A stretch of 64,000 bases of DNA. Source: Eutreptiella sp. 'Long Island Sound 2002'. Lineage: Eukaryota; Protista; Euglenida. Shown piece after piece: positions 1-64,000 of the stretch. The notes under the pieces were generated by a model. The model searched no databases. It worked only from the letters and a program-made list of their open reading frames with translations, and was not told where the DNA came from. Position 1 is the first letter of the stretch. Every line of letters begins with the position of its first letter. Location: NCBI GenBank assembly GCA_964036045.1, contig OZ038378.1:181474001-181538000 (forward strand), written 5' to 3'. The translations under genes and the position numbers were made by a program.

Positions 1-632
1 CTTGTGGAAGGGCCCCAGGTAAAACAGACAACGGGAAAGTGTTTAATTGGTGGGGGGGGGGGGGTCAGGTCAGAGCCAGCAACGTTTGGCACTGGGTGTG
101 CAGCCTGAGTCAAAAGACACCAGAGCAAACCGGCAGTCCGGAGGAAACTGCGATGCTGGCAACGCAAGTGCTGACGCACTGCTGAGTCCATTGTCTATTG
201 GTGCACTGGGCAGTGCCAGGCCCATGGGCAACCCAAAGCCAAAGCCAACTCACATCTCCCCGTCCCTGTCTTCTGCATCCTCCACTACTGTCACCCTGGC
301 GCCGAAACCAGCCCCAGGGCTCGTAATTCAAAGTGAAGCGGCCACGCTATGGAAAATGCCAGAGAAGACACATGACTTTCCCAATGTTTCCTAGTCTGTC
401 CTATACCGCGACCGACAAGTGGTGCTGGCAGAAGGAGCACAAGAAGGAGGCATTTGCTATGCGGAGGCCTTGCATGCCCACTTTTGACACAGGGCCCGGC
501 ATCAAAGCCCTAAAGATGCCCTCTGAAAAAAATTCACCAAAAGGTGTGGAAAGGCTGTGCCAATTGTGCCAATCTGCCAATCGATTGACGCCGGCACATC
601 CTTACGGCAACATATTCATGAAAAAGCATGAA

Positions 633-1496
633 CCCCCCTGTCGTCGGATAGTGTTTGAGGACCAAAAAGCGCCGTGTGACGTGGGTGGTCGTTGGGACAA
701 GGCCGTGAGGTACCCAGAAGCCCTCCGGAACAATTTTTCTCCAGCCCATTGCACCACACCCCCACACTGTTCACCTGCACCACACAAGCATGCCCTGTAC
801 ACAGGGTGTGAAATGCTGAGGCTGGGTAGCATGGCGGCAATCGACATCGCGCAACCAAATGGGCTCCAAAGGGCCCTCCAGGGCGTCATGGCACTCGCCG
901 CCTGGGCCCAAGGGTGTAGGTTCGAAACCCTTGGATGTCCAACTCCTACAATAGCTCCAGTCTCGCCCCGTCAACCACTTTTTATCGTGAGAGTGCTCTG
1001 AAGCCTTACAAAATTTTCATTCTGCTTCATCCACTGTTCATTCTTGCTGATTTTACAATGATGTGGAAAGTTGAGAATGTTTGATAATTTGACATCAATC
1101 AATTTTTCTCTGGCCTCCGTTGGACAGACGCAACGTAGGAACGCGACAGGAGTCCACGGAGTCGTGCTGCCATGTCCAGAAAAAACCAAAACCACGTCTA
1201 ATTCAGGCCAGAGCACCAGCGGCTGCCCAGACACAACAAGAGGTATGTCTAGCACGTTCCATGCCATACGCACCCAACCCTCAGCAATAGCCCTCCAACT
1301 TCATGCCCTGTACCGCACATGGCATTCCATCAGCCCCAAACAGCATCCAAATAACATTCCGTTTGTCACACAAATGTGGCCTTGCATGCACATCTCTCTG
1401 TCGCGCAGCTGCCAGGGGTCAAACATATGCCCCACAGACAAAAAGACAAGGCTTTAAAAAGCGCCGGGGGTGGTTGTTATGCAAGGCAGTCATTGC
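633..1496. repeat. Dispersed repeat X, copy 1 (coding-like, probably decayed mobile element)
   Basis: 633-876 and 1208-1496 match 9381-9624 and 9641-9926 closely by eye. Both strands are largely open in register. The upstream plus frame has CQLC..TPAH. Confidence 0.8.
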
Positions 1497-3184
1497 ACAA
1501 GGGCCGCAGTTCATTTTGACCCACCATCAGCATTCTTGCGTACCTTACCATACCGTTGAAATGCGTCATAAAGAATGGAAAATGGGGACAATGGTTGAAA
1601 GGATTCAACCTGTCGGCCCGGAAGATTGGGGCCCAAAAGAGGGCGGAAATGCTACGTCACCCCTGCATTCTCGGAGGTCCCCAACAAAGGGGACAAAATC
1701 AGAAATCAAAACCTACGCTAGGGGTCACCATGATGCTCCTAGTATCTCAAAGTATGGGTCTCTAGTACAGCCAGACACCCAAATAGGTGCACTGCGCTAA
1801 GTGCGCCCCCTTAGTGCACCCCCTAGAAGGGCACCGGTGGGGCACGGGTCACAAAAGATACCAAGCGCTCAAACGTTCCCCCAAGGCCTTGTGCAAGGGG
1901 GGTGAGGGGGGGCACCAAGCGAGGATGAGCTGAATCTGTTACCAGGAAATGCAGCGGGAACCGCCACGCCCATAGGCATTGATCTCGGTATGCTGCTAGA
2001 GCACAAATTCAAGTCACATGGCATAAATCATATCTGCGGTGCCTCATGCATAGTGTTTTCCCCACGTGTGTGAGGATCTATTGACTCCAACAGTTTCCTT
2101 GCACTGTGGCGACGCTTCCACAAGGGGAGGGAAACAGGGGCACCAGTGCAACCTTGCCCCATTGTCCAACCCTTGATGTGTGCTGCTGTGATTTGGGCGG
2201 ACATCCTTGGCCTACGCAAACACGATGGGCAAACACAATGCGAAGTAAAGGAAGGAAGCACAGGGCAGAAGCTGGACATAACTGCCCATCAAATGACCTG
2301 GTTGAGCAGTGAGACATGACCACAGCAAAAAGAGAATAGGAAGGATTGCACAAGGTGAGGGGGTTATGACTTCAACAAAGGGCCACAGGTTGCGGATGCC
2401 CAGTAAGAGCAGGGAAACAATAGAGCAACGAAAAGCAGCAGGCAGTGGCAGCAGTATAGTGCATTCACTGGGGGCGTTTGGGCACAGCGCACACAGCACC
2501 CGTTATTTGGGAAACGGGATACCGCACGGGAATCAACTCCAAAACCACCAACTATTCAGACCACCACATGCAGGGGCCAAAAGCTGGAAAGTACATGTCT
2601 TGTAACAATGACGTGAGTCACCCTTGAATGACTCTGCAAAAGACTGGAGATTGAAAACAGCACACTGCAGTGCAATGCACCTCTCAAGACTCTCAATTAT
2701 GTACAGACAATACAATATGAGCGTCGGCAGACAAACCTCACACCTGCTTCCTACGTCCCTCCTGCTTCCCAAACCTCTCTGTGGGCTTTCCATTGAAAAA
2801 ATATGAGCACTCCTTTGGCCCCGGGGGTCGCCTGCACAGGACAGGATGAGAAGGGGGGGGATGGGGGGGGGGGGGTTGTCACAATGTAGATGACTCAAAC
2901 TGATTGCTTCGTTGCGCTGAATACAACGAGCCACATATCATGGGCAAAGCAGTTTTCTGCGGGTCCCGAAACTAGCTCTGCAGCGACAATGGCTTTCGAA
3001 TACCAGGGGGGGCTCCGCATGCTTTGACTGGGCCTCCCTCCCGCCCCTCTGTGCCCAACGACCAGTAAAGCCGAACCCAGAGCCGTCAGACGTAGCGCTC
3101 ACATGAGTGCATGTGCAGTGGGAAGAGATTGTAGGCGGAGGTGCACGAGCCCCCCATGAGAGGGAGCACATGGGCCCTATCAAT

Positions 3185-3788
3185 CCCCCCCCCAAATCGG
3201 CGAAGAAATCCCAACAAGTCGGCGGAACAAATCGGCGGACCAATGTTTCAGCAAAACAGGTTCCCAGTGCCCTGGATCTTAATCCGAGGCTCCAAACACA
3301 CCTTCCTTTCGGTTGCTTTGTAGTTGGTGTCGTGTGGTAATCCAAAATATCTCTCAATTTTCAAAAAAAAAAAATCCTCTCTCGGTCTGTACATGCTCCC
3401 TGAGGACAATGTATGCCAGTGTCAGCCAGTGGTCCAGTGGTATATACCCTGGTCTAAAAATTAATCGGCGGTGGTGCAGAAGCCAGAAGCCCCAACAAGT
3501 CAGCAAAACCAAATCACAGAAACCCCACAAATCGGTTCAATTCCAGGACCCATTGTTTTTTGCACTTTTGTCACTTGTCCTGAGGAGAAAAATGGTTTCA
3601 CTGCACAAACAAAGCTTCCCGGAAGAAGATGAATGCACACAGGCTTCCACTGACTCTGTGTCGGCAAAACGAATCAGCGAATTCACAGAAACCCCGCAAA
3701 TCAGCAGAACAAATGGGCGAAATCCAGAAACCCAACAAATCGGCGAAGTCGGCCGAATTCAGCCGCCGATTTGGGGGGGGGGGGGGGG
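3185..3788. mobile_element. MITE-like element, family A copy 1
   Basis: Inverted ends C9-AAATCGGCG / CGCCGATTT-G16. Interior 3267-3580 is homologous to 51898-52160. Confidence 0.65.
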
Positions 3789-6019
3789 TGCCCTATGTAC
3801 ACTGTGTGGCTGAAGCCATATGCCGTCTGCACTCACCTCTGCTCTGGGACAGTTTCGGTTGGATGCAACACAAAACGAGTTGTTTGAGCATTTGGGCGAC
3901 AGGGTCCAGTTTCAAGTACAATGTCTTGAGCATTTGTATCCTGAGCCCTTCAGTCCTTGTGCTTGTTGTCCGACAGGAAGTGCGTGCGCAACAACCTCCG
4001 TATCTAACGAATGGGGGTGTCATGCCAATCCAAATCTGGAGCCACAACAATGCATGGCTTCCACAGTTGTAGAACCAACACATGTAACGTGGCAAGGCAT
4101 GGCGTGCGCTAGGGCCATGACGCAATTCCATCAGTGCTACCCCCCCCTTGCAAACAACCTAATTCCGAGGCCTTGTGCCAAACCCCCCCTTGCAACCCCC
4201 CCCCCCCCCCCCCCCTGTCGTGACGGTCCCGCCCCCTCCCCAGGGGGGGGAGGGGTCATGATGTGACAGTTCCCCGCGGGGGGATTGCACCACAAAAAAA
4301 AACCATAGCACTATACCTGCAGCAGTGCATGCAAAACACCGGTAGTGTCAATCCCATTGAAATATGATGTTGTGCGCGTGCCCTTCCCATAGGCACTGTA
4401 TGAAACTTGGTTCTACCAGTCCAAACAATCGTTCGTTGCATCCACCAAGACTGTGCCCCGGGGTGCAGCAGGGGATGGCGGTCATTGGGGTTTGGAGACC
4501 CTGTCTAAACCACAGCGGTGTGAATGCTGCTGTCATGTTTGGCTGGGGCAGTGGGCTTCCAAAAGCGGTCCATGAACGTTTGGGGGGTCCGTTTCAGACC
4601 ACGCACGGCATCTGTTTTGCATGTGTCTCTCCCCCCCCCCTGGGGTCCTGAGGCAGACCACGACACATACCTCAGCTCTGGCACCCTCTGAGGCAGTGAC
4701 AGACAGCAAAAGCAATCTCACTCAACATATGGGGGAATTTTTTTTTCGGCTCTAGAAGAGCATGATGGAGCCAAGAGGTGGCTCAGCGCCTGGGCAGACT
4801 GAGCCCATTTTGTTGGCGCAAATAGTGCTGTACGGGCGGGCAAATCGGAGCTGACTGGCAGCTCACCAGAAACATCAACTATGGACAGAATGGCATGCGG
4901 CGAGGTCTGTTCACTCGAGGGTTTTTCCGGTCCCCCCCCCTGATCCCTGCATGCTGTCCTGTTGCTGTGTCTTCTGTGGCAAAACTAAAATTATTTGCTT
5001 AACTTTAGGTTTGGGTGTAGGTGCCTTTGCTGCAGCTGTACGCGCTGGTCACAGAGAAGGACAGTCGCCAGCAGATGCTGGCGACTGGGGCGACGGGGCA
5101 ACCCGTACTGCCTCAAACACATACCTTGGCTGCTGTATGGTCCACAGCTCTGTCCCAAGTACCCTAGTATTGGATGTGCAGGAACTCAGGTGACGATTAC
5201 CCCTCCCCTCGAGAGGGGGAGGGGGTCTAATTGAGAGAGAGAGAGAGAGAGAGCAATGGTCAGTTCTGATTGACCGAATGCCCCCGCCTTAGGCACTTTC
5301 AGCCTTTAGCCCAATGATGTGCGTCCATCTCAATAGAGCTGCAATACACTATGTACAGTGTGTCGTGCCCCACCTCACGGATACACTCATATGTACAGAC
5401 CAAGGCTATCCATGCAAAATATAAGGACAGTGTCACCTAAACCTCAAGACACAGGCAGCTCTGAGAGTCATCCTCGGCACTCCTCTGGCCTTAGAGGTTG
5501 ACTGTTGGGGTCCTTGTGAAGATGAAAAGCAAAATCAGGGGCGTGTGACCCGGCACCCCAAAATGAGAGTCCCCTGCATGCCCGAACAGAGCGACGTGTA
5601 AAAAGAGGGCAGGTAGCTTAATTGACTGTACTTGCATGATGATAGGGGAAAAGGGAAAAGCTGAATGGACTATGGCAGGCATGTGTCACTTACCTCAGTG
5701 CTGAAACTGTCGGAGCTGGCGGCCCATGAAATTGTGGAGGCTGTGTCCGAGCCTCCTGGGTCCTCTGCTTCCCCAACATTATCAGAATCTGGATCAGACA
5801 TGGTCTCCAGACTGATAGAGCGTAGCATGGCGCTTGCTTTGGCAGAATTTGGAAAAACAGCAATGGGGGATGCCGCCGAAAAATCAAGCTGTTGAGAAAC
5901 CGCGGGTGGAACCGATGTGCACAGGGTGATCCTGGCTCGCTTTCCAGGCGGTGGAGTGCACGGTACAAAAGCTTCCTTGCGTGGTGTGTTAATAGAAGGG
6001 TATAGGGGGTGCATGTGGA

Positions 6020-6235
6020 GACCGACTGCTGCCAGTCGGTCTTGGCCCCGAGCAGAACGTATTCGGAGTCCAAGCATATGGCCACCTTCCCAATGGGATG
6101 CATCTGGAGCGCACGTGGTGCTGCCATCAGCTCCACTGTACACTCCAAAGCCTCCTAGTCTGCCTATCCCCTCGAACTTCTCTGAGGATCCATCGGCAAA
6201 AACCAGAATGAACCCCTCAGCTTCCACGTCCTGCA
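6020..6235 (-). pseudogene. Frameshifted RNase H1-type domain, probably retroelement-borne
   Basis: ILVFADGSS..GGFGVY (ORF 5670-6461) continues in another frame (ORF 5690-6148) as VELMAAPRAL..VAICLDSEYVLLGAKTDW. These match the RNase H D/E/D catalytic motifs. Confidence 0.75.
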
Positions 6236-6849
6236 GGATTGCACACGGGGGGGATTTCAAAGGCGGGGTAAAACTGCAAGGTTTCACAGGGCTGCAGCAA
6301 ACCATACGTCCCTGTACGGCCCGGTGCCGAGCGCATTTGTCCAAGGAAACAACAGGGGCCCCGCTGACTTTGGTGGTTCGATGATTCGAGGTACGTAAAA
6401 ACGTGTTCGAAGACAAAGATCCATAATCTCCCCGCCGCACCGGTTGCGAGGCCCTGCACAAGTCCCAAAATCAAGCACACTCTCGTGCCTATGTACACCA
6501 TCTGAAAATTACAAACGAAAAATTTAGAAAATGCAATCAGAACCGCCGGAGAATAACAAGGCAACACCCTGTGGAATGCCCTATGCTAAAGGATGAGCCA
6601 TTATGTCAGCTTGACACATATCCTCACAAGAAAGCATCCTCAGCATGCTGTCCGAGGTCCTGTCTGCCGTCGCGGGGGGGCAGCATATTCTGTACATGTT
6701 TCCTGGGGGCGTGGGGGGAGGACCCTCATAGGACTTGCAAATGCAGGTCTTTCAAGGCCCGCGTGTGTGAAGCGGCAAGTGCAGAGTCTTATAGCGATAC
6801 CATCCAGTTGGGGGCGGTAGGGGGTTGCAGCGGCTCAGGGAGGTAAGGG

Positions 6850-8300
6850 AGGCGCGCCCTGCCCTCGCCCGTCAGAAAACGGAATAGTTTCGATGCCTTT
6901 GGCACTCACAAAAGGTCTATTTTTGTTGGAGTGAGGCGGGGGGTGGAAAGGAGGAGGAAAGGGGGGCTGGGGGCTAAACCATGCAGGCAACTGCTGCAGG
7001 CCCCACAGGGAAAGCGTTCTTTGAGCCCCTTCAAAAGGGGCTCAGTCGACGCCCCACAGCCGTCGCAGGGTAAATCATCCCCATGCACACAGCGGATCAT
7101 GCGCGTTGAGTGCCACAGGCTGCGCTGGCTGGGCCCTATTAGCTCACGTCCCCGGATCATCAATATTGGCACATTGGGAGTCGTACACCGCCTCCGGTAC
7201 TCACTGCTATAACATTCTGTACCACAACATTCCGCCCTACGGCCCAAGCAGCTCAGGGCAGGCGCCCAGGGCCTGTCGCACAATGAGACGCACGGTGCTA
7301 CCCACACGCGGTACGAATGCGACACCGATGTGCGGCACGTTCACATACCGGAGCGGGACACGGTGCATTGGGACGCCGAGGCTTGCGACGCAAAGGGGGG
7401 GGCGCAGGCCTGAGTTGCCGTGTGATGACCGACTGTGACCGAGGGAGGGGGATGAGGCGTGTGAGTCAGAGGGGGGGACATTGCACAGACCCTTTTATTA
7501 ATACATTTAAACTTCCAGATCTAATCAACTGCGGTGTCGTGTGCTCGGACAGTCCCACGCCGAGACGCCGCCATGCGGTGTGCACACCACCCGACAGAAG
7601 TTGCTGTGCGCATCCCGCCCCGTGGAACCCTTAGAGCCAAGATGGACGACCCTGTCATTGGCACCGCGAAAGACCGCGTCCCAAAAGCGGCATCGTTGAC
7701 GCAGACGTGGGAGGACAGTGAAAGGGGTAATTTGCAGGCACTGCCTGCGGAGGAACTGCCTTTCTTGGTGCCCTGCAGTTCTTGCTACCAAGGCAGGGGT
7801 GTTTGCCCTGGTCATTCTCGAACGGCACCGCAGGCCCGGGCAGCAGCAGTAGCCCTGAATAACACAGCGTGCACCAAAACGGGGGAGGGACCCCCGTGCG
7901 GTTTGTGGTACGGGGCGGGGGGGGGATTTGGTCTGCGGACAATCTGGAGGGGAAGAGTTGGGCACACCTCCAATTTTGGTGCGGGGCCATCAGACGCGGG
8001 AAACTTCAACACCCCCCAACTGTCAAAAAATGCGGCCTGTTTTGCACTCGAACCAAGCGCACAGACGTCCTCGACGACGACCAACTTCTCACTGCAAAGC
8101 GAGCGAGATGAGCGGACGTGACGGACTGACGCACTGCCGACAACAGAGAGGATGCGCAAGGAGCAGGAAGTGCCCCAAACTGTGCGAAAAAAATTCGTGG
8201 GGAAAACTTCGGCCCCAAACTGGAAAACGGAATCGCCCCCTTACGAAATCCCGCCCCCCCTGTACTGATGTGTGTCTGTGACACGCCCGTCGGTGTTGCG
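6850..8300 (-). pseudogene. Decayed non-LTR reverse-transcriptase-like sequence upstream of the RNase H
   Basis: Weak motif remnants occur in the expected order across frames: FPHEFF, D..FRGANDRVVH, VHGDDL. The RNase H follows on the same strand. Confidence 0.35.
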
Positions 8301-9380
8301 TGCTGGTCGGGGCGGTGTCTGGGACACGAGGGGAGAAGATGGTTCTGCACAACCACTCGGTACACATCCAGACCAGACATGCGGAGACACTCGCCCCGCA
8401 CCAGGCGCCACTCAGCAGTACACGTCCGCTACACCCAGGAAACTCAGCTGGAGGCAGCTGCGTCCAGTCCATGGCTCAGAATACTCCCCCGCTTGTCCTA
8501 CCACGGGCCAGGCTGTTTCAGGGGGGCAACAGTGCGGGAAACACGGGATCGCCGTGTTTTGAGAAGCCCGCGTTCGGAAAAGGTGGGGGGTGGGGTACCC
8601 AACTCCGCCTAATCACGTCTCCAGTACCAGGACCTCGTGGCCGTGTGCTCGAAGTGTTCACTGGCGGTGTCGGCAGTGTCTCTCTCGAGGCATTTGTCTG
8701 TCTGTGTATGGCGCACAATCGGGGCATCAGCAGATTTAAGGAAAGTCAGGGTGAGTCAGCAGCGCTGTGCAGAATAGAGGTCGGGGGAGGGGGGGGGGGG
8801 TGCAGATCTGGCAGAGGCCAAGGAGCCAAAACCAGAGGGCGGGACCGGGCTCCCGGTCACATGCCACCACTGGACAATGGCCCCTCAGTCTATGTGAACA
8901 GTTCAGTCCCCTGTCAGGCATCTGCAGTCGTGTACCGAGCGGCACAGACAGCGCAGTGGACCGCCAACCCAGCACAGTACCCCTGGGCAGTTTGACAACA
9001 TGTGCCCTGCCGAAAGACGCAGCCTGTATTCGAGATTAGCGGGGGGTTCCGCACAACGTGATGATTGATACTCGTCACACGCAAACAAGTGCTCAACGGT
9101 GCATTGGTTGCAAGCAAGTGCACACATCCCCCCACCAGCCGATGGCGTCAGTACCATCGCTGGTTGCAAAAAGCAGGTTCTCAGCTGTCAGTAGGTGGTC
9201 CAGGAATTGGAAGGGCTCGGTACCAAAGGCTAGAAACCGTGGCACCCAAACCACCATCCATTCTGGAAGCACTGGGGTAGGGGCGTATGATGGACCTTAG
9301 CTCCAAGTATGAGAAACCCCCCTGCCATCCCTTGCACCACAAACAGCATTGGCTTTTCACCGCATAACTACCCCAATCCC

Positions 9381-9926
9381 CCCCCCTGTCGTCGGATAGT
9401 GTTTGAGGACCAAAAAGCGCCGTGTGACGTGGGTGGTCGTTGGGACAAGGCCGTGAGGTACCCAGAAGCCCTCCGGAACAATTTTTCTCCAGCCCATTGC
9501 ACCACACCCCCACACTGTTCACCAGCACCACACAGACATGCCCAGTACACAGGGTCTGAAATGCTGAGGCTGGGTAGCATGGCGGCAATCGACATTGCGC
9601 AACCAAATGGGCTCCAAAGGGCCCAGAGTAGTGGCAATGCCCAGAGCACTAGCGGCTGCCCAGACACAACAAGAAGTATGTCTAGCATGTTCCATGCCAA
9701 ATGCACCCAACTCTCAGCAACAGCCCTCCAACTTCATGCCCTGAACCGCACATGGCATTCCATCAGCCCCAAACAGCATCCAAATAACATTCCGTTTGTC
9801 ACACAAATGTGGCCTCGCATGCACATCACTCTGTCGCGCAGCTGCCGGGGGTCAAACATATGCCCCACGGACAAAAAGACGGGGCAGTAAAAAGCGCCGG
9901 GGGTCGTTGTGCAAGGCGGTCATTGC
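9381..9926. repeat. Dispersed repeat X, copy 2 (internally deleted)
   Basis: Matches 633-1496. The 331 bp at 877-1207 are replaced by 16 bp (agagtagtggcaatgc). Confidence 0.8.
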
Positions 9927-10625
9927 GTGAGGGGTGTGGGGGCAGGATGGCGGTCGCAGGGCTCGGGGCCGAGCGCCACTCGTTACGCTGCATGTGCAGT
10001 GTGCTCAACGTGCGGCTCGAGAAACGAGTAGCGATTAGGTGCTGTCAGTTGGCTGACGAGTGACGGCAGTTGGCGGTTCTGGGCTGCGGCCCTTGCAATA
10101 CCCGCTCGGTGGTGGGCCGTGAACCAACAGCGGGTCGAGAACATGGAAAGGGGGATGAAGGAGCCCTGGGCCGCAGGAACATCTGGTCTGGGGGGGAGAG
10201 GCTGCTGGGTGCTGCAGGCCGGGGGATACGCCCTCGCACACTGCGACCCGACCATCGCGCTGTACTCTCCGGTCCGGGGGGCATCAGAGACATCGCAAAG
10301 AGGAGGAGGGGGCACTCTACCGGGACGTTCGCACTCTCAAATCTGCTGCCTTGGGCTGCAAATACACACAGCTACCGAAGGGGGGGCTATAGAGAAACAA
10401 GGCTCAGTCTACCGGAAAATCCCAAACAGGTCCACTACGGATTCTGTCGTCGTGTGCGGAGCATTGACTGACGTCGTGCGGCAGTCCCTGGCGTCCGCCA
10501 ATTCGTGTGTGGTTTTGGATCGGCCCGGTCACACTGGGCCAGAGACTACGCGCTCGGGCCATCTTATGCGACGAGGCCACAAGGTGTGTGATGTGTCAGG
10601 AGGGTGTGCAAAAGAGGGCCCAGTA

Positions 10626-11056
10626 CCGGGGGGGGGGGGGGGATATTCCGCGTCTAGCAAAATCCGAATCTACAAATTCTGGCGCGACAAGCCCCTTGCC
10701 ATTTCTGAAAAAGGAGCGAACAAATCATGCAGGGTTGGCATAAGTTGCTCATGAGAAACAGTGGACGGTTGCGGTTATTTCCCAGAGGACTTCCCTTATG
10801 CATCAACCAGCACTCTTGTCTGCACCCCATTGAATGCCACAGAAACACTACAAATGAGGAAGTACCTCTGCAGCACTTCGGTGACTTCCATGGGAAACTA
10901 ATTATCATGAACCAAATCCTTCTTTGGCATGGTACAAGTGAGGGAAGGCCTAACGTATTCCCGTGCAAAAACACCGAACAAATTGCGCACAAAAGTTTGG
11001 CACAGAATTTGTGACACAGAACTTCTCCCCTGAATAATTCCCACCCCCCCCCCCGG
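10626..11056. mobile_element. MITE-like element, family B copy 1, TA-flanked
   Basis: TA|CCGGGG(G)n ... (C)nCCGG|TA. Interior homologous to 32429-32707. Confidence 0.7.
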
Positions 11057-11874
11057 TATGAGGCCACTTCATGAGGCTACGCTACGAGGCTACGAAACCT
11101 ACGCTACACAGCAGATCCTGCTATGCGGCGGTACAACGACGCTATGAGGCCCAAATATGAACCCACGGTCAACGCAACAGAGATGTCTTCAGCCCCAATG
11201 ACGGCGGATGTTGGCTGATCCACGGCGTCCAGCCCGCCGATGGAAGTGGACCAGAGGAATGGACTGTGCCACTGCCAAAGCCGTGCGGTTTCCAGTGGGT
11301 GACGGAAATCGAGGAGGTGAACATCACGCATCGTTGGGCACACGTGCACGGGCCGTCGCGGATGGTGTGCGTCTCACGCTAAAAAAAATGCGCGCCGTTC
11401 AAAATGGCCGGGCATGTGTGCGCCGCGTTGGAGGGGGGGGGGGGGGGGGGCGTGGGGGATCCCGTGAAGAGGGCCCCGCTGGGGCTCATGCGAGCTGCGT
11501 ATCGACTCCCATCAAATGGTACGTCTCTTGACAAACGTTGCGGTACCCCTTTGGTACACCGCCAATGAAAATGGGGCAGGGGAATCCGCTGCGGGAGCAC
11601 AACGCATAAGCGCATCAGCGTCCGGAGGCTCAGAGAAAATCCGGTGGGGCGGTCCCCCATCCGGACTGCCGGCGGGTGCAAATGAGTGCTGAACGGGAGA
11701 ACGGGGGCATTAAGACAAAACAAACGAGGCCGATGTGCCAGCGCCCGGCACACGGCGTTGTGGCGCCATGAGGCGGGGGCTACGTGGCCCTTCCCGGAAG
11801 AGCGCGACGGACATCTGCGGCACCGGAAGCCGACGGAAGGGCACACGCCTGGACACGCCCCTGCGCATCCGCCC

Positions 11875-12342
11875 TCAATCCGCAAAGAAATACGCGCGCA
11901 GGGGCGCCGCCACCCTCAGCGCGACGAACTCCCGCGCCTCCCGCCCCTCCTCATTGGAGGACAGGTCCAGGTGCACGGTGCTCAGGGAGGGCGAGGTCTT
12001 GATCGCGGAGACGGCCTTCACGCCGCTGGTGCCCACCTCGTTGCACGAGAGGTCCAGATGCAGCGAGTGCAGCGAGGGCGACACCTTCAGGACCGCCAGC
12101 GCCAGGGCGCCGCGGGGCCCCACTTCGTTCCGCGACAGGTCGAGGTACAGGTCGTGCAGGGAGGGCGGGCGCTGGAAGGCCGCCAGGGCCTGCGCGCCGC
12201 CGTCACGCACGTAGTTGTCCTTGAGGTCCAAATGGAGGGACTGGAGGGAGGGCGCGTCCTTCAGAGCCGCCAGTGCCTGGGCCCCACTGGCCACCACTCC
12301 GTTGGAGGCCAGGTCCAAGTGCAGCGTTTGCAGCAGCGACGC
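11875..12342 (-). CDS. F-box-like/LRR protein, exon 3 (last; ASLLQTLHLDLASN...RAYFFAD*)
   Basis: TAG acceptor at 12345-12343, phase 0, 156 codons including stop. Five LxxLxLxLxxN repeats. Joins exon 2 as LKE|ASLLQTLHLDL. Confidence 0.9.
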   Translation of the reverse strand, partial: ASLLQTLHLDLASNGVVASGAQALAALKDAPSLQSLHLDLKDNYVRDGGAQALAAFQRPPSLHDLYLDLSRNEVGPRGALALAVLKVSPSLHSLHLDLSCNEVGTSGVKAVSAIKTSPSLSTVHLDLSSNEEGREAREFVALRVAAPLRAYFFAD

Positions 12343-12346
12343 CTAA

Positions 12347-15300
12347 TGCAGCACAGCACAACACTGCACAGCACAGCACAGCACTGCACAGCACAGCACA
12401 GCACAGCACAGCACTGCACTGCACAGCACTGCACAGCACTGCACTGCACTGCACAGCACTGCACAGCACAGCACAGCACTGCACAGCACAGCACAGCACT
12501 GCACAGCACTGCACAGCACAGCACTGCACTGCACTGCACTGCACTGCACAGCACAGCACAGCACAGCACTGCACTGCACAGCACTGCACAGCACAGCACT
12601 GCACTGCACTGCATTGCACTGCACTGCACTGCACAGCACTGCACTGCACAGCACAGCACTGCACTGCACTGCACTGCACTGCACAGCACAGCACAGCACA
12701 GCACAGCACAGCACTGCACTGCACTGCACTGCACTGCACAGCACTGCACTGCACAGCACAGCACAGCACAGCACAGCACAGCACTGCACAGCACAGCACA
12801 GCACAGCACTGCACAGCACTGCACTGCACAGCACAGCACAGCACAGCACTGCACAGCACTGCACTGCACTGCACTGCACTGCACTGCACTGCACTGCACT
12901 GCACTGCACTGCACAGCACAGCACTGCACTGCACAGCACAGCACAGCACAGCACTGCACAGCACAGCACAGCACAGCACAGCACAGCACTGCACTGCACT
13001 GCACAGCACAGCACAGCACAGCACAGCACAGCACAGCACAGCACAGCACAGCACTGCACTGCACTGCACTGCACAGCACAGCACAGCACAGCACTGCACA
13101 GCACTGCACAGCACTGCACAGCACAGCACAGCACAGCACTGCACTGCACTGCACAGCACTGCACAGCACAGCACTGCACAGCACAGCACTGCACAGCACA
13201 GCACAGCACAGCACTGCACAGCACTGCACAGCACTGCACAGCACAGCACAGCACAGCACTGCACAGCACAGCACGCAGCACAGCACTGCACAGCACAGCA
13301 CTGCACTGCACTGCACTGCACAGCACTGCACTGCACTGCACTGCACAGCACAGCACAGCACAGCACAGCACTGCACTGCACTGCACTGCACTGCACAGCA
13401 CAGCACAGCACTGCACAGCACTGCACTGCACAGCACAGCACAGCACAGCACAGCACAGCACAGCACAGCACAGCACAGCACAGCACAGCACAGCACAGCA
13501 CAGCACTGCACAGCGGAGCACAGCACAGCAGAGCACAGCACAGCACTGCACTGCACTGCACTGCACTGCACAGCACAGCACTGCACTGCACAGCACTGCA
13601 CAGCACTGCACAGCACAGCACAGCACAGCACTGCACAGCACAGCACAGCACAGCACAGCACAGCACAGCACAGCACTGCACAGCACAGCACAGCACAGCT
13701 CTGCACTGCACTGCACAGCACAGCACTGCACTGCACTGCACAGCACAGCACTGCACAGCACAGCACAGCACTGCACTGCACAGCACAGCACTGCACAGCA
13801 CAGCACAGCACAGCACTGCACTGCACAGCACTGCACAGCACAGCACAGCACAGCACTGCACAGCACAGCACTGCACAGCACTGCACAGCACTGCACAGCA
13901 CAGCACAGCACAGCACTGCACTGCACAGCACTGCACTGCACAGCACAGCACAGCACAGCACTGCACAGCACTGCACAGCACTGCACTGCACAGCACAGCA
14001 CAGCACTGCACTGCACAGCACTGCACTGCACAGCACAGCACAGCACAGCACAGCACAGCACAGCACAGCACAGCACAGCACAGCACAGCACTGCACAGCG
14101 CAGCACAGCACAGCACTGCACAGCACAGCACAGCACAGCACAGCACTGCACTGCACAGCACAGCACAGCACAGCACAGCACAGCACAGCACAGCACAGCA
14201 CAGCACTGCACTGCACTGCACTGCACTGCACTGCACAGCACTGCACTGCACTGCACTGCACAGCACAGCACTGCACTGCACTGCACAGCACAGCACAGCA
14301 CAGCACAGCACAGCACAGCACTGCACTGCACTGCACTGCACAGCACAGCACTGCACAGCACAGCACAGCACAGCACAGCACTGCACAGCACTGCACAGCA
14401 CAGCACAGCACAGCACAGCACTGCACTGCACTGCACTGCACTGCACAGCACTGCACTGCACAGCACAGCACAGCACAGCACAGCACAGCACTGCACAGCA
14501 CAGCACAGCACAGCACAGCACTGCACAGCACTGCACAGCACTGCACTGCACAGCACAGCACTGCACTGCACTGCACTGCACAGCACAGCACTGCACTGCA
14601 CAGCACAGCACAGCACTGCACTGCACTGCACTGCACTGCACAGCACAGCACAGCACAGCACAGCACAGCACTGCACTGCACTGCACTGCACAGCACAGCA
14701 CTGCACAGCACAGCACAGCACAGCACAGCACTGCACAGCACTGCACAGCACAGCACAGCACAGCACAGCACTGCACTGCACTGCACTGCACTGCGCAGCA
14801 CTGCACTGCACTGCACAGCACAGCACAGCACAGCACAGCACTGCACAGCACAGCACAGCACAGCACTGCACTGCACTGCACTGCACAGCACAGCACTGCA
14901 CAGCACAGCACAGCACAGCACAGCACTGCACAGCACTGCACAGCACAGCACAGCACAGCACAGCACTGCACTGCACTGCACTGCACTGCACAGCACTGCA
15001 CTGCACAGCACAGCACAGCACAGCACAGCACAGCACTGCACAGCACAGCACAGCACAGCACAGCACTGCACAGCACTGCACAGCACTGCACTGCACAGCA
15101 CAGCACTGCACTGCACTGCACTGCACAGCACAGCACTGCACTGCACAGCACAGCACAGCACTGCACTGCACTGCACTGCACTGCACAGCACAGCACAGCA
15201 CAGCACAGCACAGCACTGCACTGCACTGCACTGCACAGCACAGCACTGCACAGCACAGCACAGCACAGCACAGCACTGCACAGCACTGCAGAGCACAGCA

Positions 15301-18300
15301 CAGCACAGCACAGCACAGCACAGCACAGCACTGCACTGCACTGCACAGCACAGCACAGCACAGCACAGCACAGCACAGCACAGCACAGCACTGCACTGCA
15401 CTGCACTGCACAGCACAGCACAGCACAGCACTGCACAGCACTGCACAGCACTGCACAGCACAGCACAGCACAGCACTGCACTGCACAGCACAGCACTGCA
15501 CAGCACAGCACTGCACAGCACAGCACTGCACAGCACAGCACAGCACAGCACTGCACAGCACTGCACAGCACTGCACAGCACAGCACAGCACAGCACTGCA
15601 CAGCACAGCACGCAGCACAGCACAGCACAGCACAGCACTGCACTGCACTGCACTGCACAGCACTGCACTGCACTGCACTGCACAGCACAGCACAGCACAG
15701 CACAGCACTGCACTGCACTGCACTGCACTGCACAGCACAGCACAGCACTGCACAGCACTGCACTGCACAGCACAGCACAGCACAGCACAGCACAGCACAG
15801 CACAGCACAGCACTGCACTGCACAGCACTGCACAGCACAGCACAGCACAGCACTGCACAGCACTGCACAGCACTGCACAGCACTGCACAGCACAGCACAG
15901 CACTGCACAGCACTGCACTGCACAGCACAGCACTGCACAGCACAGCACAGCACAGCAGAGCACAGCACAGCACTGCACTGCACTGCACTGCACTGCACAG
16001 CACAGCACTGCACTGCACAGCACTGCACAGCACTGCACAGCACAGCACAGCACAGCACTGCACAGCACAGCACTGCACAGCACTGCACAGCACAGCACAG
16101 CACTGCACAGCACAGCACAGCACAGCACTGCACTGCACTGCACAGCACAGCACAGCACAGCACAGCACAGCACTGCACTGCACAGCACTGCACAGCACTG
16201 CACTGCACAGCACAGCACTGCACAGCACAGCACAGCACAGCACTGCACTGCACAGCACTGCACAGCACAGCACAGCACAGCACAGCACAGCACAGCACTG
16301 CACAGCACTGCACAGCACAGCACAGCACAGCACAGCACAGCACTGCACTGCACAGCACTGCACTGCACAGCACAGCACAGCACAGCACTGCACAGCACTG
16401 CACTGCACTGCACTGCACAGCACAGCACAGCACTGCACTGCACAGCACTGCACTGCACAGCACAGCACAGCACAGCACAGCACAGCACAGCACAGCACAG
16501 CACAGCACAGCACTGCACTGCACAGCACAGCACAGCACTGCACAGCACAGCACAGCACAGCACAGCACTGCACTGCACAGCACAGCACAGCACAGCACAG
16601 CACAGCACAGCACAGCACAGCACAGCACAGCACTGCACTGCACTGCACTGCACTGCACAGCACTGCACTGCACTGCACTGCACAGCACAGCACTGCACTG
16701 CACTGCACTGCACAGCACAGCACAGCACAGCACAGCACAGCACTGCACTGCACTGCACTGCACAGCACAGCACTGCACAGCACAGCACAGCACAGCACAG
16801 CACTGCACAGCACTGCACAGCACAGCACAGCACAGCACAGCACTGCACTGCACTGCACTGCACTGCACAGCACTGCACTGCACAGCACAGCACAGCACAG
16901 CACAGCACAGCACTGCACAGCACAGCACAGCACAGCACAGCACTGCACAGCACTGCACAGCACTGCACTGCACAGCACAGCACAGCACTGCACTGCACAG
17001 CACTGCACTGCACAGCACAGCACAGCACAGCACAGCACAGCACAGCACAGCACAGCACAGCACAGCACAGCACAGCACTGCACTGCACAGCACAGCACTG
17101 CACTGCACTGCACTGCACTGCACTGCACAGCACAGCACAGCACAGCACAGCACAGCACAGCACTGCACTGCACTGCACAGCACTGCACTGCACAGCACAG
17201 CACAGCACAGCACAGCACAGCACTGCACAGCACAGCACAGCACAGCACTGCACTGCACTGCACTGCACAGCACAGCACTGCACAGCACAGCACAGCACAG
17301 CACTGCACTGCACAGCACAGCACAGCACAGCACAGCACAGCACAGCACAGCACAGCACAGCACAGCACTGCACAGCACAGCACTGCACAGCACAGCACAG
17401 CACAGCACTGCACTGCACAGCACAGCACAGCACTGCACAGCACAGCACAGCACTGCACTGCACTGCACAGCACAGCACAGCACTGCACAGCACAGCACAG
17501 CACTGCACTGCACTGCACTGCACTGCACAGCACAGCACTGCACAGCACTGCACAGCACTGCACAGCACAGCACAGCACAGCACTGCACTGCACAGCACAG
17601 CACTGCACAGCACAGCACTGCACAGCACAGCACAGCACTGCACTGCACGCAGCACAGCACTGCACAGCACTGCACAGCACTGCACAGCACTGCACTGCAC
17701 TGCACAGCACTGCACTGCACTGCACTGCACTGCACTGCACAGCACAGCACTGCACTGCACGCAGCACAGCACAGCACAGCACAGCACAGCACAGCACTGC
17801 ACTGCACTGCACTGCACAGCACTGCACTGCACTGCACTGCACTGCACTGCACAGCACAGCACTGCACTGCACTGCACTGCACTGCACAGCACAGCACAGC
17901 ACAGCACAGCACTGCACTGCACTGCACTGCACAGCACAGCACAGCACTGCACAGCACTGCACAGCACTGCACAGCACAGCACAGCACAGCACTGCACAGC
18001 ACAGCACAGCACAGCACTGCACAGCACAGCACAGCACTGCACAGCACAGCACAGCACAGCACAGCACTGCACTGCACAGCACAGCACAGCACAGCACAGC
18101 ACAGCACAGCACAGCACAGCACAGCACTGCACTGCACTGCACTGCACTGCACTGCACAGCACAGCACAGCACAGCACAGCACAGCACAGCACTGCACTGC
18201 ACAGCACTGCACAGCACAGCACTGCACAGCACTGCACAGCACAGCACTGCACAGCACTGCACAGCACTGCACAGCACAGCACAGCACTGCACTGCACAGC

Positions 18301-21300
18301 ACTGCACTGCACAGCACAGCACAGCACTGCACTGCACTGCACTGCACAGCACAGCACTGCACAGCACTGCACAGCACAGCACTGCACTGCACTGCACTGC
18401 ACTGCACTGCACTGCACTGCGCAGCACAGCACAGCACAGCACTGCACTGCACAGCACAGCACAGCACAGCACAGCACTGCACAGCACAGCACAGCACTGC
18501 ACTGCACTGCACAGCACAGCACTGCACAGCACTGCACAGCACTGCACAGCACAGCACAGCACAGCACTGCACTGCACTGCACTGCACAGCACAGCACAGC
18601 ACTGCACAGCACAGCACAGCACTGCACTGCACGCAGCACAGCACTGCACAGCAGTGCACAGCACTGCACAGCACAGCACTGCACAGCACAGCACAGCACT
18701 GCACAGCACAGCACGCAGCACAGCACAGCACAGCACAGCACTGCACTGCACTGCACTGCACAGCACTGCACAGCACAGCACAGCACAGCACAGCACAGCA
18801 CTGCACTGCACAGCACAGCACAGCACAGCACAGCACAGCACTGCACAGCACAGCACAGCACAGCACTGCACTGCACTGCACTGCACAGCACAGCACTGCA
18901 CAGCACTGCACAGCACAGCACTGCACTGCACTGCACTGCACTGCACTGCACTGCACTGCGCAGCACAGCACAGCACAGCACTGCACTGCACAGCACAGCA
19001 CAGCACAGCACAGCACTGCACAGCACAGCACAGCACTGCACTGCACTGCACAGCACAGCACTGCACAGCACTGCACAGCACTGCACAGCACAGCACAGCA
19101 CAGCACTGCACTGCACTGCACTGCACAGCACAGCACAGCACTGCACAGCACAGCACAGCACTGCACTGCACGCAGCACAGCACTGCACAGCAGTGCACAG
19201 CACTGCACAGCACAGCACTGCACAGCACAGCACAGCACTGCACAGCACAGCACGCAGCACAGCACAGCACAGCACAGCACTGCACTGCACTGCACTGCAC
19301 AGCACTGCACTGCACTGCACTGCACAGCACTGCACAGCACAGCACTGCACTGCACTGCACTGCACTGCACTGCACAGCACAGCACAGCACTGCACAGCAC
19401 TGCACTGCACAGCACAGCACAGCACAGCACAGCACAGCACAGCACAGCACAGCACAGCACAGCACAGCACAGCACTGCACAGCACAGCACAGCACTGCAC
19501 AGCACAGCACAGCACAGCACAGCACTGCACAGCACAGCACAGCACAGCACTGCACAGCACAGCACAGCACTGCACTGCACTGCACTGCACAGCACTGCAC
19601 TGCAGTGCACTGCACAGCACAGCACAGCACTGCACAGCACTGCACAGCACTGCACAGCACAGCACAGCACAGCACTGCACTGCACTGCACTGCACTGCAC
19701 TGCACTGCACAGCACTGCACAGCACAGCACAGCACTGCACAGCACTGCACAGCACAGCACAGCACAGCACAGCACAGCACTGCACTGCACAGCACAGCAC
19801 AGCACAGCACTGCACAGCACAGCACAGCACTGCATTGCACTGCACAGCACAGCACAGCACAGCACAGCACAGCACTGCACTGCACTGCACTGCACTGCAC
19901 AGCACAGCACAGCACTGCACAGCACTGCACAGCACTGCACAGCACAGCACAGCACAGCACTGCACTGCACTGCACTGCACTGCACAGCACAGCACTGCAC
20001 AGCACAGCACTGCACAGCACAGCACTGCACAGCACTGCACAGCACAGCACAGCACAGCACTGCACAGCACAGCACAGCACAGCACTGCACTGCACAGAAC
20101 AGCACAGCACAGCACAGCACAGCACTGCACTGCACAGCACAGCACAGCACAGCACTGCACAGCACAGCACAGCACTGCACTGCACTGCACAGCACAGCAC
20201 AGCACAGCACAGCACAGCACTGCACTGCACTGCACTGCACTGCACAGCACAGCACAGCACTGCACAGCACTGCACAGCACTGCACAGCACAGCACAGCAC
20301 AGCACTGCACTGCACTGCACTGCACAGCACAGCACTGCACTGCACGCAGCACAGCACTGCACAGCACTGCACAGCACTGCACAGCACAGCACAGCACAGC
20401 ACAGCACAGCACAGCACAGCACAGCACGCAGCACAGCACAGCACAGCACAGCACTGCACTGCACTGCACTGCACAGCACTGCACTGCACTGCACTGCACA
20501 GCACTGCACTGCACAGCACTGCACTGCACAGCACAGCACAGCACAGCACAGCACAGCACAGCACAGCACAGCACTGCACAGCACAGCACAGCACTGCACA
20601 GCACAGCACAGCACAGCACAGCACTGCACAGCACAGCACAGCACTGCACAGCACAGCACTGCACTGCACTGCACTGCACAGCACAGCACAGCACAGCACA
20701 GCACAGCACAGCACAGCACTGCACTGCACTGCACAGCACAGCACTGCACTGCACTGCACTGCACAGCACAGCACAGCACAGCACAGCACAGCACAGCACA
20801 GCACAGCACAGCACTGCACAGCACAGCACAGCACTGCACAGCACAGCACAGCACAGCACAGCACTGCACAGCACAGCACAGCACAGCACTGCACAGCACA
20901 GCACAGCACTGCACTGTACTGCACTGCACACCACAGCACAGCACTGCACAGCACTGCACAGCACTGCACAGCACAGCACAGCACAGCACTGCACAGCACA
21001 GCACAGCACAGCACAGCACTGCACTGCACAGCACAGCACTGCACAGCACAGCACAGCACAGCACTGCACAGCACAGCACAGCACAGCACAGCACTGCACA
21101 GCACAGCACAGCACAGCACAGAACAGCACTGCACTGCACAGCACAGCACAGCACAGCACTGCACAGCACAGCACAGCACTGCACTGCACTGCACTGCACA
21201 GCACAGCACAGCACAGCACAGCACAGCACAGCACTGCACTGCACTGCACTGCACAGCACAGCACAGCACTGCACAGCACTGCACAGCACTGCACAGCACA

Positions 21301-22306
21301 GCACAGCACAGCACTGCACTGCACTGCACTGCACTGCACAGCACAGCACTGCACTGCACGCAGCACAGCACTGCACAGCACTGCACAGCACTGCACAGCA
21401 CTGCACAGCACAGCACAGCACAGCACAGCACAGCACAGCACGCAGCACAGCACAGCACAGCACAGCACTGCACTGCACTGCACTGCACAGCACTCCACTG
21501 CACTGCACTGCACAGCACTGCACTGCACAGCACAGCACTGCACTGCACTGCACTGCACAGCACAGCACAGCACAGCACAGCACAGCACAGCACAGCACAG
21601 CACAGCACTGCACAGCACAGCACAGCACTGCACAGCACAGCACAGCACAGCACAGCACTGCACAGCACAGCACAGCACAGCACTGCACAGCACAGCACAG
21701 CACTGCACTGCACTGCACAGCACTGCACAGCACAGCACAGCACAGCACTGCACAGCACTGCACAGCACAGCACAGCACTGCACTGCACAGCACAGCACTG
21801 CACAGCACAGCACAGCACAGCACAGCACTGCACTGCACTGCACAGCACAGCACAGCACAGCACAGCACAGCACAGCACAGCACAGCACTGCACTGCACTG
21901 CACTGCACTGCACAGCACAGCACAGCACAGCACAGCACAGCACAGCACTGCACTGCACAGCACAGCACAGCACTGCACAGCACTGCACAGCACAGCACAG
22001 CACAGCACTGCACAGCACAGCACAGCACAGCACAGCACTGCACAGCACTGCACAGCACTGCACTGCACTGCACTGCACAGCACTGCACTGCACAGCACAG
22101 CACAGCACTGCACTGCACAGCACTGCACTGCACAGCACTGCACAGCACAGCACTGCACAGCACTGCACAGCACAGCACAGCACAGCACTGCACTGCACGC
22201 AGCACAGCACAGCACACTACAGCACAGCACACCACAGCGCATAGCATACCACATCACGGCACACAATACACCACATTACACCACAGCACAGCACAGCACA
22301 GCACAC
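12347..22306. repeat. Binary pentanucleotide satellite (GCACA/GCACT)n, about 2000 units, filling intron 2
   Basis: Directly visible. Bounded by donor GAG|GTGTGC (22306) and acceptor TAG (12343). Confidence 0.97.
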
Positions 22307-22837
22307 CTCCTTCAGGCCTGCCAGGGCCTGCGCCCCAAGGGCCCCGATGTGGTTGTACCGGAGGTCCAAGTAGAGCACGCGGAGGGCGGGCGCCTCCTTC
22401 AGCGCGGCCAGGGCCTGGGCTCCGCTCGTCCCCACGTCACACACGGAGTTGCTCTTGTGGCAGGCGGGAAGGAGGAGGTGGAGGGTGTGGAGTGTGGGGA
22501 GGTCCTTGAGCGTCGCCAGGGCCCTGGCCCCGCGGTCCGCCACCGCGTTGAACCCCAGGTTCAGGTACAGGACCCGGAGGGCCTTGGCGGTCCGGAGCGT
22601 CCCCAGCGCCTCCGCCCCCGTGTCGTGCACGCTGTTGCAGGAGAGGTCGAGGTGCAGCGTGTGCAGCAGCGGGGCGCACCGCAGCCGGGCGAGGGCCACG
22701 GCGCCGCCGTCGCGCAGGTCGTTGCAGGCGAGCCCCAGGTGCAGCACGCGCAGCGCCGGCGCGTCCTTCAGGGACCCCAGACCGTCGGTGGTGCTGATGC
22801 CGTGGATGTTGTTGCAGGTGAGGTCCAGGTGGAGCAC
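22307..22837 (-). CDS. F-box-like/LRR protein, exon 2 (VLHLDLTCN...ALAGLKE)
   Basis: Pyrimidine tract plus CAG acceptor at 22840-22838, GT donor at 22306. 531 nt = 177 codons, six LRRs. Confidence 0.92.
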
Positions 22838-23725
22838 CTGGAGAGCAGTGGATGAGAGAGTGCCCAGCAGGCCTTTGCTTAGAGGGGGGGGGGAAGGGGG
22901 CGTCAGGGCGGGTTCCTAGTGAGGAGCCTTGTGGATGGCGCTGGGTCCTACTCAGTTGCCCGTAGGGCGAGGCTCCTTCCTACTGAGCTGACTGACATGT
23001 GGGGCTGGATCCTACTGAGACCCCTTCACCAGAGCAGGGCCACCCCCAGCCCCCGCCCCCACTAAGCAAAGGCCTGGTGCCCGGAGAAAGCGCACGAAAG
23101 TGTAGTCCGCCCCCCCCCCGCAGCTTCCCCACGTTCCGCAGGAGGAGCTCCGAATCGCATGCCACGTGCCTCCACAACGCAGTTGAAGTTTGCGCACCAG
23201 CACCCCCCAATACCCCCCTCGACGTCAACGCGACTTCGAAGGACCAGGGGACGGTGGGTGTCTGGCAATCCCTCACGCTGGACCCCCTCCGCTGGATGGC
23301 CATCGGGGCTCACAGGAGGTGTTAACAGTGGTGGCAAAAGTGGCTCCTTGCGTCTGGACAGGCGGTTGCAGGGCAGTTGCTGGCGAGTACCCACTGGTTT
23401 TCCTGGGATTCAGTGACAACTTTTTGACCACTGCGACAGTGACAGTGACAGTGACAGTGACAGTGACAAGTGTTGACCCGCACAAAATTGCTTCAGCGCC
23501 TTCGGCACGAGGCTTCACGGTGACTGAGTGCTGGCGTCCCACTCAACTGAGCCCACCCCGCCCACTTTTGCGGGCCTCTATTGACCCCCAGCCCGCAATT
23601 GTAGACCCCCTGCTCCACGTGGGCAGAGATTTTGGGGGTCTTGGGGCCGGTGGGGGGGGGGGGGGGGGACAACAGCAACCGAAAAGACACCGTCCAGACG
23701 ACCGGAGTCCCGCCGCACAACACAC

Positions 23726-24502
23726 CTCCAGCCGCTTGGCCTCCCGCAGCACGCCCAACGACTGCGCCCCGGCGGCGCACACTTGATTGCAGGCGAGGTT
23801 CACGCGGAGGGTCTGGAGCGCCGGGGTCTCCCGCAGCGCCGTCAGGATGCGCGCCCCCCCGGCCGTGATCCGGTTGTGGCTGAGGTCGAGGTGCAGGTCC
23901 CGGAGCGCCGGGCAGTGCCGCAGGCCCACCAGCCCAAAGATGTCCGCGTCGCGCGCGTTGCTGTGGGCGAGCTCGAGGTGCAGCGTCTGCAGGGCTCGCA
24001 TGCCCCGTGCCACGGTCATCGACCGGGCGATGCTGTCCCCCACCGCGTTGCAGGCCAGGCCCAGCCGCAGCGCCTCCAGGAGCGGCGCCTCCTGGAACGC
24101 CTCCAGCGCGGCCAGCACCCCGGCGACCCCGTCCCGGTCGCTGGGGCTCGCGGACAGCCGCAGCGTCCGCATCGCCGCGGTCCACTCGCGGAACATGGCC
24201 GCGGACTTGAGGCTGCTGCGCCGGCGCGTCGCCAGGAGCGGGAGCAGGGGGTCGGACTTGGGGCACAGCCACTTCGCGGGGAGGCCGATGAGCGGGGGGC
24301 CCGGGGAGGTGGGGTGGCTCCTTGTCCGGGCGGGGAATTGCATGTGCAGGTGCTGCTTCTCCAGCAGCTGCCACGTCTTGCGGCACACGCAGCTGAGCGC
24401 TCGGGATTGCAGATATTCGGAGATCACCAGCACGATGTCGATGGGGAGCTCCAGGGCTCTGCCGCCTGCGCACGTGTACCAAGATGAGAGACACATGGCC
24501 AT
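23726..24502 (-). CDS. F-box-like/LRR protein, exon 1
   Basis: ATG at 24502. F-box-like LELPIDIVLVISEYLQSRALSCVCRKTWQLL, then five LRRs. Donor GAG|GTGTGT at 23725. 777 nt = 259 codons, phase 0 into exon 2. Confidence 0.88.
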
Positions 24503-25245
24503 GGGGGGCGGGGGGTTGCAGTACAATTCTGGACACCGACAGCCGTGGCACGAGGGGGAAGGGGAGGGTGTTCAGTCGAAGGGGGAAGGAGTTGGTTTCT
24601 ATTGCTTGGCAGATTTGAATTCGCCATCAGCCTCTGAGCACTGAGCACTTTGCAAACCCCGCAGCGCAGGCGTGTGGGGTTAGGGGGGAGAGGGGGTCCT
24701 TGGGTTGGCATTGGGGTGGGGCGGGTTGGCCGGTATTTGTATTTAAGGGCACATGGCCCCAGGGTCAGTTCTGGGCATACCATCACAAACGACTGGCATG
24801 CCCCCAGCCAGGCCTCTTTCGTGGCAAAAGAGTCCCTCCGAAAACAAGGAGGGTGACATAACCAGTGATTGGTTTGAATCGCTTTCCTTGTGTGAGTTTG
24901 GCTTGCTTAAAGGGGTGCTGCAGGGCTTAGAATTAGGGAACCAAACCCGCTCTTGTGTTGGAAGATGGGTCGCAATAGGCGGGGGAGGCAGTGTGGGCTT
25001 TGGCTCTGGGATGCTTTTGTTGTGCGAGGAACAAGATTCTTGAAAATTGCCTTTAGAGTTCTCAAAGAAAAGTTCTTGAAGGTTAGACTTGGGTTGCTGA
25101 ATAAAAAAATGCCTCAAGGTGAGATCTAGACCATTGAATCAAAAATTCCTAAAGGCCATATTATGTGTATCACATTCCTCAAACAATAGTTCTGTTATGA
25201 AGAGAACATTGCTTGCTCACAGGTCCGTAAAAATTCCCCTTTGAA

Positions 25246-25290
25246 GGAGGAGGAGGAGGAGGAGGAGGAGGAGGAGGAGGAGGAGGAGGA
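25246..25290. repeat. (GGA)n microsatellite
   Basis: Directly visible. Confidence 0.95.
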
Positions 25291-28200
25291 GAAGGAGTCA
25301 AAGGACCGCCGAGTAGGCTTTTCTTAGAGATGGTAACATATAAGGAATGGAATGAAACTAAGTTCCGCACACACGATTGGAAGAGATGTTTTTGACGAAA
25401 CTGCACTAGTCTAGCAACAGTACGAGAACGTCTCGGGAACTACCACTCCCGTAAGTGCAGCTTTCTCCCCGATCCATGACAGAGTCATTATCAAACAGAG
25501 AACACCACCTACAGATCTTCTCTAGGGTGTACCCACAGTGCAACGATGTAGTTGCCGTGCTCCATGCATGCTGTTCACCCGGGATTCTTCCTTGGGATCC
25601 TCAGGAATGGAGGCTTGTGCCCCTCGTGCCGCTCTTCTGGACTCTCCCCACCACCCGTATTCTCGTCGACTGTCTTCTCTCTTGGGGGGGCGGGGCTGTG
25701 TCCTCCTGATCTCCTGTCTCACGAGGGTGCTTCTTGCCCCATACCTCCATGGCATGCTTTAGCCCTAACTCAGGATATCTCTCTGGGACATCCGTTTCCT
25801 GCCAACACGGAGCATTTTCACATTTTTTCAGACTTTTCTCAACTTTTGGTCTAATGCACCAAAATGTCGTTACCTTGGGGGGGGGGGGGGGTATGTGTAT
25901 GCTTTTCAAAATCTGTGAGAAAACGCCGTTTGTGAGAAAACGCCGTTGCAGAAATGTATGGGTTGGGGGGGGATAGGTGACCATATTTTTGAGTACCGAG
26001 GCCGAACTTTTCGGCATTTCAGGGTTTTTGGGCCTCAGGCTGCTCCGCTCACACGTGCGGGACACCAACTCACAGGTTTTCCCCTGGGTGCTCCGACATA
26101 TTGTGGAGTTGGAGCAAAGTGAAAAGAGGTAAATGGATGCATTTTCACGTGCTGAATCCAAATATTGTGGTCTCATGTCCCAACTTGACAGCCTGTTTGA
26201 GAAATTCTGCCATCTTTGATTTCTTGCACTCTGGTGAGCTTGATGCTGCAACTTGCACCAGGCATCACCCGGGTGTCCAAGGTAGTTATTGGTCAAAGTC
26301 TTCTACATGTTGGGGTCTTGAGGGGACCCATGTTGCACATGTCTTCAACACATCAAATGCAACAAATCCACCCGAATGACATATGCCCACATGTTATTCG
26401 GTTAGTTGGTTTGTTACTCAGCCTTTATGGCAAACCAAATTTAAAACCCTGCTCCACCTGCCAGGCACGCAATCTTCAGTAATGTAGCTCAGACAGTTGG
26501 GCGGGTACGACGTGGCACCCTCATGCTTGCAACCTGTATCACCCACATACAGGCAGCCCAGAGTGAAGCGATTCACACCTGATCGCACATAACCCTGTGC
26601 CCTGGATTGCGATGAGGCAGGGCACACAGAGCACGTCTGGATGCAGCCCATGTCACGACAAAGTCTGGGTGGGACAAAGCACAGGACGCGCGGCGTGCGG
26701 AAGCGGCGCTACAGCGGAGTTCCCACCCTGGAGACGCCCTGCTCAAGGGGGAAAAGGAAATTGCTCTGTCCCATGACATGGGGTACATCAACCACTCCCA
26801 ATTAAGGTACAGCTATTCGTTGCTCGTCAATTGCGGAACCAGGTTCCTATACTTGTTTTCATCTGGAGTGAAAGCAAACATTCAGCCCTGTACAGAAAGC
26901 CCTGCTCTCGAAGGGGCTGACGTAATGGGGCCACTCCGTGAACGACGTTGCGTCTCCATGTTTTGCATTAGTCCCAAATCTGTATTGTCAACAATGCAGC
27001 GAGTAAATTTTTCTTTTCCCTTGGGCAAAAACACCAGCCATTCAGAGTGTCTGTGTCCCTGGGCTTACTGTACTGCCAGTAAGAGTGCTGTGTCGCTGGG
27101 CTTACTTTACTGCTGGACATCACAAGAAGACACCTCACGGCTGCACTATCTGCAACTGTGTGCACGTTGGACGCCGTCATTTTCCTCGAACCGCCTCTCC
27201 TTGTGCAAAATAGCATCTAAACTCATCACTAGAGATAGTGCAGAACCCCGTCTTTTCAGTAAAACACAAACTCTGGCCAATGCTTGCTCCGCTTCATGTT
27301 TTCACTTTCTCAGGGAGTCGTGGGTTGCTTCTGGCAGCCATGCCAGTCGTCGTGCGCATCCAACCTTCCCAAGTGCACTCTTTACCTTTGCCCCCTTCGG
27401 GCTTGGCTGATCCTGCCATCTACACCAACGCTCGAGAGTGAAGGCAGGGGGCTGCGAACCCATGGTTCTCTGCAGGACTACCAAGTTCAGCAGCAACTCT
27501 GACCCCAATATCCGTGACCATGCGCTTCATGGAACCCAAAATGAGTCATTTGCTTGGACACCCAGTTCCAGTGTTTGTCCCTCCTTATGAACCTGATGGG
27601 GATGTACTGCACACCCTCACAGGTGTACACGTGGTCCATAGCCAGAGGAACAGCTACGGAACAAAGAGACTATCGTGGGAAACTAAACTACAACCCATCA
27701 GGTTCTCTGACTCAATTTCCGCCCTTCTTCCTCCATTGCCCCATATTTCCCCATTGCCCCCATTTTCCTGTCGGTTCGTCCTTAGCCCATCCTCCCCATC
27801 ACCTCACAAGCCAAATGTGGCATGGCAGGGACTTTCTTTTAGGGGCTTTCATCGAGGCTTCCACATTTTTCTATCAAGGTCCGAGAATTCTCATCTTCCC
27901 CTCTATTTTCTCCCATTTTCCTAAAATTGCCACATTTTCCAGGTTAGTGTTCCGATAAATTTCCAGAGCTGGGAAATTCTGGGCCTGTGTACGTGGGCAC
28001 TTTGCTGGGCAGATGTTGGGATTCCCGTTGTCCAATTTTCTTCTGGGTGTGCCTTGTCACTCCTCTTTTTTGGGGGGCAGCAAGCAGTACACAACAAACC
28101 ACAACTCAGAAACAGCTGCAACTTGCAATCCCTTTTCAACTAAATGAAACCAAAATTGGCACTTTCCATTTGCAAGATATTGTGTGATTGTCCGTGATCA

Positions 28201-28371
28201 TGATGGATCGTCGGGGAAACCAGTACCCATGGTAGCTTCAACATTTCTTGATGATTTCCCATCCCAACCCTGCACCAACCCTCATATGACCTTCACATAA
28301 ATCCATATTGATCGCGCCAATAACCTTGCAGGCAGATCTACACCAATTTTTTTATGACCAGGGCCTCCCAG

Positions 28372-28706
28372 GGATGGATATAGTGAGCCCCCCCCCCAAT
28401 GACGAAATGACGATGACGAAAGTCGGCCGGCCAATTTGCGCCAATTTTCACCACTTTTGACCCTTAAAAAAATTGATTTTGGACCCCACCACATACATCT
28501 TCGCGTTCAGCACATTCCGCTGATCAAATTTGATGGGCCTCATGAGATTTTTTGAAAGAACCTTTTTTTCGAGATTTTGGACCACTTTTGGCCCCTCAGA
28601 AATAAAGTTCGGCAAAAATTTACCCTTTACCATAAGAGGCACAAAGGAGTTTCGTAATCGTCATTTCGTCATCTCAGGCCCCTCAGAGCCCCCCACCCAC
28701 CCATCC
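28372..28706. mobile_element. MITE-like foldback element, family D
   Basis: 23-bp inverted repeat 28399-28421 vs 28650-28672 (22/23 match). Outer GGATGG/CCATCC. Confidence 0.6.
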
Positions 28707-28799
28707 GCACCACAATAATTCAGTCAGTATTATATCCATCCCTGGGGCCTCCACAAATATGATACTGTGGGATTAAAGGGGAACAGCTGAAACCCATTG

Positions 28800-29480
28800 G
28801 ACATAATCCCCAAAAGTCCGAGAGTGTTCAAGATGCCAAGGCACCGCATGTTCTTCATTCTGGTCTTGTGTTGCAAGCCTGGTCTCAAGCAAAATTCAGA
28901 TAAAGTAGTTAGCGAACAAAACATGTGCACAGGACGAACAATATCCGTACCGGAATCGGACCGAGGGTTCTCGGCGTATGATACATGTTCCCCGACTTGA
29001 AGAGACTCAGCCATGGGGATCGGTGGCTGCTGCAATCGATTACAGTGGATACAGCCACCAAGCAAAGCAGGACAGGAAGATGTTTCGTTCTGTTCTGGCC
29101 TGTGCCTCGCGGACACTCGAGTAGGAATCAAGCAAGCCGGAATGATGCAACACAGTGTGCCAGTCATGTGCAGGACATGGTCCTCTGAAGAGAGAGCGGA
29201 ACAAAACTATGCTGATGCAGACTGCATGCAGAGGATGTCATGATCGCGTAGGATGATATTCGGAGGTGATAACCGGGTGACTTGCTATTGCACAGGTAGC
29301 GGCCAATAGAGTCGACATGCAGGGGTTCACGCGAGGGCACCTCTCTGCTGGAGGCTGCCGGACATGAGCCAACCCTCTGCCAGACGATGCGGCATGTCGG
29401 CAAACTGTTGTGGGCTCCACAAGGGCATTCATTGCAGCGCACTTTGCTCGAACACCGCTGAGCTGTAGCTGCATGTGCAC
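28800..29480 (-). pseudogene. Decayed non-LTR RT fragment
   Basis: VRQ..RCP..NP / LHVDSIGRYL...ISSYA(.)DILC resembles QGCPLSP..YADD with frameshifts. Confidence 0.35.
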
Positions 29481-32428
29481 CAGCAGATTACCGACTCAGG
29501 AAGTACTACCGCACTGGTCACTTTGCTTGAAATGTACACACCCAAAGCGAGTCCTGTTTGGATGCTGTGCTGTCTTCAAGGAAGAAGATCCGAAAAAAAG
29601 AGGACAACAATCTGTGCTGTACCCAAACTTGGGAAAAAATTGTTCTGTCTATGCGAAATGCCATCGCTTGATCACCACCAACCGGTATTTGACCACCAAC
29701 CGCCACGAGCCAACTGCCAACCGACGTCAGTTGGCAACCACCGCTGAACCAGCGACCTAAAGAAACAGAGACAAACGGCTGGTGGATCTGACAGACTTGC
29801 TACTACGGTCCGGCAGAGGCGGTGTCCGGCGGTGTTTGACGGTGTCCAGCAGGGGGAAACACCGCTCTCCCGGGAGCATAAATTGGCGTTTCCGGGACTG
29901 CAGCAGGGGGATCGGATATTCACGACGCTGCACCTCCCGCACACGGGAGACGGTCCTGGAGGTCGTGAGCCCTGACGAAGGTGGTGGTTGTACATGTACC
30001 GGGTGCGTGTAACGGCTTCCCCTCATGCCACTGTGGATCCTGTAAATCCCATGACACTGGCACTGGTTAGAGCAATGAAGTGGATGCGACAAGACGTTCT
30101 TTGATTGGAAAAAAAAGAATGCAGTCCAGAATGCAGTGGTCTCGTCACTCGGCGTCAATCGGAGGCCAGCGACGGTCGTGCTGAGCCAACCAACGGCGGT
30201 TGTGGACCAATCGAAGGTGGTTGGCGATGCAATGAAGGTCAGTTTCCCGGGGATGCCTTTTTTTGTAAAGATTGGAACAGAATTTGGTAAAAAAAAGCCG
30301 AAAATTTATGTACTTTGATACAGAATTTGCTCCACAGAAGATTTCCCTTGCGGAATCCCCCACTTGCCCCTTTGGTAGGTATTCCCGGACTGCTGTTGCA
30401 CAGACAAGGGGCTCCGAAACAATGGTGCGGCGTCACACAGCGTCAACATCCGAACCGCACGCGGGCGTGAGCGCACACTCCGTCCAGCGTAACGGGTTGC
30501 CTCGGGGTCTCAGGAAAGGGGTAGTCGTTGAATATGACCCTGACGCATGGGTTTGTTACATTCTGCCACTCTCTCCAATTTCTGCGATTGTTCCATCACC
30601 GTTTTCTGCGCCTCAGCATGAAAGCACGCAACCACAGCGCAAAGTGCCCCACTTACTTTCCCCCGGTGGGACTTCGCTCCTAAATTGTCAATACTGATTG
30701 ATCCGAGATATATGATAGAAATGCACGTTGATGCACGCACTTAGGGAGCACTGAAAAGCACCGCTCAACCGAAACTGGTCAACTACAGGAGCGCACGGTG
30801 AGGGATGTGCGCAATTAACTCCAAAACCTCCCGTCAGTTCTGGGGCGCTTGAAGGGTGCAAGGGGCGTCAAAGCAAAGTATAAAAAAGAGGTGAGAAATG
30901 CGGTTCGAAACGCTTATCGTCCGGCGGTAAACGGCTATCAGTAATGAGAGGCAGGCCACAGACACCCAACACAAACCGTCAGCAGGGACCTCAAGGGGGT
31001 GTCCGGCGATGAAGCGACTGCTGTTGGCTTCCCGCCCAATGACACGAAGACATCCGCCCTCCCGCGGTTCGATCCCACAAGTACCTGGTCAGTGAAACGA
31101 TGGACACTGTCATCCCGTCCCATTAGTCAAAAACGACCTGCCAGACGGAGATCCCGTTTTTTGACAAGCCCATGCTATTTGAACAGGCATGATCCGATAC
31201 AGTCGGCCCACAAACATGCCACCGTGCATTCTTGGCCATAAAACTGCTGCCAGAAAAACAATGTTCAAGGGTTGCCGCGCTTAGACACAGGCGTGCAGGC
31301 CAAATTGGGGATTTTGATCGTGTAGAATCTGTGCGATGTTGTCAGTATTGACTTGTATTTGCCACCGCGGGAACAAATCCTTTACAGTGCACATCAATAA
31401 TGTTGAGGATGCACTGCAGACTCACATTGGAGGCGTGGTCTGGCTCCACATATCCGAACAACGGGCAATGTGGACCGTACGGGGCTGCTTGCGGTGTGCG
31501 CGCACGGGCACAACGTGCACACACCACTGCACCCCAAAAGGCACTTCTAAGAGGTGCGCAGAACCAAAGTGTTCCCCGTCTTTGCGTTCATTCTTGCATT
31601 CCTTGTATTCTTTTACTACGCTAGCTCAACCATCTCAACTAGTGGTCAGGCCATGACAAGCTCTGGGCTGTTCGCAGGATGACATGGGCACATTAAACTT
31701 GGTTCACTGGGAGGTTAGGATGTGCCAACCTTCATAAGTCATCTCATTCTGCAAATATGAGAATGTGGTGTGTCTGGGTCGATTTGGAGGTTACGTGGTG
31801 TTATGATTTATCTTCGTGGCACCATAGCTTTGTTCTTCAATCTACACGCAGATTAAAAGCACACTTACTCAGGGAGGGATATGGCACAAGCATGTAGCAT
31901 CTGCATATCATACCGATGTTGTTTCCCCGAAATGCAAACGTCCTCAGAAGCCTTAAGCCTGTGCATCACACCATTGTGTTCCTTGCCCCAGCGGTTCACA
32001 TCAGGTGTACATCCACAGGAGTACGTGGCTTCTATTTGGGTCCCCCATCTGCCCCCCTCCAGTCCCATCTGTGATCACTGGTGAGGCGGACAGTCCTGCT
32101 GGGGAGGAGTGTCGGCCGCTTCAAAAAAATCCAGCTTCCAAAGACCTCTTATAGTTATATACGTCTTCAGATATATATATGTATATGTATATGTATATAT
32201 AGACATATATAGACGTCTTATCGTTATAGAAAAGGAAGGGGAAAAAATCGGAGGTGACAGCATCTGTTCCCGGAAAAATGCATTCATGCAATGTGCAATA
32301 TCACTAATGGTATGCCAAAACAGCAGCCGCCAACATTGCCATGCTTCCGCAGCAGCAGCGGTAGCAGCCGCCCAAACAAATACCCGAGCAGCGGCTGCAA
32401 CTGGGGGGTCCAACCTGAGGATAGACTA

Positions 32429-32707
32429 CTGGTGGGGGGGGGGGGGGGGGATATTTCCTATCTAGCAAAATCCGAATCTACAAATTCTGGCGCGACAAAA
32501 CCCGTGCGCAAAGAGGAGCGAACAAATTGTGACTTCCATGGGAAACTAATTATCATTAACCAAATCCTCTGGCATGGTACAAGTGAGCAAAGGCACAGCC
32601 TAACGTATACCAGTGCAAGTCTTTATAACCACCAAAAAAAATTGCGCACAAAAGTTTGGCATAGAATATGTGACACCGAAATTCCACCCTGTGTAATCCC
32701 CCCCCCG
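32429..32707. mobile_element. MITE-like element, family B copy 2 (shorter)
   Basis: Shares tctagcaaaatccgaatctacaaattctggcgcgacaa and gacttccatgggaaactaattatc with 10626-11056. Lacks about 140 bp present in copy 1. Confidence 0.7.
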
Positions 32708-33355
32708 TGCACAAGATGCATGCCCTGTAAAGGCTAAGCAAAACGCAAAACCTCTAGTGTCCTCCCGTGGCAAAAGCGACAGGTGCTGCTGGCTGGAGGA
32801 CGAACCCAGACAAGCATTGCAACATACGAAGAAGCGCAGCAGCCATCCGCCATTGGGCGTCTTTCAGTGCAACAGGGGGCATGCAGGTGGATGCGCACTC
32901 CCACTAAATCACACCCCGGTGGAACGCTAGGTCCGGCCCTGTCCTGTCCCGCTGCGCCTCTCATTCGGATGGATATGATCTGATCTGATCGTGCAACCAA
33001 CAGCTCTGTTGAGGTTCTCAAAACACCCTCCAAACATCCGCGCTCACCGCCACCGAACTCACCAAGTCACCAAACCAGGATTTTGGAGTGTGGGAAAATG
33101 GGGGAAATGGGGTAAATGGGGTAAAAGGGGGAGAAATGGAGAGACATGGGGGGAAGGGGGGGGGGGGGATTAGCGGGCATAGCCATTTTTCACAGTCCCA
33201 TTTGCCCCGACTTTTTCGGAGGTCGAAGATCTTCCCCACAGTTCCCTTTGTAAAAATCAGCTCACCGCACTCACCAACGGACTCACGAAGACTCAACGCC
33301 ACGACGGCGGCTAGTACGGATGCTTGACCCTCATCCCCCCCCCCCCCGATAGCGC

Positions 33356-33508
33356 TCAGCCCACTCTGTGCATGGTGATCTCCGCGTCCCGGCGGATGTC
33401 ATGACGGGCCTCGACGGCGAAATACATCGCGCCGTTCTCCGTCCACCGCATCTTAAACTCGCAGTTCGGTTCCACCGCGTCCAAAAAGTACCGCGCCTCG
33501 TTCTCCGC
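33356..33508 (-). CDS. Tandem-SET protein, last exon (SET2 C-half: AENEARYFLDAVEPNCEF...EARHDIRRDAEITMHRVG*)
   Basis: CAG acceptor 33511-33509, 51 codons including TGA. SET-like NEARY/PNC/DI..EIT motifs. Confidence 0.8.
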   Translation of the reverse strand, partial: AENEARYFLDAVEPNCEFKMRWTENGAMYFAVEARHDIRRDAEITMHRVG

Positions 33509-35450
33509 CTGAGGGAGGCGTGCCATGCGACAGGCGGCGGCAATGCAAGTGCTCCGTAGAGCGGACGCGACATGCGGCATGCTTCTGGCAGCTGTGGAGG
33601 TGGAATGTGCAGCGGTTTCTCTGCCGCAGCAGGACCTCGACCCTGGAAGTGGCACAGTGGAGACGTCGCTTTGGACTCGGGGTGGGGGTTGGGAGGTGGG
33701 GACACACCTCCCTTACCAACCAACACGTGCGGCTTGTTCGTCGTTGAGAGCAAACATGACATCCTTGGTCAAAAATTGGACGTTGCCTGCGTGCGTGCTG
33801 CGCGTGCACTCACGGTCCTCGGCCGTTCTAAATGCATCCTTGTGGCATCCAACCAGCCTTTTGGGAACCGATTCTCCCCACCAAAGTGCGAATTAGCTCA
33901 CGCGGAATTCGGGCGGCTGTAGATTGAGGAGGCCTTTGATCATACCCTCTGCGGTCGGAGTGGGGAGAGAGGTGCGGGGGGTACAACCGATATCCAGTGC
34001 CATGACTTTGGTGTGCCCTGCTTGTGGATCAGGGGGCAGTTGGGGGGTGGGGGGCTGCAGTGGCGTGGGCGTGCGGAGACTTGTGGGGCTCTGGCCTCTT
34101 AGCGAAACACGGGTACATCCACAACAAGACCCTCCTCGGGACCATGGGCGCCTTTCGGCTCTGCAGGCGGAGCGTAGCGTGACGCAGCGACCCGCTCCGC
34201 ACTCGGTCATTCCTCGACCGTGAGGGACTGGGGGTACTCTCGGATTTGTGGCAATGGCCCAAGGGGTTCCGGATCAGCAAAGCATTCCACATCAGCATCG
34301 TGCTCCCTCTCCAGGCCTTTTGCCCGTGGTGCCGTGCGGTAGACCCCGTAGAATGTCGTTTGCGCGGCCGACTTGTTGGTCGAGGGAGAGTGCGGGGGAG
34401 GGGGCGAGTGGTGTAGGCGCGGTGCGCTATCGAAGCAACGGGCCCGTAGCAGGCCGCCGAATTCTGAGTCGTCGGCTGTCCTTCGTTTGCGGGCGATTCC
34501 TCTGGGTACGAAAGCGATACGCACCAACTCGCGGGGCTCATTGGGCCAATGGCCCCCGGGTCCCTCTCGTGTCCTCCCGGTCCGACCGCGCCTTCCGGCC
34601 GGCAACAAGCGGCTGCCAGAACAGCACGGCCGAGCGGAGACCACAGCCAGAGACGCAGGAAGAAGTTCAGCAGATGCCCTCCGTGGACGTCTTTTCATTT
34701 CATCTCCTCCTCCTACCGCACCTGCTGCTCCTGCTGCCACTCCTTTTGGCCCCCAGACCGTTCGTCCAATCTGCCACCTTTTGCACAGCCCATAAATGCG
34801 GTCGATCTACGGGGGCCTGACCACCGATGGGCTGCGGCCGGCCAGGCAGCGGTAGTCGTAGGTCTTGGTGTCTTGCGGAGGACTCCTGCTTGCCTTTGCC
34901 CTCCCTCCAACTGCGGCGAAACGCGCCTATGACACTGTCCCAATGTCACTGAAAACCCTCTTTGTCGCTTTAGCAACTGAATCGTTTCCCAATGCGGCAG
35001 AAAAGGGGGGGGGGGGCATCAAACGTGGAGGTGGGCCGGTTGGGACTCACACACTTGGTCGCATTTTGTGGGCGCGTGCCTCCAGAGTGCGGCTGTTGGG
35101 AGGGGCGGGGGGGGGGGGGGCTGAGGGAGGTTTGGTATTGCTGGTTTGTGGGTGAGCGTAGATGTCTGTCGGACGGCTCATGATGGCAGCTACTGCCCTT
35201 CAGCGTGCACTCCCCCCGGCAGCAATGACGTCACACCCGTGTGTGAAGTTTGGAGGGAGAGGGGACATCCGGCAACGATGACAGAGCGTGTGCAGTGACG
35301 GTTTGCCCTACAGGACTGCAACAGAGCTGCGCGGCCCTGCACGGGAACGCCATGTCGGGTCGAAAGGTGGCCGCCATGGCTGCCCCGAAAGCGCAACCGC
35401 CTTCCCCTCTTCACGCAGGCCCCGCAACGTGGCCCTCACCGGCAACGCAC

Positions 35451-35648
35451 CTCAATGCCCCGAATCTTCGTGCCCGACGGGTAATACACGACAGCCTTCG
35501 GGTCGGGGGTCTCATTCGGCTCGAGGACTCTGCCGGCCAAGATCCCGATCTCTTCGCCTTGACGAAGCAGCCGCTTGGCAAATGCCACGTAACTGACCAC
35601 CCCCGTCACTTCGTCCTTGACGGACAGCACCTGAACGGACTTCATTTG
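35451..35648 (-). CDS. Tandem-SET protein, SET2 N-half exon (QMKSVQVLSV..VAFAKRLLRQGEEIGILAGRV..IRGIE)
   Basis: CAG acceptor 35651-35649, donor GAG|GTGCGT at 35450, 66 codons. Joins the last exon in phase 0. Confidence 0.78.
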
Positions 35649-35789
35649 CTGCGAAGGACAGGGCGTGCGATTCGAAATGCGGAGGACGGTCGGCAGACAG
35701 GAGAGTCACGGGCCGCGCTCAGAGGAGTGGCAGAGTCCCATTCATGTCCAAGTCTGGGCTGCATCACATCTGGACCTGGATCAGATCCT

Positions 35790-35879
35790 TCCGGTGCACC
35801 CGCTACAGATCCAAAGCTCAAGCAAAGCCTCATTTCAAACCGCATATTGTAGTACCACACATCATCACGCGAGGGCAGG
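35790..35879 (-). CDS. Probable exon of module 2 (ALPSRDDVWYYNMRFEM); 3' boundary uncertain
   Basis: Pyrimidine tract plus CAG acceptor. Aligns with LP...DWRFTW of module 1. Confidence 0.45.
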
Positions 35880-36709
35880 GCCCTGAAGGCAAAATGCAAA
35901 GGGCAAAAATGAGGGTGACGAACAATAATGAACAAAAGTTTAAAAAATGGTGTCAAACACCCAGTTCCCACCGGGTGGGAACTGGTTGCTTTAAGACTTG
36001 GATCCAAACAGACCCGAATGCGATCCGCATCCGGTACTTGTCCGTTGTTATGCACCCTATCGCCCTGGCATGGCGAGGGGACACGATTGGACCCCGGCCC
36101 CAAAGGGGCCTGTGGGGTGTGTGGAGGCCTGTGTTTGAATAGCAGTGAGGTGATGTGGACCTCAATACCTTTCAGAAAGCGGCTGCTGGCACTTAAAAAA
36201 GGGGTTGGGACACAAATGCCGGATGCAAGTACAAAACAGTTGGACACCTTGGAACGGCCAGGAGCTGTTTCAGCAGAATGGGCAATGGCTCCCGGAGAGG
36301 GTGGGCGGGGGGTGGGGGTTGCCATAAAGGCTGAGTAAATGTGCCAGTTGGTACTTCCAGGTCTACGCGTAAATAAATTGTTTACTTGCCTTTTTTGATG
36401 TTTCCAGAGATTTCAGGCCGGTGGTGATGCCCACTCAAGCAGAGGCAGGTCCAGATTCATGGGTACTAAATGGGGCAAAAAGCAGTTCCAATGCAAACCA
36501 ACATACGACAACTTTGCACGGTGCACGCACAGTGCATGCAAATCCATCGAATACTATACAAAAACAGTGGCAAAAGAAAATAATTTCTACTGTAATGTAA
36601 GCATACTTTTTTTGTAACTGTTGTGTGACTGTTCTAGCCTTCTGTCCGAAGCTGGAAAAGGGGGAAGGGGGATAACAAGAACAACCCAATAAAAAAAAAA
36701 TGCTGTTAC

Positions 36710-36850
36710 CAGAGGAGTTGAAGCATAGGGGGAGGAGGGCATCGATACACTCATCACGATAATGCTCCTGGCACTCACCACACGCTGTGACAGTGGAGTG
36801 CTCGCGAAAAAACAAGGCACGCACATCTGCCTCATCCGCCCCCTTGGCGG
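36710..36850 (-). CDS. Probable exon of module 2, Cys/His-rich (AKGADEADVRALFFREHSTVTACGECQEHYRDECIDALLPLCFNSS)
   Basis: CTGAT branch-like site plus CAG acceptor, donor G|GTAACA. Parallels STVYEC..C..EH...C of module 1. Confidence 0.6.
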
Positions 36851-37947
36851 CTGAGTTGCTTTAATCAGTCCAAACGTGAGGCGGGACATGGTCCCATGGT
36901 CCAAAAAGAGGGTGACAGACTTGCCTCCGAATGCAAGATTGCATGAAATGCAACAAAACACACACAGACTGGTACAACTCATCAGGGCCGCCACGCCCGA
37001 TGTTCCTAACCAAACCCCATCGCCACAACTGTCCAAACAAATGCTCAATGCTCAATGCTCAAGTTGGGGATATGGACTGGTTTGGTCTGGTTGGGGACTG
37101 TCTTGTACCCACGGTGATTGCTTTGATTTTGAGGTTGGGGGCCATGACAGCACTTATAAAAGCCAGATTCGCGTCACTGGGGTGTTCATTGGAAGAAACA
37201 ATGGAACTTTGACGGCCTAGCAACAGTCATACAATGATGTACATGGGTGATATAGGGAAAGGGGCCGGTCCATATCCCCAACTAAAAAGGGGCCATGTGA
37301 AAAGCGTGGATTAGGGCTCCATATCAAAAGTGGCCCAAAAAGATGCCTGGCGCGCTGACACTCCCCCTAGAGCCCCCACAGACATTTTGGTTACCTCTGG
37401 CATGGGGAAAGCAGTGGTGCCATGGCATGAAGGGTGACTTGAGCATTTTCTCATGGATATCTGAGTGCCAGGGGAAGCATAAACCGAGTACTTCTTTTTA
37501 CCCCTTGTACCCACCCCTAGTACCCAAGTAACCGAGTACCTGGGTACTCGTGATGGCGTCATTTTCACCGGTTTTATTGTCAGGGTACACGAAAAACAAA
37601 GCACTTGGGTTTCGTCAAGCACGTAGCCAGAGCCGTGTGGCTGAGTGAGACCCACAGGGTAACTCAGAAACGTGATATACCCAGTGCTATACCCATACAC
37701 AGAGCGAATCCCAGAAATGAGGCAAAAAGATGGACAAACATAGAGACATCTAGATAGAGAGCCACAGAGACACACAGAGTCACAGAGAGACAACAAGAAC
37801 AAAAATAGGCGGACACAGAGACATATAGACACTGTTTCTTTCGGATTGATTTCGACCTGGGGGAACTAAAAGATGTTCAACAAGAGAGTGAAGTGAGTGG
37901 GTTCTGGTATTAGTTTCCCCCGATACAGTTTACTCAACAGCATGTAC

Positions 37948-38040
37948 CTGAGGCTTGGCGATGGACCGTAGTAGACTGGGTTCCACCCAATCCCAGATTG
38001 GAACCGACGTGAATTCATGTCCTGCCGGAAAGTCGTGGGC
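37948..38040 (-). CDS. Probable exon (AHDFPAGHEFTSVPIWDWVEPSLLRSIAKPQ)
   Basis: ctctttttcAAG acceptor, CAG|GTACAT donor, 31 codons, phase 0-0. Confidence 0.55.
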
Positions 38041-39108
38041 CTTGAAAAAGAGAGATATGAATAACAGCCACACGCAAAGTCTTCTTGTTCACATGCTACA
38101 CTCCGACTGTGATGCATCATCCTTCAACCAATATCGATAAATCTAGAATCCGCTGCAAAACCATAAATCTCCCTACAACTGGTGCCACCCCCCCTGGCAC
38201 TTGCAATCCCCCTGCAATTGTTGCAAAAGCTTCAGTCACTGCAATGGATCCCTCTGCAACTGCCATGCATCTCCCTGCCACTGCCACGCATCTCCCTGCC
38301 ACTGCTATGCATCCCCACATCCAACCCAATACCACTATCCGTTCTTGTGGGACTGCCTCAGATGGTGTTGAACCAAAGCCACGAAACCTCCGCAGCAGAG
38401 AGGTCGTGCTACGAAGAAATCCGAAAAGAGCCCCAAATTGCTGATTGTCAACTTTTCAGCAATGACCTTCCAATTTCTTCTCAATTTCGTGTTGCCAGCC
38501 GTTTGGTGAGCCTCTCTGTTTCTTCTGTTGGAAATGCGCTTTCGAACAGCCCCAAAGCCTGTTCAATTCACATCTAATTCACATGCAATCGGCAGCGCAA
38601 AACAAAATGCTGACAACACCTCCCTAGTCTGTCTGTTCGGAAGTTACTGTGTCGCCGTGGATACGCATCCAACCAATATCAACAACCCGCCGAAAGCCAT
38701 ATGCCGTACGACAACGAACGATCCGCACCCGTTTGCCTGCAACACAGCACCTGGTGACCGCGGCAAACACAAACATGAACGGATTCTCATAAAACCCAAA
38801 GCACGACGACCCACGGCGACTACGCAATTGCTAGCAATTCCCAACAACATCACCTGCGTCCATCTCAAACCACATTACATCCGCCCTTACAGGGCCGTCC
38901 AGAGTGCTAAAAAGCAAAACAGGCCGACTCCGGTACGTCTGAGGCCCCAGAGCGCATCGGCCGGTCTGGCTGATCAGCAAGTGTCGTCAATCGACCGTCG
39001 ACCGCCATCGGTCAACAGTAATCGTGCCACGCAACGCCCCAGGCTGTTCCTACAAGACACCTCTGGCCCCGGTGGATCGGACTGACGGGGGATGCGGAGG
39101 CAGCATAC

Positions 39109-39199
39109 CACCAGGTTCTCCACACCGTCTTCCACGCCGTGTTTGGACGGAGTAGGTTGCTTCATATTGCCCCAATACGAATCGTCCCCGTAATCCAGC
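39109..39199 (-). CDS. Tandem-SET protein, SET1 terminal exon (LDYGDDSYWGNMKQP...)
   Basis: CAG acceptor, GTATGC donor. Completes GAELL|LDYG..YW in phase 2. Confidence 0.85.
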
Positions 39200-39669
39200 C
39201 TGACAGAAACCAACAGGGTGCAGCCCTGTTCCCGCGCTCCCCGGGCGAGGGCGGTTCTGCCCAGCCAAAAGAAACGATGCCGGCGTCCGCCACGTCCGGT
39301 CACGTGTGGTTGGAGCGCGGGACGGCGGGCGACGAACTGTGGGTGTCCTGACGGACCGCCCTGACTCGCGCAGAACGTTGATTTGAGACTCCACCCCAAC
39401 CGCCCGCGTGACGGATCAGGGTCGGCCAATGCCCCCGAAGGCCACAAAACCCGCAGCCAGTGCACGACACCGTATGGCTGACAACGTGGAAAATCCAGAG
39501 TGCCCCCCGCTCTCCTATGACGCGAATGAGAGGTCTTTGGTGACCGGGGCCCGCAGAGCGATCAATCAGCAACGTGCCCGTTGCCATTTCTATGCAGCTC
39601 CGCATGGGTTACTTACCATTTTTGTGGCAAAAACCCACGGAAGCACCAGCATTCGGGGGCAGGGCATAC

Positions 39670-39817
39670 AGCAACTCGGCTCCAGCACTGATCGGTCGCG
39701 TGGTATTGATGCAGATGATGGGCATCCCTAACTTATCATACTCAGTGCGCGTGGGCAGCACGACATTGGGCTCACGCGGAGTGCCCTTGGGGTCGTTAAT
39801 GAACTTCGTCTCATTGC
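39670..39817 (-). CDS. Tandem-SET protein, SET1 exon (GNETKFINDPKG..PNVV..RPISAGAELL)
   Basis: CAG acceptor, CT|GTATGC donor, 148 nt, phase 1 to 2. Confidence 0.87.
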
Positions 39818-40014
39818 CTGTGCCAAAGGGGGCACATGCGATGGACGCGTGTATCGCTGGTGCAGGCGTGGTGATGATGGAGGGGGGCACGAATCCGTAA
39901 AAGTGGTGGGTGCGGGGGGGATGCTCAGCGCCAGATGCGTCCAGACGGAGACTTATTTGGCAAGAGAGCTATTTGTTGCCTTTCGAAACCATGGGCAGGG
40001 TATTTATCAGCAGC

Positions 40015-40093
40015 GGACCGGTAGCTTAGTGGTTAGAGCGCCCGCTTGTTTGGATCATTGCGGGAGACGCGGGTTCAAGTCCTGCCCGAGTCC
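40015..40093 (+). tRNA. tRNA-like gene or pseudogene with 14-nt anticodon loop (anticodon ambiguous, GTT or TGG)
   Basis: A-box TAGCTTAGTGG, stem CCCGC/GCGGG, T-arm GCGGG-TTCAAGT-CCTGC, bulged acceptor stem, followed by T7. Confidence 0.55.
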
Positions 40094-40225
40094 TTTTTTT
40101 CCTCATGAATCGGTTTCCGTGAAAAAACCTGCGCCCAAAAATGCGTTCGATCCACAGATTGGACCCCTCCATTTGCCGTTGCTGGTAAACACAGGCCATA
40201 TTCTGCACGGATGCAATGTGATATA

Positions 40226-40300
40226 GCGACATGACTTTAGCTCAATGGCTCGAGCAGTCGCCGCTCGGGGCCGCAGGCGCTAATTCGATTCTCGCTCACT
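40226..40300 (+). pseudogene. Decayed tRNA-like sequence
   Basis: D-arm GCTC-AATGGCTC-GAGC and TTCGATTC remain; the other stems are broken. Confidence 0.35.
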
Positions 40301-40726
40301 GGCACAGAGTGCAGAGCTCCCAACAACGTAGTCTAGCCCGCGGTACTGGCTGCGGCTAAGCATACACGCGTCGATTTTTTTTGCACAATTCTCAGCGTTG
40401 TGATGGTGATGATCAGGTACCTGTCCGGTACCGGTTATGCATTTTACCAATAAATCAATCGTGGGTATCCAGAATGGCCGTTTCTGTGGTTATCGGCCCG
40501 GGGTTCCGTGACATTTCGACTCAAATCCCTGGTATCCTGACCTGTCTGTCATCCGCACAAGACCTGCTCATTGCTACGTCTTGTTGGGATGTGTGGGACA
40601 AGGATGTCGGCACTGTGCAGGGCAACAGGTGCGCCCCCCACATCCAAGCCTCTGTCCTCATGCGCAACTGTCCAAAAAGAGCAACGCAGCGCAGCGCCAG
40701 ACATCAGAGCAGAACACACCCCACCC

Positions 40727-40766
40727 CAACTCAACTCAGCGCTCAACTCAACTCAACTCAACTCAA
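40727..40766. repeat. (AACTC)n pentanucleotide microsatellite, intronic
   Basis: Directly visible. Confidence 0.85.
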
Positions 40767-40843
40767 CGCAGCGCCGGAAGATGCCCCAAAGCCGCACTTT
40801 CTGCCACAACAAAGAGTTGGTGGTGATGGAGAGGCAGACACAC

Positions 40844-40924
40844 CTGCAGTGGCGCCGTCCACGTGGAACGACAACGAACGTTTGCTGATGGGCAGTGTGG
40901 CCAAATAATTGGAGCTCTCATCCA
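40844..40924 (-). CDS. Tandem-SET protein, SET1 exon (DESSNYLATLPISKRSLSFHVDGATA)
   Basis: CAG acceptor, G|GTGTGT donor, 81 nt, phase 1-1. Yields VDGATAG|NETKFIND. Confidence 0.85.
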
Positions 40925-41155
40925 CTGACATGCAGAGAGAATCAAAAATGCAGCGCCAGAGGCGTGATCGGTGGCACCAAATGCATGCAGACCAACTGCA
41001 CTCCATCCTGAGCATTTTGTCAGATGTAAAACTTACCTGGTGTCGGCATGAAAACAATTTGGGGCCGTTGGCGCCATGACCCCGACCCCTTCCCCCGAAC
41101 CGATGTGCACCCCGACTTTTGGGCGCTTGGCCAGAATTGAGCACTTCGGACATAC

Positions 41156-41291
41156 CGGTATCCACTGTATGCACAATTCCGGTGTAGATCCCCACATGGG
41201 CTCCTGCAGGGAAACCATCTTTTCCTGCAAACAGTCCGTACTGGCCTAAACATGGATGATCTTTTGGTGTTCGGATGAGCTGGATCACCAC
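41156..41291 (-). CDS. Tandem-SET protein, SET1 first exon (VVIQLIRTPKDHPCLGQYGLFAGKD..GIYTGIVHTVDT)
   Basis: CAG acceptor, G|GTATGT donor, 136 nt. SET GxGLFA..G.YTG motif. Confidence 0.87.
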
Positions 41292-41350
41292 CTGCATGGA
41301 ATGTGTAACACAGGATGCATGAGTGACAGCTGGACAGAAACAAGCAATTT

Positions 41351-41423
41351 AGGCCCCGGCGGGGTTCGAACCCGCGACCTCACGCTTACTGGGCGTGCGC
41401 TACTACCACTGAGCTACAGAGCC
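41351..41423 (-). tRNA. trnT: tRNA-Thr(AGT), intronic, same strand as host gene
   Basis: Cloverleaf GGCTCTG/CGGGGCC, anticodon arm CACGC-CCAGTAA-GCGTG, T-arm GCGGG-TTCGAAC-CCCGC. Atypical C33, extra base in the D-arm, no oligo-T terminator. Confidence 0.8.
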
Positions 41424-41750
41424 GTTGTTGCGTCATGTGTCACTGGTAAGACCATTTAATTGAGCCCTGCCACCATTGGAATTTAAGTTGTGGGGAGCCA
41501 ATTTCCGCCCCATATGACTTAGGGAAAGCCGCATCGTAAATCCAGGCAGATGTGCAGAGATTTACAGGACAGCCGTGAAATCGCGACATACAGCCAATAC
41601 TGCTGGGATGCTAAGCAGCCCTGCATCCACCATTATCGACATCTCCGTCATTTAAGCAGATGGAGTGTACCAGAAACCAGTCCCCCCCCCCCCTGGCCTC
41701 TGCGATTTGTTACAATCTTTTTGATGTGGTGGGTTTTACAAAACAGTTAC

Positions 41751-42461
41751 GTCGGTTTTCCATATCCACGTGAAGCGCCAATCACATGTGGGATTTTCAT
41801 TCTGTTCCATTTGTGGGAGACTCTCCACCACTCTCTTTCGCACATTCCCACCCTCTCGAACATGGCAGCCCAGCAGGAACCAACGTCTAAACGCGCGAAC
41901 CCTGCAGTCCTGCCCAACAACACACTGGCTGAAATGCTCCGGAAGAACGCAGGCTCCGTTATTGCATTCGTAGACTGTGCTATCATCAGACATTGGCCAA
42001 TTCCAGAATGAGCCTAAGCACCACGGGTCATCAGCAGAACACTGATCCCACTCCAGTTGCTCGGGCGCCTCACCATTGATGCCAGCACCGATTTGGGTGT
42101 AGACTGCGTTGTGATATTTGCATCCTCTGCTGAATGGACCCGGAGTCTCGGGCGGATGGTGTAACAGAGTAACTTTTGCACTTGGGGGGGGTGACCCACT
42201 GTCCTGGTGTGCACCCTGTAACACCAGGTCCCAGGAAAAGCAACACCAGGTTCCTACAGATACAGAGGACATGGCACCGACACCCAGGCCTTTACGCCAC
42301 GAGCGCTGCTTGCCGCCTGTGAAGGGGGGGGGATGCGCGACAAAGGTGGAGGCGGCTTGCCGGTTGGTACTTCCGTGCTTCCGGGCTGTGCGCAGCTGCT
42401 GGTGAATGCGGGTCCAGTGATCTGTCCTGCTGCTCACAGCACTTGGGGGGGGGGGGGTGAC
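41751..42461 (-). CDS. Tandem-SET protein, exon with Cys-rich pre-SET-like region (VTPPPPSAVSSRTDHW...YECNNGAC..EHFSQC...WRFTWIWKTD)
   Basis: TAG acceptor at 42464-42462, GAC|GTAACT donor, 237 codons, phase 0-0. May hide a small in-frame intron near 42.2 kb. Confidence 0.7.
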
Positions 42462-42719
42462 CTAATTAAAAAACAGACAAATGCAAACCACTTGGGGGGG
42501 GGGGGGGTTCGGCCCTCAAAAGTAACTCGCGAAGTATACCAGTACCTTCACTGGTGCTGACACAAGAGCAACATTCTGTGAGGGGAAAAATGCCTGCTGC
42601 CATTCCCTCATGTGCCAGAGAAGAACACACCGTCACTCGAACCAGATCCCGAGACCAGCTGCAACCTGGACGCCCCCCGCTCTGTTTGTTGGTCTGCGCC
42701 TCCCGTGCAAAACCCACAC

Positions 42720-42967
42720 CTGCGTATTGTACACCAGTTTGTTGTATAGTTTGATCAAAGGCGTGGGGTACAGGTATGTGAACGTGTGCTTTGGGGGCCT
42801 CTCCGTCTGGGGCACTGTGTGCAGCAGCTCCTTCACTGTGATGGTCATCTGGTGCACAACTTCGTCAGAGTCCGCCACCTCGTCATCCTCGTCCTCCAAC
42901 AATTGAATGACCATGGGCACCGTGTGACTGCGCAGCGTTTCCAGCGTCTTCTCCGCCTTCACTTGCA
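42720..42967 (-). CDS. Tandem-SET protein, upstream exon (QVKAEKTLETLRSH..LEDEDDE..LVYNTQ)
   Basis: CAG acceptor, CAG|GTGTGG donor, phase 1 to 0. Confidence 0.72.
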
Positions 42968-44399
42968 CTGAGAGGCACAAGCGGCATGGCGGTTGCACAG
43001 AGGCTCCATACAGACATGTACAGAGCACAGCAGACGGATGGGGCACTGCCCTGGTGGGCGCGGATGATTGGGGGGGCGGGCTCGTCCGAGGGGCTAGTGC
43101 ACAGGGGCATCAGAGGAAGGCGGTATGCGCACCGAGCATAACCACGAACCCTGACAAGTGCAGCTGGCAGACAAGCGGTGTGGACGACTGAAACTTGCAA
43201 AACAAAGCCACCCAGCAAGAGCTGGAACCTTTCAGTCAGAGGCAGATTAATTCGGCATCTTGCTTTTTGCGGCTGGCACCCTCCAGGGCACCTACTCAGG
43301 GGAGGCAGGGGGGGGGGGGGGCGCCCCCTCCACATCCGTCCGGGGTGTTTGGATCTGTATTTGGATTTGGATTTGGGGCCCATCTCAGAATGCCCACAGT
43401 GATGCGCGGTGGTGCTCGCAACGAGACTGCATATCCGCCGGCCATGCCATACTATGCACTCCCACAGCTCTCGATGGACCCTCCTGTTGCGCCCTCCGCA
43501 TTCCCGGGTTAGGTGGCTTTGCCAGGCCGCACCCCGTGCCGTTGTCGGGGTGCTCCGGACCTGTGGCCACCACTCTCTGGCGCGCTGTCCCTTGCCCCTG
43601 CTCACGTTCCTGCACTACCCCTGCCCTCGCTCCTTTCTCTCCCCATGCCCCTGCCCATGCCCCCCCCTCGGCCCCTACTCCCACACCCACCGTGGCGCCT
43701 ACTCCTATCCTCACCCCGACCCGATTGGTCATGCCATCACGATGTGCGGCGGCACCCTGCTGTGCTGTGCAGCAGGCATTGTGTGACCATCGTGTGACGC
43801 TGCGCTGCAGTCACCCCGTCACAACCCCTCGCACAGCCCCTCGCACTACCCCTACCACAACCCCTGCATGCACCGGCCATTGCCCCTACCACCGTAACCC
43901 ACACACCTCCCCCTTGGCCCACTTTGCGGTGGTTCCCCAACGCAGAGGCGCACTGGGTTTTGCCAAAGGAAGGCTGCTCACCTTCCTTGGAACGACCCAC
44001 ACGTTCCGCCAAAACACCCCCCCCCCCCCACACAGCACACCGACCCCCCTTCCCCTGCAAAAGAACACACACAACACCCAAGAACCTCCGGGGGCGAGAG
44101 TCGGGACCTGCCCCCATGCGCCCCGGGCCATGAAATGACATGGCCCCGCAAACGATGCCTCATTACATCATTGAGCAACCCCCCCCCCCCCCGGCCAAAA
44201 GCCTGTGGTGAGGCCGAACCCCCCCCCCCCCCAAGCAGCCGGGCGCCAACATCCTCCTGGTGAGGCGCTCACGGCGTCCGGGGGTCGCCAAAAGCCTATG
44301 GTGAGGTGTCCCCCTTCGCCTAGCACCCACCGGACTCCAACAACCTCCTAATGTGGCGCTGGTGGCGTTACAGGGACGCCGAGAGTCTGTGGTGAGGCG

Positions 44400-47300
44400 T
44401 CCCTGCAGCCCTTGCCCCCCCTGCGCAGCCTCACGCTGCGCCCCTGCGCAGCCCCATGCTTCGCCCCGGCTCAGTCCCACTCTGCACCCCTAGAGCAGCC
44501 GCACGCTGCGCCCCTGTGCAGCCCCACACCGCGCACCTTGCGCAGCTGCAAGATACGCCGTAGCGCAGCTGCATGCTGCGCTCCAGCGCAGCCGCATGCT
44601 GCGCTCCAGCGCAGCCGCATGCTGCACCCATGCGCAGCCCCACGCTGCGCCCCAATACAGCCGCATGCTGCACCCATGCGCAGTTCCACACCGCGCCCCT
44701 GCACAGCCGCATGCTGCGCCCATGCGCAGCCCCACACCACGCCCCTTGCGCAGCCGCAAGCTACGCCCCAGCGCAGCCGCATGCTGCGCCCCTGCGCAGC
44801 CCCACGCTGCGCCCATGCGCAAGCGCATGCTACGACTAGGCGCAATTCTCCGCCGCGGCCCTACGCAGCCGCATGCTGCGCTCATGCGCAGTTCCACGCT
44901 GCGCTCCAACCCAGCCGCATGCTGTGCCCCTGCGCAACCCCACGTTGCGCCTTGGCGCAGCCCCACGCTGCGCTCCAGCGCAGCCGCATGCTGCGCCCCT
45001 GCGCAACCCCACGCTGCACCCCTTGCGCAGCCGCATGCTGCGTCCCTGTGCAACCCCACGCTGTGCTCCTTGCGCAGCCGCATGCTGCGCGCCTGCGCGG
45101 CCCCGTACTGCGCCCCTGCGCAGCGTGCAGTTGCGCATGGGCGCACCATGCGGCTGCGCAAGGGGCGCGGTGTGGGGCTGAGCCGGGGCAAAGCCTGCCG
45201 CTGTGCAGGGGCGCAGCTCTCCGGCGCAGCCACATGCTGCGCCCCTGCACAGCCCGACGCGGCGCCCCTTCCGCAGCCGCTGCGCCCCAGCGCGGCCCGA
45301 GGTTGCGCCAATGCACAGTTCCACGCTGCACCCCTCTGCAGCCCCATGCTGTGCCCATGCGCAGAGTTCCACGCTGCGCCCCTGCGCTGCGCGCCAGCGC
45401 AGCCGCATGCTATGCTCCAGCGCAGCCGCATGCTGCGCCCCTGCGCCACCCCACACTGCCCCCTTTGCGCAGCCGCATGCTGCGCCCCTGTGCGGCCCCG
45501 CACTGCACCCTAGCACAGTCCCACGCTGCGCCCCAACGCAGCCACATGCTGCGCCCCTGCGCAGTCCCACGCTGGGCCCCAGCGCAGCCCCATTCTGCGC
45601 CCCTTGCTCAGCCACACGCTGCGCCCCTTCTGCAGCCGCTGTGCCCCAGCGCAGTGCCCCAGCGCAGCTCCTCGCTGCCCCCTGCACAGCCCCATGCTGC
45701 GCCCCTTGCGCATCCCCATGGTGCGACCATGCGCAGTTCCACGCTGCGCTCCAGCCCAGCCGCATGCTGCGCCCCCGCGCAACCCCACGCTGCGCCCCTT
45801 GCGCAGCCGCACGTTGCGCTGCAACGCGGTCCCACACCGCGACCTAGCGCCGCTGCATACTGCGCGCCTGCGCAGCCCCGTACTGTGCTCCTGCGTAGTC
45901 CCACGTTGCGCCCCTAGCTCAGCCACACGCTGCGCCCCTTCTGCAGCCGCTGCGCCCCAGCGCGGCCCCATGCTTCACCCATGCGCAGTTCTTTTCCACA
46001 CTGCGCCCCTGCACAGCCCCATGCTTCGCCCCGGCTCAGTCCCACACCGCGCCCCATGCGCAGCCGCATCCCAGCCCCAAACTGCGCCCATGCATAGCCG
46101 CATGCTGCGCCCATGCGCAGCCGCATGCTGCGCCCCTGCACAACCACATGCTGTGCTTCTGCACAGCCGCATGTTGCGCCCCTGCACAACCGCATGCTGT
46201 GCTTCTACACAGCCGCATGCTGCGCCCATGCGCAGTTCCACACTGCGCCCATGCGCAGCCACATGCTGCGCCCCTGCACAGCCGCATGCTGCGCCCATGC
46301 GCAGTTCCGTGCTGCGCCACAGCGCACCCGCATGCCGCGCTCTAGCGCGGCCCTGTACTGCGCCCCCGCACAGTCCTACGTTGCGCCCCAACGCAGCAAC
46401 ATGCTGCTCTCCAGCGTAGCCCCATGCTGCGCCCCTGCGCAGCCCCACGCGGCGCCCCTTCCGCAGCCGCTGCGCTTGAGCGGCCCGAGGCTGCGCCAAT
46501 GCGCAGTTCCACGCTGCACCCTTGCGCAGCCGCGTACTGCGCCCCTATACAGCCGCATGCTGTGTCCATGCGCAGCCGCGTACTGCGCCCATATGCAGCC
46601 GCATGTTGCACCTGTGCGCAGCCATATGCTGCGCCCTTGCGCAGCCGCATGCTGCGCCCATGCGCAATTCCACTCTGCGCCCCAGCGCAGCTGCATGCTA
46701 CAACCCAGCGCAGCCGCATACTGCGCCCCTGCGCCACCCCACACTGCCCCCTTTGCGCAGCCGCATGCTGCGCCCCTGTGCGGCCCCGCACTGCACCCTA
46801 GCACAGTCCCACGCTGCACCCCAACGCAGCCACATGCTGCGCCCCTGCGCAGTCCCACGCTGGGCCCCATTTTCAGGGGGGGGGGGAAATGCGGTCGCCG
46901 GGATTGGCAAAAAATGCGGAAAAATGCGGAAAAAATGCGGAAAATGCGGCAAAAAATGCGATAGAAAATGCGGTTTTGTTAGAATGGTGTTTGCCCCTCG
47001 AAACCCCTATGTTTCGTCTCGTCTTGCACAATTGGGCGCTCAAAGCATGGACGGTTCGATGGAACAACTTAGTGCAGTAGTTCAACTCAAGAATATCACG
47101 GACTAGGCTCAAAACCGCTAGGGGCAGAAGCTGCAGCTGCTTGGTCAGGCCAGACCGCTGAATCTCCGCGCCGCATCAGGTGCTCCCCCATTGACCCAAA
47201 CCGCCGGGCTCCCCGGGGGGGGGGGGGGATACCCCAACATACATACCTCAAAATGATCCCCATGACACGCTGTTCATTTTGAATATACACAACTGGGGAA

Positions 47301-48850
47301 AAATTTTTTCAAAAAATATTTGCCCATCAACTCACGCTCCCATCAGCGAAGGTCCGACCCGGAGGTCGGGTCGGGGTCAATGTCCTTTTTTGTGTTTTTC
47401 ATCCATTTTTGAATTCTCCACAAAATTCTGAGTATTTTGAGCATAGACACATAGAGTCAAACAAAAAAATTTCCCCCTGCCATCTGCCTAAAAAAATCTC
47501 CGGCGCCTCCGGCGCCCACAAAACCCATTGATCTTCACAACTAACTGACTACAAGACAATGCCACTAGAATGTTTCCTCTTGAACATTACACTAAGGGAC
47601 CTGCCCAAAAAATGCGAAAAAAAATGCGGAAAATGCGGAAAAATGCGAATCGCATATTTCCCCCCCCCCTGCATTTTGCGCCCATTGCTCAGCCACACGC
47701 TGCGCCCCTTCCGCAGCCGCTGTGCCCCAGCGCAGCTCCTCGCTGCCCCCTGCACAGCCCCATCTTGGGCCCATGCGCAGCCCTGCGCTTTGCCCCTGCT
47801 CAGTCCCATGCAGCACCCCTTGCGCTACCGCTGCGCCCCTGCGCACTCTCACGCCGCGCCCCAGCGCAGCTCGACGCTGCACGCCTGCGCAGCCCTTGCC
47901 CCCCTTGTGTCGCCTCACATTACGCCCCTGCGTAGCCCCACACTGTGCCCCAGCGCAGCCCCATGCTACGCCCCTTGCGCAGCCTCGCGATTCGCCCCGG
48001 CTCAGTCCCACACTCCGCCCCTAGCGCAGCCACACGCTGCGCCTCTGCGCAGCCCCACACCGCGCCCCTTGCGCAGCTGCAAGCTACGCCCCAGTGCAGC
48101 TGCATGCTACGCCCCTGCGCGGCCCCACACTGTGCCCATGCGCAGCCGCATGTTGCGGCCCAGCGTAGCCCTGCGCTTTGCCCCGGCTCAGTCCCACGCA
48201 GCGCCCCTTGCCCAACCGCTGCGCCCCTGCGCAGTCTCACGCTGCGTCCCAGCGCAGCCGCACGTTGCACGCCTGTGCAGCCCTGTGCTTCGCCCCTGCT
48301 CGGTGCCACGCTGTACCCCAGCCCAGCTCCAGGTTGTGCCCATGCGCAGCCACATGCTGTGCCCCTGCACAGTCCCACGCTGCGTCCCAGCGCAGCCGCA
48401 TGCTGTGCCCCTGCGCGGCCCCACACTGTGCCCCTACGCAGTCCCACGCTGCAACCCAGTGCAGCCCCACGCAGCGCCCTTGCGCAGCCGCATGCTGCGC
48501 CCCTGCGCGGCCCCGTGCTGCACCCCAGCACAGTCCCACGCTGGCCCCTTGCGCAGCCGCTGCGCCACAGCGCAGGCGCATGCTGCGCCCCAGCGCAGCC
48601 ACACGCTGCGCCCCTTGCGCAGCTGCTGCGCCCCAGCACAGCTCTAGGCAGCGCCCCAATGCAGCTCCATGCTGCACCCCTTGCGCAGCCGCATGCTGTG
48701 CCCCTACACAGTCCCACGCTGCGCCCCTGCACAGCCGCTGCATCCCAGCACAGTCCCTGACTACGCCCATGTGTGGTGGCTCCGCACCGCGCCCGTGCGC
48801 TGTGCCACGCTGCGCCCACGTGCATCCCTGCGCTGCGCCCCTTGTGCAGC
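44400..48850. repeat. GC-rich degenerate satellite built on GCGCAGC-CGCAT-GCTGCGC hairpins, split by a MITE
   Basis: Core tgcgcagccgcatgctgcgccc recurs throughout 44400-46867 and 47678-48850. Confidence 0.9.
46874..47671. mobile_element. MITE-like element, family C, with 6-bp target duplication
   Basis: TIR CAG(G)nAAATGCG / CGCATATTT(C)nTG. Flanked by CATTTT (46868-46873 and 47672-47677). Subterminal AAAATGCGG repeats. Confidence 0.8.
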
Positions 48851-50170
48851 CCCGCGCACCCCCGACCCCCCAAGAAACACACCACCAGCACACCAACGAA
48901 AACCCCCCCCTCCCCCCCAAACACAAAATTTTTACGGCCAGTGACAGCCCCCGGTGGCGCGGGCTGTGCTGTCACTCGCTGCCCGCTTCGGCCCACGCTG
49001 GCGGGACCGAGTAAACCGCCCTGTGGACGGTTGGGGGCTGCAATTTTTTGGCGGCCCCCCTTCGGCTTTGCCGTCGCCTCAGGCAGGCCAACCAGAATCC
49101 AGAATCCAGAATCCCCTTGGCCCACTGCCTGTGCTTCAGCCCCTGCCCCTGCCCCTGCACCGCCTCAGGGAGGGAGGGAGGGAGAGAGGGATGGCGTCCC
49201 CGACGACTCTGTTGACGGACTGGCCTTGCCATTGGAGATGCACACCCCAGGCCTCCGACAGACCTTCCCCATGTTTCCCTTGGGCGGTGCCAGCACCCGG
49301 CAGGGTGAAAAACTGCATGAGCAGGTTGCGCACGGGCCCATTCACTAGGCCATTATTGGTGGAAACGGTCATTTCGCGTCTTTAGCACAGGTTTTGACCA
49401 GCCCTCGGCAAGGCTATAGACTGCAAAAAACGTCCTTCCGTATCCTAGTAGGCATATACTGCCACAACATCCCCACTCACACCCCTCAGAGTGGGTAGCA
49501 CGGGGTCACCGAGGTCGCCAAAACCGCCAACATAGCAAAAATGGCTGAAAACTGCATAAACTGCATAAGTGCTCTTCCCACTCCGCCCCATACAAAACCC
49601 ATGGAGTCGGGACCCGGAAACACTTTTTCAACTCAAAATTGAAAAAAAACCAAAAGATTCATGATTTTCGCCCCAACAAAAGGGGGGGGGTCATATTTTT
49701 GACCCCCCCCCCCTCCACCTCCCTCAAAAGCTAACAAAAGTGGGTTTCAAATTGGGGGGGATCTAGGGGGGTCCAGACCAAAAACTCATTGGGGGATGCG
49801 TTTATTGGACAAAATAATGATTTTACAAGGAGTTAAACTAACAATTCAACCCCTTGAGGTAGGGTACGGGAATAGCCCCAAAAAGGCCCAAAAGAGGGGG
49901 GGGGGGTATGTGGCGTTTTCCCCTATATACAGGCCTTCGTGGCTTTGATCTAACAACCTCTGCGAGGTGATTTGAGGCACGTAAAATTTGCACTGCGCAG
50001 GAGACATTCTACCAAAGACAACCTTTTTGGTCCCCATATTTTTCGGGGTTGCACTTTCTCACTATGGCCCTTTATGTTTTTTGTGACCAGTCACAAAAAA
50101 AAATCCCCCCTCCCCCCTGAAACCCGGACCCCCCAAGTGGCCAAAATTAGATCCATCCCTGGTTTAAGGA

Positions 50171-50300
50171 GGTTGTCAAAGCGGTTGTGGGCGGTTGCTG
50201 AACTGGCACTTGCCGTCAGGGAGACAGTGGCGGGGTGTAGGCTGGGCGCCCTGGAAGTGGGGGGTCCCCCCCCCCCCCTCTCCAATGCATCCCTGCCGTC
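50171..50300. repeat. Dispersed repeat family E copy
   Basis: Shares ctggcacttg(c/g)cgtcagggagacagtggc..gcgccctgga..gcatccctg with 59944-60095. Confidence 0.75.
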
Positions 50301-50639
50301 CAGTGTGCAGTGTCATATCGTTTGTGGGACCCAGCATCATATCGTTTGTGGGACCTGCATTTGTTGGCCGAGGCAGTTCTGGGGTGGGTGAACTTTGCTG
50401 GTGAGACTGGAATGTGTGTCCCACAGCTTACAGTTGCAGCCTGCTGCCCCTGTGGCACCCACTCCCCTGCCAGTGCTGGGAGGCCGCACATGCAGTCACC
50501 AGACCGTGAACAAGATGGGAGGTGCTCTCCACCATGATCATGATGATGTGGGATGGGTAACACAGCGCCAGAGGGGTCTGGACCCCCAAGTGGTACACAT
50601 CAACAGTGCGCTGCAGTTCCAGCCACAGGCATTTTGACC

Positions 50640-50980
50640 GTGGGTGTTGCTGGTGTTGCACCCCGTGTGCCGGATTTCGGGCGGCCCCTGGTCTGCAGAG
50701 TATTCAGCGGGGAGGGGGGTGGGGGGAGCCATCAAAGGTGGAGCAGGTGTGCCGGTTGGTACTTTGGGTTTCATGCACTTGGACCAGCCTGCAGCGATGG
50801 GGGGAGGGAGGGCGTCCTGGATCACCATGTTGCGCACCGGTGGTGCGCTGCATGTCCAGGCCTGGGGCCTTTTGTCGAAACGCGATGGGGGGCTCGGCGC
50901 TGTGGTCCGTGGGCAAAGTCGTCTGGCCGCCTGTGCGGGAGTGGCCGGGATTCGGGATGGGGGGTGGGGAATCCTTCGCC
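50640..50980 (-). CDS. Probable Pro-rich exon; frame and 3' end uncertain
   Basis: Follows a 34-nt GT-AG intron in phase 1 (RRIPHPPSRIPATP...PPEIRHTG). Confidence 0.45.
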
Positions 50981-51014
50981 CTGCGGCAGAAAAAGTCAGG
51001 CACACATGACACAC

Positions 51015-51291
51015 CAGGAGGCACTGGCGGCGATGGCGCGGGCGGCGCAACCTCCACCACGTCCACGTCCGTAGCCTCCACGGGCTCGTGGCTCCCGGGT
51101 TTCGAAGGGGGAGTCGGCGCAGCCGCAGCGACAGTGGGTTCTGGCAACGCCTTCGGGACGACACCGCCCTTCTTCGTGATCTTGGGCAAGTTGAACCAGC
51201 TGAGCTTGGTCCCCCCGTCCGTGCCCTGCCCGTGATTCAGCACTTGTGGAGTCGAGCCCACGCGCCCCATGGCGGAGGTGGACTGCCGGGC
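51015..51291 (-). CDS. Pro/Ala-rich exon (ARQSTSAMGRVGSTPQ..KLSWFNLPKITKKG..PPVPP)
   Basis: ctctctcctcctctCAG acceptor, G|GTGTGT donor, GC3-rich codons. Confidence 0.7.
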
Positions 51292-51312
51292 CTGAGAGGA
51301 GGAGAGAGACCG

Positions 51313-51348
<36 letters not shown>

Positions 51349-51810
51349 TGCAGGCACGCACGCGCACGGACACACACACGCGCACGGCACACCCATACAC
51401 ACACCCATACACACACACTCCTTCATTTGCGCAAACTGCGCTCAACGGACTAAAACTGTGCGACGACCGCTCGCCGTTGCGGCATCACTGCCCCCGCAAT
51501 GTGTGTTTTGTTTGGCATGGGAAACGGGGCCAGTGGCTGCCGCCCACATGCCCAGTCCCTCCACATTTCTGCCTTCTTCCCCGGAAATGGCAGAGGGGCG
51601 TTTTCCTGCAGAGAGCCGGAGTTGTATGACTGTCGTTCAACCGATGCAGTGTGACCACGATCCTGTCACCACCGTACGCTGCGAGTGGCCCTGACCTCCA
51701 CCGGGTGTAGGTGCCCCTGTGGGCACTGGGCTGCACGCACAATGGTATGCAAGGTGTGTACCCCTCTCTGCTCCAACCCCTGAATAGATCCCAACCTTGA
51801 ACAGTCCCTG

Positions 51811-52743
51811 GGCAACCCCCCCCCGTTCCGGCGAGAAAAGCCCACCGTTCCGGCGCAACGTTCCGGCGAGCCGTTTTTTCAGCAAAAGAGGTTCCCGGTG
51901 CCCAGGATCTCAGTCCCAGGGCGCAAACACACCTTCCTTTTGGTTGTTCTGTAGTTGGAGTAATGTGGAAACCCAAAGCATCCCTCAATTTGCAAAAAAA
52001 AAATTTCATCTCTCGGTCTGTATATGGTTCCTGATCAGTGGTATGTCAGAATCTGCCACTGGTCCAGTGGTGTATGCACTGGTCTGCAGATTGCCAAGCG
52101 TGGATTCAAACCCCGCTAACCAGCCCCCCAAAGTCTCTTGCACTTTTTGTCACTTGGCTCTGATCTGCATCCAAAGCTGTCCTTTTTTTTTTCATGCAGA
52201 AACAAGGCTGAAAGAAATTTTGCAACGCGGTCATCTACTGTGACGGTTTTGACGGTTCTGCAGGCCTTGTTCTTTGGTTCTGGTTTGACTGGTTTGACTG
52301 GTTTGCCTGGTTTGACTTGTTGAACCTGAGCAGATGATGAGCCGTCGCGTTGTCCAGGTTCATCTCGGTGGGCTGCAACAGGGGTCTTGTCAAAGAACTT
52401 GTTCGGTTTGACAGAACGGACACAGAAATCACAGAAATTTCCCTCATCAACGTCAACATCATCTTCCCAATTCTGTTGCAATAACAGCTGCTCCTTCAGT
52501 TGCAGATCATGGAAATCAGTCATGGATGCCCCCTTGGAGCCACAAAAACAACATTTCAACATCTCTGCCAGTGGATGGACGAACAAAAGTGTTACTGGCA
52601 AAGTGGACGACAACGGTTGACAGTAGCAGCAAGCGTTTTCACTGAAAAACGTTGAGCCTCACAGAATCACAACGTTCCGGCAAAACGTTCCGGCAAGTTC
52701 CGGCAATTCCGGTGACCGGAACGGGGGGGGGGGGGGGGTTGCC
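51811..52743. mobile_element. MITE-like element, family A copy 2, carrying an extra Cys-rich ORF fragment
   Basis: TIR GGCAA-C9-GTTCCGG / CCGGAAC-G16-TTGCC. Homologous to 3185-3788 except about 52200-52630. Confidence 0.65.
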
Positions 52744-55055
52744 TGGGGAGGGCATGGCTGTTTGCAATGGTTGTAGCTCAGAAGTAGGATGGGCGATGGA
52801 TCCAGGGCCACAGCATGTTGAAGCCGCACCGCTTTTTTTCTTTGCCACTCATTGGTGCAGGAAGGCCTGGCCTGTTGATGGGCGCGGACAGTGGACATGA
52901 AACCTGGAGACCGCCCAAGGGGGAGGGGGAGGGGCTATGGCATCCGTATGGCCTTGGCCACGTGCAGATCCTATAAAGTCAGGGCTTCCCATGGGTACGC
53001 CACTGGGAACATAGCCCCCAGAAGCCTAATTTGAACAGTGCATGTCCTCCTTTCACGGCAGATGCTACTGCCCAAGTGAGAACGCCAAAGCTGCCGTTCT
53101 GGACCACGCATCCCCCAAACATGAACCACAAACTACCGGCCAAAGGCGAGCGTCAGCACCCTGCACCTCAGCAGAAGAAGCACCAACCACAGCAAAGCCC
53201 TTGCTCCTCCCCCTCGAAATGCCGTACCGTCCAGGAGACGCTTAGACATAAAAAATGTCACTGCCCCCATGGCGTCCATGCCCCTGCCATCGGCGGCGGA
53301 GGACGCCTGTGCAGTTGCTCTCAGCACCGTGCAAGAGTGCTGCCCCCCCCTGATGAGGTAGGAGGCGTAGCACAGAAGCCGGTCACCTGCGCTTCAACCG
53401 CCCATCTATACCTGCTCCCCTCGCTGGATGCCGCCTTTGTATTTTCCAACCCCAGGCATGGGGCAGTGTGTGTTTGCCAGCATATGAGTCAGGATAGCAA
53501 TGCCATGCCCGTGGCCGTGTTAGGATAAACATCCCCCTGGGAACTGCACCCTGCGACCAGGAAAATCAGGGGCTGGTGGGAATCAAATCCACCTCTTGCT
53601 GGGCAAACGCATCTACAGTCAGGCACCGTATCCGTTATGCTGCCCCAACCCCCGGATATCATTGCGAAATTTTGGTCACATCGAGAAGTGATTTCAGGAA
53701 TTTTGCTCACATTGACGAAATAATTTCGGAAATTTTGGTCACTGTGGGCAACCAGTATCCAAGATGCAACCCCAACCGTACGCCTCACCGGGAGGGAGAC
53801 GGATAAAACCCTACCTCTGGGCTGGAGGGAGACCGGCAACCCTACCCCTATCTGGGAGGGAGGGCGGACAGATAAAGCTTACCCCTAGATGAGTCACCCT
53901 ACCCCGAGCCAAAACGGAGGGTGGACAAGCAACGATGGGTAACCCTACATCTACCGCTGCTGCTAAGCTAGAGCTCCACGAGTAACCTACTGCTGGTTGT
54001 GAGGGGGAAGCAGCAAGCATGCAACATATTCAACATGCAAAACGAAGGTGTAAGAAGGAGATGGCCCACGGGCCTTCACAAAGTCGGTTATGCTCCCGAT
54101 TGCAGGATCACTGCACACGTGGCGTGCACTCCCCCGTCAGCATTGGCATGGCCTCATATGAGCCCATGGCCATGAGTGCGGAAAATGCTCTGATTCTGGC
54201 GACGTACCACAGGGTCGGGGTGGTCTGAGGGAGGGCCGGGGTGGTGTTCTGGAAGGGCTGGGTCGGGTACCGTGCGGTACAACGGGCGCCCAGTGTCGTC
54301 TGTTGTGCGGCCTGCTGCTGTTGCTCGAGGTTCTGTGTCTCTTGAGAACGGGGAGGGATATTGCAGTTTTTGGGTCAGAAGTGGAATGCAATCTCACCAT
54401 TGCAGCCATGGGACCCCAGGTCAAGGGGTCTATACCCCTTTGGGGTGGCACTTTCGGAGGGTGAGGGGCTGGGGTGAGGGTGCAAAGGAAGGGTGTCGCT
54501 CAACAGTGGCAATGCCATGCTGCAGGGGTGCCATTTGCATGGGAATGGGCATGCGTGGCAGACCTGGACCCGCATTGACGATCAGGTGGTGACACAATTC
54601 GTCTCGCGCACACAGCCGAGCACACGGCGAACACGCATGCACACGTGCAGGCTCCCACCAGCCGGCACGCCAACCGCCACTGCACAATGGTGGTCGCTTG
54701 GCCTTGTGACCCTGGGTGGCGTTTTTCCGGTTGTACGCTGGAAGGGGATGGTAATGGGGGGAAATTAGGAATTTTCAATCCACACAGAGGTTCCATATTT
54801 GACTGCGCTATAACCGTAAACTTACGACGTTTTTGTTCAGGGTTTCTGACCCCCCAAGGTGCAATTTTCCGTGTTTCGCACCGACAATCCATCCCTGTAC
54901 CATGGGGTGCTAATTGTTGCGTCGCGTGCACCACCATTACGGCTCTGACCCTGCAAACAGTGCACCCCAAGGAAGCAGCAAAAGGCACGCCTGTCTGGGC
55001 GTGAGGCACCCGTGGCCAAGCAGGTGGCAGATGCATGTGGGGCGGCGCGCCATAC

Positions 55056-55232
55056 CTGCTGCTCCCGGCGCTCAAATATCTGCCTCTGCAGCTTCAGCAT
55101 GCACTGCTTGCACCGCAAGGTCATGGCCGGCTTCTCACACATGCACTCGGGACAGCAGTGTTCCACGCAGTACATGGAGTTCGGAACGGCCCGAAGTGTG
55201 CAGATCAACCTCATCAGCCGCGGGTGCATGAG
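55056..55232 (-). CDS. Zn-finger exon C (LMHPRLMRLICTLRAVPNSMYCVEHCCPECMCEKP..CKQC..REQQ)
   Basis: CAG acceptor, CAG|GTATGG donor, 59 codons. Completes C-x11-C-x10-C-x2-H with exon B. Confidence 0.8.
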
Positions 55233-55512
55233 CTGTTGAATCACGAGGGGGCAGCACTGAAGGCAGGCCACTGCAGCGACAAATCCCTGGACCCTGACTC
55301 CAGGCCAACGAACTCTACCTCTCCCACACAGACAAGGGGCAACCCGCAGCCGCATCGCTCCATCCCGATCGGCGTCGCCCTCGCAATCCCCATCGCCATC
55401 CCCGTCATCATCCGCTGGCGTCCTCTCCATCCCGTCCTGTTCCTCATCCGCGTCCCCATCAGCCCCACCCTCCCCCCTCTCCATCATTATCACCGTCTCC
55501 ATGGTGTCTGCA

Positions 55513-55735
55513 TGTTGTTGCTGCTGCTGTTGTTGTTGTTGCTGCTGCTGCTGCTGTTGTTGTTGTTGCTGCTGCTGCTGCTGTTGTTGTTGTTGCTGCT
55601 GCTGCTGCTGTTGGTGTTGTTGTTGCTGCTGTTGTTGTTGTTGTTGTTGCTGCTGTTGTTGTTGCTGTTGTTGTTGTTGTTGTTGCTGTTGCTGTTGTTG
55701 TTGTTGTTGCTGTTGCTGTTGTTGTTGTTGTTGCT

Positions 55736-55766
<31 letters not shown>

Positions 55767-55769
55767 TTG

Positions 55770-55814
<45 letters not shown>

Positions 55815-55844
55815 TTGTTGTTGTTGCTGTTGTTGTTGTTGTTG

Positions 55845-55913
<69 letters not shown>

Positions 55914-55926
55914 TTGCTGCTGCTGC

Positions 55927-55980
<54 letters not shown>

Positions 55981-56016
55981 TGTTGTTGTTGTTGTTGCTG
56001 TTGTTGTTGTTGTTGC

Positions 56017-56056
<40 letters not shown>

Positions 56057-56073
56057 GCTGCTGCTGCTGCTGC

Positions 56074-56126
<53 letters not shown>

Positions 56127-56139
56127 CTGCTGCTGCTGC

Positions 56140-56191
<52 letters not shown>

Positions 56192-56223
56192 GCTGCTGCT
56201 GTTGTTGTTGTTGCTGCTGCTGC

Positions 56224-56260
<37 letters not shown>

Positions 56261-56373
56261 GCTGTTGTTGTTGTTGCTGCTGCTGTTGTTGTTGTTGTTG
56301 TTGTTGCTGCTGCTGTTGTTGCTGCTGCTGCTGCTGCTGTTGTTGTTGTTGTTGCTGTTGCTGTTGTTGTTGC

Positions 56374-56413
<40 letters not shown>

Positions 56414-56440
56414 GCTGCTGCTGCTGCTGCTGTTGTTGTT

Positions 56441-56493
<53 letters not shown>

Positions 56494-56506
56494 TGTTGTT
56501 GTTGTT

Positions 56507-56564
<58 letters not shown>

Positions 56565-56588
56565 CTGCTGCTGTTGTTGTTGTTGTTG

Positions 56589-56646
<58 letters not shown>

Positions 56647-56648
56647 TG
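55513..56648. repeat. Mixed (CTG/TTG)n = (CAG/CAA)n array, about 378 triplets, intronic
   Basis: Directly visible. Lies in the inferred intron 55233-56755. TAA at 56591-56589 in the Gln frame. Confidence 0.95.
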
Positions 56649-56755
56649 TCTCGCGGTTACACCTCAGTCCCCATCGCCGTCGCCATCCCCCTTCCCACCC
56701 TCACCTTGCAGCCCATACACAAGCCTGCCTACTGGGTGCTCACGACGCCCAGCAC

Positions 56756-56906
56756 CTGACAACGTCCGACGTTGAATTGCTTCTCCGCTGCCGTCGCTGC
56801 CGCTGCACTCAAGGCGAGCGCCGCCAACGCACGCATGAGCGACGGGATGCAGCGCTGGGCCTTCTTGCACCTGCTGCACATGTTCTGGGTGGTGGATTTG
56901 TCGCAC
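56756..56906 (-). CDS. Zn-finger exon B (CDKSTTQNMCSRCKKAQRC...FNVGRCQ)
   Basis: CAG acceptor, CAG|GTGCTG donor, phase 2 to 0. Confidence 0.75.
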
Positions 56907-57183
56907 CTGCACAGGGGAGGGAGTCACAGAGTACGCCCCGCTCTCTCCTCGTACCAACCCATCTCCGAGCGGCTTCATTCTTCTCTCTATCTTTGCTCTT
57001 CCCTCCCTGTCCCCTCTTTAGCTCGGCCTCCTCCCCAGTCTTCTCTCTCGTCTCTCGGCCACCTTCTGCCTTCGGCCCCATTCTGTGCCCTCTTCCCCCG
57101 TGGATTCCAAAAAATTGAAAGTGCGGGGGAGGGGCATTGGGGCCCCGTTTCCGGACCCTTCCCCAAAAGGAGAACGAGGCCCT

Positions 57184-57253
57184 CGACCCCGCCTGTGCAA
57201 GCGCATTGTGCACTGCGTCGACCCCGCCTGTGCAAGCGCATTGTGCACTGCGT
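57184..57253. repeat. Exact 35-bp tandem duplication
   Basis: cgaccccgcctgtgcaagcgcattgtgcactgcgt occurs twice. Confidence 0.95.
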
Positions 57254-57717
57254 TGATGAAATGCTGATCACCCCAGCCCCCAACCAAAATGTACCCCAAA
57301 TACCATTCCAACCCCAACTGCCAATCAAATTCCAGAGCGCCCCTCAGTGTGTTTGGGAGACGTGTGGGAAGGAGGCAATACTTGTGCGGCACTGCAAAAT
57401 CATGCAAAATCATGCATGCGAAAACCTTGTGTCCATGTTACCAGCCAAACGAAAACTTCTCTTCACACCTGCATGAATTGTAGGCCCCGCAATTCAAAAG
57501 CACGGCGTGCTAGCCCATCGGACGGTGGCTGGGGGACGGCCAGTGGCGGGAAAGATTTGTCCATTACTTCAAAATGGCCTCCTGGTGCGTCCACTAGTGC
57601 TGCACAGGGCAGATGATCATGCGAATGCATGACTTTGGGCTTTTTTTTTTTGCTTTGCTTGCTGGCATTTTCTTGCATTACTATCCAGCCAACAATCTGA
57701 CGTTGGTCGGCAGGCTA

Positions 57718-57907
57718 TGTCAAGGGCTTCTCAAGGGCTTGTCAAGGGCTATGTCAAGGGCTTGTCACGGGGTTGTCAAGGGCTTGTCAAGGGCTTGTCA
57801 AGGGCTATGTCAAGGGCTTGTCAAGGGCTTGTCAAGGGGTTGTCAAGGGGTTGTCAAGGGGTTGTCAAGGGGTTGTCAAGGGCTCTGCCAAAGGCTTGTC
57901 AAGGGCG
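57718..57907. repeat. 11-12-bp minisatellite (TGTCAAGGG[C/G]T)n, about 17 copies, intronic
   Basis: Directly visible. Confidence 0.92.
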
Positions 57908-58015
57908 TTCGTCTTTCTTATACCTGTGTCCGGTATCCACTGCAGCACACAGAGCATGTGTGGGTCGTGCTCAGCCCCTCCCAATGCCTCGCCCTCTCAG
58001 AACGGGACGCAGCAC

Positions 58016-58577
58016 CTGTAACATACGGGGCACGTATGCCCAACACAGAATTTGGAGCCCGGTTTGGCTGCCTCCCGGCATTGCCGATCGGGGGCCAGCG
58101 GGTGCCGCCGCTGGCACTTCTGCACGCGAATGGGCCCCGGCTGCGCAGGTGTCCAGTCATTGCTGGCCCTTGGGATCACAGCGGCTGGGGCCGGGGCCGG
58201 AGCCGCATGCGGGTCTCGGGGCTGGGGAGTGTAAGTGAAAGTGCTGCTCATCGATGCAGCCCGCACTTGAGCGGGCTCAGCGTCGGCCGTAAGGGCGGGG
58301 GGCGCTTTACGCCCAAGGGTCGTGGGGCCGACCATGGACGTGGGCGGGGAGCGAAGGGGTGCCGCGGGCGATACCGGCGCAGGGCTCGGCGGGGGGTACT
58401 GCACTGTGGGGGAGACAGAGGTGAGGTACGCGCCACGGGCCGCAAGGGACACCTCGGGAGGGTCGTACCATGGAGGCGTCGCAGGGGGAGGTGTCTGAGA
58501 GCCGGAAGGTGCGGGTTGAGGGGCTAGAGATGGGGAGGCGATAAGCCCCGGGGGGGGACTGAAACTGATGTCTGCAC

Positions 58578-58612
<35 letters not shown>

Positions 58613-58740
58613 GCTGCGGCTGCCTCTGCGTCTGCAGCTGCGGCTGTGGCTGTGGCTGCATCGGTGTTGAAAGGGGTCAACTCATCGCCATCATCGAGCG
58701 GTTCTGCGGTGTGCATGCGGTCCGATGATGCCTTGGGCTC
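58016..58740 (-). CDS. Exon A: Ala/Asp/Pro-rich linker plus Zn finger (KCQRRHPLAPDRQCREAAKPGSKFCVGHTCPVCY)
   Basis: attttcaCAG acceptor, AG|GTGCTG donor, phase 0 to 2. The 5' boundary could lie further upstream (ORF open to 59010). Confidence 0.75.
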
Positions 58741-59943
58741 CTGTGAAAATGTAGACGGTGCCTGCGTAGGGGCAGCGGCAGGCGTAGCGGTCGGTCGTGT
58801 GCCTGGGCACAAGCTCGTCTTTGTGACCCCCCTCCCCTTTACCCAGGGCTTCCGGGTGTTTGTCACACAGTCACCGCGGTAGACCCAGTGCTCGGGTCCG
58901 GGAATCCAAAATGGTGTGCGTGGGCACACGGCACGCACACTGACCACTGTACCGCGATGCCCTTTTCGCGGCGTGCGGGCTGTGCTGTGCTGTGCGGTAA
59001 AGCAGTACAACGCTGTAGCCCCACCAAAAGAGGAAGGCTAAGCTACAATACTAATTCCCAATTGCCCCCTTCACTTGCACCAACGCCGAAAGGTGGTGAC
59101 CAAAAGCCGACTCCCCCTTTGGGGTATGGGAGGGGTTGCATGCCAATGTCGACCCAAGTCCCTTTTCGGCTTCTAGGCTAGAGGCCACGCCGGTGCAACG
59201 AGGGGCACCTGAGGCAGCGTGCAGGGGTAGCCCCTGCGGTAGGGTGCACTTCTCGACAAGCGCAGTGAGTCTGCTTGCCGCCGACCCCTGCCAAACCACT
59301 TACGCTGATGGTGAATGCAGCTCCTGGCACCAAACATTCATCGGAGCACTTCCATCTGTGTGTGGCAGTGGGCGACAGACGGTGCGGATATCAGGACTTT
59401 TCTTGCCGGTGGTGTTGCTGCCAGTATTTCTGTGCATGTGTTTCAGGGGATCATGCAAGTCAATCCTCGATGCTGCTCTAGGGCCCAGACCACCGTTCAT
59501 TTGTGGATCAGTGAGATCATGCGGTGCTTCCACGACCGCCTTGTGGTTGTGGAGGACCGTAGGTGTGCTGTCGCATGTGCACCTCCACTGTGCCGATTTG
59601 CCGCTGTGCCGCGATGCTCCGGGATCTTGTGAGTTGCTCTCACGTCCTCTGAAGTGGGGGCTGGACTGCTTTGCGGCCCTGGTCCGCGGACATGCCACCG
59701 CCCCCTACGGACTGCCTGCAAGGCGTTGGGAGGGTGCAGCGGTCCGTGTTGCGACCGCTGCACTACCACTCAGGCATTACCCCCTGCCTCTTCTGCCACA
59801 GGGACTCTGCCTCGGGCACAGAATACTGCCTCATGCTTTAGACCCCGCCCACTTGCTCCAGCGCGGCACTGTGCCCAATGAGCACGGAGCAGGGATGCAT
59901 CAGAAGGGACCTCAGAGGCGGCCCCAGAGGCGGTTAGACAGGC

Positions 59944-60095
59944 GGTGGGAGGAGGTTGCCAAAGCGGTTGGGGGGCTGTCGGGTACAAATGCCATTGAGC
60001 CTGGCACTTGGCGTCAGGGAGACAGTGGCTGGGCATAGGCTGAGCGCCCTGGAGGGGTGGGGGGGATCTCCCCCCCCTTCCAAGGCATCCCTGGC
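59944..60095. repeat. Dispersed repeat family E copy
   Basis: Homologous to 50171-50300. Confidence 0.75.
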
Positions 60096-63000
60096 AAGGA
60101 GCTGGGGCGATACCTGAAATTCCGAATATGGAGGCGGATCGTCAAGGTCGTCTAGAGGCGAAATAGCAGCACCGTTGGTGCACAACGCATTGCCAGAATA
60201 GCCACCTGCTCGGTCCTGAATGATCAGATGTCGGCACATAAGCGAGCAGAGCACAGAGCAAAATCGAGCAAGGGTAAGAGGGAACGAGGGGTGGGGAGAC
60301 AGTTGCGAAAAAAGTGGGGGGGGGTAAAGGAATGAGGGAGTGAGGGAATGCATGCGCGAGGGAATGCATGAGGGAAGTAAGGAGCAAGGAAGGGTGGGAT
60401 GGAGCAGTAGAGAGCAACAGGAGTTGGAGTTGGAGTTGGGGCAGAGCACATGATACGGTGCACAAACCACCTGCAGAGGCACTGCTTCTGTGACTGTTGT
60501 TTGGACTTCATGATATACCGACACGATACCGTGGCATCTGTGCACTCTCTGTCCAACTCCTACCACACAACCCCCAACCTTGCATATGGCTACCAGCCTT
60601 GTGGCTTGCCCCTTTGTACCCCCGTTGAGCAGCACGAACAGGCACAAGCATTGGTATGCGATTCATTCATTGCGTGTCTGGACTTCGAGTCTCCAGCCCA
60701 TTGTATGTGTTGCATCTTGTTCTCATGATGCTGTTCACCACATCTCTTTCCCCTTTGCACTTAATCATTTGCTGCCAAGGCTGCCACCCTGGCTGCTATC
60801 CTTGGTCATGCCACGGCTCTGGCTTGCCTTTCCCATATGGCCTCGGTACCATACAACTGTGCCAATCCTAAGTTTTTTTTTCTCTACAAAATCTTAAGCC
60901 TCGCGGTGCGTGATTCCATTTACCAAAAATTTTGCAGAGCGCTCCAAAAATGCTAACAATCATTTTACCTTTGCCATCTATTGTTGTGAAATTTCATTAA
61001 CAAAGGGACATAGGATGGGGGCTGTCCACTGTCCTGCCAAAAAAATCACCTTGCAAAATGCGTTGTGCAGGGCATGCAGTGGCATGGCGCTGACAAATCT
61101 TCCCCCCCCCCCCCCTCTCTCTCTCTTTTTTTTTTTGTTTTTTTTTTTTTTTGCTTTTCTTGCTTGCTGTGGCGTATTTTTGACCCCCTAGAGCCAGGAA
61201 TTACTCATCATTTTGCGTAAATAACTAGGATTGCACGGTACTTGATTCTTCTCGAGGGAGGATCAGGGCTGCTGAGGACTGTTGACGGTTGTTGAGGGTT
61301 GTTGGGAGTCCCCGAGCATGGTAACTGCCGACAGTTGAGCACCAACAAACGTCGTCCAACCGCCAACAACCAAACCGCCATCCTAAACGTTCCTCAACAA
61401 ACAAAAAAAAAGAGAGTCTTGTTCCTTATGAAAACGGATCCGAGGACTGTTGGAGGAGAAATGTTGGAGGTTGTTGAGGGGTGCTGAGGGTTGCAGTGGG
61501 TTTGGCGGGTACCGAGTGATTGTTGAAGGTTTGCGGAGGTTGTGGAAGGTGGGCGAAGACCCAATGAAAAGTGTTGTGGGCTGTTGAGAGTGGTCGAGGA
61601 TGGGTCGAAGGCGATGCGGGTTGTACATATCGGCCGAGGGTCTGTGACGGAGAGCAAACAAATTTGTCAACGGTCTCACATTTTAGAGGTTCATGAAGAT
61701 TGAGGCACTTTGAACGTTAACCGAAAGGGAGGTGGCACGTTGATGACAACGGTGGGACAGCCTGAGGTCAGTTTCATGATGCCATACCATTGCATGGTCG
61801 CCGCCTGGGGTTGTCTGCAGTGCCGGCGATGGAAGGCCTGCGTGAGATGGGAGACAGCGCCGATGGTAGATTGCCCAACACATAAACATGCAGGTGCAGA
61901 TACAGGCGCGCTCACAGGCGTGGGTGCCTGCACAGGCACGGCGCGCGCATGTGTGCACAGACGCCAGGACACAGGCTGCAAACACAGGCTACACTGGCGG
62001 AATCTCATCAGGCCGATATTAAAACAATCTCCACCAGTCAGAAATAGTTACCAATACACGACTGGACTTTCCGTGGAGAAAGGCGGAGCATCTCATGTTG
62101 AACAAAGGAATCCATTACCAGAGTGCAGCTCTGCCCATGTGGCCATTTGGCACGGCCAGGAGCAGCACACAACAGTGCAGAAACAGGGGAACATGCAACA
62201 CGAAACAACAACCACAATTCAACGGCCTAACTCCTTGTGGACTTGCTCAGGGGAGGGGACTCACTTGATGCTCTTAGCTGTAGCACGTTCCCGCTTTTAC
62301 ACTGAGAAACTGATATACTGAGAAACAAGAGTGGAGGGCATAATCTGGACGAAAAATGGAGCATCAATTGTCCACCAATTTTTGATGTGGCTAGGTAGCA
62401 TCTTTCTACAAAAGTCCTTTGGCCTTGGGGCGCCTAGTACCATCGCTCTACAGCAACCTGCTTCCTAAGTGCACCTACGTGCTCTACAGCGTGGGCATCT
62501 CTCCTTCGGTTGCGGTTTGGACGCAACATAGGTTCAGGTTTGGGTGCTACTTCGACTCATTTTCAATTGAGAGGAACGGCCCCTCAGCCAGTGTACTCTA
62601 AAAAAACACACATGCACTGTGCAAAGAGGTGGATTCAAGGACAATGACATATTACGATTATTGTAATTATGGAAGGGGGAAATAAGGAAATAAAATAAGG
62701 AAAATTACAGCAAATTACAGTGAAAATTACATGGTGCACTCCAGGGTTTGTGCAACCAAAAGGGTTGCCACAGCTCCCACCCTCACCATTTTGGTGATGC
62801 TACCGCATGTGCCGTTCAGTGGAGTCCTGCCGTTTGGCTTTTTTTTTGTTTTTGGTGAGTTTCTCGGCATGGATAGCGTACTTGTCGGCGATGGTCAAGA
62901 TGTGCAAATTGCGCTGCCCAAGATTTTCTCGTATGGCGGGACCTTGGGCAGCAATGGCATGGCCTAGAAGCGTTTATGCACATCCCAATTAACATAGTGG

Positions 63001-63444
63001 GCAATTGCACGTCGTATCTTAGGTCCAGTCGTGGCATGGGTGAGATCATCTCCAGGAGTGCGAAAAAAATCGCGAACAATATGAAAATGCCACTTCCATC
63101 TGCTGCTGGAATTATTCCCGCGCTGCAGGTCCACAGGGGAGGAGCCCGCTGAGTGTATACGTCTCGTCAGGCTGCAAACAACAAAAAATGCACGACTTGG
63201 CGCCTTTCTATGACAATTGCAACATGGTAGTATTCCCTTTGGCAATAGGTGGTGTCTATTTTCAGGCATACGGACAGCATGAATGTAGAAGAGAGACTGA
63301 TGTAGGGAAGGCCAGAAGGCTCCTGCAACAGGCTCTAACAAGCAGGCAACACAGGCAGTACCACGAATGAAAAATACAAACGAGGTACTGACGAAGAGAG
63401 TGTGTCTTCGGCATCCGAGGGTGCCTTTCTAGGCCTATACTGCG

Positions 63445-64000: not shown

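Follow-up and report, generated by a model that had tools for sequence, protein, structure and literature searches.

Is an intron of almost 10 kb that consists of little more than two mutually pairing pentamers built this way for the sake of its own splicing, or has a satellite simply filled a once-short intron? We addressed this question in a 64,000-nt window of the nuclear genome of the euglenid Eutreptiella sp. 'Long Island Sound 2002' (contig OZ038378.1), to which all coordinates refer. Here, the initial annotation had described an intron as a mosaic of GCAGU and GCUGU units and had proposed that it collapses into double-stranded RNA, thereby bringing the splice sites together and hiding internal splice-like sites.

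Intron borders and coding context

The intron (12343..22306, minus strand, 9,964 nt, phase 0) is delimited by GT (22306-22305) and by AG (12344-12343), the nucleotide junctions being GAG|GTGTGC ... CATTAG|GCG. The upstream exon (22307..22837, minus strand; Pfam LRR_6, E 6.4e-18) encodes RNI-type LRRs and ends with ...GAQALAGLKE at the donor, while the downstream exon (11875..12342, minus strand; LRR_6, E 4.2e-17) begins with ASLLQTLHLDL and terminates with a stop codon at 11875-11877. The GT...AG borders restore the reading frame: LKE|ASLLQTLHLDL agrees with the paralogue unit LKEAPALHTLDLNL, and is joined without a residue lost or gained when compared to the 29-residue paralogue unit GAQALAGLKEAPALHTLDLNL. 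A single 29-residue LRR unit is therefore split exactly by the 10-kb intron. On its sequence, 12343-22306 is a conventional spliceosomal GT-AG intron of the GTGTG type within an RNI-type LRR gene of the euglenid nuclear genome. Its length is about 20 times that of the average published E. gracilis intron and exceeds the longest.

The next exon upstream in the same gene (23726..24526, minus strand) gave a weak LRR_6 match. An F-box in this exon, a motif recognized by eye only, was not confirmed by Pfam; apart from that motif, it is suggested only by the name given to a Eutreptiella protein with 45% identity. The 888-nt intron in between (22838-23725) likewise opens with a GT-rich string (GTGTGTTGTGCG). 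Rfam matches in the window were restricted to two tRNAs, both located outside the 10-kb intron.

We considered that the locus might not represent a working intron, either because it is a silent or pseudogenised LRR copy disrupted by the satellite or because the length of the array arose as an artefact of assembly. A search of 5.8 billion proteins with the exon-1 peptide, covering near-identical proteins of 97-310 aa, yielded no near-identical protein (best 59%), and the only sequences found to contain the exon are DNA contigs, which cover the neighbouring intron too. A paralogue with an intronless LRR array, the breaking of short-read contigs at the pentamer array, and a length above the 8,197 nt of the longest among 28,337 published E. 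gracilis introns (PMC11170887) point in the same direction. However, the two flanking exons have open reading frames with strong LRR_6 scores, and exact GT...AG borders with the GTGTG consensus restore the repeat unit without loss. Moreover, the exon/array edge at 22314 is reached by independent short-read DNA contigs (two samples from one study), and the non-periodic mosaic with its diverged internal duplications, described below, is unlike an assembler artefact. We consider a non-working intron very improbable.

Composition and turnover of the array

The description of the intron as a mosaic of two pentamers was borne out, since 9,705 of its 9,964 nt belong to perfect GCTGT or GCAGT units on the minus strand. 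TRF detected one array, a (GCWGT)n satellite with two unit variants spanning 12349-22305 (minus strand), with a period of 5, 1,986 copies and 91% matches. Perfect units comprise 1,185 GCTGT (61%) and 756 GCAGT (39%), and a 20-nt pattern of four consecutive GCWGT units matched 1,925 times, compared to 0.01 matches expected. The array is very homogeneous: variant units account for only about 1.3%, and no other central letter occurs, with zero GCCGT and GCGGT units in the parsed array. Interruptions are short and number 38, of which 13 correspond to the 7-mer GCTGCGT. Both units are present throughout, the GCAGT fraction ranging from 0.28 to 0.50 in all twenty 100-unit bins.

As blastn self-alignment cannot separate duplications from the register baseline of about 90%, we aligned the array to itself in unit space instead. 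Four pairs of duplicated blocks of 0.65-2.3 kb emerged, which are 96.7-98.3% identical, compared to a baseline of about 90.5% in any register. On the minus strand, these include the block at 14645..16981 and its partner at 12388..14559 (97.7% identity, with gaps in multiples of 5), an overlapping tandem duplication of about 0.65 kb per copy at 18111..19308 (18658-19308 versus 18111-18769, 98.3% identity), and blocks of about 0.9 kb at 19794..21746 (20818-21746 versus 19794-20707, 98.2% identity). The unit-space score for direct duplication was 162, compared to 28.5 +/- 2.6 (maximum 36) in 24 run-preserving shuffles. Mismatches between the duplicated copies were mostly central A/T swaps (95 of 109, 87%), and the gap runs separating the aligned blocks were nearly all multiples of 5 nt (20 of 23). 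Unit-sized indels, kb-scale direct duplications and central A/T swaps between copies show that slippage and unequal exchange have driven the growth of the array and continue to drive its turnover. When folded as DNA, neither strand performed better than its shuffles, which lends no support to a special hairpin-driven expansion mechanism.

Splice signals retained in the intron

The 5' splice site GTGTG (22302..22306, minus strand) agrees with the GT-AG consensus of E. gracilis (PMC11170887) and is in phase with the array, whose first unit reads G|GTGT. GTGTG occurs only five times in the 9,964-nt intron, compared to 1,978 GT dinucleotides. Four of these five motifs, together with three early stop codons, lie within a degenerate, older 5' array edge of GT-rich decayed pentamers (22197..22306, minus strand). 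At the 3' intron end (12343..12365, minus strand), an AG-free, G/U-rich tail is followed by CATTAG, and the A at -23 (window position 12365), derived from the last GCAGT unit, is a candidate branch point. A cytidine-rich polypyrimidine tract preceding the 3' splice site is a feature of E. gracilis introns (PMC11170887). Such a C-rich tract is absent here, the last 47 nt ahead of the AG being array sequence with 9 C, 17 T, 18 G and 3 A, which implies that the array itself must provide the signals for splicing. The only non-repeat sequence left in the intron is the 5-nt donor motif and the 10-nt acceptor end. With so few non-repeat nucleotides, the locus constitutes a natural test of the minimal signals needed by the euglenid spliceosome.

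Each of the three sense frames runs into a stop codon in the first 90 nt of the intron, so that intron retention would truncate the protein, and the array is stop-free in every frame over about 9.8 kb. Coding read-through of the array is excluded by the stops less than 90 nt from the donor and by an intron length that is not a multiple of 3 (mod 3 = 1).

Euglenid non-conventional introns follow the code 5'-N3-CDG ... CH'G-N5-6|R, and experiments in Euglena demonstrated that CAG-CTG and CTG-CAG are both functional, also in fully synthetic introns (PMC12501133). The array resembles such introns (PMC12501133, PMC6221363) in that it comes from the same organismal group and its units carry CAG and CUG, which pair with each other; its spacing also agrees with the published code (N3-CWG, CWG-N6-R). 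Conceivably, the array could be a substrate for non-conventional splicing, with GCAGU/GCUGU hairpins excised piecemeal, as circles, so that the intron would become shorter prior to the final GT-AG splice. The intron harbours 1,969 donor-type (N3-CDG) and 1,965 acceptor-type (CHG-N6-purine) matches to this experimentally defined code, and the array supplies the flanking complementarity which the code also demands. Nevertheless, this is purely a motif match, and if the spacer is taken as 5 nt, a pyrimidine follows it everywhere except in 9 cases. Concerning the borders themselves, the 3' end follows the non-conventional rule of CH'G, 5-6 nt and a purine-starting exon (CTG-CATTAG|G). The 5' end, GTG-TGC, deviates from it and fits the conventional consensus: the first CTG is located at +6, where it would face another CTG. 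Non-GT-AG borders, a trait of non-conventional introns, are not found, the intron starting with GT and ending with AG. Canonical GT-AG/GTGTG borders and the lack of a CDG at +4 indicate that the complete intron does not belong to the non-conventional class, and we regard piecemeal excision of its hairpins as highly improbable.

Predicted folding of the transcript

Pairing of GCAGU with GCUGU involves all five positions (three Watson-Crick and two G-U pairs), as originally proposed, and the expectation that only the sense RNA folds strongly also held: antisense units pair at three of five positions, with far weaker energies. Pieces of 1 kb were predicted to fold with -713 to -763 kcal/mol (-0.71 to -0.76 kcal/nt, 91-94% paired) on the sense strand, compared to -295 to -343 kcal/mol (-0.30 to -0.34 kcal/nt) on the antisense strand; here as elsewhere, fold figures derive from pieces of 0.15-1.5 kb. 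A 150-nt sense piece gave -98.3 and z -6.95 relative to dinucleotide shuffles, with z +3.1 for the antisense, and the shuffles already reached 80% of the real fold energy.

Hairpins of r(CUG)n and r(CAG)n are built from C-G/G-C steps that flank a U-U or A-A mismatch. In the computed registers, (GCUGU)n and (GCAGU)n self-pair in the same manner, but in contrast to CUG/CAG hairpins they gain tandem wobble pairs from their additional GU dinucleotide, and mixing of the two units removes the central mismatch. The predicted energy of (GCUGU)200 was weak (-424), that of the mosaic -713 to -763, that of (GCAGU)200 -821 via a register based on the UGCA palindrome, and that of perfectly alternating units -880. 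Addition of GCAGU units to pure (GCUGU)n thus nearly doubles the predicted stability (-424 versus about -740), which indicates that the minority unit matters thermodynamically. The single-unit control nonetheless spoke against a requirement for both units, as the predicted fold of pure (GCAGU)n is more stable than that of the mosaic.

The order of the units brought no folding advantage: relative to shuffled controls, the real order gave z values of +0.9 to -2.2 (label shuffle) and +0.6 to -2.7 (run shuffle). An apparent large advantage of the real order (z to -12) was an artefact of a shuffle that also scattered the out-of-phase interruptions, and was gone once these were held fixed. Moreover, no inverted A-versus-T symmetry was detected along the array (mirror score 26, compared to 27 +/- 4 in shuffles). 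Nor is it a striking coincidence that the units are mutual complements, since among the 15 pentamers that differ from GCUGU by one base, 3 (about 1 in 5) are fully wobble-complementary to it, compared to 7% over all pentamers. The predicted almost complete pairing of the sense transcript follows from the unit being a G/U-rich near-palindrome (GC-W-GU); any mix of both variants folds alike, which makes the fold a by-product of composition. Every test run suggests that the repeat letters as such account for the predicted folding, rather than an arrangement selected for splicing.

In zebrafish (AC)m-(GT)n introns, complementary repeats at opposite boundaries bridge the splice sites (Lin et al. 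2016, PMC4691745), a class also marked by repeat-dependent splicing that does not require U2AF2. Like these, the euglenid intron contains simple repeats predicted to form a very stable intramolecular duplex, with a sense-strand GT-rich repeat adjoining the 5' splice site; unlike in zebrafish, the units are evenly intermixed and the ends have no preference for mutual pairing. The 5' and 3' terminal 150-mers, when linked, gave -159.5 kcal/mol, compared to -172.2 and -217.8 kcal/mol with their neighbours and to means of -162 and -201 kcal/mol with random internal pieces. Units are not segregated to opposite ends, both the first and the last 40 being mixed. The idea of an intron collapsing onto itself as double-stranded RNA was therefore upheld as regards a strong predicted sense fold, but not as regards end-to-end pairing.

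Sense orientation of related arrays

Three other public assemblies contain smaller, partly decayed mosaic GCTGT/GCAGT arrays, each within an intron of a gene unrelated to the present one, and the array in a relative locus (L005) is decaying, with 77% matches. In public assemblies, a Pfam-domain exon was fused in frame to 11 of 26 sense-type ORFs compared to 0 of 14 antisense-type ORFs; the 11 fusions represent 9 independent genes (p 0.003, or 0.008 with orthologue pairs collapsed). A small cross-assembly set of in-frame exon-fused arrays, all of which are sense, thus points towards the postulated sense bias. A sense-specific role would predict this orientation, as would seeding at the 5' splice site or a transcription-linked mutation bias.

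Such a role could mean that the two-unit mosaic is maintained because the G-U duplex of the sense RNA shortens the effective distance between the splice sites and masks about 2,000 internal GT and 760 AG from the spliceosome. The nearly complete, sense-specific predicted pairing would be consistent with this, as would the scarcity of GTGTG (5 compared to 1,978 GT) and the uniform orientation of exon-fused arrays elsewhere; furthermore, with about 9.8 kb free of stops in all frames, internal mis-splicing would be costly. This is opposed by a unit order which for folding is indistinguishable from random, is neither mirrored nor end-segregated and leaves the ends without preference for each other, as well as by the better folding of single-unit (GCAGU)n, the rapid turnover by direct duplication, and the decay of the L005 array. 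We consider maintenance of the mosaic for the sake of its duplex unlikely. A wider proposal would regard sense (GCWGU)n arrays as a tolerated or favoured euglenid route to very long introns, in which a strand-specific G-U duplex masks cryptic GT/AG sites by the thousand while offering about 2,000 CAG/CUG pairs that fit the non-conventional code, the array being condensed, or excised bit by bit as circles, ahead of the GT-AG splice. If true, this would connect the two euglenid splicing systems inside a single intron, but the chances of the proposal appear very small. Sense orientation elsewhere, or the CAG/CUG-code match, could show whether strand-specific RNA structure or non-conventional machinery helps cells to tolerate arrays.

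Origin of the array

The intron is probably the product of a young pentanucleotide satellite expansion that filled a once-short GT-AG intron, perhaps seeded at its GT-rich 5' splice-site region, with the fold as a by-product. The array would have started from the GT-rich stretch that immediately follows the 5' splice site, and growth with continuing turnover by slippage and unequal exchange would have led to its filling the intron almost wholly. Splicing would now rely on the GTGTG donor, a putative branch point at the A of the terminal GCAGU unit and, as the likely acceptor, the first AG after the AG-free tail. The sense fold may keep so long an intron compact and tolerable; nothing indicates selection of the fold or specific bridging of the splice sites.

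Tandem repeats constitute 9.85% of the E. gracilis genome (PMC11252322) and have been documented inside E. gracilis introns (PMC11170887); the GT-rich start of the neighbouring 888-nt intron fits such a satellite context. Several observations count against a neutral satellite. Its extreme homogeneity with both units in every 100-unit bin requires either youth with ongoing homogenisation or some constraint. The thermodynamic weight of the minority GCAGU unit, the 11 versus 0 sense orientation of exon-fused arrays elsewhere, and the dependence on array-borne signals where a C-rich polypyrimidine tract is lacking are further points of this kind. If the satellite is neutral, the locus offers a clear-cut illustration of the extent to which an intron can be enlarged by a simple repeat.

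The closest human counterparts are SCA10 alleles (ATTCT/ATTCC in ATXN10 intron 9), which reach 850-4,500 repeats, pure or mixed (PMC9460507; reviewed in PMC8773600). As in SCA10 and the TTTCA/TTTTA expansions, a kilobase-sized pentamer array, often a mosaic of two variants, is wholly intronic and grows by slippage and unequal exchange. The human expansions are A/T-rich pathogenic alleles whose units are not wobble-complementary, whereas the euglenid array is G/T-rich on the sense strand, resides in a reference protist genome, and fills the intron from the donor up to the last 10 nt at the acceptor.

A pentamer satellite fills a conventional intron of an LRR gene

The minus-strand intron at 12343-22306 is flanked by exons (22307-22837 upstream, 11875-12342 downstream) that both encode RNI-type leucine-rich repeats (LRR; Pfam LRR_6, E 6e-18 and 4e-17), the best named protein relative being from Eutreptiella gymnastica. 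The upstream exon ends in ...GAQALAGLKE and is followed by GTGTGC, while the array ends in ...GCTGCATTAG, after which ASLLQTLHLDL opens the next exon. In a public assembly, a paralogue with 59% identity has GAQALAGLKEAPALHTLDLNL as its 29-residue LRR unit, so joining GT(22306) to AG(12343) rebuilds one LRR unit with zero loss or gain; the coordinates and strand initially assigned to the intron are exact. The intron is in phase 0 and its length leaves a remainder of 1 when divided by three. Coding read-through of the array was ruled out by stop codons in all three sense frames less than 90 nt from the donor. The exon/array edge at 22314 was reached independently by DNA contigs from four runs, which cover two samples of a single study; because the neighbouring intron is also covered, these contigs represent genomic DNA and not RNA.

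GTGTG at the donor matches the consensus published for GT-AG introns in E. gracilis (PMC11170887), and the intron is classified as conventional because its own 5' border (GTG-TGC) does not fit the splicing code of euglenid non-conventional (NC) introns. At the 3' end CATTAG is the sole non-repeat sequence, and inspection of this end revealed no C-rich polypyrimidine tract. The A at -23 belongs to the terminal GCAGT unit and precedes a tail free of AG; purely from this position we infer that this A is a plausible candidate branch point. In the assembly of E. gracilis, tandem repeats take up 9.85% of the sequence (PMC11252322), and their presence within introns is documented (PMC11170887). Among 28,337 introns catalogued in this species, lengths reach up to 8,197 nt (mean ~0.5 kb), in a catalogue derived from a draft genome unable to assemble an array of this kind (PMC11170887).

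TRF reported one period-5 array of 1,986 copies at 12349-22305. When the minus strand of 12343-22306 was parsed, perfect GCTGT (1,185) and GCAGT (756) units accounted for 9,705 of 9,964 nt and no pentamer unit carried a central C or G; 13 of the 38 short interruptions were the identical 7-mer GCTGCGT. The four-unit GCWGT pattern matched 1,925 times, compared to 0.01 expected by chance. Both units are present throughout, with a GCAGT fraction of 0.28-0.50 across all 100-unit bins and mixed units at both array ends.

The sense RNA is predicted to fold strongly, independently of unit order

The initial annotation had described the two units as mutual RNA complements that fold only on the sense strand; the complementarity is correct, and the strand-specific fold stands as a prediction. 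GCAGU pairs with GCUGU at 5/5 positions (three Watson-Crick, two G-U), whereas the antisense units pair at only 3/5. Predicted energies of 1-kb pieces ranged from -713 to -763 kcal/mol for sense RNA, with 91-94% of nucleotides paired, and from -295 to -343 kcal/mol for antisense RNA. For 150 nt, sense RNA reached -98.3 kcal/mol compared to -78.7 +/- 2.8 in dinucleotide shuffles (z -6.95), and antisense RNA -43.8 kcal/mol (z +3.1). Base composition alone accounts for ~80% of the sense fold energy. The coincidence of two mutually complementary units is modest: of 15 possible single-base changes to GCUGU, 3 give full wobble pairing, as do 7% of all pentamer/variant pairs.

The single-unit controls called for in the initial annotation spoke against a need for both units. 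A 1-kb (GCUGU)200 construct folded weakly (-424 kcal/mol), and the minority unit GCAGU lifts stability well over this level. (GCAGU)200 alone reached -821 kcal/mol, exceeding the real mosaic (-713 to -763 kcal/mol), which implies that two units are not needed for collapse; perfect alternation or blocks of the same 1-kb length gave -880 kcal/mol. (GCAGU)200 folds in a register that had not been considered initially, in which the UGCA palindrome contributes four Watson-Crick pairs next to a single G-G mismatch.

With the interruptions fixed and shuffling confined to either the A/T labels or the run lengths, the real unit order lay inside the shuffled range in 6/6 1-kb pieces (z +0.9 to -2.2 for labels, +0.6 to -2.7 for runs). 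Unit-space alignment of the array with its reversed, A/T-swapped self detected no mirrored A-run/T-run arrangement (score 26; shuffles 27 +/- 4). Bridging of the splice sites by the fold was not borne out either: the first and last 150 nt, when linked, gave -159.5 kcal/mol, compared to -172.2 and -217.8 kcal/mol for either end with its own neighbour, and end-to-end linking was similar to or worse than linking the ends with random internal pieces. The arrangement of units is thus not special for folding.

The array turns over at the level of whole units

Direct self-alignment in unit space scored 162, compared to 28.5 +/- 2.6 (maximum 36) in shuffles. Against a baseline identity of ~90% for any array register, block pairs were found at 14645-16981 and 12388-14559 (2.3 and 2.2 kb, 97.7% identity), 18658-19308 and 18111-18769 (~0.65 kb, 98.3%), 20818-21746 and 19794-20707 (~0.9 kb, 98.2%), and 14330-15314 and 13770-14769 (~1.0 kb, 96.7%). 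Since mismatches between copies are mostly central A/T swaps (95/109) and gap runs mostly multiples of 5 nt (20/23), turnover occurs at the unit level via slippage, unequal exchange and conversion, and not by point mutation, which affects ~1.3% of units.

The 5' edge of the array (~first 110 nt) consists of decayed GT-rich pentamers, the donor shares the phase of the array (G|GTGT), and the GT-rich, pentamer-like string GTGTGTTGTGCG also opens the gene's neighbouring intron (22838-23725; 888 nt). From these features we infer that the array may have been seeded by GT-rich sequence close to the donor of an originally short intron. Altogether, the evidence favours a young, fast-turnover pentamer satellite that expanded within a conventional intron and lengthened it; the RNA duplex would then be a by-product of a near-palindromic, G/U-rich unit.

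In a small sample from other assemblies, exon-fused arrays are sense-oriented

A clean 1.2-kb array piece, translated in sense (A-V-Q/L-C-S/C) and antisense (T-A-Q/L-H-S/C), was compared to a set of 5.8 billion proteins and matched 26 sense-frame and 14 antisense-frame ORFs. Eleven sense-type ORFs are fused in frame, at one end or the other, to an exon bearing a recognisable Pfam domain (VWA and HATPase_c twice each, RME-8, MR_MLE_N, ion channel, Sec1, cNMP-binding, PF16043 and protein kinase), the array following the exon in 9 of them; none of the 14 antisense-type ORFs carried a Pfam domain (Fisher one-sided p = 0.003; 0.008 with two orthologue pairs collapsed). This agrees with the predicted sense bias, in a small sample that depends on the ORFs of a gene caller, and such a bias is equally expected if arrays arise in GT-rich donor regions or through transcription-linked mutation bias.

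Sense-oriented mosaic GCTGT/GCAGT arrays were confirmed within introns at three loci from three different ENA assemblies: ~48 units starting ~20 nt inside an RME-8 gene intron, ~450 nt starting just past the exon of a VWA gene, and 670 nt ending ~40 nt before the acceptor in a kinase gene. The decay of the kinase-intron array (77% matches) argues against strong maintenance. In the VWA-gene intron, the mosaic is directly followed by a perfect (GCTCT)32 array (L003 6922-7080), a further single-base unit variant amplified alone.

In the 59%-identical LRR paralogue (L001 10450-12236), 20.6 copies of an 87-bp (29-residue) unit follow one another in tandem and are uninterrupted by introns; ~3 kb away (15443-16870), the same 266-kb contig carries an uninterrupted RuBisCO large-subunit ORF. 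One ORF of the antisense type, (ACWGC)n, comes from a contig marked as circular (L007; 140,576 bp, 86x) in the assembly that also contains the LRR paralogues.

Matches to the non-conventional splicing code

Knock-in experiments defined the NC intron code as 5'-N3-CDG ... CH'G-N5-6|R, with CAG-CTG and CTG-CAG both functional and flanking complementarity a further part (PMC12501133). Within the array, 1,969 donor-half and 1,965 acceptor-half matches (6-nt spacer plus purine) were counted; that the NC splicing machinery might act on the array is an improbable reading.

The neighbouring intron and other features of the window

No array is present in the neighbouring intron at 22838-23725. This intron contains a 215-bp MITE-like element (22865-23079) whose 36-nt terminal inverted repeats are 83% complementary, opening with CAGCAGG and closing with CCTGGTG. 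The summed contig word depth of this element reaches ~35,000 in DNA runs and indicates an extremely abundant family. The CAG and CTG at the ends of its terminal repeats fit a euglenid genome, as do the GTGTG donor and the E. gymnastica relative. At 23437-23468, DNA contigs show a short GTGACA-type hexamer microsatellite at very high word depth, with numerous alternative joints.

Rfam matches in the window were confined to two tRNA genes (40015-40093, plus strand; 41351-41423, minus strand). A C-rich 23-bp satellite forms two blocks (44418-46869 and 47677-48736; 3.5 kb in total), its unit holding the palindrome CTGCGCAG, with higher-order periods of 46, 69 and 208 bp. A second two-variant mosaic array at 55513-56640 consists of plus-strand TTG/CTG triplets over ~1.1 kb; read on the minus strand as a CAA/CAG (polyglutamine) run with acidic, coding-looking flanks, it probably encodes a very long polyQ tract by means of two synonymous codons.
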